Source of the DNA: a virus
Taxonomy: Duplodnaviria; Caudoviricetes
Direction: 5' to 3' (one strand)
Virus record (IMG/VR): IMGVR_UViG_3300035438_000711
Location: 1 to 53,916 of that record
Length of the DNA stretch: 53,916 bases
The first letter of the stretch is position 1. Every line of letters begins with the position of its first letter. The notes under the pieces are model-generated. The model searched no databases. It had not been told where the DNA came from and was given only the letters and a program-made list of their open reading frames with translations. This document shows positions 1 to 53,916 of the stretch, piece after piece. A program made the translations under genes and the position numbers.

Positions 1-127
1 GCCGGAGGTCGCCCGCCGGGACTCTCCGCAACTCTTTAACGCGGTTTCGGATGTTCATGTAGCCAAACTATTGGTCAGGGTAAAAAGGTCAGAGAACGCG
101 GATTTGGGGCTGTGGAAAGGGGGGGGG
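1..127. repeat. Terminal direct repeat, left copy (assembly overlap)
   Basis: 1-127 is identical to 53790-53916; 127 equals a common assembler k-mer size and the repeat lies across the start of a gene. Confidence 0.95.
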
Positions 128-236
128 GTTCGAAAACTTCCGGCGGCGCACGCGCGGGGAACCTTATTGGTTTTACTCGTTGGGGGTTTGGAAAATTGCC
201 CCCCCTACGGGGTCGGCTCGCGTGCGGTTGTACCAG

Positions 237-311
237 CCGCGTCAAATCCCTTTATATATAAGGCCCCCCAACTCGCTCACTTCGGGCCAAAAAGTCCACG
301 ATGATCCGTCA
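237..311. repeat. Partial copy of origin-like multi-block element (blocks A and B)
   Basis: GCCGCGTCAAATCCCTTTATATATA and CAAAAAGTCCACGATGATCCGTCA match 25717-25792 almost exactly. Confidence 0.85.
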
Positions 312-603
312 TGGTCTTGCGGGAGTGGCAGGAGTGGCACAAGCACTGCCCGTTTGCCACCTCGTAGCGGAGGTCGGGCCGCTCGGCTATCGGCACGATA
401 TGGTCAGCGTGGGCCTGCCGCTTCTTGCCGCACACGGTGCCGCATGACCGGCATTGGTACGCGTCCCGCAGCAGCACCTCGCGTCGCCACGCCACGTGCT
501 TGGAGTCGCAGTACCCGCGTGCCGCCGCGTTCGGTCGATAGGATGCCTGCTTGATCTTGTACGTCTTGCGTGGCATCCGCCACATCTCAACGCGTTGCGG
601 CAC
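277..603 (-). CDS. HNH endonuclease (packaging-associated, HK97 gp74-like)
   Basis: VLLRDAYQCRSC...HADHIVP...NGQCLCHSCHSRKT motif; position upstream of the terminase region on the circle; alternative ATG at 576. Confidence 0.9.
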   Translation of the reverse strand: MPQRVEMWRMPRKTYKIKQASYRPNAAARGYCDSKHVAWRREVLLRDAYQCRSCGTVCGKKRQAHADHIVPIAERPDLRYEVANGQCLCHSCHSRKTMTDHRGLFGPK

Positions 604-606
604 GGC

Positions 607-963
607 TCAACTCTTGAGGGTCACGACCGCAGAGACTCCGGTGCCCGCCGCGTTGCCCGCAAGGATTTGCAGGAACGGCACACCGAACACGGCATCGGGC
701 AGATTGTATACGGCACCCACTGCGGTCGATGGAGCCATCGTGATGTCGGCCACGGAGCCGTCGGTGTTGTAGAGCCGTCGATACGTCCCGTCGTCAGCCG
801 ATGCTGCCCACATCTGCAGCGTGGTCACAGCCGTAGCCAACGTGCCAACGTCCACAACTCCACCGGCGAAGTCCTCAACGTAGAGCCGCGTTGCCGAGGC
901 GGTCGATGTCGTGAGCGTGACGTTTACCTGACGCGACCGCCGCCGCATTTTGATTTCAGACAT
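607..963 (-). CDS. Hypothetical protein, possibly virion-associated
   Basis: 118 aa, Thr/Ala/Gly-rich, AGGAG RBS upstream. Confidence 0.7.
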   Translation of the reverse strand: MSEIKMRRRSRQVNVTLTTSTASATRLYVEDFAGGVVDVGTLATAVTTLQMWAASADDGTYRRLYNTDGSVADITMAPSTAVGAVYNLPDAVFGVPFLQILAGNAAGTGVSAVVTLKS

Positions 964-1101
964 TGACCGTCTCCTGTGTGTGGCACGGGTCTGCCCCGCA
1001 ACGTGGCCTATACCAAAAGCCTACAGCCCCGCCGCGATCCCTTGCAGTGGCCGTCTTCTCAATGAAGAGCGCACTGGCCGGATGTCGCCGCGATAGCGCA
1101 A

Positions 1102-1335
1102 CTAGAGATTCTGTACTTTGGACAGGCTGACGTGCCTTACGTCCGCATACCAGTGGCCGAAGCAAAGGTCGATGACTCGGCACTCTGCCACCGTTTCGCC
1201 ATCCTTGCTGCGGTTGATCTCCACAGAACGAAGAACCATCGTTTCGGATGGCGGTCGGCCGTCAAGCATCACATCGACCAGGGCGTCTTTGCCTGCCGCT
1301 GCGATGGCTAGGATTTTCTGTTCGATCTCGCCCAT
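1102..1335 (-). CDS. Hypothetical protein
   Basis: ATG at 1335 preceded by GAAGGGA; ends at junction motif. Confidence 0.65.
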   Translation of the reverse strand: MGEIEQKILAIAAAGKDALVDVMLDGRPPSETMVLRSVEINRSKDGETVAECRVIDLCFGHWYADVRHVSLSKVQNL

Positions 1336-1363
1336 CACGGCCGTCCCTTCGCTCAAGAGCGCA

Positions 1364-1681
1364 CTAGCCCAGCCGGTGCAGCAAGCCGCGAAGCGTGGCG
1401 GCGTCGTTGTCGTAGCCCTCTAGCCTCGCCATTCGCTCTGACTTTTCCACCGCCTTCCGCTCCGCGTCGGTGAGTGCTGGCTGCGGCGATTCCAAGACGC
1501 TCCACGCCACAGGCTTATCTTCTGTCGCGGCGGATAACGTGGCCGATCCTAGCAGACCGCGAAGCCGCTTGATCTCGGCCATCGCATCTTGCAGCGTGTG
1601 CCACAAAGCAACCCTTCCATCGGCATCAAGCAATCGCGTCTCTGCCGAACGAATCGAATCAAGAACGTCCTCAATAATCAT
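1364..1681 (-). CDS. Hypothetical protein
   Basis: 105 aa, purine-rich RBS; ends at junction motif. Confidence 0.75.
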   Translation of the reverse strand: MIIEDVLDSIRSAETRLLDADGRVALWHTLQDAMAEIKRLRGLLGSATLSAATEDKPVAWSVLESPQPALTDAERKAVEKSERMARLEGYDNDAATLRGLLHRLG

Positions 1682-2162
1682 TCTCTTCCCTTTCTATGGC
1701 CGTATGTTTTTCGCTCTAGCGACATTCGGCAGATGATTCTGGACGAAGCGGGCGGCGTCGAAGTCCGCTTGCTCTTCTGGCAGCGTGAAAGTGAGTGTTG
1801 CGACCGGCATATCAGTTCCTACGCAGTTTACGGCGTGGTTTCTCGGACACTACGCAGTTCTTGCCGCCGAATTATAGCGAAGTTACTACGGTTTATCGGT
1901 GACACTACACTCGCCGGGTGTAGCGTGCCGGTTGGGTGTAGCGTCTTCGTTTCCAGATTCCAGATTCCAGAAACCGATAGCCTGTGGCCTATCGGAAAGC
2001 CGCCCCAATCATACCAGCAAACGCATCATTTCCGATGCTTTTCGCATATGGATTGGAAAGAAAACCTATGCACTTTTTCCCATGTGACGAGGTTTCCGCC
2101 GCCGGAAACTGCCCGTGATACTGCTCGGCGATACTAGGCCGGATACTGGTGCAAGAGCGCAC

Positions 2163-2450
2163 TCACTCAGTCCAACCGCTCGGCGGCGTTGAGTGCGGCA
2201 ACGGAAACGTCACAGGCTCGCCGCGTTTTGGCGACCTGTACTTTTCACCTTGCGGCGGCATCGCGGGCAGCGGCATCCAATGCGTGACCGTCTGCGGCGA
2301 GTGCGGCAGGTCGGCGTCTCCCCACCATTCGCCGCTTCGCAACTTCGCAACGGTCATGTAGCCGCCGCACGCAATGAGAACGTCTTGATCGCCTTCCGGC
2401 AGACGCTCTTTGACTGGAATCCACTCTGGGAAGGCGTTAGTCTTCGCCAT
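2163..2450 (-). CDS. DUF551-family phage protein
   Basis: WIPVKERLPE...VLI...VTHWMPLP signature; AGGAG RBS before ATG 2450. Confidence 0.85.
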   Translation of the reverse strand: MAKTNAFPEWIPVKERLPEGDQDVLIACGGYMTVAKLRSGEWWGDADLPHSPQTVTHWMPLPAMPPQGEKYRSPKRGEPVTFPLPHSTPPSGWTE

Positions 2451-2523
2451 AGCCTTGTCTCCTATCTCAACTAGGGGGCGGGTTAGAACCGGCGGCGGGC
2501 TGCAATCCCGTCGCCGGTTCGCA

Positions 2524-2552
2524 TTTATACGTCGCCCAGACAGGGGAGGCAA
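2524..2552 (-). promoter_or_regulatory. Sigma70-like promoter for the DUF551 gene
   Basis: TTGCCT-N17-TATAAA followed by a leader hairpin GAACCGGCG...CGCCGGTTC. Confidence 0.55.
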
Positions 2553-2630
2553 GTCTAGGGTTTTGTCGTTCACTTTTGCCCCGCAATCGCACCCCAAGCC
2601 GACGCGGCACGATCTAAGGTGAAGAGCGCA

Positions 2631-2840
2631 CTACCGGGACGCCCAAGTCTCGCCAGCGACAGAAGTGCGATCATCAACGCGGACCAGCAGGCCAGAGTCG
2701 ATTGCGTCTTGGGCTGCTTTTGAGATCACTTGCCCGACTTTTTCTTCGCCAAGATACAACCGCCAGCCGCCAAAGTTACCGCGACAGAGTTGCTTCCCAG
2801 CCTTAAGTTTCGCAATCACCACATTTGCGCTCTTGATCAT
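2631..2840 (-). CDS. Hypothetical protein
   Basis: AGGAGG RBS before ATG 2840; ends at junction motif. Confidence 0.75.
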   Translation of the reverse strand: MIKSANVVIAKLKAGKQLCRGNFGGWRLYLGEEKVGQVISKAAQDAIDSGLLVRVDDRTSVAGETWASR

Positions 2841-2861
2841 GGCTCGTCCTCCTGTGTCCGT

Positions 2862-2890
2862 ATTGTATACAGTCGGATACAGGCTGTCCA
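2862..2890 (-). promoter_or_regulatory. Sigma70-like promoter with GTATCCGAC in its spacer
   Basis: TGGACA-N17-TACAAT. Confidence 0.65.
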
Positions 2891-2895
2891 GCCCG

Positions 2896-3084
2896 TTAAC
2901 TTTCCTTGGGTTTTGGCCGGAATTTCTCGGCATCGGCCCGCCTGACGAAGTTTTGCCCGTCGATGGCAATGGCGGGGAATCGCCCGCTGGCGATCAGCCG
3001 GTTGATGTAGGCCCGCGTGACGCCTGCGAGGCTGGCTGCGGTGCCGATGCGAACGTATTCGTCTGGGTCGATCTTCTTTGCCAT
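2896..3084 (-). CDS. Small excisionase/MerR-like helix-turn-helix DNA-binding protein
   Basis: YVRIGTAASLAGVTRAYINRLIASGRFPA pattern. Confidence 0.8.
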   Translation of the reverse strand: MAKKIDPDEYVRIGTAASLAGVTRAYINRLIASGRFPAIAIDGQNFVRRADAEKFRPKPKES

Positions 3085-3090
3085 GCCCCG

Positions 3091-3118
3091 ATTGTAGCCG
3101 GTCGGATACGGTAAGCAA
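3091..3118 (-). promoter_or_regulatory. Probable leaderless promoter for the HTH gene
   Basis: TTGCTT-N16-TACAAT-N6-ATG; spacer contains GTATCCGAC. Confidence 0.5.
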
Positions 3119-3152
3119 TCGGCCCGACGCTACATAGTTGGAATAGCGCAGT

Positions 3153-3467
3153 TCAGACCGCCGGGTCCGCAGGCAGCAACGCCACCGCGTCTGCCCATGG
3201 GATCACTGCCACGTTGGGCAGCAGCACCGCCTGATCCGCTGCGGCCCACATGCCCGCCAGCAGCCCACCCGGCATGACTTCAGTGAGGATGTCGCCGCAC
3301 AGCATCAGCCGCCCATCGGTCAGAGCGCGAGGCACGGGGACGCAGTTGGGCGAGCCATGCTCCGCGTGGAGTTGTGCGAGGCGGCCAGCCAGGGCGGGCG
3401 TGAAGACCAGGGCCAGCCCCTTGGCGTCGGCGTCACTGATCGGGAGCGTGATGTCGGAAAGGGTCAT
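3153..3467 (-). CDS. Hypothetical protein, possible tail-fibre partner
   Basis: ATGA overlap with upstream fibre-like gene. Confidence 0.75.
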   Translation of the reverse strand: MTLSDITLPISDADAKGLALVFTPALAGRLAQLHAEHGSPNCVPVPRALTDGRLMLCGDILTEVMPGGLLAGMWAAADQAVLLPNVAVIPWADAVALLPADPAV

Positions 3468-5146
3468 TTTCTGCCCAGCGCTCTAACGAGCGTATCCCAG
3501 ATGTTGTAATAGGCGAGCGACTCAGACTCAGAGAGATTGTCGCCGATCGTGTAGCCGCCTAGTCGTGCGTTTGAGTGGGAGGAGAAGGTGCCGCCCCCTT
3601 GAGCCTCAGCAAAGACAGAGATTCCCGTTGTTACGGTTCCAGAGTTACGGCCAACTCCAGCAATGCCAGACAATGTTCCGTTTGTGTAGCAAACGGCGGC
3701 TCCCCCCGTTTCAGCCTGCGCCCCTAACACAAAATCGCCAGCCGCGTGTACAGAAGTGCCACCAGAGCCTCCCGCACCAGACGCTTCGTTGTAGGCCGCT
3801 AGGGCATAATTTGTAACGGGGTTTACATTTGTCAGACGAAACAAACCTGAAAAGCCTGTGGCTCCAGTGCCGCCAAGGTAGGCGCGGAACGTAGCCGTTG
3901 GCAGCGTATGCACGAAGCAACCAATGTGCCTCGCACTAGAGAAGTTCAGCGGCAGACCTGTCCGCAGCCTCTTGGTGCTGCCGTTTCCGATCAGCCCGCT
4001 CGTTGCAACGTAGTCGCCGCTCACGAAGTTGTCGTTGGTGTCGGTGGCGTTGCCGTACTGCGTGCCGCCTGACGATGGCCCGCGATACAAGGGAACGAGC
4101 GCCGCCGAAAGGTTCTCGCCTGCCATCGGGTTCGCTCGCCACAAGAGCGACCGCAGGCCCGCCGATTCGATTGAGTTGCAGAACGTGTTGACCGCCGCAG
4201 CCGTCGCGGTGCTCACGGTGCCGCCGTTGCCGTAGACGCTGTCGATCCAGAGTTTTGCTTCGGCATTCGTAACGGCCGAGAAGGCGGGGTCGCTGCTTGC
4301 GCGGTCGCGGAACAGTGCGGTCTGGAACGCCTGCATGGCCGCATCGTATGCAGAAATGTCACTGGAGTTGAGCCCGGCACCAATAGAATATCCCGCGAGC
4401 GTTTGGTTGCTAAACAGGTTTGCAGTGTAGGCGTTTGCACCCGTACTCTGGTCATTGCGGGCAAACACGGCAAATGGTATCGACGTTCCTGAAACAGACG
4501 CGCTCGCCGCATTGGCGGCCGAAAGCGTAGTCCTGCGGAACGACACGAGATCAGTGTCGTTTGTGCGTGTTACACCTAAAAGCGAGTCATGCGTACCCGG
4601 CACGGCAACACTGCCCGTAGTGCCTCCCAGAACATTTCCGCCAGCGCCAAATTCCCATGTGTTTCCGAGTGCCGTAGACCTCGCGCTCAGGAGTACTCCG
4701 CTGCTTGTGCTGGTGCGTTTGTAGACAGACAGATGCGAGCGCACGTTGCCGCCAGTGATCCACGCAGACGATTGCAAGCCGGTTTGCAAATACTTGCTGC
4801 TGCCGTTACCGACCAGCCCGCCACTCGCCCCCGTCTCAACGTAGTCACCAGCCACGAAGTTGACGTTCGTATCCGTCGTGTTCCCGAACTGCGTCCCGCC
4901 CAGCGACGGCCCTCTGAACAGCGGCACCAGTGCGGCCGAAAGGCCCGTGCCACAGACCAAGTTGAGGCGGTAGAAGCGGTCGCGGATGCCCGCCGTCACA
5001 ATCGACTTGCAGAAGGTATCGACAGCCTTCATCGTCGTGGCTGAGACGGTGCCGCCGTTGGCAACCACGCGGGCCTGCCAATCGCGGGCGTCTAGGCCGT
5101 AGCCGCTGGATGCTCGCGGGCGAAGCAGTCTCGGACTCATTGCCAT
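3464..5146 (-). CDS. Tail-fibre/receptor-binding-like protein with two tandem homologous domains
   Basis: 560 aa from MAMSPRLLRPR; Gly/Thr/Ser/Asn-rich; NGGTVS...AVxTFCxSI...LSAALVPLxRGPS.GGTQxGN.TDTN occurs twice; function inferred. Confidence 0.65.
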   Translation of the reverse strand: MAMSPRLLRPRASSGYGLDARDWQARVVANGGTVSATTMKAVDTFCKSIVTAGIRDRFYRLNLVCGTGLSAALVPLFRGPSLGGTQFGNTTDTNVNFVAGDYVETGASGGLVGNGSSKYLQTGLQSSAWITGGNVRSHLSVYKRTSTSSGVLLSARSTALGNTWEFGAGGNVLGGTTGSVAVPGTHDSLLGVTRTNDTDLVSFRRTTLSAANAASASVSGTSIPFAVFARNDQSTGANAYTANLFSNQTLAGYSIGAGLNSSDISAYDAAMQAFQTALFRDRASSDPAFSAVTNAEAKLWIDSVYGNGGTVSTATAAAVNTFCNSIESAGLRSLLWRANPMAGENLSAALVPLYRGPSSGGTQYGNATDTNDNFVSGDYVATSGLIGNGSTKRLRTGLPLNFSSARHIGCFVHTLPTATFRAYLGGTGATGFSGLFRLTNVNPVTNYALAAYNEASGAGGSGGTSVHAAGDFVLGAQAETGGAAVCYTNGTLSGIAGVGRNSGTVTTGISVFAEAQGGGTFSSHSNARLGGYTIGDNLSESESLAYYNIWDTLVRALGRK

Positions 5147-5180
5147 GTGAATTGCGCTCTTGGGGTGATATAGCGTCGCG

Positions 5181-5471
5181 CTAGTTTTGTGCGTCTGTCC
5201 TAGCAGGCCGTGCAAGTACCTGCTGGATTTCACGCTGGCCCTTGGCGAGTTCCTGCAAAGTCTCGGACTGCTGCTCCATGGTGTGCTGCGTTGACTCCAG
5301 AAACTCGACGTGACTCTTGACCACCGGCTCGACAACGCTGCTGTGGATCGCAATGGCCGCTTCGCGTCCGCAGTAGAGCAACACAGCCAGTAGCACGACC
5401 GGAACGCCGAACCGTTCAGCGATCCGCAAAAGGGTGTCGATGGTGCCCTGCTTCAGTTCGTCAGTTGTCAT
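5181..5471 (-). CDS. Holin-like membrane protein
   Basis: Single hydrophobic segment FGVPVVLLAVLLY followed by a coiled coil. Confidence 0.55.
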   Translation of the reverse strand: MTTDELKQGTIDTLLRIAERFGVPVVLLAVLLYCGREAAIAIHSSVVEPVVKSHVEFLESTQHTMEQQSETLQELAKGQREIQQVLARPARTDAQN

Positions 5472-5827
5472 CGCGTCAACTCCAGTTGCATCGTAAGCAA
5501 GAAGACCCGGTTACTTGCACGCTCCATCCACCAATCAAGCAGGATTTTGATGATCGCACTGACCATGATTTGCAGGATGAATGCCCAGATGAATCCGTAT
5601 TCCTTCGGCTCCTTGCCGCTGACCAGTTGGTGCCCACGCTTCACTGACGACTCGATGCCAAGGCATACGATCCGCCGCTGCTCCTCGGTCAATGCGTACT
5701 TGAGGTAATCCCCCTGCCAGTTCTCGACCGTCAACTGCACGAGGTCGTCGAGCGTGCCGCGTCCGATAACGTGCTTCCCTAGCGGACAACGCTTCCAGCA
5801 ATACTGCTGCAGTTCGGAAAGGTTCAT
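5468..5827 (-). CDS. Hypothetical membrane protein
   Basis: Start MNLSEL overlaps upstream stop; hydrophobic YGFIWAFILQIMVSAIIKILL. Confidence 0.7.
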   Translation of the reverse strand: MNLSELQQYCWKRCPLGKHVIGRGTLDDLVQLTVENWQGDYLKYALTEEQRRIVCLGIESSVKRGHQLVSGKEPKEYGFIWAFILQIMVSAIIKILLDWWMERASNRVFLLTMQLELTR

Positions 5828-6096
5828 TGCTTGCACCGCCCATCGGTGCAAGCCCTGCCGGTGCCTTTGCAAACGGGGCACACCGTAACGATGCGTCCAT
5901 CTCCGAGCCTGCCCGTGCCGTCGCAGTTGGAACACTTGTCGGACTTCGGAGCGGGTGCCATCTCCTGCCGTAACTTCACGACCATGCGTGCCGTCTCGCA
6001 CGCAAGGTCGGCGGTGATGTCGGGGCGGTCTTGCTGCACGGTGCAACTCTGTGCGGTGAGCAGGAACACGCCGGTTATGAGAGCAGCGGATTTCAC
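5824..6096 (-). CDS. Secreted/lipoprotein-like protein with DnaJ-type zinc finger
   Basis: GTG overlapping the protease stop; signal-like N-terminus ending AQSC; CSNCDGTG and CPVCKGTG motifs. Confidence 0.7.
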   Translation of the reverse strand: MKSAALITGVFLLTAQSCTVQQDRPDITADLACETARMVVKLRQEMAPAPKSDKCSNCDGTGRLGDGRIVTVCPVCKGTGRACTDGRCKQ

Positions 6097-7004
6097 AGCA
6101 CGCCTCCCGTCCAATCGGACAGCACGCGGGGCGGGAACCCGGCGTAGCCAGACAAGGCAAACGTGTCGTCGCCTTGGATCATGCGGGTGAAGTCTTTCGC
6201 CTTCACCCAGCCTGCCGACCGCTGGAACTGTGGCGGCAGATTCGTATCGTACGTTCCCGAGTAGCAGTCGCCCCAACTGTTCACGACGAGGATCGCTGGC
6301 TCTGGATTCCACCGCACCCCAGCGGCCATCTGGCAATGTGCCCAGCCGCCCATCGGCGTCATGTAGCCGTCCCGCAGCGTCATGGAAAATCCCATTCCAG
6401 AACACACCGCAATCGGGTAGCCGTTCTGGATCGCCTTGGCTGCCTCTTCAAAATTCCGCACCAACGTCACCGACGAAACCTTGTGCCGCGCCGCCGCTGC
6501 TTCAAGGGAATCGGGCACGCCGTCGCGTCCCCATTCCTTCTCACGGCTCCCGCTGTTGTCGTTGAACGTCTGCCCGCCGTAGTCGATGCCGTAGTGCAAC
6601 GTGCCGTACTTCGTCACGGCCTTCGCTGCCGCGCCGCCGTATGATCCGTCGCCGCCGAGGTTCCTGCCGCCGCGAACTTCCACACGGGAAAATCCGTAGA
6701 CGCTCGCCTCCAAAACCCGCCCGCCATAACTCTCGCTCTCGTTCCGCAGCAGCACATCGCACGCGGCGAGAATGTCGCAAGACAAACTCCACCCCCACCC
6801 CACGCACGAGCCTATTTTTTGGGCACCACGCTTCCAATCGGGGGCAACCCTGAGCAAATACTGCCCAAGGAATACGTCCTTCGATTCGTCAAGCACCAAG
6901 TCTGGCCCGGCCTGTGCCAGCGTAGGCCGGGGCAGCGTTGCAAGGAACGCGTCGGTGCCATCGCGGTCGGGCGTGTAGCCCATCAGAGGAATGAAGTCGG
7001 CCAC
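6093..7004 (-). CDS. Papain-like (C1) cysteine protease
   Basis: QKIGSCVG (catalytic Cys), AHCQ (His), VVNSWG (Asn). Confidence 0.85.
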   Translation of the reverse strand: MADFIPLMGYTPDRDGTDAFLATLPRPTLAQAGPDLVLDESKDVFLGQYLLRVAPDWKRGAQKIGSCVGWGWSLSCDILAACDVLLRNESESYGGRVLEASVYGFSRVEVRGGRNLGGDGSYGGAAAKAVTKYGTLHYGIDYGGQTFNDNSGSREKEWGRDGVPDSLEAAAARHKVSSVTLVRNFEEAAKAIQNGYPIAVCSGMGFSMTLRDGYMTPMGGWAHCQMAAGVRWNPEPAILVVNSWGDCYSGTYDTNLPPQFQRSAGWVKAKDFTRMIQGDDTFALSGYAGFPPRVLSDWTGGVL

Positions 7005-7007
7005 GGG

Positions 7008-7481
7008 CTACCCTCCGTTGCCGATGCCAGCCCATGCAATCGCACGGCAAGCGTCCGCGTATTGCTTCCGCAAGTCCGTTGTCACGGGCACCACCTCGAT
7101 GCCGACAACACCAGCCATCGCTTTCTCAACCGCCTCACGCAGCCCCACATACTTGCCCGGTTGGTTGCCAGCCAGACGCCGCCACGCAATGTCGAGCGAC
7201 AGCACGGTGAAGCCTCGCAGGCTCCGCGTGTCGGTGAACACCACCTCGGTGCCCTCCGGTGCCGCCACGACAATCGCCGCCCGCTCCCAGACCGCAGCCC
7301 ACACGGCACGGTCAACTTCGCTGGCTGGCCTCAAGGCTGCGGCAACGTCGGCTACTTTTGTTTTCATCTGCTCACTCGGGGCGTCAACTGAAAAGCCGGG
7401 GACGGCACGCGGCACCGACGGCACGCCGAACGCGGCCACGTAGCCAAGCACCGCCGCAATCGTGAGACGCTGCCAGTTCAT
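7008..7481 (-). CDS. Hypothetical exported or membrane-anchored protein
   Basis: MNWQRLTIAAVLGYVAAFG hydrophobic N-terminus; coupled start. Confidence 0.7.
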   Translation of the reverse strand: MNWQRLTIAAVLGYVAAFGVPSVPRAVPGFSVDAPSEQMKTKVADVAAALRPASEVDRAVWAAVWERAAIVVAAPEGTEVVFTDTRSLRGFTVLSLDIAWRRLAGNQPGKYVGLREAVEKAMAGVVGIEVVPVTTDLRKQYADACRAIAWAGIGNGG

Positions 7482-7756
7482 TTCTTTGCCTTCGCGTTGC
7501 CAAGCATCACGTCGATCAACTGCTGGCACAGGGCCACGCCTTCAGTGCACCCCGCAGCCTTCAGCCGCGTGGCAAGGTCAAGCACGATGTGCAAATCCTT
7601 GCCGGTCACGGCTGCGGTCTTTTCACCTGCGGTTTCCACCGCACGGTTTTTCCACGCGGCTTTGACTTTTGCAGCCAAGGCGGCAATCGCGGGGCCAGCG
7701 ACGACACCCACTGCCGCCACAAGGGCGACGACACGTATGATGGCATCGGTGTTCAC
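7478..7756 (-). CDS. Hypothetical membrane protein
   Basis: GTG overlapping upstream stop; N-terminal transmembrane segment. Confidence 0.7.
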   Translation of the reverse strand: MNTDAIIRVVALVAAVGVVAGPAIAALAAKVKAAWKNRAVETAGEKTAAVTGKDLHIVLDLATRLKAAGCTEGVALCQQLIDVMLGNAKAKK

Positions 7757-8058
7757 TTTGCCCCCTCGGCTTGCATGAGGCACCACCGCACAAGCGACTC
7801 GCCCTGCGGTGTCTTGAAGATGTCGGCAAGCAGCCGCACCAACTGGTCGTCAGCCTGTGTGTTGGTCTTCGATGCCAGCCACTCGGCGGCATCGCTCACG
7901 ACAAGACCCTTTTTGTATGGGTCGATCTCGTTCACGAATCGCTGGCCGTAGCCGATCAGCGGCGACCATGCCTGCAGCAACGCAATCTGCTGCCAGATAG
8001 AAAGCGACGCCCCGTACTTGGCGTACTCGTCTGCCGTGCCTTGGTAGTTTGGTGCCAT
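7753..8058 (-). CDS. Hypothetical protein
   Basis: AAGGAG RBS, 101 aa. Confidence 0.75.
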   Translation of the reverse strand: MAPNYQGTADEYAKYGASLSIWQQIALLQAWSPLIGYGQRFVNEIDPYKKGLVVSDAAEWLASKTNTQADDQLVRLLADIFKTPQGESLVRWCLMQAEGAK

Positions 8059-8111
8059 AGTTGTCTCCTTCGTTTCATTCTGACAACGCGGCAGGGCAGG
8101 CTTGCAGTTCG

Positions 8112-8468
8112 CTAATCTCTAAAGCCCTCGAATATTTCGCGGGCCTCCGGGGAGAGGCTGATTTCCGGCATCCGGTATGGCTGCGGCTTGATGCCCTGAC
8201 GCCGCAGTTCCGTTTCTTCGTCCCAGCCAGCACGCACCTCGGCCGCGCGGGCTATCAGTTCGGCGGGCGTCGGGTCTTTTGTTTCGCCACGCTGCGGTCG
8301 GAAGCGGAGCCGCCGGTCGTGTCGCGGCGGCAAGTCGGCGACTGTCTTCAGGCGAATCAACTGGTCTTTCGTGATTGTCCAATGCGTGCAGATGTAGTGC
8401 ATCGACAGGTGCGATGCCCACTGAACCCGCAACGTCTTGAAGTCAATCGCCGCCGTGTTACCCGCCAC
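8112..8468 (-). CDS. Hypothetical protein, possibly DNA-binding
   Basis: 118 aa, GAGG RBS, basic. Confidence 0.65.
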   Translation of the reverse strand: MAGNTAAIDFKTLRVQWASHLSMHYICTHWTITKDQLIRLKTVADLPPRHDRRLRFRPQRGETKDPTPAELIARAAEVRAGWDEETELRRQGIKPQPYRMPEISLSPEAREIFEGFRD

Positions 8469-9336
8469 GCTTGCCCTCCTCTGGAAGCCAGAAGGAAACG
8501 CACCGCATCGACGGGTTCAGCGCGAAACGCTTCTGCGTTGCCGCTGCGATAGACGAATGAAACACAACGTGTTCGCAGTCGTCGCCGCCATAGGTGCCAG
8601 CAAGGTAGGCATCGCCCCGATAGATCGCCAGTTGCCCGAACGCGGAATTGAATCGCACCGGCGTCGAGCCGACGGGCGGGTGCCAGTGGAAAAACCATTG
8701 CTGATCCCGCTGCCGCCAGTGGTTGAGCCGTGCAGCAAAAGCGTCGTAGTGAACGGCTATGGGCTTCGGTGATACGGGTGGCCCCCACTCGCCCCACGAA
8801 TACGCCGCCAGCCCGTAGAGGTCGCGGTCTGCATCCAGCCACGCAATAGAGTTCGCCACGCCGTCTACGCTGAACCCACCCCACGGGTCGGCGTCAAACA
8901 CAATCACATAGTCGGGGGCTTCGCCGTTCCGCACGAACCACTGGCACGCCGTGCGGTACTCGGCTAGGGCGTGCGTTCGCACCGGTGCGGTCGTCAGGTT
9001 GAGATGCGGGCGACCGTTCGTATTCAGACTCGCGTGCCGCTGCTGCCCGTTCTGCCACGCGGCAAGCACCTCTTTCGTATCGTCAGCCGAATCGTTCTCA
9101 TAAACAAACGCCGACCACTCGCGGAACATCGCCCCGGTCTCTTCGACCAACGCCAGCGTCCGCGGCAGCCATGGCATCGCGTTGCGGCAGATAGCAACGA
9201 AGGCAACGGTCGCGTCCTTTGCCAATCGGCGACCGGCCGCGGCCTTGTCGCGGTAGTCGTCCGCGAACTCTGCGTCGGGCGGCAGCAGCACGTCGGGATG
9301 GTGGCGGGCGATCTCGTCAAGCGTCACGCTGGGCAT
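8458..9336 (-). CDS. Glycosyltransferase, CAP59/GT69 mannosyltransferase-like
   Basis: VYENDSADDT, LAEYR, VIVFDAD, YDAFA, NSAFGQLAIY, CEHVVFH motifs. Confidence 0.75.
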   Translation of the reverse strand: MPSVTLDEIARHHPDVLLPPDAEFADDYRDKAAAGRRLAKDATVAFVAICRNAMPWLPRTLALVEETGAMFREWSAFVYENDSADDTKEVLAAWQNGQQRHASLNTNGRPHLNLTTAPVRTHALAEYRTACQWFVRNGEAPDYVIVFDADPWGGFSVDGVANSIAWLDADRDLYGLAAYSWGEWGPPVSPKPIAVHYDAFAARLNHWRQRDQQWFFHWHPPVGSTPVRFNSAFGQLAIYRGDAYLAGTYGGDDCEHVVFHSSIAAATQKRFALNPSMRCVSFWLPEEGKRGG

Positions 9337-9964
9337 CGGCTCCCTCCTGCGGCCACGGGTGGTGCACCAGCCGCCCCGTCACGGCCATCGTCGTCAGTTC
9401 GGGGTATGCGTACGTGCCGGTGACGCTCATCTCGCCCTCGGCCCGGCCCGTGCCCTTGTGGTTGTGAAGCGTGCGGATCGAGAGTGCCGGGTTGACTACG
9501 GAGTAGCCCGCCTCCATTGCCTCGCCTGCAATCGCGTTATCGCAGCCGATGTAGCCCAGCGGAATGCGGTCGCCAATCCCAACAAGTTCGCCGCCTACAA
9601 ATGCCCACACGTCTTGTGAACCAGAATAGAAACGCTCGCCCTTGTACTGTCCGACCATGCGGGGCGTCGCCGGGGACTCCCACCGGGTCAACGTCACGAA
9701 CCGTTTCGGTTCAGCGACCGCCCCCTCCAGCAGCCGGGCCGTGTGGTTGAACTGAATGTCGGAGTTCGCCAGCACGCACACGCGGCGAGGATACCGCTCG
9801 GCACACATGCGAAAAACCTGCCCGTACCGCAGCCGCTCGTCGCCGTTGCTCACCGGCACAACGTCTTCAAAGATGCCAAGTTCCACGTTCGCCTTGAACG
9901 TGCCGTCGAGTTCGGCGATCCGCTCGGAGTCGTTCGGCCTGTAGTGTTCAAAAATCAGAATCAC
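9317..9964 (-). CDS. Putative glycosyltransferase (GT-A-like)
   Basis: LANSDI, LTRWE, SQDVW, LGYIGCDN, NP...H.H motifs; in a GT cluster. Confidence 0.55.
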   Translation of the reverse strand: MILIFEHYRPNDSERIAELDGTFKANVELGIFEDVVPVSNGDERLRYGQVFRMCAERYPRRVCVLANSDIQFNHTARLLEGAVAEPKRFVTLTRWESPATPRMVGQYKGERFYSGSQDVWAFVGGELVGIGDRIPLGYIGCDNAIAGEAMEAGYSVVNPALSIRTLHNHKGTGRAEGEMSVTGTYAYPELTTMAVTGRLVHHPWPQEGADAQRDA

Positions 9965-10659
9965 AGCAGCGGCTCCGTTTCCACAAAGTCGCGGACGATG
10001 CCGCCGCCCAAGTCGTCGGCGGTGATAGGCACATGGTGATACTGCGCGTGCCACTCCGCGTTAGCGACGTGCGTGCCTTTCTCAGCCCCGATGTTTTGGA
10101 TGCGGCTCACCGTCGGGAACGCCTCCCAGCGGGTGCCGCGGATGTGGTTGTTCAAGATGATGTCCCACGAGGGGCCGTCTTTGCTCGTCCATTGCGGGGC
10201 GATCTCAACCCATCGGTTCGCCCACGTGCCCCAGCCCCACGGCGTGAACCACCGGCGGGTGCCGCACTGGTCTGGCTTGCCGTTGCTCTGCTGCTGGTAG
10301 CCCGACACTGTCATGACGTGCGGGTCGTGCCGGTACTGGTCGCGTGCCCAAGAGAACCACAGCAACGCGTCGCGGGTCGGTACGCAGTCGTCTTCAAAGT
10401 GGACATGGAACTCCGACTGCATGATCTCGAACCCGTACCGCATCGACGTGTAGATCGCGTCGTTGCACCCAGCGTGAGCAGTCAACGCCAAAGATTGAAA
10501 CCCGTGGCTGGCGGCGATCTCCCGCGACTGCTGGGTTTCCTCGCACGGGTCGAGCAGCACGACCACGCGGCAACTCGACACGCCGATGCAACGCGACACG
10601 GCTTGACAGGTTTGGTCAAGGTACTCGGGCCGGTTGTATCCGCTGATGGTTATGTTCAC
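9961..10659 (-). CDS. Glycosyltransferase, GT2/GNT-I-like
   Basis: YNRPEYL, FEDD, PWGWGTW, SWD, SRIQNIG motifs. Confidence 0.8.
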   Translation of the reverse strand: MNITISGYNRPEYLDQTCQAVSRCIGVSSCRVVVLLDPCEETQQSREIAASHGFQSLALTAHAGCNDAIYTSMRYGFEIMQSEFHVHFEDDCVPTRDALLWFSWARDQYRHDPHVMTVSGYQQQSNGKPDQCGTRRWFTPWGWGTWANRWVEIAPQWTSKDGPSWDIILNNHIRGTRWEAFPTVSRIQNIGAEKGTHVANAEWHAQYHHVPITADDLGGGIVRDFVETEPLL

Positions 10660-11267
10660 CGAACAATGTCCTCAAGCCGATTTCGCAAGGCGTCGCACCG
10701 CTGCTGCGTCGGTGCACCGCATGGGTGATAAACCAAGTCGCCGGGTTTCCAGAAACACTTTCCGCAATCAACCGAGTTGAACGCTCTAGCGTGAGCCACA
10801 GTGACCACGCCCGCGAGAGAGTGCATATTGTCACGCAGCCAGCACTGAAGCATGAACGGCGAGTCAATCCACTCGGCAGGACGATTAGCCAAGTAGTCAA
10901 GCAGCCGCTTCGTCTCTGCGGTCGCCTTCCACACAATCGAGTCGGCGTTGAATAGCGTGTGCGGGCCAAGCAACTCCTCGCAAATCGTCATGTGCGGGCC
11001 AAGTTCAGCAACGTCCGCAATGCACACTGCATGATTCGTGATCAAGCAGTCTGCCCCCAAAGTCCAAACGAGGTCGTAAGACTCAAGCAGCAGGCGAGTG
11101 AGCAACAGCGACTCAACCGCACAGACTGGATACGTGCCGGGCAACGCAACAATCGTGTAGCCGTGCCGGATGCCGTACTCAAGGCGGCTCGGCATCACAA
11201 TCGACGCCCACGGAGTCCCCTCGCTGACTGACGTGACGATTGCAACGCGAGGCATTTCAAGGCTCAT
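10656..11267 (-). CDS. Glycosyltransferase, GT34 (GMA12/MNN10)-like, degenerate
   Basis: EYGIRHGY, YDLVWTLGADCLITN, FNS, WKPGDLVYH; DxD appears as GAD. Confidence 0.65.
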   Translation of the reverse strand: MSLEMPRVAIVTSVSEGTPWASIVMPSRLEYGIRHGYTIVALPGTYPVCAVESLLLTRLLLESYDLVWTLGADCLITNHAVCIADVAELGPHMTICEELLGPHTLFNADSIVWKATAETKRLLDYLANRPAEWIDSPFMLQCWLRDNMHSLAGVVTVAHARAFNSVDCGKCFWKPGDLVYHPCGAPTQQRCDALRNRLEDIVR

Positions 11268-11355
11268 GCCGCACACTATGCCAGCCGCGTCAAGAAACTT
11301 GGCCGCGTCGCCGCCGGGGTGCTTGGGCACACCCCGGCGGCGAGGGCCGGGCGGG

Positions 11356-11655
11356 CTAGCGGTAGCGAATCACCGCGTAGTAGCGGCGAGTGACCGGCGA
11401 GTAGGCGATGCCCTCCTCGATGATCGTCTTCCGCCCGAAGTAGCAGCACGCGCGGCGGGCTGCTTCGGGCGTGCTGCCCATACCGATACCCTCCGTCTGG
11501 CTGCACTGGCTGTGAACCAGTGAGCCACGGCGGGCAATGATCGTCGCGTGATCCTGTGCAGTAATCACCGAACCGCCGCGACGAACGACAACCGTGCCAT
11601 CAGCCACGGCAAGCGTGGCAACCGAAGCAATCAGCAGAGCAAAAGCAAAACGCAT
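11356..11655 (-). CDS. Small secreted protein, truncated CAP/SCP-like
   Basis: Signal peptide; HATIIARRGSLVHS...EGIG...CCY. Confidence 0.55.
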   Translation of the reverse strand: MRFAFALLIASVATLAVADGTVVVRRGGSVITAQDHATIIARRGSLVHSQCSQTEGIGMGSTPEAARRACCYFGRKTIIEEGIAYSPVTRRYYAVIRYR

Positions 11656-11693
11656 CGCATCCTCCTTGATGAAAAGAACGGGAACCCAAACAA

Positions 11694-12803
11694 CTACTCA
11701 AGAGGCATCACCAGCCCCATGTGGCAATCAGTTCGCATGATGAACGCACCGCCGCTGCCGTGCGTCACGACGCTGACGGTCGGCTCGCCGTCGGCGGGCA
11801 ACCCGGCCAGCCACTCGCTGACGTAGGCCGGATCGAGTTTGACCGTACACTCCGCACCAAACTCCACCAGCGGGCACGAAACCTCCGACTGCCCCGCCTC
11901 CGAACTCTGCCCCCGCAGCAGCACGGCCCCGTCGGTGAACGTGAACACCACGCCGCGGCTCGAATCGCTGGTGCAAATCGCAGCGGCACGCGTTGCCCCC
12001 AGCAAGTCGTCAATCGTCACGGTCGTCGGGTCGGCCCCGCCTTCCGGCACGACGTTCCTCCAGTTCGGGAACTTGCCACCCAGCAGCCGGGCGGTCACGG
12101 TCATGCGACCGATGGACGCCACGACCTCATTGTTCGTCGCCTCCATCTGCACCGAGCCTTCGTCGCCGCACATGGCCGCGATCCTCGCCATAGCCTTGAT
12201 GGCCCGCACCGGAACCAGCGTCAGCGAATCGTCCACGGCGAAGTCGTGCTCGATCTCCGCGGTGGAAAGACGCCGCCCGTCCGTACCCACGAACGTCACG
12301 GTGTCTTCGTGAACGTCGATCAGCACGCCGCCCATAGCGAACCGGCTGCTCGTATCGTCCGCCGCAGACACGACGGAGTTGACCGCACGCACGAACTGGT
12401 CGGCAGGGATGCGGGGCAGGGGCTTTGCCCCGGTCACGTCCCACGCCGGATACGCCGCCACGTCTTCGGTCGGCAGCGTCCACGTCCCCGCACCAGCCGC
12501 AACGGTGCAGGAAGTATCCCGCCCGGTAAACGTCACGTTCGTAGACCCCGCCGCGTTCAAGATCGCCATGAGCCGCGCGTGCGGCACAAGCATCGGTGCC
12601 GCGTTGAAGCCATCCAGCGGTGCCGTCACGCGAAGGTCGCCATCGCACGTCGTCACGAACCCGCCGCCGATCAGTGCATTGAACAGCACCGCGTTCGGCG
12701 TCCGCGTTGGCACCGCGTCCTTGACCAACTGCAAGGCCGCTTTGACTTCACCGGCGTTCAATGTTGTGCCAGTAATCTTTTGAGTCTTTGTAGCCGCTGA
12801 CAT
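11694..12803 (-). CDS. dnaN: DNA polymerase III beta sliding clamp
   Basis: 369 aa; SRFAMGGVL, VGTDGRRLS, RLLGGKFPNWRNVVP, C-terminal LVMP. Confidence 0.92.
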   Translation of the reverse strand: MSAATKTQKITGTTLNAGEVKAALQLVKDAVPTRTPNAVLFNALIGGGFVTTCDGDLRVTAPLDGFNAAPMLVPHARLMAILNAAGSTNVTFTGRDTSCTVAAGAGTWTLPTEDVAAYPAWDVTGAKPLPRIPADQFVRAVNSVVSAADDTSSRFAMGGVLIDVHEDTVTFVGTDGRRLSTAEIEHDFAVDDSLTLVPVRAIKAMARIAAMCGDEGSVQMEATNNEVVASIGRMTVTARLLGGKFPNWRNVVPEGGADPTTVTIDDLLGATRAAAICTSDSSRGVVFTFTDGAVLLRGQSSEAGQSEVSCPLVEFGAECTVKLDPAYVSEWLAGLPADGEPTVSVVTHGSGGAFIMRTDCHMGLVMPLE

Positions 12804-12912
12804 TCTTCGCTTCCTTTCGAGAGAACGACATACCCACCGCGATGCCAAGCAGGAACCATCCTGTTTGAAACACCGCACCAAGACAGACGCATACCACTTG
12901 TTCGATTGTCAT
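12748..12912 (-). CDS. Small membrane protein (not in ORF track)
   Basis: 54 aa MTIEQVVCVCLGAVFQTGWFLLGIAVG...; ATGA-coupled to upstream gene. Confidence 0.55.
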   Translation of the reverse strand: MTIEQVVCVCLGAVFQTGWFLLGIAVGMSFSRKEAKNVSGYKDSKDYWHNIERR

Positions 12913-13160
12913 TGACGCACCACCCCGCCGTTGCCTTCGTCGTCGGTCACTTCAACTGAAGTGATCGGCGCGAAGATGTTCATGATCTTTTCGGCAAGCA
13001 CCAGCGGCTCGTCGTCGTCGGTGGCAAGGGTCGATACCAGCATTGCGATCTCGTCTGCCATCTCTTGGCAGTGGTCGCACTGCGACTCGTCAGCGTCGAT
13101 CCGCAACTTGATCGACAGCGGGCCAACAGCCACCTTTCGGGTCAGTTCGTAAGCACGCAT
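12909..13160 (-). CDS. Hypothetical protein
   Basis: AAGGAGG RBS before ATG 13160. Confidence 0.7.
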   Translation of the reverse strand: MRAYELTRKVAVGPLSIKLRIDADESQCDHCQEMADEIAMLVSTLATDDDEPLVLAEKIMNIFAPITSVEVTDDEGNGGVVRQ

Positions 13161-13419
13161 CTGCTTCCTCCTTGCTTGTGACAACGTGACACACGGCTCC
13201 TCCCTGTGTCTCAATCTCGTTCATCCGCCTGCGTTGAATCTCGGTGGGCTTCTTCCCCGGCTGCTTCACCTCAAGGAACACCGCACGCCCGTGCTGCAGG
13301 CACAACAAGTCTGGCACGCCCGCCAACTGGTACGGCCCGCCGTGAATCTTCATGACCCACCAGCCTTGCTGTTTGGCTAGCCGAACAATCGACGCGACGA
13401 TAGCGGACTCTAGCGGCAT
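13090..13419 (-). CDS. VRR-NUC domain nuclease
   Basis: ESAI...GVPDL...FLEVKQPGKKPTEIQ. Confidence 0.9.
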   Translation of the reverse strand: MPLESAIVASIVRLAKQQGWWVMKIHGGPYQLAGVPDLLCLQHGRAVFLEVKQPGKKPTEIQRRRMNEIETQGGAVCHVVTSKEEADACLRTDPKGGCWPAVDQVADRR

Positions 13420-14132
13420 TCCTTTGCCCTCTCCACGGCGTCGCCATTAAAGCAGCGACGGCACGATTCGCATACCCGAACAATCGACTCGTTCAAGTTA
13501 AGGGGGCAATCGTCCTCGATGGGGGCCGATCCGTCAAGGTCATATTTGTTGCGAAACACGACCGGTGCTATCGCTGCTGGCGGCACCTCGCCGTCGTCGC
13601 ATTGGTACGAATGAAACCACTGCAAGCCAGCGGGAGCGATGCCGCGAAACTCTTCCAGCCTTGCCCATGATGCCTTGTCTACGGAGAAGTGCACGAACAC
13701 GTTTCGTGCGGGCGTTATCTTTGCGGCCAACTCTGGCCTCCGCGTCACAACCCACTGCGGCATGAACGGCAGTTCGTTTGCTACCGCCGCGATGCACGCG
13801 GGCGTTTCTTCCACCAAGTCGCCGCCGCCGTTCCACCGCACGAATGTCAGCCGCAGCCGCTGCGTCCACTCGACGATGCGGACGGCAAGGCGGGCGGGGT
13901 CAGCCCGCAGGGTGTTGAGCAGCCGGTGCTGCTTGTCGAGGCTCTGCCGCCACGTCGATGGCCCGGCGGCGAAGTAGCACGTATCGGCACACACCGTCGT
14001 CGGGCGGCACGTTCCGATGATCGGGAAGTTGAGACTGTGCCCCGTGACCTTGTTGGTCGAGAACGGATTCTCGCCGTCGTGCAATTCGTCTTCGTGGCCC
14101 TGCGGCTTGCGGGCGAGAGTGGCAACGCTCAT
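13410..14132 (-). CDS. Gp88-like (radical-SAM-related) Cys-cluster protein
   Basis: TCRPTTVCADTCY, VRWNGGGD, C-terminal CP...CESCRRC. Confidence 0.7.
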   Translation of the reverse strand: MSVATLARKPQGHEDELHDGENPFSTNKVTGHSLNFPIIGTCRPTTVCADTCYFAAGPSTWRQSLDKQHRLLNTLRADPARLAVRIVEWTQRLRLTFVRWNGGGDLVEETPACIAAVANELPFMPQWVVTRRPELAAKITPARNVFVHFSVDKASWARLEEFRGIAPAGLQWFHSYQCDDGEVPPAAIAPVVFRNKYDLDGSAPIEDDCPLNLNESIVRVCESCRRCFNGDAVERAKECR

Positions 14133-14153
14133 GCGGCCACCTGACCAGACCTG

Positions 14154-14504
14154 TCAAGCGGTAGCCGCCGTCAGGTATTCCGCGATCCGGTCGCGGAGTT
14201 TCTCGTTCGTGTCCCGCAGATGCTCAAGGTACGCCCGCCCGTTTGTCTCGCCGTCAGCCTCGGCGAACGTCATGCCTTCAAACCGCCCGAACTGGAAGCG
14301 GAACTCAGGCCGGTTGGCCTGCGGCTCTGCCGCGACGGGCCGGGGTGCGGCTGCGGCCAGCACCATCACGCCGCAGAAGCAGCACTCCACCACGTCGTGC
14401 GGCGTGCTGCGGCCACGCTCCCGCACCATGCGGGTGTCGATTGCTTCCCATGCCGTTGCCTCGCAGCGGTAGCAGGGTTCGGGGTGTGGGTGGAAGACGA
14501 TCAT
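14154..14504 (-). CDS. Zinc-finger hypothetical protein
   Basis: CYRC...CCFC plus FQFGRFEG motif. Confidence 0.65.
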   Translation of the reverse strand: MIVFHPHPEPCYRCEATAWEAIDTRMVRERGRSTPHDVVECCFCGVMVLAAAAPRPVAAEPQANRPEFRFQFGRFEGMTFAEADGETNGRAYLEHLRDTNEKLRDRIAEYLTAATA

Positions 14505-14923
14505 GCGCAGCCCTCCCATAGCGTTTGCTGGATCGCCTCTTCGCAACTGCCGCCGGTCGTGAACACGGCCCAGTTGTCTCGGCACCGCCAGTAGCGGCGA
14601 ACCACAATGCTGTTCGGCCAGCGTCCACGCGAGCCGCATAGCATCTGTGCCGGAATGAAAAGCCGCGTGCCCTTAAAGTTTATTGCCAGCACATCGAAGT
14701 CCGTTCGCTTATACCGCCGCGTGCCACCCTTGCCGTAGGACTTGCCCACGCGAATACGCCCGTCGGCGTCGCTGGTGATGTTCTTGCATTGCACCTTCAT
14801 CCCGTTCACAACCGCATCGTGCGGTCGGCAACCGGGCACGCGTCTCGCCTTGAGGCCGTTGCCCTTTGCGAGAGCAACGAACTCCTGCTCCCAAGACTCC
14901 CCGGCGATTGCAGGGTTGAGCAT
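14501..14923 (-). CDS. PD-(D/E)XK nuclease-like protein
   Basis: GESWE...PHD...KVQCK...Y..TDFD; TGATG coupling. Confidence 0.65.
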   Translation of the reverse strand: MLNPAIAGESWEQEFVALAKGNGLKARRVPGCRPHDAVVNGMKVQCKNITSDADGRIRVGKSYGKGGTRRYKRTDFDVLAINFKGTRLFIPAQMLCGSRGRWPNSIVVRRYWRCRDNWAVFTTGGSCEEAIQQTLWEGCA

Positions 14924-16569
14924 CACAGCACCTCCATGCGGGGCACCGGCTTGCCGTGCCGCCCCTCGTTGACGATGTACAGATTCCGCCGTGCCCGCGT
15001 CACGCCGACGTAGGCCACCCGGCACTCCTCGTCATGTTGTGCGGGGCAGTCATCGCGGCCCTGCTCCACACGCTTAGCAACCGTAGTGAGCAAGGCCACG
15101 TTGTCGGCCTCCATCCCTTTGACCGAATGAATCGTGCCCACGCGGATGCGGGAGTTAGACGCCAGTTCCTCGCCCCACAGTTCAGCGTGCCGCCGCCAGC
15201 CTTCCGCACGATCCACCAGCCCGCACCACGCACCGCTGCGGATGCTGGCGATCAAAGGTGCGGTCGCGCCGACCTTCTCCAACTCGTTCGGAAACACCAC
15301 GTCCATCTTGCTGGCGTGCTGCCTCGCCCATCCGGTCTTAATGCCGCGAGCCAGCATCGGCTCCTTGTGTTTGTTGATCGTGGGCAGCAACTCAATCGCA
15401 CGACCCCACGCAACGCCGCTCACCGGCCTGCCCTTCTCCAACGCGTAGAGCGCGGCAAGCCCCTGCCCGCGAACCGTCGAGCCGTCTGTCTGCTTGACCC
15501 ACCGCGACGGCTTGCCCGCCGCACTGAGCGAAGCGTGCAGCCGCCCCGCGTCGAAGTTCGAGCGGGCGATGAACAGCCAATCCTCGTCGGGTCGTGCCCG
15601 CGACAGCGGCACCTCTGTCTCGGTGTCGAAGATTTGTCCTTCGTGATCCGCAGGAGATACGCCGCGGTCGAAGTACCCCTTGTGCATCCGCCGCAGGCAC
15701 CGCTCGCCAAGTTCCAAAATCGGCTTGGGGCAGCGGTACGATTTCGGCATCGTCCTTTCCTTCTCCGCAGGCCAGCCAAGGAAACACTCGGCACTGCTCC
15801 CGGCGAAACCGAATATCGCTTGGAACGGATCGCCCACGACGTAGCACCACCGCACCGTCGGTGCCGACACCAGCCGCTTGCAGGCCGCGTCGAGCAACGG
15901 GCTGGCGTCTTGCTGCTCGTCAAACAGCCACGCCGATACCGGCGGCAAGTAGCCCTCCGGTTCAACGCGGCTCACGCCTTCGGTCGTGTCCACGCGTAGC
16001 CCGGTGAAGCGGAGCAGGAGGTCGGAAAAGTCGAGCCGGTCACCGACACGCTTCGCACCCTCGTACCGTTCGGCTATCCGAACAACGGCAGCATAGTCTG
16101 GCACGTCGTCGTCCAGCCGCCGTGCCCGCCGCACCACTTCGGCCAGCGGCAAGAGCGTGTTGCGGGCGTGATCCCACGCGTTGAGTGCCGCCCCCTCTTG
16201 ACCGCCGACAAACTTCTGCCGCCCGGTGTCCTCGTCAATGCTGGTCGAGACCCGCACGCCGAGAGCGTTGCTGATCCACTCCACGTCGGCCGCCTTGCTG
16301 CCGATCAGTTGACCCTGCCCAACGTCGAGGCACCGCTTCGCGGTGGAGTGAACCGTGCGGAACCAGCCGTCGCCGTCGAGCAGGGTGTGCGGAACTCCCC
16401 ACGCCGCCGCCGCCCGGCTCACCGCCTCGGCACGGGCCGCGCGGGTGAACGACGCGAAGCCCAACCGCAGCGGGTCGTTCCCCAGTTTGGGCAACGCCGC
16501 CTCCATGATGTTCAGCAGTTCGGTTGTCTTGCCGCTCCCGGCGGCACCGATCAGTCTGGCGATTTGCAC
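14923..16569 (-). CDS. UvrD/REP-like superfamily 1 helicase
   Basis: GAAGSGKTT, DEQQD, VGDPFQAIFGF, SYRCP, TIHSVKGMEAD, YVGVTRAR. Confidence 0.93.
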   Translation of the reverse strand: MQIARLIGAAGSGKTTELLNIMEAALPKLGNDPLRLGFASFTRAARAEAVSRAAAAWGVPHTLLDGDGWFRTVHSTAKRCLDVGQGQLIGSKAADVEWISNALGVRVSTSIDEDTGRQKFVGGQEGAALNAWDHARNTLLPLAEVVRRARRLDDDVPDYAAVVRIAERYEGAKRVGDRLDFSDLLLRFTGLRVDTTEGVSRVEPEGYLPPVSAWLFDEQQDASPLLDAACKRLVSAPTVRWCYVVGDPFQAIFGFAGSSAECFLGWPAEKERTMPKSYRCPKPILELGERCLRRMHKGYFDRGVSPADHEGQIFDTETEVPLSRARPDEDWLFIARSNFDAGRLHASLSAAGKPSRWVKQTDGSTVRGQGLAALYALEKGRPVSGVAWGRAIELLPTINKHKEPMLARGIKTGWARQHASKMDVVFPNELEKVGATAPLIASIRSGAWCGLVDRAEGWRRHAELWGEELASNSRIRVGTIHSVKGMEADNVALLTTVAKRVEQGRDDCPAQHDEECRVAYVGVTRARRNLYIVNEGRHGKPVPRMEVL

Positions 16570-16570
16570 G

Positions 16571-16824
16571 CAATCCCCTTCTTATAATTGGCCCTCGGAA
16601 TAACTCCGACGACGGTAAAAAGTCCGCGGTGATCCGTAACATGGGCACTCTGACCCACCGTTTGACGACGATTCGAGAAAACACCCTCTTGCACAAAAGT
16701 TTTCGCGGCGGTTTTCGCGGCACGTTTCACCGCGTAAAAACAAGTACAGATCGCACATTGCCGGGGAAACCGAGCGGCTCCGAACAACTTTTTAGGCATG
16801 ATAAAAATCCCCCTAGAGTAGGGA
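16571..16824. other. Putative replication origin (multi-block element, full copy)
   Basis: Non-coding gap between primase and helicase genes; TTTTCGCGG repeats; homologous to 25717-25944. Confidence 0.6.
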
Positions 16825-18555
16825 TCAGCCGTCGGCCCCCTGCGGCGGCGTGGCATCCATCGTCGCAATCTCCTCCAGCACCGCGAACTCCCGCTGTGTC
16901 CACACCACGTACGATTTGCGGGCACCGCCGAGGTGCCTGTGTTCCGTGTGCCTGAAATCCTTCTCGCCCTCCAGACGGGCTAATAGACGCCTTTTGAGGG
17001 CAAGCCTCTCGCCGTCGTTGACGCGGTGCTGCCGCTCGATGTCCTCCCAGACTTTGCCCCAGCCGAACCAGAGCGTGCCGTCCTGCCGCCACGCCGCCCG
17101 CCCGGTCGGGTCGGGCAGATCATCGTCCGACGGCTGGGAGGCCTGCGCCAGCCGGTCATAGAGCCATGAGGCCAGAAGCACGTAACGCAGGCTACTTGCT
17201 CCCGGCCATTCGTGTTCCACGTTGTCGAGAAGTTTTGCCTTCACTCCGTCGGCGGTTCGGGTCTTGGCGGTCGCGTCGCCCTGCTTGTTCTTGACCTTGT
17301 AGCCGCCGTCCCAAATCCGCTTCCAATCGCCCGGCTTTTTGTCGAGCATCACTACGCCGGTCGCACTCAGCACCGCCGCCGCCACCTTCGTGGCACTGCG
17401 GTACTGGTCAACCGAAAGCGAGATGTTGCCCGTGCCGTTCGATGTCCACTGCTTCCACGCCGGAACGTGCAGCCGGTATTCCAGCGGGTCGGAGTGCACG
17501 ACCGTCAGCCGCCACTCGCCCGGCCCCCACTCAGGGTCAGCGTCTGGCACGATGGGGGTGAACGCCAGCCCTGACGCCGTAAACAAACGCACCCAGCCTT
17601 GCCCAGCCTCGGGCTTGATCGGCTTGAGTTTCGCGCACTCCCTCGCACTGGTCGCCTCGGCGTGAGCAATCGCCACGGCTTGATCCATGCCAGCCGACCG
17701 GGTCTTGCGAACGTACCCAATCGCCGACCGAAAGATCGCCACCACTTCGTCGTCGGCCATCGGCGGTTTGCACTGCACCGTGTTGAGCATCCGAATCTTC
17801 GCCAGCAAATCTTGCTGCTCGGTTTGGTCGTCAAGGTCTGGCCCCGAACGGAACGCCTCGCGGACGGCGAACCGATACACCTCCTCGTTTCTGCCGCCCT
17901 CCTTCACCGGTTCGTGTAGCAACGCCCGCGCGGGCTTTCGCCCCGTGCCGATCCGCTGCCCCGTGCCGTCGTCGTTCCAAAGTAAGTTCACCAACTTCTC
18001 AGGCAGCGGCTGCAACTCCACGTCGTCGGGACTCATTCCCGGCACCCACTCGTAGATTTTTCCAGTGTGATGAACCGACGGTGGAATGACCGACTGCGCC
18101 GCCGCGCCGCCGTTGCCGATCCGCACTTCGATGCCGTTGACCTTCCGCACCGCCGTAGCGGGCAATCCTTCGTCCCACCGGAACAGCCGATGCGGCCCCC
18201 GGCCTGCCGTGTAAGTCGGCGTCCAGATTTCGCCAAGGCCGAGCGCGGCCCACGCCGCTTTCGCATCGTCACCGTCAAGTTCAACGTCTACGACACCTGA
18301 TGCCGGGCCAAGCAGCAAGCCGATGTTCACCGGCGTGCCCGCCTCAAACCACGACAGCACCGTCTCCTCGTCATCGGTGGCACTCAGGTGCCACGCTTCG
18401 CCCTGCGGATGCTTCCCCGGCGTGCCGCAGTCCCGGCCCTTCCAGCAAGTGCAAACCCCCGGCGACGGCGAACCGTACAGCCGAACAATCTTCCAGCCGC
18501 GTGCGGCGTATGTCGCCGCGAGCGCGGCGACCCCATGATGCGTAGCCATATCCAT
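16825..18555 (-). CDS. Bifunctional DNA primase-polymerase with PriCT domain
   Basis: CTC...C..PGKHP, NIGLLLG, VVDVELD, GRGPH, IPPSVH, EGGRN, QCKPPM. Confidence 0.9.
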   Translation of the reverse strand: MDMATHHGVAALAATYAARGWKIVRLYGSPSPGVCTCWKGRDCGTPGKHPQGEAWHLSATDDEETVLSWFEAGTPVNIGLLLGPASGVVDVELDGDDAKAAWAALGLGEIWTPTYTAGRGPHRLFRWDEGLPATAVRKVNGIEVRIGNGGAAAQSVIPPSVHHTGKIYEWVPGMSPDDVELQPLPEKLVNLLWNDDGTGQRIGTGRKPARALLHEPVKEGGRNEEVYRFAVREAFRSGPDLDDQTEQQDLLAKIRMLNTVQCKPPMADDEVVAIFRSAIGYVRKTRSAGMDQAVAIAHAEATSARECAKLKPIKPEAGQGWVRLFTASGLAFTPIVPDADPEWGPGEWRLTVVHSDPLEYRLHVPAWKQWTSNGTGNISLSVDQYRSATKVAAAVLSATGVVMLDKKPGDWKRIWDGGYKVKNKQGDATAKTRTADGVKAKLLDNVEHEWPGASSLRYVLLASWLYDRLAQASQPSDDDLPDPTGRAAWRQDGTLWFGWGKVWEDIERQHRVNDGERLALKRRLLARLEGEKDFRHTEHRHLGGARKSYVVWTQREFAVLEEIATMDATPPQGADG

Positions 18556-18640
18556 TCTGCCTCCGTGTTTCGTGTGTGTGAAAGATGCCCCCGCGCCGCG
18601 TCTCCACGCGACGCGGGGGCGAACCGACGAGCATCCCTTC

Positions 18641-19417
18641 TCAGGCCGCATCCTGCGGCACGTCGAGTTGCGTAGCGATCCGCGTCAGCGGATCGGTGTA
18701 CAGACCCTTGATTACCAACCCCTCCTCGCGGCTGATCGTGCCGATCAACTCGGGCACAATCTGCGAGTAGTCAATGCCGCCTTTCGACGCCACCTTCTGC
18801 AAGGTCAGCGACACATGGCAGCGGAAGTGCGCTACCTTAAGCCGCTTCACGAACGGGCAGATTGTGGACAGCGAACCGCCGCCAACAGACAGCAGGACGG
18901 GCCACGCTTCGCCCGGCTGCAGGATTGCCAGCGTGCGGCTCTCCTTGATCCGCCGACCGATGCCACCCTTGCCGGAACCCCAGCCGAACGGCGAACCTTC
19001 CTTGCCCATCGCGGCCCAATCGTAGAGCCGGTCGCCGATGCGGAACGCGGCCAACTGCTCGGGGTCAATGTCCCCCAGCGCGTCGTTCGTCCGCACCGCC
19101 GTCTGGAGGTCGTACGAAGTCAGCACCGGACGCTGCCCCTTCGTCGGCTCCTCCGACCCCCACAACTGCCCCAGCGTGGCGTAGTAGACCAGCAAGCCGG
19201 TGATAGCCTTCTCCTCGACTTCGGCCCCGTCGCTGTTGGTGTACTGCCACGTCCGCCCGCCGCCCGCTGGCGTCTTCACGCGGATCAAGTCACCGACTGC
19301 GATTGACTCCCCGGTGGAGAGGTTCGCTGCCATCGCTTCCTTGAAATCCGAATCTCCGTGCAGTGCGAGGAATCCGACCTGCGGTTCCAGCACTGCGATG
19401 TCCTTCGTCTTGCTCAT
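18641..19417 (-). CDS. Conserved replication-module protein, possibly ssDNA-binding
   Basis: 258 aa between helicase and primase; function inferred from position. Confidence 0.6.
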   Translation of the reverse strand: MSKTKDIAVLEPQVGFLALHGDSDFKEAMAANLSTGESIAVGDLIRVKTPAGGGRTWQYTNSDGAEVEEKAITGLLVYYATLGQLWGSEEPTKGQRPVLTSYDLQTAVRTNDALGDIDPEQLAAFRIGDRLYDWAAMGKEGSPFGWGSGKGGIGRRIKESRTLAILQPGEAWPVLLSVGGGSLSTICPFVKRLKVAHFRCHVSLTLQKVASKGGIDYSQIVPELIGTISREEGLVIKGLYTDPLTRIATQLDVPQDAA

Positions 19418-19458
19418 GTGAAAAATCCTTTTTGAAGATAGGAAACATAACCGAACAA

Positions 19459-19908
19459 TCAACCCAACGTGCGATGCGACAGCCGCATTTCACGAAACTC
19501 AGTCAACAACCCTGCGAACGGAGTGCCATCCGCCAACGCGGCGTCGCCCTCCGCAGCCCGCTGCTCCATCAGCCACGCCTTGAGTGTGCTGGTGTTCACA
19601 GCAATCAAGTCTTCCAGCCCCGACGCCTTCGCCGCTTCGACCACGGCTTCCCGGTTCACGGTGGGAACCGATACGAAAAAAAACTCGCGGACAAACCAAG
19701 ACTTCCCCGCCGCACGCACACCGTCGAGGCCCGACACAGCCAGCCGCTCGACGGCCAACTGCTCGGCATCCTTGAGCGACCTGCTAACCCGCGCCGCCTC
19801 CGTTGCCAGCCGGTCTTTCTCGCCCTGCAACTCGGCCACACGCTCCAGCAGTTTTGCCAACTGCTGGCTGTCTTCCATCTGCCCGGCAATCTCCAGTTCA
19901 ATGCTCAT
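19459..19908 (-). CDS. Hypothetical coiled-coil replication-module protein
   Basis: 149 aa; VNTSTLKAW motif; coupled to helicase. Confidence 0.7.
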   Translation of the reverse strand: MSIELEIAGQMEDSQQLAKLLERVAELQGEKDRLATEAARVSRSLKDAEQLAVERLAVSGLDGVRAAGKSWFVREFFFVSVPTVNREAVVEAAKASGLEDLIAVNTSTLKAWLMEQRAAEGDAALADGTPFAGLLTEFREMRLSHRTLG

Positions 19909-21293
19909 GCAACACTCTCCGTTCTCGGCGAAAGATTTTTCAGCACCGCTTCGACAACGCTTCGACGCTCACGAAGTGCCGCGTACACTTGCTCGTCCAC
20001 CGTGCCGGTCGCTACCAAGTGGTAGTACCGCACGCATCGCGTCTGCCCCGGTCGCCGTAGCCGGGCAAGACTCTGCTCGTAGTCGCCGAGGCTGTAGCCA
20101 AGGCTGTAGTAGAAGGCGTACGCCGCGCGGCTCAGGTCGATGCCCACGCCGCCGGATTGAATCTGCACGCCAAGGATCGTGGCGTCACCGGCCTGCCACC
20201 GCTCAAGGTCTTTCCGTTCGCCCGAAACCTCCGCGTACTCGCGGCCCAACGTGCGGGCCGCAGCCTGCACGTCGTCAAGGTCGGAGCGAAACCGGCAGAA
20301 CACGACCACCGGCTCGGTCACGGGCAAGTCGTCGAGACGATCCTCAAGGATGGCCCGCTTCGTAGGCATCCCGTCGATCAACACCGTGCCCGATTCCTCG
20401 GTGCGGGCATAGCCGCCGGTCGCCTGTTGCAACCGCAGCAGTTTGGTCAGCGCATTGCTGACCGTGACCGTGCCCGCTTCGATTGCGGCAGTCATTTCCT
20501 TCTCCAGCGACCGGTAGAACTTCAGCGTTGCCGGTGACAGCGGCACCGGGATCGTGTCGTGAATCGCGTCGGGCAAGTCGAGCACTTCGTCGGCGGTGAC
20601 CCGCCATGAGTGTGCGTCGAGTTTCGCTGCGAGTTCGTCTTGGTTCCTCCACTTCTTGACCTTGCTGGGGAACCGCACGTCGCACTCGGCATATCGTGCC
20701 CGCATCCGCGTGTAAGACGAACCGAACACGTTGCCGTCAAGGAATCGGAACTGCCCATAAAGGTCGAGCGGGGAGTGCGGCATCGGCGTGCCAGTGAGGC
20801 ACAGCCGCTTCGCGTGCGGATGCTTCGCCGCCAGCCGTGCCAGCCACCGGCTAGCCTTGCCGCCCGGTGACTTGATACGGTGCGACTCGTCCAGCACAAT
20901 CGCCGCCCACTTCGTGCCCTCAATCAGTTTGCCCAACTCGCCACGCCACACCGAGTCGTAATTCACAACGACGATCAGCGTCTGGTTCCCCGCCGTCTGC
21001 AAAGCCTGCTGGAGTTTCTCGGCCCGCTGCCTCGACGCCCCGTTGTGAATCAGCACCGTGGCAAGGCTCTTGCCAATCGCCATCAGCCCAAGGGCCAAGA
21101 GCGCACAAAAGGTTTTGCCGCACCCCATGTCGAGGGCAAGCATCGACGCGTGCCGGATCGCGGCCCACGCCGCCGCCTCGCTCTGATGCCGCCACGGCTT
21201 GAAGTCGCCGCGTGCCGCACCCGCCACCACCTTCGCCCACGCCGGGGCGACGGCCTGCGGACACACGACCAAAACGTGCGGTCGCATTTTCAT
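19905..21293 (-). CDS. SNF2-like superfamily 2 helicase
   Basis: DMGCGKT, DESH, LTGTP, VVFCRF, GGVGIDL, QSLARLRRPGQ; start may be 21320. Confidence 0.92.
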   Translation of the reverse strand: MKMRPHVLVVCPQAVAPAWAKVVAGAARGDFKPWRHQSEAAAWAAIRHASMLALDMGCGKTFCALLALGLMAIGKSLATVLIHNGASRQRAEKLQQALQTAGNQTLIVVVNYDSVWRGELGKLIEGTKWAAIVLDESHRIKSPGGKASRWLARLAAKHPHAKRLCLTGTPMPHSPLDLYGQFRFLDGNVFGSSYTRMRARYAECDVRFPSKVKKWRNQDELAAKLDAHSWRVTADEVLDLPDAIHDTIPVPLSPATLKFYRSLEKEMTAAIEAGTVTVSNALTKLLRLQQATGGYARTEESGTVLIDGMPTKRAILEDRLDDLPVTEPVVVFCRFRSDLDDVQAAARTLGREYAEVSGERKDLERWQAGDATILGVQIQSGGVGIDLSRAAYAFYYSLGYSLGDYEQSLARLRRPGQTRCVRYYHLVATGTVDEQVYAALRERRSVVEAVLKNLSPRTESVA

Positions 21294-21306
21294 GCGATCA
21301 AAACTG

Positions 21307-21546
21307 TCATGCCATGCCATTCTCAAGTACCTCCTGCTCGATTTCGTCCCAATGTGTTTCGATCCATGCCGCGATCCACTCGTCATCCGGTGTCGCAGAA
21401 ACAAACTCTGCCGACCTCGGCCAGCCGGGGTGCCCGTCGCCGTTGGAGTCCCGGTAGCAGGCTGGCTCCGCTTCGTTGATCGTGAAGCGAACCAGCACCT
21501 TCACCGGCTCCCCGTCCGCGTCGGGCACCTCGACTGCCGCGATCAT
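21307..21546 (-). CDS. Hypothetical acidic protein
   Basis: 79 aa, GGAGG RBS, coupled. Confidence 0.7.
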   Translation of the reverse strand: MIAAVEVPDADGEPVKVLVRFTINEAEPACYRDSNGDGHPGWPRSAEFVSATPDDEWIAAWIETHWDEIEQEVLENGMA

Positions 21547-21830
21547 GCCGCCACCTCCTCAGTGGTCAGCACCTCGTGCAGAATCTCGTCGTGCAGCGCG
21601 TCGGCCTTGGCCTGCAGCCTGCCGATCTGCCGCACCAGTTGTGCCTGTGCGTCACGCTTCGCCTCGGTCTTGGTGCGGTGCCACGTCGCGTCGAGCGGCA
21701 CCATCACGCCGCCGTGAAGCACCAGCGGCACGCCGTCCGACACGATGCCGGTCACGGTGCCATCGTTGATCCAAAACTCCCCCGGTGAGACGCACATATA
21801 CGCTTGGTAAACCGTCGTTCCTTTGGTCAT
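21543..21830 (-). CDS. Hypothetical protein
   Basis: AGGAG RBS before ATG 21830. Confidence 0.75.
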   Translation of the reverse strand: MTKGTTVYQAYMCVSPGEFWINDGTVTGIVSDGVPLVLHGGVMVPLDATWHRTKTEAKRDAQAQLVRQIGRLQAKADALHDEILHEVLTTEEVAA

Positions 21831-21855
21831 CGTTTTCTCCTGTGCCGTTCGTTTG

Positions 21856-21905
21856 AAAAAAAGAACCGGGGCGGGCGGGAGAACGGAGTAACCGCCCGCC
21901 CCGGT
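21856..21905 (-). terminator. Rho-independent terminator
   Basis: 14-bp GC stem ACCGGGGCGGGCGG followed by a T run on the minus strand. Confidence 0.85.
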
Positions 21906-21936
21906 GACTGCCGCTTGCGCGGCGTCTGACGGGGGA

Positions 21937-22941
21937 CTAGACCGCCATCTCCATCGCGTTGGCCCAAGCCCGCTCCTTGAAGGAGTGAGCCGAACCGAAC
22001 AACACACTGCGGAACTTCCGTTCCGCACGAACATCACCCTTGCCGGTCACGCGGAGTTCGTGGTCAGCCCACTCACTCGCCGCGTTGTATGCCGTCCAGA
22101 CGTTGGCACCGTGCTCGCCCTCGTTCGTCGGCAGGGCGAACCGATCCCACAACTGAGTCAGCACCTTGCCCCGGCTGCGGTCGCTGCGGTTTTCCACCAG
22201 CGTGCCGAAGTAGTCGCCGACTTGCTGTGACGAGACTTGCTGCGCCATCATCTGCCGAGCCGCAAGGCCGAACCCTTCGTGAGCGTTGGCAATCACGCCA
22301 AGGCACTCGCGGGCTTTCTCCACGCGGCGGGACAAACCGCCCGCCGTGTGGAACAACTTGAGTCCGAGCGGCAACCCGTCGGAGTTCTTTGCCCGGTCGG
22401 CCATGCCAATAGCCAGCCGCAGCGTGTTCGCACAGACCACCCGCACGCTCGTCGGGAACAACCGCACCGCCCCGGTGCCGTCGTGGCTGTTCGTAATCAG
22501 CACGTACTTTTCCAGCACGTCGCGGTCGGTGACTTCGACGTGGCCGGGCATCTTCGCCAACATCCAAACCTTGCGGCCTTGCCGAAGCGAGCCGCAGGTG
22601 TGCCACATGGCAAGCGACTCGTCGCCGCCGACCACCTCGTCCATCCAGTTAAACGCTTCCCGGTTTTGGAGCGGCTGGTATCGCAGCCCCACCGCACCGA
22701 GAGCCTTGCCCGTGTCGGCCCGCATCGTCGCCCGGTGCGTGTCGATGCTCTGGTGGGAACCGTCGGGCATGATCGCGGCGAGGTCGGTCAGCCGCACATC
22801 CCAATCAAGACCGGCAATCCGCAGCGCGTCGGCACTGGTCTGTGCCTCCGAGACTACCGTGCCGAACCCGTGCCACGCGGGCTGGTAGGCAAACATCGCC
22901 GAGCCTTGAGCCTGCGTCGAGAAGTCAATTTCGTGAGCCAT
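21937..22941 (-). CDS. DUF932 (TIGR03299-like) phage/plasmid protein
   Basis: MAHEI, PAWHGFG, AGLDWDV, YQPLQN, NSHDG, RVVCANTL, WTAYNA. Confidence 0.9.
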   Translation of the reverse strand: MAHEIDFSTQAQGSAMFAYQPAWHGFGTVVSEAQTSADALRIAGLDWDVRLTDLAAIMPDGSHQSIDTHRATMRADTGKALGAVGLRYQPLQNREAFNWMDEVVGGDESLAMWHTCGSLRQGRKVWMLAKMPGHVEVTDRDVLEKYVLITNSHDGTGAVRLFPTSVRVVCANTLRLAIGMADRAKNSDGLPLGLKLFHTAGGLSRRVEKARECLGVIANAHEGFGLAARQMMAQQVSSQQVGDYFGTLVENRSDRSRGKVLTQLWDRFALPTNEGEHGANVWTAYNAASEWADHELRVTGKGDVRAERKFRSVLFGSAHSFKERAWANAMEMAV

Positions 22942-23017
22942 TGTCATCGTCTCCGTTTGAAGTTATCGAACCTAAACAATCAGTCCAGCGGTACGGCCAA
23001 CGTGGCCGGGCCGCAGA

Positions 23018-23296
23018 TCAGCAGCAGGGAGCCTCACAGACAGGCTCGCCGTCCTCGTCCACCAGAAACTTCTTTACCGCGAAGAATCCGGCCTCGGTCT
23101 CGATTGTGTCCTCGACCACCAGACCCTCCTGCTGCCGGATCACGGCACACAGGTTTTCGATAAGGGTGAGGGTCGCATCGACGGCGGCGGGGTTGTCACC
23201 CACCTTGGTCGTGAGTTGCGTCTTGCGGTCGTAGCGGGAAAGCATCCGAATCGCGTCTTGGATTTTCTTCATGTCGAACTTGGTCTGGCTAGTCAT
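23018..23296 (-). CDS. Hypothetical early protein
   Basis: GGAG RBS before ATG 23296. Confidence 0.7.
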   Translation of the reverse strand: MTSQTKFDMKKIQDAIRMLSRYDRKTQLTTKVGDNPAAVDATLTLIENLCAVIRQQEGLVVEDTIETEAGFFAVKKFLVDEDGEPVCEAPCC

Positions 23297-23335
23297 TGGA
23301 AAGTCTCCGTTGTAGGTAGTTGGGAATCCGAACAA

Positions 23336-23608
23336 TCACTCGCCGCGTCGGGCGTCCACCTTGCTGGCCGTGTCGAGCCAGTTGCCAGCCATGTCCTCGA
23401 TCTCGCTGTTGTCAACGTAGCGGGAAGTCAGCCGCGACCCGAACTCGTCCTCAAGGAATGAGGCCATGTCCTGCACCGCAACGATCAGTTCCGCGATGTC
23501 TTCGCGGGTCGTGCCCTCGTCGAGCATCCCGGCCTCGCCGCTCGAAAGCATTTCGAGTGCTTCCTGTGCCTCTCCCAGCATCTTCGTCAGTCGGTTGAAC
23601 TCGTTCAT
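23336..23608 (-). CDS. Hypothetical acidic early protein
   Basis: 90 aa; first gene after a consensus promoter. Confidence 0.7.
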   Translation of the reverse strand: MNEFNRLTKMLGEAQEALEMLSSGEAGMLDEGTTREDIAELIVAVQDMASFLEDEFGSRLTSRYVDNSEIEDMAGNWLDTASKVDARRGE

Positions 23609-23662
23609 CGTTCATGTCTCCGTTTCGTTGTCCCGTCGCGGTGTCCGCCGCGTCATGCCAGT

Positions 23663-23690
23663 ATTATATCAATCGTCCGTTTCGTGTCAA
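23663..23690 (-). promoter_or_regulatory. Strong sigma70 early promoter
   Basis: TTGACA-N16-TATAAT with an AT-rich upstream element. Confidence 0.85.
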
Positions 23691-23887
23691 ATGGTTTAAC
23701 AGAATTATTTTTGCCCCGTTTTCCCCGGTGTTTTCGGGGTTTTCATCGCAGCCCCCCGATCAGCCGCAGGGCGGCGTCGATAGCCTCGGCCACAATCGGG
23801 GCCAGCCGCCCCCCGGTGCCCAACTCCTGCCCGAAGCGAACCAGCGTCAAAGCCACGATGGCGTTGTTCCAGTTGATGTTCACCGCG

Positions 23888-24097
23888 TCACCCGTTGTCC
23901 GTGTTGCAGTTTTTGTTCAGCCACTCGCACAGCCCGAGCCGGGTCTTCGGTATCTGGACTTGATCGAAGTGTGCGTTGTCGGCGATTCGCTCACGTCGAG
24001 CGAAAGCCATCGCCTTGTTCCACGTCGAAAACCACTCCTGCCGGTTGCCCATGTCAGGGCAACTCCAGCAGACGCGGTGCAGGGGTGTGTTGCTCAT
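23888..24097 (-). CDS. Hypothetical early protein
   Basis: GGAGG RBS, ATGA coupling. Confidence 0.65.
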   Translation of the reverse strand: MSNTPLHRVCWSCPDMGNRQEWFSTWNKAMAFARRERIADNAHFDQVQIPKTRLGLCEWLNKNCNTDNG

Positions 24098-24420
24098 GAC
24101 TGCACCTCCTGCCGTTGCCGTGCTGTGATTACCGTCGCGTTGTTGCAGCCGGTGGCGGAGTTCGTGGCAATCACTGCGGCCTGATTCGCGAGCAGGGCAA
24201 ACCGCGAGTCACGCGACACCGGCTGCCCGTTGACGGTCAGCACCCACAAACGCACCTTAGTGATTCCACGCCCTGCCCGCCGCGAGTTGCGATGCGTTGC
24301 GAAACCTTGCAGCACGATATCCAGCGTGCCGTGTTCGTAGCGTGGCCCAGCCCCTGCGTATCCAGGCCACTCGCCACTGCGTGACCACTCGCCCGTCGCC
24401 ATGAGTTGCTGAGGTTTCAT
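24094..24420 (-). CDS. Hypothetical early protein
   Basis: GGAGG RBS before ATG 24420. Confidence 0.65.
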   Translation of the reverse strand: MKPQQLMATGEWSRSGEWPGYAGAGPRYEHGTLDIVLQGFATHRNSRRAGRGITKVRLWVLTVNGQPVSRDSRFALLANQAAVIATNSATGCNNATVITARQRQEVQS

Positions 24421-24422
24421 GC

Positions 24423-24647
24423 TTAAACCCTCCCCCCGTTGATGTTCCGGCCCGTCGAGTCTAGCACGTACCACTCGTCGCCGTTGAAGTACCGCTCCGC
24501 GTAGGCATTGGCAGCGTCGTCGCTCAACGCCAAGAACCTGTCCACCACGTCCCACTCGCCGTTGCCCGTCGCGTAGGCCACGCGGTACTCGCGGGCCTCC
24601 GAGTCGATCAGCAGCAGAGCACCTTGCAAAGTCATCCTGAGTCCCAT
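24423..24647 (-). CDS. Hypothetical early protein
   Basis: GGAGG RBS before ATG 24647. Confidence 0.7.
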   Translation of the reverse strand: MGLRMTLQGALLLIDSEAREYRVAYATGNGEWDVVDRFLALSDDAANAYAERYFNGDEWYVLDSTGRNINGGRV

Positions 24648-24681
24648 CGTCGTGTCCTCCGTTGGTTGTGTGTCCGAACAA

Positions 24682-24975
24682 TCAGCCGTTGATCGCTGCG
24701 CGGCCAGCGTCCGTGAGCGAATACCGAATGTCGATGTACGAGACTCGCCGCGTGTGTGCAATCCGTCCAAAATGCCCGCTGATCCGTTCGTGTGCGACGC
24801 CCTCATAACTGCGGGCAATCGAAACCATTCCCTTGCCGAGAAGTGCCCGCATTGTCGCGCGGCTAGCATCGCTGGGTGGAACGGCAAAACCGTACAAGGC
24901 CATCTCTGTGTTAGACGCAATCGCCACAAGGGCGTCGTACTGGGTCTTGCTCAACTTGCTTGCCATCGCGTTCAT
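24682..24975 (-). CDS. Hypothetical early protein, winged-helix-like
   Basis: KLSKTQYDAL...ATMRALLGKGMV...YSLTDAGRAA. Confidence 0.65.
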   Translation of the reverse strand: MNAMASKLSKTQYDALVAIASNTEMALYGFAVPPSDASRATMRALLGKGMVSIARSYEGVAHERISGHFGRIAHTRRVSYIDIRYSLTDAGRAAING

Positions 24976-25003
24976 CGTTCGTTCCTTGTGTCTTGAGTCG
25001 TGG

Positions 25004-25030
25004 AACCCCGCCGCACAGTGCGGCGGGGTT
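25004..25030. other. Perfect 13-bp inverted repeat (hairpin)
   Basis: AACCCCGCCGCAC-A-GTGCGGCGGGGTT, intergenic. Confidence 0.75.
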
Positions 25031-25044
25031 GGGTAGCCAAACAA

Positions 25045-25323
25045 TCAGCGGGCAGGCGTTCCGACATTTGTCGCGGCGTGAACAGCCTTTTCAAGCGAGT
25101 TTGCAAGACGCTCAATCTCCCACTGAAGATCGACAAGTTTGGCGTGAGCGTCAGCGCGGTCTGTGTTCCAATCGACGCTGGTGACTGTGTTGGACAACTC
25201 GGCAAACGTTCCGGCAATCACATCGTTCAGTGCGGCCAGCGAGTCTTGAGCCTTCTTCGCATCCACCCCAATCAGCGTCTTGAGGTTTTCAATGCGGCGT
25301 TCGTACTTGTTTGTGGTTTCCAT
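25045..25323 (-). CDS. Hypothetical early coiled-coil protein
   Basis: GGAG RBS before ATG 25323. Confidence 0.7.
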   Translation of the reverse strand: METTNKYERRIENLKTLIGVDAKKAQDSLAALNDVIAGTFAELSNTVTSVDWNTDRADAHAKLVDLQWEIERLANSLEKAVHAATNVGTPAR

Positions 25324-25375
25324 CGTTCGTTCTCCGTTGTTGGCGTCTCGCGGTGTCCGCCGCGTTGACCCCTGT

Positions 25376-25403
25376 ATTGTATCATTCGTCCAGAGCGTGT
25401 CAA
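25376..25403 (-). promoter_or_regulatory. Strong sigma70 early promoter (paralogue of 23663-23690)
   Basis: TTGACA-N16-TACAAT. Confidence 0.85.
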
Positions 25404-25457
25404 TACCTTTACCCAAAATTATTTTTGGGCGGTTTTCGCGGGGGAAACGAGGGCTTT

Positions 25458-25700
25458 TTAGCCGGGGGGCGGGGCGACGCCCTCCAGCCGCACCTCGGAA
25501 TCCGTTTCAATCCAAACTTTTGCCCCGCAGGAAAGCGGGCAGTCGGGGGAGTAGACGACCCGGCACGGGCCAAGCACCTCCGCAGCGGTCGCGTAGGTGT
25601 TCGTGCGGCCCCGCTTCACGGTCAAGCAGGGATCGCGGGAACCGGTCTTGCCGTTCTTCCTCACTACGTGCTGGTTGACGTGGATGATCGTGCGTGCCAT
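25458..25700 (-). CDS. Conserved phage hypothetical protein
   Basis: IIHVNQH...TVK...NTY...LSCGAKVWIET pattern. Confidence 0.8.
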   Translation of the reverse strand: MARTIIHVNQHVVRKNGKTGSRDPCLTVKRGRTNTYATAAEVLGPCRVVYSPDCPLSCGAKVWIETDSEVRLEGVAPPPG

Positions 25701-25716
25701 GCCGCCAATCATCGCC

Positions 25717-25944
25717 GCCGCGTCAAATCCCTTTATATATATGGGCCTGCTTCAACACGGACGGGGGGCAAAAAGTCCGCGATGATCCGTCAACGCAAAA
25801 AAAGTATCGGCCCAAAGTATTTTCGCGGGCGTTTTCGCGGGCGTCTAACTGCTTGCACCGCAAAGCGTTAGCCATCGCTGCCGCGAAAACCGGGACGCGG
25901 CGAACAACTTTTTGCCCTAGTGAAAAATCCCCATAGAGTAGGGA
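25717..25944. repeat. Second full copy of origin-like multi-block element
   Basis: Six blocks collinear with 16571-16824. Confidence 0.85.
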
Positions 25945-25951
25945 ACAGGGG

Positions 25952-26194
25952 TCAGGCCCGCTTGCGGCCCTTCGTCTTCGCGGCGGCGATCCAATCGGGA
26001 TTGCCAACCGTGTCGTTGATCGCCGACCGCAACGCGGTCAGGTCAGCCGCCGCCAACGCGGCCAGCCGCTTGCCGCCGTGGACGAACACGCCGCGATTCA
26101 CTCGCCGCGCTGCTCGCGTCACGGTCTTGACGCAGCAGCCAAGTTTCTCCGCTGCTTCCGCACTTGTGAAATACACCACAGGTTTACTCTCCAT
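25952..26194 (-). CDS. Small HTH DNA-binding protein
   Basis: FTSAEAAEKLGCCVKTVTRAAR; GAGGTG RBS. Confidence 0.75.
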   Translation of the reverse strand: MESKPVVYFTSAEAAEKLGCCVKTVTRAARRVNRGVFVHGGKRLAALAAADLTALRSAINDTVGNPDWIAAAKTKGRKRA

Positions 26195-26243
26195 GCCGTT
26201 CACCTCTATTCGTACACATGCGGACAATAGGAAACAAGTAGGG

Positions 26244-26465
26244 TCATCCGATTTTTGAACGCTTGCGTCCCGAAAGCGTCGGGTCGCGGTGCAGATATTC
26301 CTTGAGGTTCGCCGCGACCGAGTTGCGGCTGACGGCCCACGCCCGCCCGTTCAAGCGAAACCCTTCAAGCGTTCCAGAGCGGAGCATCTTTATCACCCAA
26401 ACATCCGTGCAGCCAAGCATTTGCGCTGCGACCGGCACCGAAATCCAATCGGGGGGTTTTTGCAT
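26244..26465 (-). CDS. Excisionase-like HTH protein
   Basis: WISVPVAAQMLGCTDVWVIKMLRSGTLEG...AWAV; divergent from the integrase. Confidence 0.75.
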   Translation of the reverse strand: MQKPPDWISVPVAAQMLGCTDVWVIKMLRSGTLEGFRLNGRAWAVSRNSVAANLKEYLHRDPTLSGRKRSKIG

Positions 26466-26500
26466 TGTTCCGATTCCCGTGGTATCGAGACAAACAGACG

Positions 26501-26527
26501 GCCACCCCTCCACGTCGGAGGGGTGGC
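26501..26527 (-). terminator. GC hairpin just downstream of the tRNA-like attP core
   Basis: GCCACCCCTCC-N5-GGAGGGGTGGC. Confidence 0.6.
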
Positions 26528-26533
26528 GTCGAA

Positions 26534-26550
26534 TGGCGGGGACAGGATTC
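26534..26550 (-). other. Putative attP core (tRNA 3'-end fragment)
   Basis: Minus strand GAATCCTGTCCCCGCCA resembles a tRNA T-loop-to-acceptor segment; 61 nt upstream of the integrase start. Confidence 0.7.
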
Positions 26551-26611
26551 CCCGCTAGAGACGGGACGCATACGCACGAAGCGTGACCTACTCTCAGAGG
26601 AGGAGTTCACC

Positions 26612-27469
26612 ATGCTTTTGCAGACACTGTTCAACGATTACTACCGTCCGCTCCGCTTGCGCGGGCGGTCAACCAATACAACCAGACTCTACGGCTGCAC
26701 AATCCGCGCATTCGGAAAGTGGTTGGGATACGAACCGACGATTGACGACCTGTCCGACCTCGTTGTGTCTCGGTATCTCGACCACAGGGCAGCAACACGA
26801 AGTCCCTACACCGCCGAGAAAGAGCGAACGCAACTGATGTCGCTTGCGCGGTTCGCTTTTGAGCGGCGAATTCTCGACGCCATGCCGTGCGTCCCCCCAG
26901 CACCGTTGCCAGACCGCATACCGCACGCGTGGACAGTTGAGCAACTCCACGGGCTGATGCGTTCGGCTGCTGCAACACGCGGCAGCATCGGTCACGTCCC
27001 GGCCAGCGTCTGGTTTTCCGCTCTGATCTCGGTGCTGTGGGAAACGGCAGAGCGAATCGGTGCCGTGCTGGAGTGCAAGCCGGGGAATTTCGTCACCCCG
27101 CACCTACTTGTGCTGGCCGAGTACCGCAAAGGGTCAAAGCGCGAAAAACTCTACACGCTTTCGGCCCGCACTTGTGATCTTGTTCAGCAGGCGTGCGGCG
27201 AGAAAAGAATTTTTCAGTGGCCGCTCTGCCGCACTCACCTGTGGAAGCACTACGCCGACGTTGTTGCAAGGGCGGGGCTGGGGCGTGGTCGGCATCTTTC
27301 GTTTCACCAACTACGTCGTTCCTCCGCGTCCCACTTTGCGGCACGCGGCGGCGATGCCACGGCTCTGCTTGATCATTCCAGCCCGCGAATAACGCAGCGA
27401 TGGTATCTGGATCGTCGGTTGACTGATCGCGGCCCGGCACCGTGCGACATTCTGCCAGCGATCAACTAA
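26612..27469 (+). CDS. int: Tyrosine recombinase (phage integrase)
   Basis: N-terminal SAM-like domain; catalytic R (AERIG), K, HQLRR, LDHS, RWY; GAGGAGG RBS. Confidence 0.9.
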   Translation: MLLQTLFNDYYRPLRLRGRSTNTTRLYGCTIRAFGKWLGYEPTIDDLSDLVVSRYLDHRAATRSPYTAEKERTQLMSLARFAFERRILDAMPCVPPAPLPDRIPHAWTVEQLHGLMRSAAATRGSIGHVPASVWFSALISVLWETAERIGAVLECKPGNFVTPHLLVLAEYRKGSKREKLYTLSARTCDLVQQACGEKRIFQWPLCRTHLWKHYADVVARAGLGRGRHLSFHQLRRSSASHFAARGGDATALLDHSSPRITQRWYLDRRLTDRGPAPCDILPAIN

Positions 27470-27472
27470 AAA

Positions 27473-27525
27473 CGGCGGGGAGCAGCGTCGGGAGGAAGGG
27501 AACCGACGCTGCTCTACCCGCCGCC
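27473..27525. terminator. Hairpin between convergent genes
   Basis: GAGCAGCGTCGG...CCGACGCTGCTC stem extended by CGGCGGG/CCCGCCG. Confidence 0.65.
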
Positions 27526-27529
27526 GCGC

Positions 27530-27748
27530 TCACATGAAGCGGTCAAAGTCTTTGTTGTGTATCGGAATCATGTTATCCCGTGCTGCAAGCATCGCCGTCA
27601 GTCGCTCCCGCTCCTCCAGCAGACGCCCGATCATGCGTGCGGCAGTGCCGTTGGTCGCAGTCCATGAGTTCGACGGCCCGAACCGCCCAACAAACAACCA
27701 CGCTTCGTCTGCCTCGTCGTCGGTGTACGGAATCTTTGCGTCAGTCAT
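27530..27748 (-). CDS. Hypothetical protein
   Basis: 72 aa, GGGAG RBS. Confidence 0.7.
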   Translation of the reverse strand: MTDAKIPYTDDEADEAWLFVGRFGPSNSWTATNGTAARMIGRLLEERERLTAMLAARDNMIPIHNKDFDRFM

Positions 27749-28064
27749 CGCGTGACTCCCTGTGCAACAGAAGTGCTAGAAGCGAATACGATGCGAGGTC
27801 GAATAAGTTGTCCTCAAGCGACTCGTTCTCTAGCCGCCCCGTCACGTTGAATGACGCCAGCCTCGTCACCTTGTCGGACAGCCGCACCATCGCACCCTTC
27901 CAACTTGGGATGCCCACAAACTTCGCCCCGTTGCGGATGTTTGCCAGCGGATCAGTGCCCGATGGGCAGCCGTAGTCGCTTGATTTCCTGCGGTGCATTT
28001 CCTTGAGCGAGTCGCATAGGTCAAAGAACGCTTGCGACGTTGGGTGAACGGTTGCCGGTGTCAT
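27741..28064 (-). CDS. DUF1599 / Nmad1-like all-helical NTP pyrophosphatase-type protein
   Basis: RKSSDYG...DPLAN...VRLSDKVTRL...ESLEDNLFDLASY. Confidence 0.8.
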   Translation of the reverse strand: MTPATVHPTSQAFFDLCDSLKEMHRRKSSDYGCPSGTDPLANIRNGAKFVGIPSWKGAMVRLSDKVTRLASFNVTGRLENESLEDNLFDLASYSLLALLLHRESRDD

Positions 28065-29230
28065 GATTTCCCTTCGCTGACGTGCATGGAACTCAACCCA
28101 CCATCGGGGCTGTAGATAAAGGTTTCGCACGCCTGTCTACTTCCAATGAACCCGTTCACAGAATGCCAATCATCCGGCGGGCAGAGGGCCGGGGCCGTTC
28201 GCACGATTACGCCTTGAAGCGTTTCGATTGGCCGCTGCCACTCCGCAGCCTGCGAATGAAAGTGGCCGGTGTGCCACTCGCGGTACGGGCACTGGCTCCA
28301 CTGCTGCGATGCTTCAAGTGCCATGATCTGCGGCAACTTCCTTTTCGCCTTGTGACCATGTGCGAAGCCGAGCAGCGTTTTTCCCTCGGCAAGATACTGC
28401 CTGCCCGTGAAGTCTGGTTTGATCGTGACCCGCTTATCGTTGCGGAACCGCTCCAGCAGGATGCGTTGAAAAGTCCACGTGAGCACCTCGTCATGGTTGC
28501 CGTTCACAATCACCACGTCGGTAGGTGTCGTCGCGGCAGACCGCTCGACAATCGCCAGCAACGAGTCGCAGCCCACGGCGATCATCTTCTGGAGTCGCCC
28601 GTCCCGCTCTAGCGGCGTGCCGCTGGTCGTCGTCCCCGTCGGCGTGTCGTAGTGGAAAAGGTCGCCAAGGAACGCAATCGTGCGGCGAGTGGGCTTGTGG
28701 GCTTCTCCCACCGCAAGAAGTTCGCGGCCTGCGTTGCCGACCAGCCGCTCGGCACGGTCAATGTCGTAGTCATCGCCGCCGGTCGTGCGACCCCACGCAT
28801 ACTTTCCGAAGTGGCAATCAGCGACAATCAACACCTGCCACAGCCCGTCCCGCTTCGCCGGTTTTGCATATCCCTTTTTCGGTATACGCAACTCTTTCTT
28901 CGCCGCGTCGATCATCGCCTCGACGCACTGTATCGTCGTCGGCCCGCCGCGTGGCTTGAGCCGCACGAAGACGCGGTGCAGTTCCAGCGTCGAGCCGTCG
29001 CCGTCGCCGCACTCCCACTTCGTTGCTTCGCTGGCCGCGATCTCGAAGCGTGTCATGTCCGCTTCGATGTGCCGCAGTAAATCCTCGACGGTCTTGATTC
29101 GCCGCGACGTGGAGCGGGCTTCGAGCGTCTCGCCGCTCTGCGATTGCGTCACCTGCTCCGCGTCGGCGGCGGGTTTCGGCGGCGGGAGTTTTGCGGCCAC
29201 GCTCTGACTCAGCGTTGTTTTTTTAGCCAC
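28061..29230 (-). CDS. Calcineurin-like metallophosphoesterase
   Basis: DCHFG, LGDLFH, GNHD, AHGH, GHFH. Confidence 0.88.
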   Translation of the reverse strand: MAKKTTLSQSVAAKLPPPKPAADAEQVTQSQSGETLEARSTSRRIKTVEDLLRHIEADMTRFEIAASEATKWECGDGDGSTLELHRVFVRLKPRGGPTTIQCVEAMIDAAKKELRIPKKGYAKPAKRDGLWQVLIVADCHFGKYAWGRTTGGDDYDIDRAERLVGNAGRELLAVGEAHKPTRRTIAFLGDLFHYDTPTGTTTSGTPLERDGRLQKMIAVGCDSLLAIVERSAATTPTDVVIVNGNHDEVLTWTFQRILLERFRNDKRVTIKPDFTGRQYLAEGKTLLGFAHGHKAKRKLPQIMALEASQQWSQCPYREWHTGHFHSQAAEWQRPIETLQGVIVRTAPALCPPDDWHSVNGFIGSRQACETFIYSPDGGLSSMHVSEGKS

Positions 29231-29463
29231 GCTATCACGGCTTGGATGCCGCCGGTCGCCCAGCCGCGTTCCTGCGCCGCCTCCATGATTGCCAGAGAGA
29301 ACGCCCGCGTCTGATGGACGTTGGGATCGAATGACTCACGCACCGCAGACAGTTCGGCTTGGGCAGCGGGGGGCAAGCGGTCAAACCACGTCTTAAAACC
29401 CGGCTTGCCGTTCGACGCTTTGGACAGAACGTCATCAAGCAGGTTTGTCTTTCCCTTTGCCAC
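29209..29463 (-). CDS. Hypothetical protein
   Basis: AAGGAG RBS before GTG 29463. Confidence 0.7.
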   Translation of the reverse strand: MAKGKTNLLDDVLSKASNGKPGFKTWFDRLPPAAQAELSAVRESFDPNVHQTRAFSLAIMEAAQERGWATGGIQAVIAWLKKQR

Positions 29464-29617
29464 GGCGAACTCCTTTCGTCGGGGGCTTCTCGTCACGCCG
29501 CAGCACCATGTTGCCGTCGTCGTCGAGGATGCCGGGGCCGGTCGGCTCCTCGTCCTCAAAGTCCAACTCAGCGAGGTTAGGATTCGCGGCCTTCGGCGGT
29601 GGTTGCTTGCGTGGCAT
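29435..29617 (-). CDS. Small charged hypothetical protein
   Basis: 60 aa, AAGGA RBS. Confidence 0.55.
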   Translation of the reverse strand: MPRKQPPPKAANPNLAELDFEDEEPTGPGILDDDGNMVLRRDEKPPTKGVRRGKGKDKPA

Positions 29618-29655
29618 CCGGCGTGATCCTTTCGCCGTTCAACGTAGCGGCGGCG

Positions 29656-30666
29656 TCAAGCGGGGGCGATGCGAAGAAAAACAAACTTTTCTCCCAACGC
29701 TTTGTGGCATTTCTTCAAGGCTTCGTCGGTCGTTTCCGCTTCAATTTGGATGACTTCAACGTCAGACAAAATCCCGTGAGTGCACGCTGTCGAAGCGTGA
29801 GGGTGCCAGATGGTACAAACCCCGTCGCCTTCTGGAAATGAAGCGCACTCCCATTGAATATCCGTAATGAACTTTGAAATACCACCGGCGTACCTACCCG
29901 GCTTTGGGAAAATTGTGTTAAGCCCTCGGTCATTCCCATCGTTGTCCCTGTCGTAACCGTAGTGGAAACCGTAGTCACGAAGGGCTTCCGCAACCTCGCG
30001 GGGGCACCGCAGCCAGACAATTGGAGAGTCCTCTTTTGGCGGCCTCCAAAATTTCGCACCGTTGTCCCTGCCGTTTATGTCGGAGCGTCCCGCGTTCTGC
30101 CCAACCACAAACGGGTCGGGCGCATACGTGCGGAGCCGCCGACCAAAAAACGGCCCCATGTCCCAATCAATGTGGTTTCTGCTGCTCTGCCACAGTTGGC
30201 ACAAGTCGCGGATGCCGTCGCCATAAACAGCGTAAGCGTGCGTCCGTTGCGTGTTTGTGCATCGCACGATGCCGTCCGCAACTTTCACGGCGTCCTTCAT
30301 GTGCTGCCCGCCAAGCATGAGGCACTCCCAATCCGCCGGGACGTCAGCCACAAAACGGCGCAAAAACCCAGCAAATCCAGCCTGAAAAACGGCGTCATCT
30401 TCAAAGACAAGCAGGCTTTTTATTCCGTCCATTAGCGCCTGCTGCAAAACCTGAATGTGAGACTGCTGGCATCCGTATGCGCCGCCGCCAGACTTCCAGT
30501 AGTTTGGGCATGGGACAACACCTGACCCGCCGTCGATGGCGCTGAACACGGTCGGCTCTGCCATATCCCAGCCAGAGGCGCAAAGCGATTGGTGAAACGC
30601 CGCAAGCCTGTCGGCCCGGCGGCGCAGCGATATAACGACCACGCGGTCAAAAAGTTCGTCGCTCAT
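29656..30666 (-). CDS. Glycosyltransferase family 25 with C-terminal extension
   Basis: [35 protein letters not shown]. Confidence 0.88.
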
Positions 30667-31289
30667 GTGTAGTCGGCGTAGTGCCCTACGCACGGCTCCC
30701 AATCTCCCGGAAATGGAATGCCCGGCCAACGGCGTCGCAGCGAGTCGTGGACAAGTGCTTTCGTCATCGCGTACGGCCAGACAAAACGGTGGAGAAACCA
30801 AGTATCCGAGCGGTACTGAAACGGTTTCTTCCTTGCTATCCACCACGCCACAAGGTGCTGAAAGTCGAATGGAAACGCCCCTCGCTTTGCCCCCCACATG
30901 CCGCCCTCAACCGGTACGGTGTGGTGCTGCTCGTGGTCGCGCATAACGTGAATATCTAGATCCGACGCCATCCACTGCAATACCGCTGCGGCTTCCCGTT
31001 CGCACACGACGCTGTCAATGTCGCGGCATAGCACGGCGTCGTATCTTGGGTCTCCAACAGACGCGAAACGCCACAGCAAATATTCAGCGCTCGTGTTGCG
31101 TTCGTGCTGCACAAGTTCCCAGCCGTGTTGACAGGCCGCAGTCAGGTAGGCTTGCGGCACGCTGTCGTCGTGGTGCAAAACGACCGGCACTCGCCCGTAC
31201 ACCTCCGCAATTGCCTTGGCGTTTGCGTTGATGCCGCCGCAGTAGCGGAGATTGTCACCCGCAAGAGAAAACGAGATCGCAATATTCAT
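30663..31289 (-). CDS. Putative glycosyltransferase
   Basis: ISFSL, WRF, CRDIDS, MRDH, GGMWG, HDS; lies between two GT25 genes. Confidence 0.6.
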
Positions 31290-31942
31290 ACGCACCGTAA
31301 CGTATCGCTGCCGTATCCGCCCTGAACCGCGTGCCACTCAATCGGAGAATAAACGCACTCGTCAATTCCCATCATGCTTGCCGTAGACTGGTCAATCACG
31401 GCAAACTGCTCGACCCACACGTGATCCCACAAACGCAAAAGACCGTGCCTGTTGACCACGTAAGCGTGCATCTGCGTGCACCCACGCTGTAGGTTCACCA
31501 GTTTTCCGACACGCTTCGGCGCAGTTCGGTTCCAGCCGCCGAGCCACAGCGCTAGCCAATCGGGGAAGTCGTTGTTGATCTCCTCTAAGAACTCGTTGAA
31601 TCCTGCGTAGAAATGTTCTGTGAACTCGGCGTCGTCCTCAAGGATCAGCGCGGCCGACCAGTTGGGGTCGTTCCACAAGCGGTGATAAATGTCCCGGTGT
31701 GACTCGCCAGCCGCGTAATAGCCAGCCGTGTACGGCCACGACGGCGGAACCATTGCTGATCCGATTGACCAGTGCCCGGCTATAGATCGAGTTGCACGCG
31801 GCTCTGAAACAAACTCAATCGCAAGTTCTTCCGCGAGCACGCCACGACTTTGCGCGGTGCTCAATTGCCGCTTGATGTTCTCGCGTCTGTCGGCACGGTG
31901 CGACAGCGAGACGCAGTAAATTTTGTCTACCGCGATAGCCAT
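31286..31942 (-). CDS. Glycosyltransferase family 25
   Basis: CVSLSHRADRR, ESH, ILEDDA, MHAYVV, ID. Confidence 0.85.
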   Translation of the reverse strand: MAIAVDKIYCVSLSHRADRRENIKRQLSTAQSRGVLAEELAIEFVSEPRATRSIAGHWSIGSAMVPPSWPYTAGYYAAGESHRDIYHRLWNDPNWSAALILEDDAEFTEHFYAGFNEFLEEINNDFPDWLALWLGGWNRTAPKRVGKLVNLQRGCTQMHAYVVNRHGLLRLWDHVWVEQFAVIDQSTASMMGIDECVYSPIEWHAVQGGYGSDTLRCV

Positions 31943-32460
31943 GCTTTTCGGGCGTTTGAAATCGCTCTCCTCACAAGCACCCTACCGGCAACGTCAAGGA
32001 ACGGCAGTTTTCGCTTCGTCGCTTCCTCGCGCAGCCAGCCCACGATCTCGTCTAGGTGGGCCTCGCACCAGCCGGGTTCGCGGGCTTCCTCAATATCCAT
32101 GCGTTTCGCGCGGGCGTTACAGGAACAGTTGGGCGTGGCGACGATGCCGATACGCTTCAGGAGTTTCTTGAGTTCCGCGCCGGGGCCGTGGGTTGGTGCT
32201 GGCGGCTTTGCCTGTGTCTGCGCCATTGCCATTGCCCTTGCCCTTGCCCTTGCCTGCGGCTTTGCCTGTGGCTGCGGCATTGCCCTTGCCTGCGGCTTCA
32301 CAAATCCCGGCTTTGGCACTCTCGGGTAGGCCGGGTGGTCAACGTCTACGGTGATCGTGTCTCCGTTTACGCTGACGATGCAGTCCCGAACTTCGTCCAA
32401 CGCGTAGCCGCGTTGGTAGCAGCGACTCGTAAAATCATTTATGCGGCCGGTAATAGTCAT
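31927..32460 (-). CDS. Hypothetical protein with low-complexity Ala/Gln/Pro/Arg linker
   Basis: ATGA-coupled; KPQARAMPQPQAKPQARARARAMAMA; CSCNARA motif. Confidence 0.75.
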   Translation of the reverse strand: MTITGRINDFTSRCYQRGYALDEVRDCIVSVNGDTITVDVDHPAYPRVPKPGFVKPQARAMPQPQAKPQARARARAMAMAQTQAKPPAPTHGPGAELKKLLKRIGIVATPNCSCNARAKRMDIEEAREPGWCEAHLDEIVGWLREEATKRKLPFLDVAGRVLVRRAISNARKAWLSR

Positions 32461-33566
32461 GGGAAAGTGTTCGGGCAACAGGCAGAAAGATAGTAAACAA
32501 CGCTACCGCCAACTGGCTGCCCAGTGATGATGTGTTTGGTGCAATTGTTGAAACCCATGGAATCCTTGGCTTCTTGTGCATCGGCCTCATTGCAGAAAAT
32601 GTCGTAGTCTATGCAGAATTCGGTTTCCGGATCGCACTCGCTGCAAATGTCTGCTGGCACACACTGAGATGGGAAAAAATTATCTAACGTCCCGCCGTTC
32701 CCCAAGTGCATGCCTAAATCATAGACGCAAAAGCACCCTGGTGCGCAATCCTCGTCGCTGTCGCACGGAGAGTACCTTGGCTCATTCGGCAGATGGCTGT
32801 TGTTGAAGCATCCAACATAAGGCGCGGGTTTGCAGTTGCCGCAGTTGTCGCACTCGCACCCTTCGGGACACGGGTTCTCGCCGTCACAAGGGCCGGAGCA
32901 TGGCGACGAGACGCACTCCCCATCCACACACTCGCAGCCTTCGGGGCACGGGTTCTCCTCGTCGCAGGGGCCGCAGCAAATCTGCTCGCAAGTCTGGCCG
33001 GAATAAAACGTGCCGCCAAGAGCATCGCACGCCGCCTGCGTGGAGTTAGCCACGCAATATCCCGGAACAGGAGCCCCGATGACATCACCCTCGCACGTTC
33101 CTATAGGAACATCGCCGGAGATGACGCAGAAACGTTCGCCTAAAACATTTTCCTCACAACTTTGCCCTAGTTCTTCTGGGCATCCATCAGCACCAAACGA
33201 GCCGGGAGCGCACGGTCCTGCGATTACTCTGCAAGGTTCTTTTGGAGGGACGCAGCACGCTCCAGTCTCTTGCACGCACTCACCATCCACGCACTCGCAG
33301 CCTTCGGGGCACGGGGTTTCGCCGTCGCACGGGCCGGAGCAAGAATCAGAACTGCTCGATGAACTGCTGCCCGACGAATCAGAACTGCTCGACGAACTAG
33401 AACTGCTCGACGAACTAGAACTGCTCGACGAACTAGAACTGCTCGACGAACTAGAACTGCTCGACGAACTAGAACTGCTCGACGAACTAGAACAACAGCA
33501 GTTGCGATTCATAGCAACTGAGCCGTCTTCAAAAAGCAGTTTCCCGTCTAGGAAATAAATGCTCAT
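32457..33566 (-). CDS. Cys-rich, poly-Ser putative tail-tip/virion protein
   Basis: About 37 consecutive Ser; three GPCD.E.PCPEGCEC repeats; end of tail operon. Confidence 0.75.
   Translation of the reverse strand: MSIYFLDGKLLFEDGSVAMNRNCCCSSSSSSSSSSSSSSSSSSSSSSSSSSSSSSSSSSSSSDSSGSSSSSSSDSCSGPCDGETPCPEGCECVDGECVQETGACCVPPKEPCRVIAGPCAPGSFGADGCPEELGQSCEENVLGERFCVISGDVPIGTCEGDVIGAPVPGYCVANSTQAACDALGGTFYSGQTCEQICCGPCDEENPCPEGCECVDGECVSSPCSGPCDGENPCPEGCECDNCGNCKPAPYVGCFNNSHLPNEPRYSPCDSDEDCAPGCFCVYDLGMHLGNGGTLDNFFPSQCVPADICSECDPETEFCIDYDIFCNEADAQEAKDSMGFNNCTKHIITGQPVGGSVVYYLSACCPNTFP
33382..33489. repeat. Coding tandem repeat, 6 x 18 bp
   Basis: GAACTGCTCGACGAACTA x6 exact; encodes poly-Ser on the minus strand. 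Confidence 0.95.
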
Positions 33567-33569
33567 TGG

Positions 33570-34178
33570 CTAATGGCATTCCGTCCCGTCAAGGGTTATC
33601 TCGTCAGCCGGTGCTACGTCCTTGAACACCCAGACGTTCTCGCACTCAAAGACAATGCTTGTCGCGTCAATTCTTGCGTTAGTGATAACTGTCACAGGGC
33701 TCATGCTAAGCCACTTCATGCACCCAGCGACGTTTGCCAAAACCTGACACCCTCCGCCCGGCTGAATTGACGCATCGCTTGACCCCAAGTCGATGCCGTC
33801 TTCCGTGATTTCTCTTGCTGGCAGCGAGTAGTTGCAGCCCGCTTTGTTGTGCGTAACGTACGACCACGCCGTGCCGTCGCGCGCAATCGCTACCTTTCTT
33901 TCCTCTACAAAGTCTGACTCCCTTACGTCAGCAATGCCGTTAAAGGCAGTGAGTTCTCGGAACGACGTTCCGTAAGGGACATATACGCTTTTCGTCCCGC
34001 CTAGCGGCCAAGTCCCTTGAATAACACCAAAGCGGATTTGTTTCTTAACTTGCTCGGCTGGCTTTTCAAAGTTCAGCGGTGCCCCACCCGCTGGCGTCAG
34101 TTCAAGCGTCCGCACCACGCCCGCAATGCGGTCGGCACTTTCCCGCGTGAACTGTACGGCGTCGCGTGGCGTTGTCAT
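33570..34178 (-). CDS. Putative minor tail protein
   Basis: Position in tail operon, ATGA coupling. Confidence 0.65.
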   Translation of the reverse strand: MTTPRDAVQFTRESADRIAGVVRTLELTPAGGAPLNFEKPAEQVKKQIRFGVIQGTWPLGGTKSVYVPYGTSFRELTAFNGIADVRESDFVEERKVAIARDGTAWSYVTHNKAGCNYSLPAREITEDGIDLGSSDASIQPGGGCQVLANVAGCMKWLSMSPVTVITNARIDATSIVFECENVWVFKDVAPADEITLDGTECH

Positions 34179-35086
34179 GTCGGCGCGGTTCCAAATACTG
34201 CAAGGAACGCCGCCTCGGGATTCACGCGGCGCTGCAAGATCGCGGGCTGGCCGCCCGTCTGCGCTCCGCTGCCGTTGAGGCCCACGGGATTCGGGCTGGC
34301 AATCCACTCGGAGTTGTTGAAATCGAACACCATCGCACGGCGTTTCTGCCCGCCGTCAAGAAAGTTCCATCCAACGTCGGGCAGTTGCAACTGGTGCCCG
34401 CTCTGGCGGAAAACAATCGTGGCGGTGGCGCTCCAGTAGGAAACCTCGGAAGCGCCGTAAACCTCAGTGACGCGGTTCGCGGTGATCCCCGCCACCCGCA
34501 GCGTGCCGGGGCCGCAGCCGAGATACGTGTCGCTGTTCACGAAGTTGTTGACGGCGAACCAACTGGACGGCAACGCGGCGAAGTTCTTTTGCACCGTCGC
34601 CCGCACCAACGATTCCTGCGTCATCAACCCGGGGAAATAATCGTAGGCAGAGTTCGTCAGTGGGTTTTTAGTGCCGTTGCCCGCGCCTGATTCGCCGTAG
34701 TGGAAGAGCGCGGGGTAGTCGCCCGCCGACGCCTCAAAGTTCCACACAACGGCACGATCCACCGGCGAGAGAAGTTCGTTCGGAAGAACAACGCCGTACT
34801 CGACCGCGACCTCGACGTGATACGGCGAGCCTTCGAAACCCTCGTTGATGTAAACCTTTCGGCTTTTCCACGCAGGGAGCGAAGGGTATGACAATCCAAA
34901 CAACTGAACAAACCCGTCCACGACCGGCACCCCCAGCGCCGCCGCAATGATTTCGGTTTCGTCGGGCCGCGTCGTCGTCAACGTGTCGTCGCTCAGAACA
35001 ACGACAAACCGCCGCTTGACGATAGCGGGCTTGCCCACCTCGCGCTCGTACGTCCGCGCCAGTTCTTTGCTGGAAACAATTGCCAT
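34175..35086 (-). CDS. Putative distal tail protein
   Basis: First gene after tape measure, TGATG coupling. Confidence 0.65.
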   Translation of the reverse strand: MAIVSSKELARTYEREVGKPAIVKRRFVVVLSDDTLTTTRPDETEIIAAALGVPVVDGFVQLFGLSYPSLPAWKSRKVYINEGFEGSPYHVEVAVEYGVVLPNELLSPVDRAVVWNFEASAGDYPALFHYGESGAGNGTKNPLTNSAYDYFPGLMTQESLVRATVQKNFAALPSSWFAVNNFVNSDTYLGCGPGTLRVAGITANRVTEVYGASEVSYWSATATIVFRQSGHQLQLPDVGWNFLDGGQKRRAMVFDFNNSEWIASPNPVGLNGSGAQTGGQPAILQRRVNPEAAFLAVFGTAPT

Positions 35087-38000
35087 CAGCCAAACCCTCC
35101 GAGCCGTGCCGCACCGACGATCGCCACCGGCTGATTGAAGTAATTCGACGCAGCCCCGGCGAGGCCAAGGGCGATCTGGTTCAGCAGTTTCGTTTGAATC
35201 CGCGCCTCGATCAGTTCGGGGTCTTGGGCACTCGCGGCGAGGTCAAGCACAAGGGCGGCACCCTCGGCGGTGCGAACGTCGGTCGTCTTTACCGTCGCGG
35301 AGCCGAGTGTGTTGAGTTGCCGGACCCGCTCTTGCTGCCGCGCGAACTCCGCTTCCTCGGCCTTGCGGCGTTCCTCCGCGATGCGGGCCTGCTCTTGGGC
35401 CACGGCCTGCTGCTGGGCTTCTTGGGCCTTTGCGGCTTCTTCCTGCTGCTTCTCAAACGCCTTCTGATATTCCTCGCGTTGCTTCGCGGCACCACTGGCA
35501 ATGTCCTGCTCTTTGGCCTGCACTTGGTCAAGTTGCTGTAGCCGCGTCAGCGCCGCCCGTTGGGCCTCGTCGTCGCCCGCTGCCCTCGCAGCCGCCGCTG
35601 CTTCTTGGGCGCGAGCAATCTCGGCTTCAATCGCCACAAGGTTTTCCCCAGCCTTGATCCGCTCTTGATCGCCACCCACCTGTTGCATCGCAATAAGGTT
35701 GTTTACCAACTCTTGCTGCTGGAGTTGTTTCTTGTCGGCATCGTCTCGGGCCTTTTGGGCGTCAGCAATGATTTTCTTTTCGCCTTCGATCCGCTTGTCA
35801 AACAACGCTTGCTGCCTCGCCACCTCGGCGTCAAAAGCCGGTTTGGTCAAGATGCCTGCCTCTGCCTGCGACTGCGCGGCCTTGATGCCGTCTTGCAGTT
35901 GTGCGGCAGCGTCGAACCCGGCCTGCCCAAACTCTGCGGACTTTTCAATCGCGGTGTCGATAGCCTTGTTGGCACCTTCAAACGCTTGCTCGAACCCTTG
36001 CCCGAATCCCTGCTCCAACGCCTGCTGCTGTTCTTCAAGGTTTGCCCGCAGCGTGTCGAGTTGTTCAAGGCGAGCCTGTGCATCCGTGCCGCCTTGTTCG
36101 GCGATCCTTGCCCGCTCACGCTCGACGGCGGCAAGGTCGTCGGTCACCTTGCTGGCAGCGTCGCTCGTCTTGAGCAACCCGTCGATGCGGGCCGTGTCTT
36201 GGTCGGCTTGCTTCGCAGCCGCCTCGTTCGCAGCAGTGCGTTCCGTAGTCTCCTGCTGGATCAACCGATTGACTGTTTCCTGCGCTGCCTTGATCCGTGC
36301 AATCTCTTGCGCGGTCATGTTCAGCGGGTCAATGACACTCGCCGTCGCTGCCTCAAAGCCACGCATCGCCTCGGTGACGGCACTGCCTTGATCGACCACG
36401 CCGCCGAAGAAATTGTCGAACTGCTCCCGCGTCTTTTCAATGTTCGTTTCGATCTGAAACTGCGGGCTGCGTTCCCGTTCAATCCGCTCGCGGAGAGTCT
36501 GCACAAACTGCGAGCCAGCGCCGTTGCCCGCCTCCGCAGCCGCGTTGGACGCACCGCCAAAGGCAGCGGCCACGGCTTCGGTAGCGTTCTTTTTCGCGGC
36601 CTCTAGTTCCGCCTTGTTCCTTTCCAGCGCTTCGTTGCCAGCGTTCGCCAAGTCTTTTCCGGCTTGCTGCAAATCAGAGTCCACCCACGACCCCAGCCCT
36701 TCAAGCACCTTGCCCAAACCGATCAGCAAGTTGTTTCCGACAACTTCAAAGATATTGAAAACGTACCGCAGCCCCTCGCTGACGCCGACGAGGATGTTTC
36801 CGACGAAACGAAAAACGTCGCCCGCGTCTGACAGGATGGACGTGAACCCGTCGAAGTCCGCGAACACTTTGTCGAACACGCCAGCAAACACTTCCGCACC
36901 GTTGAGCAGCACGTCGGCGATTGTGTTGGCGATTCCTTGCCCGCCTTCGCCGCCGTTGAAGTCTTCGATGAACTTCAAGAACTCGTCCGCAACAGCGGCG
37001 ACCGCCGGTGCCAGTTGCCCAATCACGCGACCGACAATTCCTTGCACCGTCGCGGACACAAGATCGAAACGGTCATTCATTTCGGCAATGTTGGCAATGA
37101 GCGACTCGGGCACAATCGCACCAAGTCGCTCGGCCCGTGCTGTCAGTTCGTCAATGCTTGTCGCACCCTCTCGGAACAGCGGGGCAAGCGCGGCCCCCTG
37201 CTTCCCAAACAGCGACACAGCAGCCGCAGCACGATCTGCTGCCGTCGGCAGTTGTGAGATGGCATTGCTAATCGCACCGAACTGCTCCTCCGGTGCGAGG
37301 CTTCGCAGTTCCGCAACAGACAGGTTGATGCCACGCAGCGATTTGTCGAGTGCATCGCCGGGCGTAGCCTTTCCAATGTTTACGGCCAACTTCTGAATCG
37401 CTGACCCAAACTGCTCGGTGTCCACACCGGCCAACTTCGCCGCGAGCGAATACCCTTGAAGGGCTTCGACGCCAACGCCTGTCCGTGCGGAAAAGTCGTT
37501 GAGCGTATCAAGCGATGTGTTCACGCTTGTCACAAGGCTTGTGACTTGATTCGTCGCGCTGGTGAACGCGTTGCCAATAAGTTGAAAGCCGCTCACAAGC
37601 ACTCGGCCAACTTCAATCGTCGCAAGGATGCCAACGTTGCGATTCAGCCGGTCAATGTTCTTGTCGGCCCCGGCCGCGGACTTGCCAACTTCGTCAAGGT
37701 CTTTGCGTGCCCGTGCGGCTGCCTTGTTGAACTGTTCCTGCGAAAGCCTGCCGCCATCAAGATGCTTCCTCAACTCCTGCATCTGCTGGTCGTAGCGTTC
37801 TTGCGGCCCAAGGTTCGCCTGAATGATCCGCGATGCAGCGGCTAGTGCGTCGGCACGTTCCCGCTCTGCCTTCGCCGCTGCGGCGTTCGCGCCGCTGGCC
37901 TCGGCTGTAGCGCGGCTGAACGTCTCCTCCGAAATAGCACCTTGGTCGAGCAAGGTTGTCAGCCTTGCCATCTCAGTGGCACGCTGCTCCTCCGCAGTTG

Positions 38001-38925
38001 CGTATCGCTCGGTGATCCGCAACCCTTCATCAACCACACGCTGCCGTGCCGCCTCGGCTGCGGCTGCTGCGGCGTTTGCCCCGGTAACGTCAGCCACCGC
38101 ACGCGAGTGCGTTTCCTCGCTGATGGTCGCCTTGGCAAGCCGGTCGTCGAGGTCAGCCAAAATCGTCGCCCGCTTCTCGGCGTCGGTCTGGTACTTGGCG
38201 GTGATAACGTCCGACTGTGCTTGTGCCTGCCTGTCTTCTGCGGCTCTTTTTTCTTGGGCAGCGGCGGCTTCCTCGACGGCCCGCGTGAACTCGATGTTCG
38301 CCTCGCTCGACGCTGCAAAGGCCCGGTTGTACGTCTCTTGGGAAATGGCCCCCTCGGCGACGAGCCGGTTGATCTTCTCCAGTTCAAGAGCGCGTTTTTC
38401 CTCGGCCGTCGCGTACTGCTGCGTGACCCGTTCGCCCTCGGCAAGGACTGCCGCCCGTCCCCGCTCGGCTTCCAGTGCCGCAGCGTTCGCCCCGCTCGCC
38501 TCTGCCGTTGCACGGTTGTACGTGTCTTGGTCAATCGCGTTGAGTTTGAGCAGCCGCGAAAGATTCTCCAACTCAATGGCACGCTTTTGCTCGGCGGTGC
38601 GATTCGCCTCCGTGACCCGTATGCCTTCGCCGAACGCGGTCGCAACGTCCTTCGCCTCTTTCGTCAGCCGGGCAAACGACTCCGCGTATGCGTTGGCGTC
38701 TTTGGTGTTTCGGAACTGCTCGGCTAGGGCGGCGAACCGATCCGCAAAACCTTGCTGGGCATTCGCCGCCGCCGCACTGGCAGCGGTGAACGGGGCAAAA
38801 ACAGACGTAGCCTTTTCCGCCTGCTTGCCGATGCTGGCAAGTGCCTTGTCAACAGGCGTGAGGCTCTTAGCGAGGCTTGACGCATCGCCCGTCACCTTCA
38901 ACGCTAGTCCAAGAATGTTCGCCAT
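35086..38925 (-). CDS. Tail tape measure protein
   Basis: About 1279 aa, Ala/Gln/Glu-rich helical; follows the chaperone pair. Confidence 0.92.
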   Translation of the reverse strand: MANILGLALKVTGDASSLAKSLTPVDKALASIGKQAEKATSVFAPFTAASAAAANAQQGFADRFAALAEQFRNTKDANAYAESFARLTKEAKDVATAFGEGIRVTEANRTAEQKRAIELENLSRLLKLNAIDQDTYNRATAEASGANAAALEAERGRAAVLAEGERVTQQYATAEEKRALELEKINRLVAEGAISQETYNRAFAASSEANIEFTRAVEEAAAAQEKRAAEDRQAQAQSDVITAKYQTDAEKRATILADLDDRLAKATISEETHSRAVADVTGANAAAAAAEAARQRVVDEGLRITERYATAEEQRATEMARLTTLLDQGAISEETFSRATAEASGANAAAAKAERERADALAAASRIIQANLGPQERYDQQMQELRKHLDGGRLSQEQFNKAAARARKDLDEVGKSAAGADKNIDRLNRNVGILATIEVGRVLVSGFQLIGNAFTSATNQVTSLVTSVNTSLDTLNDFSARTGVGVEALQGYSLAAKLAGVDTEQFGSAIQKLAVNIGKATPGDALDKSLRGINLSVAELRSLAPEEQFGAISNAISQLPTAADRAAAAVSLFGKQGAALAPLFREGATSIDELTARAERLGAIVPESLIANIAEMNDRFDLVSATVQGIVGRVIGQLAPAVAAVADEFLKFIEDFNGGEGGQGIANTIADVLLNGAEVFAGVFDKVFADFDGFTSILSDAGDVFRFVGNILVGVSEGLRYVFNIFEVVGNNLLIGLGKVLEGLGSWVDSDLQQAGKDLANAGNEALERNKAELEAAKKNATEAVAAAFGGASNAAAEAGNGAGSQFVQTLRERIERERSPQFQIETNIEKTREQFDNFFGGVVDQGSAVTEAMRGFEAATASVIDPLNMTAQEIARIKAAQETVNRLIQQETTERTAANEAAAKQADQDTARIDGLLKTSDAASKVTDDLAAVERERARIAEQGGTDAQARLEQLDTLRANLEEQQQALEQGFGQGFEQAFEGANKAIDTAIEKSAEFGQAGFDAAAQLQDGIKAAQSQAEAGILTKPAFDAEVARQQALFDKRIEGEKKIIADAQKARDDADKKQLQQQELVNNLIAMQQVGGDQERIKAGENLVAIEAEIARAQEAAAAARAAGDDEAQRAALTRLQQLDQVQAKEQDIASGAAKQREEYQKAFEKQQEEAAKAQEAQQQAVAQEQARIAEERRKAEEAEFARQQERVRQLNTLGSATVKTTDVRTAEGAALVLDLAASAQDPELIEARIQTKLLNQIALGLAGAASNYFNQPVAIVGAARLGGFG

Positions 38926-39230
38926 CACTCAAGCCCCAACTGTTTTTTCAAATCTAAAAGAACGTCGCGGGCCTGTGCTTGGTGCTGCGGCGGTTTTTCA
39001 AGCGGGATAAAGTCTTCGGCCTTCGGACACTTGCCCCGTGGCGAGTGTGGTGCCAGCAGGGCGCTGACAATCAATCCCGTCTCTGCCCATGAATCTCCAA
39101 GTGCTTCGTAGTACCGCGTGTATGCCATCCACTCGGTGAACTCCTGCGAGTCCATCCGAGCCATCAATTCCTTCACCGTCATCTTCAGGTGACCCGCAAG
39201 GCGGAAGGCAAACCTCCGCGTGTGGGACAC
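38925..39230 (-). CDS. Tail assembly chaperone, frameshift-extended part (gpT-like)
   Basis: In the -1 frame of upstream chaperone; LKMTVKELMARMDSQEFTEWMAY. Confidence 0.8.
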   Translation of the reverse strand: MSHTRRFAFRLAGHLKMTVKELMARMDSQEFTEWMAYTRYYEALGDSWAETGLIVSALLAPHSPRGKCPKAEDFIPLEKPPQHQAQARDVLLDLKKQLGLE

Positions 39231-39232
39231 GT

Positions 39233-39577
39233 TCAGCCTTTTCCCAGTTCTTCGACGTCTGCCTCCGACATATTGTTGTGCTTCATCGCACGGTCGAAGA
39301 GCCGCGACATAACCGCCGCCGACTTCTGGCCCAACTTTTCAATCTGCTCCCGCGTAAACAGAAGTTTCCCCGCGTCGTCGCACAGCACCCGCTGCAAATA
39401 CTCCGTGCGGAAGTTTTCGATTCCGGTGTCACGCTTACCGATCCACATGCGTTCGTAAGCGTCCCGCTCGGCCACGCTCATCACGCGAACGTAGACCTCG
39501 CCGTTCCATTCCTTCACGTTGATCTTGAGGAGCGTTGCGTCGTCGGCTGCAAGAATCTGGTCTGCTGAAAGCGACAT
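39233..39577 (-). CDS. Tail assembly chaperone (gpG-like)
   Basis: VKEWNGEVYVRVMS..ERD; position. Confidence 0.85.
   Translation of the reverse strand: MSLSADQILAADDATLLKINVKEWNGEVYVRVMSVAERDAYERMWIGKRDTGIENFRTEYLQRVLCDDAGKLLFTREQIEKLGQKSAAVMSRLFDRAMKHNNMSEADVEELGKG
39239..39245 (-). promoter_or_regulatory. Programmed -1 ribosomal frameshift slippery site
   Basis: G-GGA-AAA just before the stop; -1 frame reads GGG AAA AGG CTG AAC GTG into the next ORF. Confidence 0.85.
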
Positions 39578-39587
39578 TTTATTTCTC

Positions 39588-39908
39588 TTATTCCGGGGTG
39601 ATCTTGAACGTCGCTGCGTACCTTGCAACGTCGTTGACTTTGCCCGCAATCTGCAACGACTGACAGATCGCCTTCGTCGTGAGCGTCAAGCCGCCGCCGG
39701 AAATATCCAGCGTGGCTTTCCTCCCATACGTGGCAATCGAAATCTGCGCAGAGGACAGGCACTTCACATCTATAGTGCCCATGTCAAATGCCCACGCACT
39801 TGCGCGAGCAAGCGGCAGACTGCCGCCGACGTTGACGTTGATCTCCGTCAACTCGCCAAGTGCAATGCTATTCCACGTAACGCTGACGCCTGTGCATACA
39901 TTCGCCAT
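39588..39908 (-). CDS. Small tail-tube-like protein 2
   Basis: Beta-rich 106 aa, GGAGG RBS, position. Confidence 0.6.
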   Translation of the reverse strand: MANVCTGVSVTWNSIALGELTEINVNVGGSLPLARASAWAFDMGTIDVKCLSSAQISIATYGRKATLDISGGGLTLTTKAICQSLQIAGKVNDVARYAATFKITPE

Positions 39909-39929
39909 GACGGGCCTCCGTCACGGCAA

Positions 39930-40319
39930 CTAAGCGCGGGCAATACGAACCGTGGCCTGACCGCGAATCGCGTCGTTCGTTGCCAGCGTCAGCGTGGACG
40001 AGTTCACCGTGTAAGCAACACCGGCCACCAGACTGACCGCATTGCTCACGATTGAGCACGTGCCCGTCGAAGCGTCCGCAATGATGCTGCTGCCGAGGTA
40101 GTCAAACTGCACCGTGCGGCCCGTGTCACTCACGCTGCCCTGCAGCGGGCGATCAACAGTCTTGACCTGCGCGCCGGTCGTCAGGCCAAGGTGGCTTACG
40201 TCAATCTTTTCCGCATCGGCGTTCGGGTCGGTGAACGAAATGACGATATTCGTCACGGTGTAGAGCGTCGCGCCAAGCCGGAGCGTGGTGCCTGTACCGT
40301 CGTGCGGGGTGGCTGACAT
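39930..40319 (-). CDS. Major tail tube-like protein
   Basis: GTGTTL...IDVSHLG pattern; follows tail terminator. Confidence 0.7.
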   Translation of the reverse strand: MSATPHDGTGTTLRLGATLYTVTNIVISFTDPNADAEKIDVSHLGLTTGAQVKTVDRPLQGSVSDTGRTVQFDYLGSSIIADASTGTCSIVSNAVSLVAGVAYTVNSSTLTLATNDAIRGQATVRIARA

Positions 40320-40322
40320 TCT

Positions 40323-40742
40323 TCAAATCTCCTGCCAAAGTATTGAGTACGTTTGCGACACCGAATACAGAGGCGGTGTTTCGCCGCCCGCCAACTGAGC
40401 GAATCCGTCAGACTCGTTATCGAGGCTCACGTTCTTCACTACCACCAAGTCTGACTCACTGGTGCCATACCCATCCAGACACGCCCGGCACTTGTCTGCC
40501 AACTCTCTTACTGCCTCGTACGTCTCGGCATAAAGGTCGAGCGTCAGCACAACGGTGGGCATCCCAATCGGGCCGGAAAGCGACTGCTGCCGCTGCACGC
40601 CCGACCGCCGGTAACAGGCAAACGGGGGCGGGGCAGACGCCGGTGCCAGCACCGGGAAAACCCGCGTGGCAACAATCGCCGCCACGGCAGCGTTGGCGAC
40701 AAGAGCGTTGCGAATAACCGCCTCGGGAGATTTCAGTGCCAT
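40323..40742 (-). CDS. Tail terminator/completion protein (DUF3168-like)
   Basis: RVFPVLAP...P...Y.R...LDLYAETY...CLDGY. Confidence 0.85.
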   Translation of the reverse strand: MALKSPEAVIRNALVANAAVAAIVATRVFPVLAPASAPPPFACYRRSGVQRQQSLSGPIGMPTVVLTLDLYAETYEAVRELADKCRACLDGYGTSESDLVVVKNVSLDNESDGFAQLAGGETPPLYSVSQTYSILWQEI

Positions 40743-40780
40743 GCCCCCAGCGTGGCAGAAACCGCCGCAGGCTTGCAGCC

Positions 40781-41584
40781 TTACCCGCTGGCCGTGAGGG
40801 CACCAGTGATCGAGCCGGTTGTCTGAAACGTCAACGCCCGAATGGCCGCTTCGAGGGAAATCTTCAACTCGGCCTGCAGCCGGTTCGCCACCTCGGCCTT
40901 GGTTTGGTTCCACGCGGTCTGAATGGGGGGGCGACCGGCTACGCCGCCCGGCTGCACCGCCGAAATCTGAAACGGCTGCGACGACTTTTTGAAGTACGCT
41001 TTGTTGTAACCCGGTTCCGTCCGCACTTCGTCGCTGCCCGTCTCAACAAACTTGAAAGGCCCGAGCCGCTTGAAACTCGACGCGATGTATCCGTTCTGCC
41101 CGCTGACCCAATGCACGACTCCTTTGCCCCGCACGGTTTCTTGGACGCCCATGCGGACGCGGGTGAACGGTGCGGTCGGTGACTTCCGCTGATACGGCGT
41201 GTTCGACAGCCGCGCAAACTTTCGCTCCTTCGTGCCGAACTCCAGCCACCATTGATGGAAGGCTCGATCCGGCCCGGCCCGCACGGTGCCGCCTGCGGCA
41301 CTCGACGCGTTCTCTTTTCCGGCCCGCGTGTACCCAATCAACGCGACCGCGCCGCCGGTGCGCGGGTAAGCCTTGGCCTTGTAGGTCGCCGCCCGCTTAA
41401 GGTTTCCCGTCGGCCCGATTGGCGTCACCTCCCGCAGCCGCAAGTACGCAGGCCAGATAGCCTTTTCCAAAGCGTCCTTCAGCAACTCCGCTGCCGCTGC
41501 TTTGTCGCCAAGGTTTTTGATGCCTTCGCGCAGCGCGGCTAGTTCGGGAAACTCGACGCTGATCTTGATGCCAGCAACAGCCAT
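40781..41584 (-). CDS. HK97 gp10-like tail component with insertion
   Basis: PTGNLKRA, WWLEFGT, RPPIQTAW. Confidence 0.8.
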   Translation of the reverse strand: MAVAGIKISVEFPELAALREGIKNLGDKAAAAELLKDALEKAIWPAYLRLREVTPIGPTGNLKRAATYKAKAYPRTGGAVALIGYTRAGKENASSAAGGTVRAGPDRAFHQWWLEFGTKERKFARLSNTPYQRKSPTAPFTRVRMGVQETVRGKGVVHWVSGQNGYIASSFKRLGPFKFVETGSDEVRTEPGYNKAYFKKSSQPFQISAVQPGGVAGRPPIQTAWNQTKAEVANRLQAELKISLEAAIRALTFQTTGSITGALTASG

Positions 41585-41901
41585 TACAGCGTCTCCTGAC
41601 AAATCAGTTCGTGGATGCTTCGGTTTTCATGCTCAAGCACGGAAATGATTTCGAGCGTGCGGCCCCGCCACAACAGCCGCATTTGCGACTTCAAACCCGG
41701 TATGTGCCGCATCCGCACGCGGTGGGAAATCTCTACCTGTTGCTGCCCGGCCAGCAGCAACTCGCGGGCCGTCACGCCTTGCACGTCAGCCCACACGGTC
41801 GCAAATTCGCTCCATGCAAATATCGTTTCGCCAAGTGAGTTTCTCGACTCGCTCGACTGCTGCACGGTCACGCGTTCGCGGAGTTGGCCCGCTTTGATCA
41901 T
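41584..41901 (-). CDS. Head closure / head-tail adaptor (SPP1 gp16-like)
   Basis: AGQLRERVTVQ...ATVWADV...MRLLWRGRTLEI. Confidence 0.9.
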   Translation of the reverse strand: MIKAGQLRERVTVQQSSESRNSLGETIFAWSEFATVWADVQGVTARELLLAGQQQVEISHRVRMRHIPGLKSQMRLLWRGRTLEIISVLEHENRSIHELICQETL

Positions 41902-42344
41902 ATGGCTGTGCCCTCGCCAACAATCACAATGTCGTAGGTCGCCCCAGCCGTGGAGGTGATGTACAGCGTGGCCGAAGTCGTGCCTGCCGCCGTTGGGTTG
42001 ACGTTGAGCAGGACGCCCCCCGGTGCAACACTGCCGGTGTAAGCACCCGTCACGGTCAGCGTGTGCGTGTCGCCGGTATTCTTCAGATAGATCGCCTTGA
42101 GCGCGGTGAGGTTGACCGTCACCGCCGCCCCGTCCCGCGAGTCGGAGAGTGCCGACAGTTGGAACGTGTCGGTGCCGCCCGACACCCGCGAGTCGCTCCA
42201 CACGATTTGTGCTTGGTTCGCCGCCGTGCCTTCGGTCAGCGACGCGAAATAATCCGCACGCGTCACTCGCGTGTTGCGCGCAATGTCGGCGGTGTCGGTT
42301 TCAATCGTCACCAGATTCACGAGAATTTCGGCGGATAGGCTCAT
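41898..42344 (-). CDS. Hypothetical virion protein
   Basis: Thr-rich beta protein coupled between the connector genes. Confidence 0.65.
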   Translation of the reverse strand: MSLSAEILVNLVTIETDTADIARNTRVTRADYFASLTEGTAANQAQIVWSDSRVSGGTDTFQLSALSDSRDGAAVTVNLTALKAIYLKNTGDTHTLTVTGAYTGSVAPGGVLLNVNPTAAGTTSATLYITSTAGATYDIVIVGEGTAI

Positions 42345-42943
42345 GTGTAACTCCCCCAAGAAACGCTATCGAGTAGCGACTTTGCACCCAGCGGCACCTC
42401 GCTCATTGTCGCGGCGTCAACCGCTGCACGCTGCTCGTACCAGTGCAGCACAAGCATGAGAATCGCGTGCCTGACCCGCGTAGGCACGCTCGTCCCGGCA
42501 TCGCCGTACCCGCTCCACCACGTGACCGATACGCTGTTTTGATCCAAGAGATGCGACGGCCACGACCCCGCGTAGATATTGCGAATCACACCCGGCGTGG
42601 CATCGCGGTCAACGCGGTACTGCGTCGTGCTCAAGGTCGCCGTGCCGCCGTTGTCGCCGGTTGTGTACGTGATCGTCACCGCCGTGGCGGTGCCGCTGGC
42701 GACCATCGGCGGGCGGGGCAGTTCAATCTCTGCCGGGAACGCGTCCAGCCGCATCACGTACTGCTGCGTGACAAGGCTGCGGTCGAGATAGTCCTCGACC
42801 CACTCTCTCGCTGCCGTTACCAGCGACGATACGTAGGCATCATCTGTGCTGGTGTCGATCCGGCAATGCGACTTCGCCTCGGCAAGCGTCACAGGTTCGA
42901 CCACGGGGGCGGACGTTCGCCGCAGGCTGCGGTAGCGTTTCAT
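42341..42943 (-). CDS. Head-tail connector (gp6 / phiE125 gp8-like)
   Basis: EPVTLAEAKSHCRID...AAREWVE...AILMLVLHWYEQR. Confidence 0.9.
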   Translation of the reverse strand: MKRYRSLRRTSAPVVEPVTLAEAKSHCRIDTSTDDAYVSSLVTAAREWVEDYLDRSLVTQQYVMRLDAFPAEIELPRPPMVASGTATAVTITYTTGDNGGTATLSTTQYRVDRDATPGVIRNIYAGSWPSHLLDQNSVSVTWWSGYGDAGTSVPTRVRHAILMLVLHWYEQRAAVDAATMSEVPLGAKSLLDSVSWGSYT

Positions 42944-43140
42944 TTCTTCTGCCTCCGGGGGATGGCGTCTGCGGTTTCGGCGGCGGGTTCAACGCGGGTG
43001 TTTTCAACCAACTCCCGCTGATCGTCGCGGGCGGCGACCGCGTACTCCCAAGCGATCAGCGACTCGGCCTGCCGGTCTGGAAGGTCAATCACTTCGCCGC
43101 GTTTGTACGCCCCGTGCGGCTTCGTCAGTCTGATTCTCAT
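42940..43140 (-). CDS. Small hypothetical head-region protein
   Basis: YKRGEVIDLPDRQAESLI; coupled. Confidence 0.7.
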   Translation of the reverse strand: MRIRLTKPHGAYKRGEVIDLPDRQAESLIAWEYAVAARDDQRELVENTRVEPAAETADAIPRRQKK

Positions 43141-43871
43141 TCTGACACGCTCCACGCATCCTTCGGCTGCTTCTTTGTTTCCTGCCACTCGGTCGTGTAT
43201 TGGTGAACCGGAGCGGCGAAGTTCTTCCCCGGCCACGTGATCGTGTATTCCCCGTGCCCGATGCAAACTCGCGGAGTCACGTACAGCCGGTTGCCGCACT
43301 TCTTGAACTGCCGCCAGAACGATATATCGGAGTCAGTTCTGCCGTCACCCCAACCGCCCGTCGGGTCTGGCTGTTCGTGGAACCAAGGTTTTGCCATCCG
43401 CTTGAGTGCCCTTGTAGAGATGATCGTGCAGCCGAAATGAGCCGTATCGACTTGCTGCACTGGCTCGTTGAACCACCCAAGCGGCAGGCTCGTCACGCCG
43501 CCTTCCGGCGGGTTGTCGAGCGTGTCAAGCAGCGTCAGCATCGGCCTGCCGTCTTCACGCTTTGTCTGCAGCGGGGCAAGGGCGTCGCACTGGAAAGACA
43601 TAGCAAGAGCGAACAGGTGTTCAACCGATTCCCTGCTCACGAAACTGTCCATATCTAGGGTGATTATATATTCCGTCGTGTCTTGGAAACTCTCAAGCAT
43701 TCGCGTCAAAACCTGACTCCAGAACGCACCCTGCCCGAGCGTCGGGCGGATGTGCAGCGGCATCATCGCTTCAACAAATCCAAACGCGTTGATCAGCGGC
43801 CCGAACCGGGGGCCAGACAGGATCGCTTCCGCACGCACGTCAACCTTCGTGTCGCCAATCTGCACAATCAT
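43137..43871 (-). CDS. Glycosyltransferase-like (GT-A) protein
   Basis: YIITLDMD, HFGCTII, KPWF, DISFW, IGH; GGAGG RBS. Confidence 0.7.
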   Translation of the reverse strand: MIVQIGDTKVDVRAEAILSGPRFGPLINAFGFVEAMMPLHIRPTLGQGAFWSQVLTRMLESFQDTTEYIITLDMDSFVSRESVEHLFALAMSFQCDALAPLQTKREDGRPMLTLLDTLDNPPEGGVTSLPLGWFNEPVQQVDTAHFGCTIISTRALKRMAKPWFHEQPDPTGGWGDGRTDSDISFWRQFKKCGNRLYVTPRVCIGHGEYTITWPGKNFAAPVHQYTTEWQETKKQPKDAWSVSE

Positions 43872-43880
43872 GAAACCTCC

Positions 43881-43917
43881 AAAAAAAACGGCGGGGAGGC
43901 GATTGCCTTCCCCGCCG
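43881..43917 (-). terminator. Rho-independent terminator after the capsid genes
   Basis: CGGCGGGGA..GGC/GCC.TCCCCGCCG stem plus T8. Confidence 0.85.
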
Positions 43918-43943
43918 CTCAGTGTGGTCACTGTGTCAAGCGA

Positions 43944-44387
43944 TTAGCCGACGGCCTGCGTGTTCACGCCCTTGCTGGTGGCGTCCATCGGGCCAGCCTC
44001 GCCGCGACTCAGCCGGGCAACCGTAGCCACGCCAACAGTCAGCGCGGGGGTCGCGTAGACGGTCAGGTAGCGGCTCTTGCCCCGCAAGTCGATGTCGAAC
44101 CGGTGGCTGTACCCAACGGCTGCTCCGGTCGTGGAACCGGCGGCAACCGTGAAGTCGGTGCCACCCACAAAGCCCGACACGTTGGTCTGGCCGCTGCCAG
44201 ACGCGTTGGACTGTGCAAGGCGAAGCACCGTGGCAGCAGCCGTAGCGGCAGCCGTGAACGGCGAGAAGGCAACGTCAATCGAAGCGTAGGCAAAACCGAG
44301 CGTGTCGATTTCGATTGAGTGAGTCGCGCTGTTTGCAACGCTCGCTTCAATCTTCTCGACCGACTTGGTGGCGGCAACGTGGTTCAT
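43944..44387 (-). CDS. Putative capsid decoration protein
   Basis: Directly after the capsid gene; IDTLGF...RYL pattern; AGGAG RBS. Confidence 0.65.
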   Translation of the reverse strand: MNHVAATKSVEKIEASVANSATHSIEIDTLGFAYASIDVAFSPFTAAATAAATVLRLAQSNASGSGQTNVSGFVGGTDFTVAAGSTTGAAVGYSHRFDIDLRGKSRYLTVYATPALTVGVATVARLSRGEAGPMDATSKGVNTQAVG

Positions 44388-44418
44388 GGGTCAATCATCT
44401 CCTGAGAGGGTTTTAGGT

Positions 44419-45810
44419 TCAGCCGAACTTGAGCGCAACAACCGGGCCTGCCTTGGTCGTCGAGCCAAGGTCGTTGACAATCATCGCGTTGCGCGTCGTG
44501 GCAAACGTGAGGGTCTGGTCATATTCGATGTACCGCTCCGAGGCGGTCTTGATCGAGATGGCCCGACGCTCGCCAAAGATCGCCGACTGCGACAGGTCGC
44601 CGAACAGAGCAGCACAGCCAGCAGTCGTGCCGGTCAAACGGCTTTCCATCGGCTGCACCAGCGTGACCGGGTAGCCAAGGAACGTCTCGCCGAATCCTGC
44701 CGCGACGTTGTCGCTGTTGTTGCCACCAGCACCGGACGAGCCGCCGGGGAGCATGGCAAGCCGCAGCATCGCGGAACCCCAGCCAGCCGGGCTGATGTAC
44801 CAGCGGGCGTTGCGGTTGCGAGCGTACAACGGAAGCCGAGCCAACACGTCGGTGAAGTTCTTCATCGTCAGGTCGCCGAAGGTCGTGTTGCTCGTCGCGG
44901 TCACGACCGACGCCGAGTAAGCCGACTGCAGCACCTTGGTGCAGATGCCGGTCACGCCGTGATAAGACAGCCCGCCGTCACCGATAAAGCCCGAGTTGTC
45001 AAACGCTTCGCTGAAAGCCTGTGCCGTCTCGACGGCCATAGCATCAGCGAGGTTGATCACCGAGTCTTCAAGCAGCGAGTTCGGGGTGCGGTTTGCCACG
45101 CCCCAAATCCGTGCGGTCAGTTCCACGTTGTCGAACGTTACGTCCGATGCCGTCACTTCGACGTTCTCGCCAACGGGCCGGGCCGTCAGTCCGCCAGTGC
45201 GGCGGGGGAAGACAAGCGTGTCGGAGTTCATGCTGACGCGCTTCGCGTACTGAGGGAACACACCGAACTCTTCGACAAGGCGGATGATCTCAGAACTGAA
45301 CTCGGGGCTGGTAAGAACGCCGCCGAGATTGTTGATTCCACCAGCCTGCGTGCGGTTTTCAACGCCGTGATCCTTGCACCACCGACGGGCCTCAGCATCG
45401 CCGAACACGTAGCCCTTGAGGTGCATACCGGCACGGTAGGCACGCTCGCTGGCATCCGCACCCTTGAACGCGTGCAGGGGGCCGTGATTCTTCGGGACAG
45501 CGTACTCGCGCTTTTCCACGGCAAACTCCTTGGCTTCTGGGGCAACAACCTTGGCGGGAGCGGAACGCTCCAGCACCGAACGCAATCCCTTCTCCTTGAC
45601 GGCGACGGCCTCAAGGAACTCAATCTTGGCTTTGATCTTCTCGGCCCGCTCGGTCAGCGAACGCAGTGCGTTCTCCTGCTCGTCGGGCATCGCGGCACCG
45701 GCCTCGCCGTCGGGAGCCTCACCCTCGGGGGCTTCCTCTTGTTCCATCGCAGCCTGAATCTGCGCGGTCACGTTCGCAAGTTCGTCGAGCAGTGCCTTGA
45801 TCTTGTCCAC
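44419..45810 (-). CDS. Major capsid protein, HK97 family with delta-like scaffold domain
   Basis: GTG start with AGGAG; GGVLTSPEF, FIGDG, LGYPV, LFGDLS. Confidence 0.93.
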   Translation of the reverse strand: MDKIKALLDELANVTAQIQAAMEQEEAPEGEAPDGEAGAAMPDEQENALRSLTERAEKIKAKIEFLEAVAVKEKGLRSVLERSAPAKVVAPEAKEFAVEKREYAVPKNHGPLHAFKGADASERAYRAGMHLKGYVFGDAEARRWCKDHGVENRTQAGGINNLGGVLTSPEFSSEIIRLVEEFGVFPQYAKRVSMNSDTLVFPRRTGGLTARPVGENVEVTASDVTFDNVELTARIWGVANRTPNSLLEDSVINLADAMAVETAQAFSEAFDNSGFIGDGGLSYHGVTGICTKVLQSAYSASVVTATSNTTFGDLTMKNFTDVLARLPLYARNRNARWYISPAGWGSAMLRLAMLPGGSSGAGGNNSDNVAAGFGETFLGYPVTLVQPMESRLTGTTAGCAALFGDLSQSAIFGERRAISIKTASERYIEYDQTLTFATTRNAMIVNDLGSTTKAGPVVALKFG

Positions 45811-45884
45811 GGTTGGAATCTCCTGTGTGCGAATCATGGCAACGCGGACGCGTCGCCTACGCTTGAAACTAAATGCTCGCCCCG

Positions 45885-46085
45885 TCACCCATCCAGAACG
45901 GAAGAGCGCGGCAGTAAACTACTCGCCCGGCGAACCTCGCGGGCCAGCAGCACATGCTTGTCGGTGCAGCCGCACTCCGTGCAGCGCAGGTACCGAATCT
46001 GGTACTCGCCCTGCTGCTGACTGCTTGCAACAAGCAGCCTGCCGCCCCGGCATTTCTGGCACGAATCCCCGGCTTTAGCGGCCAT
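45885..46085 (-). CDS. Small zinc-ribbon protein
   Basis: CQKC...RYLRCTECG. Confidence 0.7.
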   Translation of the reverse strand: MAAKAGDSCQKCRGGRLLVASSQQQGEYQIRYLRCTECGCTDKHVLLAREVRRASSLLPRSSVLDG

Positions 46086-47088
46086 GATTCCTCAAGAACG
46101 CGTGAAGGTCTGGCAACTGCCTGCGGAGGTCGGTCGTGACCGCAAGCCGTCGCATCCGCCCTTGGCGAAACTGGTCATACGAACGCTTCGCAACCGTCAC
46201 GTCGGCGTCGGGGTAGGCTGGGAACGTGGTCGGGGAAACGTCAATCAGCGAATCAACTCGCTTGATCGTCCGCACACTGCGGCCTTCTTCGACGCTCCAA
46301 TCATCGCCACCGGCTCCAACCGTGAACGCAAAGGAACTGCCCCGCACAATATTTGCTTTGATGTTCGCAGCGATGTCTTTGCCGTAGGACGTGTCGGGCA
46401 CGGGAAACTCGTACCGCAGGCCGATGTCGTCAACGGTCAGCCGCAGCGTTTCGGGATAGCGAGCGAGCGGGAAGTTGGCGTCGTGGTTCCACAACGCACG
46501 CGTCTGCAGTGGCTTCTTGCGGCCACGCCGCTCGGTGACGAGTGCGAACGCACCGGGATCAAGCCGCTCAACAAAATCCCCCAAGTCGAGTGACAGCACT
46601 CCGAACTTCGCAGCGTAGCCGACGATCCACTCCTGCGAGGCGTCGCTGCCCTCTTCGCTCCGCGTCTCAACGGAGAGCAGCGGCGTAGGGGATTCAATCT
46701 CGTCAAGGATCAGTGAGCGGCGTTCGACGTTCATTTCCATGCTCCTGTTGTTGTCTGCTGCGTCAATCTGCTTGGTCAGTTTGCTTGCCCATGCCTGCCC
46801 CGGATCGCCGCCCCACAAAGCCCACGCAATCCGGCCAGCACTCGGGAATCCATCCTCACCGGGGCTGAATCCTTCGCCCTTCTTGTCCACTTCGTGCCGG
46901 GCGAAATAACTCGCCATTCGCTTCGCCGTGTCGGGCGAGATGTTCGTGCCGTTCGACAAGTCTCTCGCACGGGCAACGCCGACTGCGGTGCCGCCCCGGT
47001 TGAACTCGTCACGCCACGCCAGCCCCTTCGCGGCTTCGTCGCGGACGCCAGACGGCGGCGAGAAGTCAATGTGGTCATACTTCGCCAT
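46075..47088 (-). CDS. HK97-family prohead protease with extra N-terminal domain
   Basis: GYAAKF, ALWNHD, GSSFAF, DVSPTTFPAY. Confidence 0.9.
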   Translation of the reverse strand: MAKYDHIDFSPPSGVRDEAAKGLAWRDEFNRGGTAVGVARARDLSNGTNISPDTAKRMASYFARHEVDKKGEGFSPGEDGFPSAGRIAWALWGGDPGQAWASKLTKQIDAADNNRSMEMNVERRSLILDEIESPTPLLSVETRSEEGSDASQEWIVGYAAKFGVLSLDLGDFVERLDPGAFALVTERRGRKKPLQTRALWNHDANFPLARYPETLRLTVDDIGLRYEFPVPDTSYGKDIAANIKANIVRGSSFAFTVGAGGDDWSVEEGRSVRTIKRVDSLIDVSPTTFPAYPDADVTVAKRSYDQFRQGRMRRLAVTTDLRRQLPDLHAFLRNHGR

Positions 47089-48982
47089 CGGACTTCTTTC
47101 TGCGGCTCCGCTTTTTTGCTTCCGGTGCTGGCTTGTCGGTGATCGTCTGCGGCGAGTCATCGACCCAAACGTCCACGTTGATCCCAGCGGCCTCGGCCGC
47201 ATCGGCCTTGAGCATGTCGCCGCCGACGAGCAGCACCTGCGAGAACGCTGACGCGTAATCGCCAAGCGCCTCCGTGACCGTCTGGCGATCCTCCTCCGGT
47301 CGCCGCGAAATCATCACAACTGTGTTTCCCTCCGCAGCCGACTTGCGGGCAAACTCGCCCCACATCTGCGGATCAGCAGCGAACGTGCGGTCGAAGTCAA
47401 TGCTGACCGTCATCGCACGCGGCTCGGGCAGCGACCGGCCAAACGGTGCGGCGGGCGCGGGCGCGGGCGTTGGCAGCGGCGTGGCGTCGGTCGCCACGCC
47501 AGCCAGGATCGCCGTCACCTGCGCGGGCGATATGCTTGGGAACGACGCGGCGATAAGCGCCGCCGCACCGTCCTTGGTCAGCAGGCCAGCGGGCACCTGT
47601 GACAGAATCGCAATCAGCCCCGTAATCTGTGCCCCGTTCAGCGACACGTCCGCAACTTGTGGTGCCTCAGGCTGCGCCGGTTCGGCTGGCACCGGCGTGG
47701 CCGGTGCTGGCTCCTCCGCTGCCGCTGCCGTGCCACCGGCGACCGCCTGTCCGTCGATCCCGCTGCCGGGTTGCTGCTGGGCCAGCACGTCGCCCTCGGA
47801 GGGCGGGGCACCAAGCGTGCCCATGTTGAGCGGCCGGTAGCGAACGTCGCCGCCCTCGACGGGGTTGCGGTTTTCAAGTTCCAAGATGTCGTTTGTCGAA
47901 AGCGCCCCCACGTCCCACATCGCCCGGTAGTAAGCCGACCGCGATGCCGAGTCGCCGCGAAGCAAACCGCGCACGTCGAACTCAACTTGGTAGCGGTCGT
48001 CGTCTTCAATCAAGTCACGCATAAACGCAGACTCGAAACGTCGCAGCCACGGCAGGATCGTGTGCTGCACGAAGTCCAAACCCGCGTGTTCAATCGAGCC
48101 GTAGCCGCCGTTCATCACACCAAGCAAGTGCATCGGCACGCGGAACAATCTGGCAATCTCAGCCAACTGGTAGGTTCGCGCCTCAAGAAATTGCGCATCG
48201 GTGTTGCTTGATTGCGGAATGTCATAAGGCCGCAGCCCGCCCGTGAGGACTGCGGTGTTGTGCGAGTTGCCGACGCCGCCGTGGCGTCGATCCCACTGCG
48301 ACCGCAACTGCTCGCGGGCCTCGGCGTTCAACTGCCCGTCGGTAGACAGCACGAAGCCGGGGCGGGCACCGGCGGCAAAAAACCTCGCCCCGTGCAACTC
48401 GCACGCGCGGGCCAACGCAATCGCGTCTTTGCACTCAGTCACCAGCGAGATGCCATGCACGCCGTCGTCGGACGGGCCGCGAACGTGCAGGATTTGCTCT
48501 TCGGAATAAACCGTTTCCGAGCCGCGTTCCTCGCGGTACTTGTATCGCAGCCGCCCGTTCTCGATCCGCTCCACAGTCATGCGGCTCGGGTGCAACGGCA
48601 CGATCTGGTCAACGGCACCGGACGGGCCTGACTTCAGTTCGCTAAAAGCATCGCCCCACAAGGCAACGTGAAAAACGGCCTGCTCCCGCCACTCGAACGA
48701 AGTCTGCCAAGCGTTCGGCTGCTGGTGCAGTTTTCGGTACAGCGGCAGTTCGCGGGCCTCGCGTTTGCCCCCGGTCTTCACCCGCTCAAGAACGTGGAGC
48801 GGCAGGCTGGCAACCGTCTCGCTCAAAATCCTCAAACACGCAAACACGGCAGTGACTTGCGTGGCGTTGGTCGCGTCGATGCGGACGCCAGCGGCGTTGC
48901 GGGAACTGCCGCCGCCGTCCTCGTCCCACATTCGTTCTTCGCCGGGGAGCCAGAGGATTCTGTTTTCGTTTTGGGCGATCAT
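47075..48982 (-). CDS. HK97-family portal protein with C-terminal HAD-like domain
   Basis: AVFACLRILSETVASLP, IARLFRVP, LLRGD; C-terminal DFDRT...SRR...K...VDD. Confidence 0.92.
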   Translation of the reverse strand: MIAQNENRILWLPGEERMWDEDGGGSSRNAAGVRIDATNATQVTAVFACLRILSETVASLPLHVLERVKTGGKREARELPLYRKLHQQPNAWQTSFEWREQAVFHVALWGDAFSELKSGPSGAVDQIVPLHPSRMTVERIENGRLRYKYREERGSETVYSEEQILHVRGPSDDGVHGISLVTECKDAIALARACELHGARFFAAGARPGFVLSTDGQLNAEAREQLRSQWDRRHGGVGNSHNTAVLTGGLRPYDIPQSSNTDAQFLEARTYQLAEIARLFRVPMHLLGVMNGGYGSIEHAGLDFVQHTILPWLRRFESAFMRDLIEDDDRYQVEFDVRGLLRGDSASRSAYYRAMWDVGALSTNDILELENRNPVEGGDVRYRPLNMGTLGAPPSEGDVLAQQQPGSGIDGQAVAGGTAAAAEEPAPATPVPAEPAQPEAPQVADVSLNGAQITGLIAILSQVPAGLLTKDGAAALIAASFPSISPAQVTAILAGVATDATPLPTPAPAPAAPFGRSLPEPRAMTVSIDFDRTFAADPQMWGEFARKSAAEGNTVVMISRRPEEDRQTVTEALGDYASAFSQVLLVGGDMLKADAAEAAGINVDVWVDDSPQTITDKPAPEAKKRSRRKKSDGEV

Positions 48983-50586
48983 ATGAAAAAGATTTCGGGG
49001 GTGTCGTCTGGCTTGTGTTCGCTACCGATCCAACTGCCGATGCTCTGGCACAGTGCCACGATGCCGTCGATACGCTCCGTTGATTTCGCCTTGCTTGGGA
49101 AAATGTTTCCGTACCTGTCTTCGTGAACGGCCGCGTTGCCAGCACACCACGAAAGCACCGGATGCCCGGCGTGGCGAATCTTGGAATTGGCTATCAAGTT
49201 CTCCAGAGCCTTGGCAGGCGCGCTCATGGCGCGACCGCCCTGCGGGTATCCTTTCACGTCTACCCCGTCCCCTTGCAGCATATTGGCGATCATTTGCCCG
49301 TTGAATTTCAAATCGACCACCAACTGCCGCACGCTGTACTGCTCACAAATCGCGGTTATGTCGCGGTGCAGCACGGTGTAGTCGGTCACGTTCCCGTCGG
49401 TCGTGCGGAGGTGCCCGTCGCGTATCCAATCCAGATACGGCACCTTGTCCCGCTGGCTCCGCTCGACCGCGTTGGATTCTGGAATCCAGAAGAACGGCAG
49501 CACGTCAATGCTCCCGTCCTCGGGATCGGGGCACACCAGCACCAGTGCGGTCAAGTCGTAGGTCGTCGCAAGATCAAGGCCCGCGTACACAGGCCGGTCG
49601 CCGAACTCGCGGAGCGGCACCGACCCCTGCTGCCACGTTTCCGGCGACAGCCACCGCACGTCGGAAGAAGTCCAAGTGTTAAGCCGGTAGCGGAGGAAAG
49701 AATTGAGTTTCGTCGGCGACTGCTCGGCCTCCTTCGCGTCATGGGCAAAGTCGTCGGGCTTGATCGTCACGCCCCACGAAGGGTTCGCCTGCGGCCATGT
49801 GTCGGGGTCTTTCCAATCGGCGTCGGCTTCCATTTCGTGGATGCAGGAGAAGAACGTCGGGTCGTGTTTCCAGTTCGCCGCAACCGCCTTCGCGTACTGG
49901 TATTGCTCGTAGCAGATACCCTTGCGGTCGTAGCCCGCAGTCGTTATCGAAACGAGGAGCGGTTGTTCTCGGGCCGCACCGCCGTACCTTAATGCGTCCC
50001 ATAATTTTCTGTCTTTTTGAGCGTGCAGTTCGTCGAACAAAAGCCCGTGAATATTGAGTCCTTCGGCTCGAAAAGCGTCAGCAGACAGCACGCGATAGAA
50101 CGACGCTTCTTTGCGGTATGCAATCGTGCGGCGGGAATCAACAACCTCCAGCACGCGGGACAACTGCGGCGAGGCCCGCACCATGCTTGCCGCCTCGCGG
50201 TAAACCACCGATGCCTGCTCACGGTCAGCAGCCGCCCCGTACACTTCGCAGCCGTTTTCGCCGTCCATGACCAGCAAATAGAGGCCGATGCCCGCCAGCA
50301 GCGTGGACTTGCCCTGCTTCTTTGCCGTCGAGATGTACGCCACGCGGAACCGCCGCGTGTCGTCGGACAGCCGCTTCCAGCCGAACAACTCACCGATCAT
50401 CACCGCTTGCCACTCAAGCAGCGTGAACGGCTGGCCCGCGTGTTTTCCTTTGGAGTGCCGCAGCCACTCTTCAAAGAATCCGATAGCGTGCTTCGCCGCG
50501 TCGGGGTCGAAGTAGTAATCAAGCCCCGCTAGGGCGGCGTCGCTTCGCAGCGTAGGCGGCAACCGGGTCTGTATCTGCGTTTCCAT
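48979..50586 (-). CDS. terL: Terminase large subunit
   Basis: AKKQGKS, FDELH, ITTAG, GLDLA, RIDGIVA; exact start uncertain. Confidence 0.95.
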   Translation of the reverse strand: METQIQTRLPPTLRSDAALAGLDYYFDPDAAKHAIGFFEEWLRHSKGKHAGQPFTLLEWQAVMIGELFGWKRLSDDTRRFRVAYISTAKKQGKSTLLAGIGLYLLVMDGENGCEVYGAAADREQASVVYREAASMVRASPQLSRVLEVVDSRRTIAYRKEASFYRVLSADAFRAEGLNIHGLLFDELHAQKDRKLWDALRYGGAAREQPLLVSITTAGYDRKGICYEQYQYAKAVAANWKHDPTFFSCIHEMEADADWKDPDTWPQANPSWGVTIKPDDFAHDAKEAEQSPTKLNSFLRYRLNTWTSSDVRWLSPETWQQGSVPLREFGDRPVYAGLDLATTYDLTALVLVCPDPEDGSIDVLPFFWIPESNAVERSQRDKVPYLDWIRDGHLRTTDGNVTDYTVLHRDITAICEQYSVRQLVVDLKFNGQMIANMLQGDGVDVKGYPQGGRAMSAPAKALENLIANSKIRHAGHPVLSWCAGNAAVHEDRYGNIFPSKAKSTERIDGIVALCQSIGSWIGSEHKPDDTPEIFFI

Positions 50587-51046
50587 TTGTCGTAGATACC
50601 TGTGACCGACTGCTTGGCGTCATGCCGAACTCTTGCTCAATCCGCAGCATCGCAGCGTGATGGCGGTGCATCTGCGTTGCCCACGGGGCAACCTGCGTGT
50701 ACTTGATTCGCAGCCGACCGTCGGTGCGGTTCGGGTCTGGCTCCCAGTGCGTAACTTCCTCGCCGCCGACCTTCACCTTCTCATAGCACGCAAGGTACAG
50801 CACCGCCTCGATGCAGTACCGCGTCAGCGTCGGCACGTCGGCCTCGGTCAGCACCCGCATCCGCGCGAGTTTCGGCACCATCTCGTTCCAGACTTCTGCG
50901 GCCTTGCCGTCGAGCGTCTTGGGCGGCGGGAAGTCCTGCGGCACCAACTCCGGTGTCGGCTCGCTCGACGGCAGCGAATCCTTCGACGGGTTGCCGCGAA
51001 TGTATTTCAGAATCGACGGTTCGGGCGGGGGGCCGCGTTTGCCCAT
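50519..51046 (-). CDS. terS: Terminase small subunit, P27 family
   Basis: MGKRGPPP...GNP...RYC...EFGMTPSSR. Confidence 0.92.
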   Translation of the reverse strand: MGKRGPPPEPSILKYIRGNPSKDSLPSSEPTPELVPQDFPPPKTLDGKAAEVWNEMVPKLARMRVLTEADVPTLTRYCIEAVLYLACYEKVKVGGEEVTHWEPDPNRTDGRLRIKYTQVAPWATQMHRHHAAMLRIEQEFGMTPSSRSQVSTTNGNADTDPVAAYAAKRRRPSGA

Positions 51047-51061
51047 TGAGGAAGTCTCCTG

Positions 51062-51772
51062 CTATCGAATCAAAATCTCATTGGGCCTGCGAGGGTTGTC
51101 TCTGACCATCCCAGGCCACTTGCTCTTCAAGTAGTCAATCATCTTTTGCTCAAGGGCGGCAGTGCGATAACTGCAAGCGCCGCCACGATTTGTCCTGTGC
51201 GCGAAAGTCGCAAGGATAGCGTTGAGCCGAACAACGACGCCGTACTGCTTTATGTGCTGCAGCGTGTAGTCGTAGTCTTCCTTGAGACTCATGGCTTCGT
51301 CAAACCTAAGCGGCGTGCGACGAACAGCAATCATGTCCCCAACGATGAATCCGTTTGTTTGAATTGGCTTGAGCGGATTGAAATAAAATGAGTTTGCTGT
51401 TGGGGCCATGCCTGCTAGTCGCGCGCCGGATTTCTTCATTTCTTTTAACATGAAGTCAACCGCCTCGTCGCACTTTAATTCGCGCTTGCTGTCCTTGCTT
51501 TCTGCGAAATGCAACTTTCCGAGGTCGTCGCTCAACTCAACGACATATTCACAATCTGCGAATCCTGCATCAAGAGCGGCGTTGCGGCTGCGACAAAGAG
51601 CACCAGACTCTACAACGCACGCTGCGCCCGCAGCGGCGTACTCGCGGCCCTCTCCTCGCCCGACGAACCAAGTTGCTTCGCCGCATTTTTCTTGCATCGA
51701 CGAAACGGACGCGGAGCGTTTGTGCGAAATAACGGAAACGAAACAAGACTCCCCGCCGATTATGCGATTCAT
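51062..51772 (-). CDS. TET-associated (GREB1/JGT-like) glycosyltransferase
   Basis: SHKR, SRN, LSDD, KEDYD..LQ, N.GG...R, L..KWPG; coupled to the TET gene. Confidence 0.8.
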   Translation of the reverse strand: MNRIIGGESCFVSVISHKRSASVSSMQEKCGEATWFVGRGEGREYAAAGAACVVESGALCRSRNAALDAGFADCEYVVELSDDLGKLHFAESKDSKRELKCDEAVDFMLKEMKKSGARLAGMAPTANSFYFNPLKPIQTNGFIVGDMIAVRRTPLRFDEAMSLKEDYDYTLQHIKQYGVVVRLNAILATFAHRTNRGGACSYRTAALEQKMIDYLKSKWPGMVRDNPRRPNEILIR

Positions 51773-52653
51773 CCTGTCATCGACTCCCCTCGTTTGCGGT
51801 TCTTCGCCCACTCAACTTCCTCTCGGGCCGACTTGCAGTGAATCATCTTCTCGCGGTAGTAGAAGACGAGCGTGATGCGCTCGTAACCGGCCCGCATGTT
51901 CTTGAACCCGGTGTTGCTGTGCCACTCGTGAACGTCCGCGAGGCACAGGCACCCGTGCGCAAAGTTCACCGCAACGCGGTAGGCCGGGAACACCAAATAA
52001 GCCCCGTCGTACTTGTCGTTCCGCAGGCACGACATCACTCCGAATCCTGAGTGTAGGTCACCGGCGTCCTTGTGCGTGGCGGTCTGGAAGTTCTTGTTGA
52101 CGGTGACGGTTGTGAATGTGCTTTGAGGGATAACCCAATCCGACGCAGTGCGGCTGGCGTGCTCGCGTTGAACCTCCCACCGGTCAGGCATGAACTCGCG
52201 GAAGCCTTCGTCGGCCCTTGCGATATATGGGAGGAACCGTTTCCACGCCGCCGCTTCAGATATGAGGAATGCGGTTTGCCTGCAAAAAGGAAATCGGGGG
52301 TTCCTGTCAAAGTAGCCCGCGATGCCGCTCGCCACTGGTTTTGCGTGTGATGTGTTTGTTCGCCTGCCACTTTTTGTGAACGAAGGCGCATTCGCTTGGC
52401 CTTCCCTGACAGTCCCCGACGCCATGCCTCTGTTTGTAGTTGGCTGCGCGACCTTGCGGCACGTCGGCAAGACGGACCTGCACAACTCTTCCGAGAACCA
52501 GCCGGGGCGGTATTTCAGCAGCGGTGTCCCGTCGGGCTTGTATACGTCGCAAGGCTCGCTGCCGCCAACGAGCGTATCGTAGTGCGACTCGTCCAATTGC
52601 TGGCCGTAGAGCCGGTCTGCTTCAACTTGCACGTCACAACGAATTGACCGCAC
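51769..52653 (-). CDS. TET/JBP-family 2-oxoglutarate Fe(II) dioxygenase
   Basis: FTTVTVNKNFQTATHKDAGD (HxD), DVHEWHSNT, RITLVFYYRE; GTG 52653 with GGAGG. Confidence 0.88.
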   Translation of the reverse strand: MRSIRCDVQVEADRLYGQQLDESHYDTLVGGSEPCDVYKPDGTPLLKYRPGWFSEELCRSVLPTCRKVAQPTTNRGMASGTVREGQANAPSFTKSGRRTNTSHAKPVASGIAGYFDRNPRFPFCRQTAFLISEAAAWKRFLPYIARADEGFREFMPDRWEVQREHASRTASDWVIPQSTFTTVTVNKNFQTATHKDAGDLHSGFGVMSCLRNDKYDGAYLVFPAYRVAVNFAHGCLCLADVHEWHSNTGFKNMRAGYERITLVFYYREKMIHCKSAREEVEWAKNRKRGESMTG

Positions 52654-53272
52654 TTCGCATTGCCTCCAAAACTGTGTCGGTAAGGTTGTCTGTTCCGTGT
52701 CGCTCGCCAAGCGTTGCGCACGCTTCGTGAAAGTCGGCGATGTTTGTCTCGCTCAGAAACAACTGAACCATTCGCACGCCCGCAAGTACGGCTTCGTCGG
52801 CGTCGTCGTCATCTTCGCCATGCGGCGGTTCTTCCGCGTCGTGCAACTCCCCGCCGTTGCTGAACAGCCCCGCCGCCTCTGCCGTGCGGCCCAGCAATTT
52901 TGCCAGCGATTCGTTGCCTGTGTCGATTGACTCAAACAAACTCTGCGCCGCAACGGAGTCAATGTCTGCCATTTGTTTCATTGGATCGAGCGTCAGCAGT
53001 AACTTGTCCGCCTCGCTCTCGGTAACGTCCAGAACGAGCACAGGCAACTTGCCGCCTTTGGCTAGTTCAAGCCGTAGGTGGCCGTCGATTAGCATCAGCC
53101 GCCCGTCCGGCAGTTCCCTCGCAAGCGCTGCGGCAGCGCACCCGACTTCTTCAAGGATTCCCTCCATCGCCTTGCGCTGTCCTTCCGGATGCTCTCTCCA
53201 GTTCTTTGGATTTGGGAGAACGTCTTCACAAGAGACGAACCGCAACTCTTTCACCCTGTCTCGAATGTTCAT
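52634..53272 (-). CDS. ParB/Srx-like domain protein (paralogue 2)
   Basis: PNPKNWREH, LIDGHLR; C-terminal VRMVQLF...TDTVLEA. Confidence 0.85.
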   Translation of the reverse strand: MNIRDRVKELRFVSCEDVLPNPKNWREHPEGQRKAMEGILEEVGCAAAALARELPDGRLMLIDGHLRLELAKGGKLPVLVLDVTESEADKLLLTLDPMKQMADIDSVAAQSLFESIDTGNESLAKLLGRTAEAAGLFSNGGELHDAEEPPHGEDDDDADEAVLAGVRMVQLFLSETNIADFHEACATLGERHGTDNLTDTVLEAMRSAVNSL

Positions 53273-53847
53273 TTCGCGGCCTCCCGCGTCACTGCTTCAA
53301 GGACGGTGTCCGTCACCCCATCGGTGCCATACTCTGCAGCAAGACGGCTCGAAAGTTCGTGAAACTCCAAGACGTTGTCTTGGTCGAAAAACAACTGAAC
53401 CACGCGTATTCCGGGTGTCGCGTCGGTGTCGGTCGATGGGTCTGGCTCGTATGGATCGTCTGGCTTCGCAAGTTCGCGCAGCCTGTCAACAACGTCGTCA
53501 AACGATCGGCTGAGTTCGGCGAACGCTTCGGAATTTGTTTTTGCCATGCCTGCGACGGGGTCAAACGTCGCCAAAATCTTGTCGCCCTCTTCCTCGGTAA
53601 CGTCGAGGACGATTACCGGGATGAGCGAAGTGCTTGCCGTCTCCGCTCGCAGGTGCCCGTCGAGCAGCATGAGGCTCCCGTCTGGAAGTTCCCTTGCTAC
53701 GCAGGCGTTTGCCATGCCGATTTCTGCAAATGCCTTTCGCAGTGCGTTGTGCTGCGACTCCGGGTGCGTTCTCCAGTTCTTCGGATTGGGCCGGAGGTCG
53801 CCCGCCGGGACTCTCCGCAACTCTTTAACGCGGTTTCGGATGTTCAT
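53269..53847 (-). CDS. ParB/Srx-like domain protein (paralogue 1)
   Basis: PNPKNWRTH, LLDGHLR; C-terminal IRVVQLF...TDTVLEA. Confidence 0.85.
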   Translation of the reverse strand: MNIRNRVKELRRVPAGDLRPNPKNWRTHPESQHNALRKAFAEIGMANACVARELPDGSLMLLDGHLRAETASTSLIPVIVLDVTEEEGDKILATFDPVAGMAKTNSEAFAELSRSFDDVVDRLRELAKPDDPYEPDPSTDTDATPGIRVVQLFFDQDNVLEFHELSSRLAAEYGTDGVTDTVLEAVTREAAK

Positions 53848-53916
53848 GTAGCCAAACTATTGGTCAGGGTAAAAAGGTCAGAGAACGCGGATTTGGGGCT
53901 GTGGAAAGGGGGGGGG
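53790..53916. repeat. Terminal direct repeat, right copy (assembly overlap)
   Basis: Identical to 1-127. Confidence 0.95.

Follow-up and report, generated by a model that had tools for sequence, protein, structure and literature searches.

Breaks of homology at gene ends are common among phages generally. The described sequences that we liken to the short repeats reported here, as recombination linkers, are the PeSLs of phage T4 and the "boundary sequences" of lambdoid phages. In integrons, the recombination sites (attC) are about 57-141 bp long. Among sites with other roles, the stoperators of Cluster A mycobacteriophages are 13-bp asymmetric sites aligned with transcription, with 20-30 of them across a genome (PMC6550527). 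The start-associated sequences of Cluster K mycobacteriophages are one-directional repeats at the position of the ribosome-binding site (PMC3203893). In the shufflon sfx sites of Rci, a 7-bp spacer separates a variable from a conserved arm, each of 12 bp (PMC11852207). The elements that we describe consist of 9 + 7 + 9 nt, compared with 12 + 7 + 12 for sfx, and both have one variable and one conserved arm. All of them lie within one 4-kb region, unlike the genome-wide stoperators.

A bipartite element between the fibre gene and fam2

The window is the whole 53,916-nt stretch of DNA that was analysed, which a 127-nt terminal repeat closes into a circular map. On this map, an HNH gene is the final gene ahead of a non-coding stretch (1-276). 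Beyond it, at 52634-53847, lie two genes of ParB type, followed at 50519-51046 by the small terminase gene; these ParB-like genes, the portal gene, and the terminase gene are all on the same strand. Genes are open reading frames filtered by GC3, not the output of a gene finder. The features that matter here are:

5153-5177, plus strand: element f, the one copy that is inverted, TGCGCTCTT-GGGGTGA-TATAGCGTC, with the stop of a 96-aa gene (5181) on one side and the ATG of the fibre gene (5146) on the other
3464-5146, minus strand: tail-fibre-like gene, 560 aa, matching phrog_17104 (function unknown)
3153-3467, minus strand: fam1, 104 aa, occupying the place of a tail-fibre assembly chaperone and anchoring the array on its upstream side; 42 relatives found
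3126-3150, minus strand: element a, TGCGCTATT-CCAACTA-TGTAGCGTC, 2 nt past the fam1 stop
2896-3084, minus strand: cassette gene for a 62-aa excisionase-like HTH protein, whose ATG has a -10 of its own (TACAAT) 6 nt upstream
2631-2840, minus strand: cassette gene, 69 aa, with its own promoter TGGACA-17-TACAAT (2890-2862)
2606-2630, minus strand: element b, TGCGCTCTT-CACCTTA-GATCGTGCC, directly past the TAG of the 69-aa gene
2163-2450, minus strand: cassette gene for a 95-aa DUF551 protein (Pfam, E = 2e-10), with its own promoter-like TTGCCT-17-TATAAA
2137-2161, minus strand: element e, TGCGCTCTT-GCACCAG-TATCCGGCC, 1 nt past the DUF551 TGA
1694-2136, minus strand: conserved regulatory-looking region (repeats, hairpin, TATAAT), then a 38-aa remnant of the 68-aa gene F2
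1364-1681, minus strand: cassette gene, 105 aa, no family match
1339-1363, minus strand: element d, TGCGCTCTT-GAGCGAA-GGGACGGCC, with its R-box (see below) at the ribosome-binding-site position of the next gene (ATG 1335)
1102-1335, minus strand: cassette gene, 77 aa
1076-1100, minus strand: element g, TGCGCTATC-GCGGCGA-CATCCGGCC, 1 nt past the TAG of the 77-aa gene
1049-1073, minus strand: element c, TGCGCTCTT-CATTGAG-AAGACGGCC
607-963, minus strand: fam2, 118 aa, downstream anchor of the array, with a conserved leader; 23 relatives found
277-603, minus strand: HNH endonuclease (Pfam HNH match)
26465-27469, plus strand: tyrosine integrase (PF00589, 31.7 bits against a cut-off of 27.1, plus a SAM-like N-terminal domain), likely starting at the ATG at 26613

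The sequence of fam1 itself gives no family match. In two related loci (L017 and L078), a different protein, with a Pfam Phage_tail_APC match, lies directly before element b, which is the place of fam1 elsewhere. We found 12 relatives of the fibre gene, most of them matching only residues 1-398: in the BLAST blocks, the N-terminal part is common to relatives and the C-terminal part is mosaic. The 62-aa gene has weak HTH_17 and excisionase matches below the cut-off. Neither this gene nor the 105-aa gene has a homologue among the 84 loci that we fetched. The sequence-only reading held that several units carry their own promoter, and this was borne out: the promoter of the 69-aa gene passed a strict scan, and two more could be read by eye (TTGCTT-16-TACAAT before the HTH gene and the one before DUF551). 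No hairpin terminators were found in the array.

The starting point of that reading was a junction motif, AAGAGCGCACT, present four times in 1.6 kb. Exact copies do lie at 1065, 1355, 2153, and 2622 on the plus strand, all of them AGTGCGCTCTT on the gene (minus) strand; 100 dinucleotide-preserving shuffles gave a mean of 0.04 copies and a maximum of 2, and none had four or more. Loose matches (up to two mismatches) were not enriched across the genome (15, versus 18.7 expected), so the signal is in the exact, clustered copies. Both reported variants are real: the one at 3142 has 2 mismatches, and the one at 1092 departs from the motif at 4 of 11 positions, being recognised only as a full bipartite element. 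As had also been read, five of the six direct copies abut a stop codon (on the gene strand, TAG-TGCGCTCTT at 1355 and 2622, TGA-G-TGCGCTCTT at 2153, TGA-AC-TGCGCTATT at 3142, and TAG-T-TGCGCTATC at 1092); the sixth, at 1065, is directly 3' of the 1092 element. The sole inverted copy, TGCGCTCTT at 5153-5161 on the plus strand, is 6 nt from the fibre ATG. A near-copy at 21097, with one mismatch, lies within a helicase ORF (19905-21404) without the rest of the element and is most likely due to chance. The inverted AGTGCG partners proposed at 2192 and 2664 are present, but they add no structure beyond chance, as folding of 101 nt around each of the six junctions gave z-scores of -0.97 to +2.29.

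The motif had been taken for the site itself. It is a repeated junction word, but only the conserved head, the first 9-11 nt, of a one-directional bipartite element of about 25 nt. On the gene strand, this element comprises a stop codon, the core TGCGCTCTT, a 7-nt spacer, and a 9-nt R-box that ends in G-Y-C and is often purine-rich, resembling a ribosome-binding site. The stop codon is 0-4 nt ahead of the core or overlaps it as TGA-CGCT. The window has seven elements, six direct (3150-1049) and the inverted one before the fibre gene; of the nine bipartite matches in the whole genome, seven fall in 1049-5177.

From 84 related loci (779 kb), we collected 57 distinct elements with six spacer types. 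The core consensus is (T/G)(G/A)CGCT(C/A)(T/C)(T/C/A). R-box position 7 is G in all 57 and position 9 is C in 50, although neither position was used to select elements. The spacer is specific to the element's position in the array: it is invariant within a slot and differs between slots, whereas identity in the adjoining R-box is just 56%. For 36 of 56 elements, an ORF of 35 or more codons has its stop within -8 to +3 nt of the core, versus 8.6% of 5,000 random positions; of the 20 elements without such a stop, 10 directly follow another element or a 27-nt hairpin (in L007 and L016). Core and R-box show no covariation across the 57 elements.

Fixed order and exchanged cassettes in related lake phages

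Across 30 loci from related uncultured lake phages, the element order a, b, e, d, g/c is kept while the genes between differ. All 23 loci with at least two elements are consistent with a<b<e<d<g<c, although these counts are not of independent events, since many of the loci are pieces of genomes that are closely related. The elements are confined to one subclade; the fam2 leader is also conserved in relatives that lack them, and gene F2 is present in 21 element-bearing loci. In the window, the a-b slot holds the HTH and 69-aa genes and the b-e slot holds DUF551. Other slots are empty: L035 has a-b-e with nothing between, L007 has a, then the 27-nt hairpin, then b-e, and element c of the window starts 27 nt after element g starts, which leaves no room for a gene. 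Abutting elements are 26-27 nt apart from start to start (33 nt in L073). Three of the 11 multi-member cassette families occur in more than one slot. For instance, F14 (150 aa) is in the a-b slot of L006 and the d-g slot of L078, with its right boundary at the core, and F18 is in the b-e slot of L016 and before d in L014.

Homology also breaks at the elements. In BLAST comparisons of the window with L006, L007, L016, and L017, homology ends or resumes at 3126, 3128, 3135, 2166, 2163, 2159, and 2138. In particular, for L006, L007, and L016 it stops at 3126-3135 (element a) and resumes at 2166, 2159, and 2163, respectively (element e). Across 1000-3200, 7 of about 12 breaks are within 10 nt of an element edge; breaks away from elements are at 2558, 1872, 1810, and 1749, as well as inside the fibre gene. 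Synteny among the window, L006, and L007 extends over about 4 kb on the upstream side of the fibre gene, and element f is kept before this gene in relatives; homology of the window to L005, L006, and L008 begins at 5177-5186, the outer edge of this element. Contigs of coexisting variants from two lake runs diverge at 3126 and 3128, in element a. Comparison of contigs from 4 runs with the region showed no joints that would represent recombination intermediates or products, but contigs cannot show rare forms.

One transfer is recent: the DUF551 cassettes of the window and L017 are 93.8% identical over 421 nt, versus 77% for the HNH genes. Its break points are inside or adjoining elements b and e, and the right boundary is between the spacer and the R-box of e. 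The left boundaries of F14 and DUF551 are outside the spacer, 20-45 nt past the R-box. More broadly, both flanks are at most 50% identical in 197 of 257 pairs of same-type elements. Variation in the core follows the flank upstream (r = 0.20) and that in the R-box the flank downstream (r = 0.24), with no linkage of core to R-box (r = 0.00), as expected from crossovers between the two.

The proposal of a cassette-like array is thus supported. It would have been contradicted by fixed gene content, breaks away from the motif, or uniform spread; instead, content varies among relatives, homology breaks at motif-bearing elements, and the motif is clustered.

What the elements might be

The sequence-only reading had also suggested gene capture of an integron kind, in which an IntI-type integrase would capture promoterless cassettes via attC-like sites. 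Cassette genes in an array that end right at a repeated site do recall an integron. However, the integrase has no integron-integrase match, just weak Xer-like NCBIfam matches far below the cut-off; the elements, at 25 nt, are several times shorter than attC and form no stable fold; and the cassettes have their own promoters. No RYYYAAC...GTTRRRY pair occurs in 1-5600 on either strand, in agreement with the claim that the motif is distinct from standard integron sites. In addition, insertion of a circle at one site would leave same-type elements on both sides, and the inserts are not flanked in this way, which counts against capture. We therefore reject the integron, which has next to no chance of being correct. 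It is also improbable, if less extremely so, that the elements are tyrosine-recombinase core sites akin to sfx, with a conserved arm, a 7-bp overlap, and a degenerate arm, such that slot-differing spacers let only like slots of two genomes recombine. The geometry, the invariance of spacers within a type, the unlinked core and R-box (which spacer crossovers would also give), and the right boundary of the DUF551 transfer are all consistent with this. So is the phage's Xer-like integrase, in which we detected no arm-binding domain, and integrase-family genes are present in five of five array-bearing relatives. But they are also present in four of five element-less relatives (two above the Pfam cut-off), 23 kb separate the integrase from the array, and the integrase gene has no element-like site next to it. 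The arms are poor inverted repeats, with pairing possible in more than 60% of elements at only 3 of 9 positions (3-23, 8-18, and 2-24), and they do not covary. Cassettes have moved between slots with different spacers, two left boundaries fall outside the spacer, and no serine recombinase was found in the phage. Nothing ties the elements to the phage integrase, and the earlier suggestion that the integrase or the neighbouring HNH enzyme acts on them is not supported.

The main role of the elements might instead be in expression, as signals to which a phage or host protein binds. They could, for example, act as an orientation-dependent roadblock, in the manner of stoperators, that shields each cassette and its promoter; conservation alone would then make them hot spots of recombination, like T4 PeSLs. 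We consider this unlikely, although more probable than the other alternatives. In its favour, the sites combine a short, asymmetric, bipartite form with invariant positions (CGCT ... G.C), six of the seven window copies are oriented with gene transcription, they lie at stop codons with cassette promoters next, the array lacks hairpin terminators that could insulate instead, and restriction to one subclade fits a specificity shared with one regulator. The clustering in one region, in contrast to the genome-wide stoperators, argues against it, and we found no candidate binding protein. The distance from element to next promoter ranges from 7 to more than 250 nt, three abutting elements with empty slots would be odd for insulators, and a binding site does not account for spacers that are invariant within slots and differ between them. 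Translation offers another reading, for which we see little chance: the core's pyrimidine-rich CUCUU would pair with the purine-rich R-box, as the ribosome-binding site of the next gene, and be opened by a ribosome at the stop codon, a form of translational coupling. The stop codon does adjoin the core, in tight junctions (element d of the window; L016, L026, L049, and L069) the R-box resembles GAGAGAG or GGGAGAG and an ATG comes 2-13 nt later, predicted folds at junctions c and d include small CUCUU/AAGAG-type hairpins, and the position is comparable to that of start-associated sequences. However, junction folds are not more stable than shuffled sequence, positions 7 and 19 can pair in just 22 of 57 elements, many elements precede another element or a promoter and long leader rather than a start codon, and neither the TGCG in the core nor the slot-specific spacers are accounted for. 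Least probable apart from the integron is a host-directed signal, either a boxA/nut-like Nus-loading site or a Chi-like word towards the nearby genome end. The core contains CGCTCTT, which is the core of lambda boxA. Chi is active in the orientation of the strand whose 3' end is at the genome end, and the direct copies are all on the strand with its 3' end at the presumed genome end, given a putative cos position. But the rRNA-leader boxA is of TGATCTTTGACAA or TCATTGACAA type in all three Planctomycetota genomes examined, unlike the core. Also, the core is not over-represented (5 occurrences, versus 14 of a reversed control word) in the 3.5-Mb genome of a candidate host, which was assigned from one 3.3-kb contig in a metagenome-assembled genome.

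Probable linkers for cassette exchange

With somewhat better than even confidence, we view the elements as conserved linkers where recombination between related phages exchanges promoter-plus-gene cassettes. Crossovers would occur inside the elements, and general or short-homology recombination, not a dedicated enzyme, probably acts there; the elements may require no other primary function. Stretches of 9-25 nt of identity are at best at the lower limit for efficient RecA-type recombination, and the phage has no recognisable annealing protein of the RecT, ERF, or Rad52 type. Three features are left unexplained if the elements are nothing but linkers: the single core common to all of them, the constancy of R-box position 7, and the invariance of the spacer per slot beside so variable an R-box.

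In a clade of temperate lake siphophages, the elements divide up the accessory genes that lie between the tail-fibre/chaperone module and the fam2-HNH end, and the order f, a, b, e, d, g, c stays constant while the DNA between is replaced, inserted, or lost. As linkers, short islands of identity, they would allow the left flank from one genome to be joined to the right flank from another, with co-infecting relatives or resident prophages as the partners. Less often, the shared core may also let unlike slots recombine, or give rise to deletions. No gene would be broken when the fibre/chaperone module, or an entire cassette of promoter and gene, passes from one phage to another.

Gene order, samples, and repeats of the window

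The window (53,916 nt) is one complete virus record from IMG/VR. It closes on a 127-nt terminal repeat, and nearly all of its genes lie on the minus strand.

Main genes of the window, in gene order
51 to 35 kb, minus strand: TerS, TerL, portal, protease/capsid, and tape-measure genes, in that order
after the structural genes, minus-strand order: replication genes (helicases, primase, clamp)
26465-27469 (26.5 kb), strand opposite to most genes: tyrosine integrase, 334 aa
after the integrase and before the fibre-like gene, minus-strand order: unknown genes
3464-5146: fibre-like gene, followed by a run of small genes
277-603: HNH endonuclease, last in gene order

The stretch is present in 24 lake-water metagenome runs, and no RNA run is listed among those that contain it. 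The sole hint of the host is an 84% match of TerL to a 3.3-kb contig that was binned in a Planctomycetota MAG, so the assignment to Planctomycetota is weak; this MAG contains no 16S gene. A blastn search of positions 1-8000 against a collection of phages from GenBank gave no match, a tRNA scan found none, and a search of positions 1-6000 against Rfam gave only a sub-threshold hit to PtaRNA1.

Several other features of the record are worth describing. Two neighbouring genes at 52634-53847 are paralogues, encoding proteins of 192 and 212 aa with a ParB-like domain at the N terminus; on the circular map, they are between the HNH gene with its non-coding stretch and the small terminase gene, from which about 1.6 kb of other ORFs separates them. 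Tandem 18-nt repeats, with 7 and 5 overlapping reference copies in the repeat listing (families D1 and D2), are found at 33349-33511 and 32197-32308, inside long minus-strand ORFs (32457-33566 for the former). A second repeat family has three composite intergenic copies: at 236-311, past the HNH gene and close to the probable end of the genome; at 16612-16639 plus 16759-16839, in the helicase/primase gap; and at 25717-25792 plus 25879-25959, beside the HTH/integrase region. Their common blocks are 28 to 81 nt long and 75 to 94% identical (families D4, D8, and D19), and they are candidate promoters/operators or origin-like sites.

A bipartite element at gene junctions

The sequence AAGAGCGCACT occurs exactly four times (1065, 1355, 2153, and 2622), always on the same strand, against an expectation of 0.04 copies; none of 100 shuffled sequences reached four. 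The sequence-only reading, which took the region for an integron-like gene-capture array, noted six copies including variants, most of them abutting a stop codon. On the gene strand, a stop codon does lie 0 to 2 nt before five of the six, and the sixth follows another copy. The inverted copy that it placed ahead of the fibre gene's start is real. The inverted partners that it saw inside genes also exist, but RNA folds of the junctions show no structure there beyond chance. Loose matches to the motif are not enriched across the genome.

Using the fibre and HNH proteins and the proteins that anchor the array upstream (fam1, 3153-3467) and downstream (fam2, 607-963) as queries, we fetched 84 related loci (779 kb). 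In these loci, the motif is just the head of a longer unit: on the gene strand, a core (TGCGCTCTT) is followed by a 7-nt spacer of few kinds and by a 9-nt R-box. We refer to the units as elements, to the space between consecutive elements as a slot, and to the gene or genes in a slot as a cassette.

Spacers of the direct element types
a: CCAACTA
b: CACCTTA
e: GCACCAG
d: GAGCGAA
g: GCGGCGA
c: CATTGAG

R-box position 7 is G in all 57 of the distinct elements, and position 9 is C in 50 of them; neither position was used as a search criterion. Where elements abut, their starts are 26 to 27 nt apart, which defines the length of the unit. The core begins with TGCGCT or GACGCT, followed by CTT, ACT, ATC, or ATA, and a T just before the GACGCT form gives a TGA stop. 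The stop of a real-looking ORF lies within -8 to +3 nt of the core for 36 of 56 elements, versus 8.6% of random positions. Ten of the other 20 elements are directly behind another element or (in two loci) behind a 27-nt hairpin.

Six of the window's elements are direct (on the gene strand) and one, f (5153-5177), is inverted; together, f and a flank the fibre gene and its likely chaperone. Across the genome, there are nine matches to the bipartite pattern, and seven of these are within 1049-5177. The motif is clustered rather than uniformly spread, in line with the sequence-only reading, and the two outlying matches are at the level of chance (5.7 expected per genome). Among the relatives, the core is on the gene strand in 43 cases and on the opposite strand in 18, of which 14 are element f.

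Additional spacers are GGACATC (locus L066, 1720) and GAAATCA (L070, 1402, and L014, about 9540). Because these units have the same core and the same G-Y-C end, the family exceeds the six catalogued slot types. In L050 (802), the fam1 stop, TGA-CGCT, is joined straight to GAAGACGGTC, as if an element had been stripped of its spacer and of the last part of its core.

In complete records of more remote relatives, the motif is absent (two records) or present in one to two copies (three records), and no element follows the fam1 stop in distant relatives. A de novo count of 9-mers across all loci, which was swamped by GC-rich codon repeats, did not identify an alternative junction word. In the rest of the genome, the spacers have no partner sequences beyond the level of chance. 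The leader before fam2 (window 964-1047, and L066-L088) has the form CTGCAAG ... GGCCACGTTGCGGG ... GACCCGTGCCAC ... AGGAG; since it is kept in distant relatives without elements, it may be a structured 5' leader or attenuator.

Slot contents, homology breaks, and transferred cassettes

The order of the elements fits a<b<e<d<g<c in all 23 loci that contain at least two of them. The sequence-only reading implied that the array should vary among relatives and that synteny should break at the motif, and both expectations were borne out: the contents of the slots differ, with some slots empty, and 7 of about 12 homology breaks in 1000-3200 are within 10 nt of the edge of an element.

Contents of the slots in the window and four relatives
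L035: a-b-e, slots empty
L007: a, 27-nt hairpin, b-e
L016: 66-aa gene between b and e
L006: 150-aa gene in a-b; 105-aa gene in b-e
window: HTH gene and 69-aa gene in a-b; DUF551 gene in b-e; two orphan genes around d

The 27-nt filler (L007, 9897-9931; L016, 450-484) is the sole content of the a-b slot in these two phages and includes a perfect 7-bp hairpin, GTTTCGC GAATT GCGAAAC.

The window is syntenic with L006 and L007 over the 4 kb that lie upstream of the fibre gene. BLAST homology to relatives stops or resumes at 3126-3135 (the end of a), at 2159-2166 (the start of e), and at 2138 (the end of e); on the left side, it begins at 5177-5186, which is the outer edge of f. Contigs from coexisting variants in two lake runs depart from the window's sequence at 3126 and 3128. 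Joints are not confined to the elements, however, since homology also breaks at 2558, 1872, 1810, and 1749 and within the fibre gene. When we compared 257 pairs of elements of the same type, both flanks were at most 50% identical (the random level) in 197 pairs. Core variants show a weak association with the flank upstream, as do R-box variants with the one downstream; between core and R-box, there is no linkage. This pattern is what would be expected from crossovers inside the element, between the core and the R-box.

Three of the 11 cassette families that were found in more than one phage use more than one slot. A family of 150-aa proteins (F14) is in the a-b slot of L006 and the d-g slot of L078; on the right, the alignment of the two runs precisely up to the core, and on the left it begins 25 to 45 nt past the R-box. 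Another family (F18) is in the b-e slot of L016 and before d in L014, and its right boundary is again at the core. DUF551 genes occur in three contexts. The DUF551 cassettes of the window and L017 are 93.8% identical, from the promoter through the e spacer, while the HNH genes of the same two phages are just 77% identical, which implies a recent transfer that was bounded by elements.

Most cassette genes do not match any family. Those that do encode DUF551, an N6/N4 DNA methylase, an excisionase-like HTH protein, and a tail-fibre assembly chaperone; the chaperone cassette is directly before element b, in the position that fam1 holds in other relatives. In several cassettes, a predicted sigma-70-like promoter comes directly after the preceding element. 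The earlier claim that units carry their own promoters agrees with one hit from a scan (TGGACA-17-TACAAT, ahead of the 69-aa gene) and with -10/-35-like pairs that we read by eye before the HTH and DUF551 genes, all of which are predictions. Planctomycetota rRNA promoters are of the same kind (TTGACN-17-TAnnAT).

A regulatory-looking region on the minus strand (1811-2136) is 78 to 92% identical in L006, L007, L016, and L035. It contains three copies of AGTATC about 12 nt apart, a perfect hairpin and then TTTCT, three copies of CTGGAAT, CTACAC/GTGTAG repeats, and TATAAT. It is upstream of a gene for a 68-aa protein (F2), which in the window is shortened to 38 aa (1694-1810).

Proposed recombination linkers and other readings of the elements

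The comparative pattern suggests, at somewhat better than even odds in our judgment, that the elements are recombination linkers, that is, islands of identity at which left and right flanks are re-joined. Re-joining at such islands would allow whole genes to be exchanged cleanly. The likeliest agent is general or short-homology recombination, because no dedicated enzyme is tied to the sites. In particular, the window's integrase, which the sequence-only reading had put forward as a possible acting enzyme, shows no link to them: it is not of the integron type, it is 23 kb away, it has no element-like site beside it, and integrase-family genes occur alike in relatives with and without elements. 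Also, the inserts lack the two like flanking elements that insertion of a circle would give. Resolvase families are absent from the window. Two results weaken the linker reading: the window contains no recognisable members of the RecT, ERF, or Rad52 annealing families, and we saw no recombination joints or products in the assembled contigs of four sequencing runs (X4, X5, X9, and X12), which miss rare forms.

Integron cassette arrays are made of single-gene units with attC sites and promoterless cassettes, and they have an IntI integrase and a common promoter. The array resembles them in that single-gene units each end in a repeated site just past the stop codon. However, integron-type gene capture failed on every defining feature that we tested. 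The NCBIfam model for integron integrases does not match the window's integrase, and R''/R' box pairs of attC (RYYYAAC ... GTTRRRY), which in a true attC belong to a long imperfect palindrome, are absent from both strands of 1-5600 at distances of 40 to 150 nt. The elements lack attC structure (they are 25 nt and fold no better than shuffles), the inserts are not surrounded by a duplicated site, and the cassettes are not promoterless, as candidate promoters precede the 69-aa, HTH, and DUF551 genes.

Among known systems, those that behave most similarly are PeSLs, from T4-type phages, and the boundary sequences that have been proposed for lambdoid phages. In the sections of Arbiol et al. 2010 that describe them (PMC2839356), PeSLs are units of about 100 bp in which experiments showed a sigma-70 promoter as well as a stem-loop terminator; PeSL mini-circles were detected, and recombination between PeSLs is held to insert, delete, and replace genes. 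As described there, PeSLs are like the elements in being short, conserved intergenic units that start at the upstream stop codon, lie mostly within a hyperplastic region of small non-essential genes, and flank genes that differ between close relatives. Unlike those PeSLs, the elements are 25 nt, without a promoter or stable stem-loop (neither was called on any of the six direct elements); they come in an ordered set of types, each with the spacer of its slot, and belong to a temperate siphophage. The assembled contigs of four runs, in which rare forms are missed, showed no circles. Boundary sequences, or linkers (Susskind and Botstein 1978 and Clark et al. 2001, as cited in PMC3029335), are short conserved junction words proposed for homologous recombination between differing phages, and the elements likewise have the same short sequence with different neighbours in different phages. 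According to PMC3029335, boundary sequences cannot be found at most mosaic boundaries, whereas the elements are related linkers with a common core, at nearly every junction of one region and in fixed order. The new features are that the element is so small, that it is bound to a stop codon, that it has neither promoter nor terminator parts, and that its spacers, each particular to one slot, form a fixed series.

If the elements were linkers and nothing else, this would leave unexplained why they have a core in common, why the G in the R-box never varies, and why spacers are invariant within a slot when the adjacent R-box is much more variable. Two rival readings therefore stay alive. In one, which we consider unlikely, the elements are a protein-binding expression signal, like stoperators or PeSLs, whose conservation would also make them sites of recombination. 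The site is asymmetric and aligned with transcription (6 of 7 elements in the window are on the gene strand), but a signal of the stoperator type does not fit with sites that are confined to one region (seven of nine matches in 1049-5177). As described in part of PMC6550527, the stoperators of Cluster A mycobacteriophages are 13-bp sites, 20 to 30 per genome, that were shown to bind the immunity repressor; they too are short, asymmetric, mostly in one orientation to transcription, and often at gene ends, but the elements are seven bipartite 25-nt sites in 4 kb. The SAS/ESAS of Cluster K mycobacteriophages are one-directional intergenic repeats of unknown function, beside varied gene families in the non-structural part of the genome; in the section of PMC3203893 that describes them, they include the Shine-Dalgarno core and precede start codons by 3 to 7 bp, whereas the conserved part of the element goes with the stop codon at the end of the gene upstream. 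A translational-coupling hairpin fared worse, with no support from folding or covariation (none was found for dyads or hairpins).

In the other rival reading, which we regard as improbable, the elements are tyrosine-recombinase sites with heterospecific spacers. The 9+7+9 geometry with one conserved arm recalls the sfx sites of the R64 shufflon, which Rci recombines (PMC11852207); in both, a 7-bp spacer separates a conserved arm from a variable one. As described in part of that source, sfx sites share a common spacer, are inverted in the 3' region of one gene, adjoin rci, and support only inversion (PMC11852207), whereas the elements have varying spacers, are direct in six of seven cases, and are 23 kb from the only recombinase gene. 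That core and R-box are unlinked, and that the DUF551 transfer ends on the right as a crossover in the spacer would, both fit a recombinase. On the other hand, the complementarity of the arms is weak and without covariation, cassettes occupy slots with different spacers, and the left ends of transfers are 20 to 45 nt beyond the R-box. A specific form of this idea, which seems to us quite improbable, is natural recombinase-mediated cassette exchange by the phage's Xer-like integrase or a host tyrosine recombinase. The recombinase would recognise the conserved arm through binding and would cleave at both edges of the 7-bp spacer. Since spacers are slot-specific, only like slots of two co-infecting genomes would recombine, so that exchanges of accessory genes and of the host-range module would stay in register and would delete nothing within a genome. 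If true, this would account for the slot-invariant spacers, the invariant G-Y-C in the second arm, and the inverted f/a pair around the fibre module. The integrase (26465-27469) is the only recombinase that we found, with Xer-like matches in NCBIfam of 23 to 38 bits (cut-offs, 220 to 335), and the window contains no serine recombinase. Comparing the integrase region to 401 Planctomycetota genomes gave only marginal matches of 27 to 45 nt in 7 of them, so no attB was found.

Other candidates were rejected. Folds of the six junctions are no better than shuffles (z from -0.97 to +2.29), and a scan for consensus terminators found 6 when 5.5 were expected by chance, so we dropped the terminator or hairpin reading; one terminator-like hairpin on the plus strand overlaps the R-box end of the inverted f, at chance frequency. 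For boxA/nut, all three Planctomycetota rRNA leaders have a boxA of the TGATCTTTGACAA or TCATTGACAA type, which is unlike the core (the assignment of the host is weak), and a host-wide word or Chi-like site failed its test. We presume that three further likenesses are due to chance: a possible complementarity of 7 nt of the core to the 1100 region of 16S rRNA, a resemblance to the XerC arm of dif, and a resemblance between the R-box of a and the ops element.

That phage mosaics originate at short linkers is an old idea with few examples at the level of sequence. Here, one family of 25-nt linkers is found in fixed order at nearly every joint of one accessory region, and it also brackets the tail-fibre module. 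The family spans dozens of uncultured lake phages, among which one can see slots that are empty and a cassette that was transferred recently. As linkers, the elements would be defined "addresses" for the entry of accessory genes, including a DNA methylase, DUF551, small HTH proteins, and many orphans. The core offers a simple word for finding such regions in metagenomes, and the constraint on the spacer is a concrete, testable puzzle.
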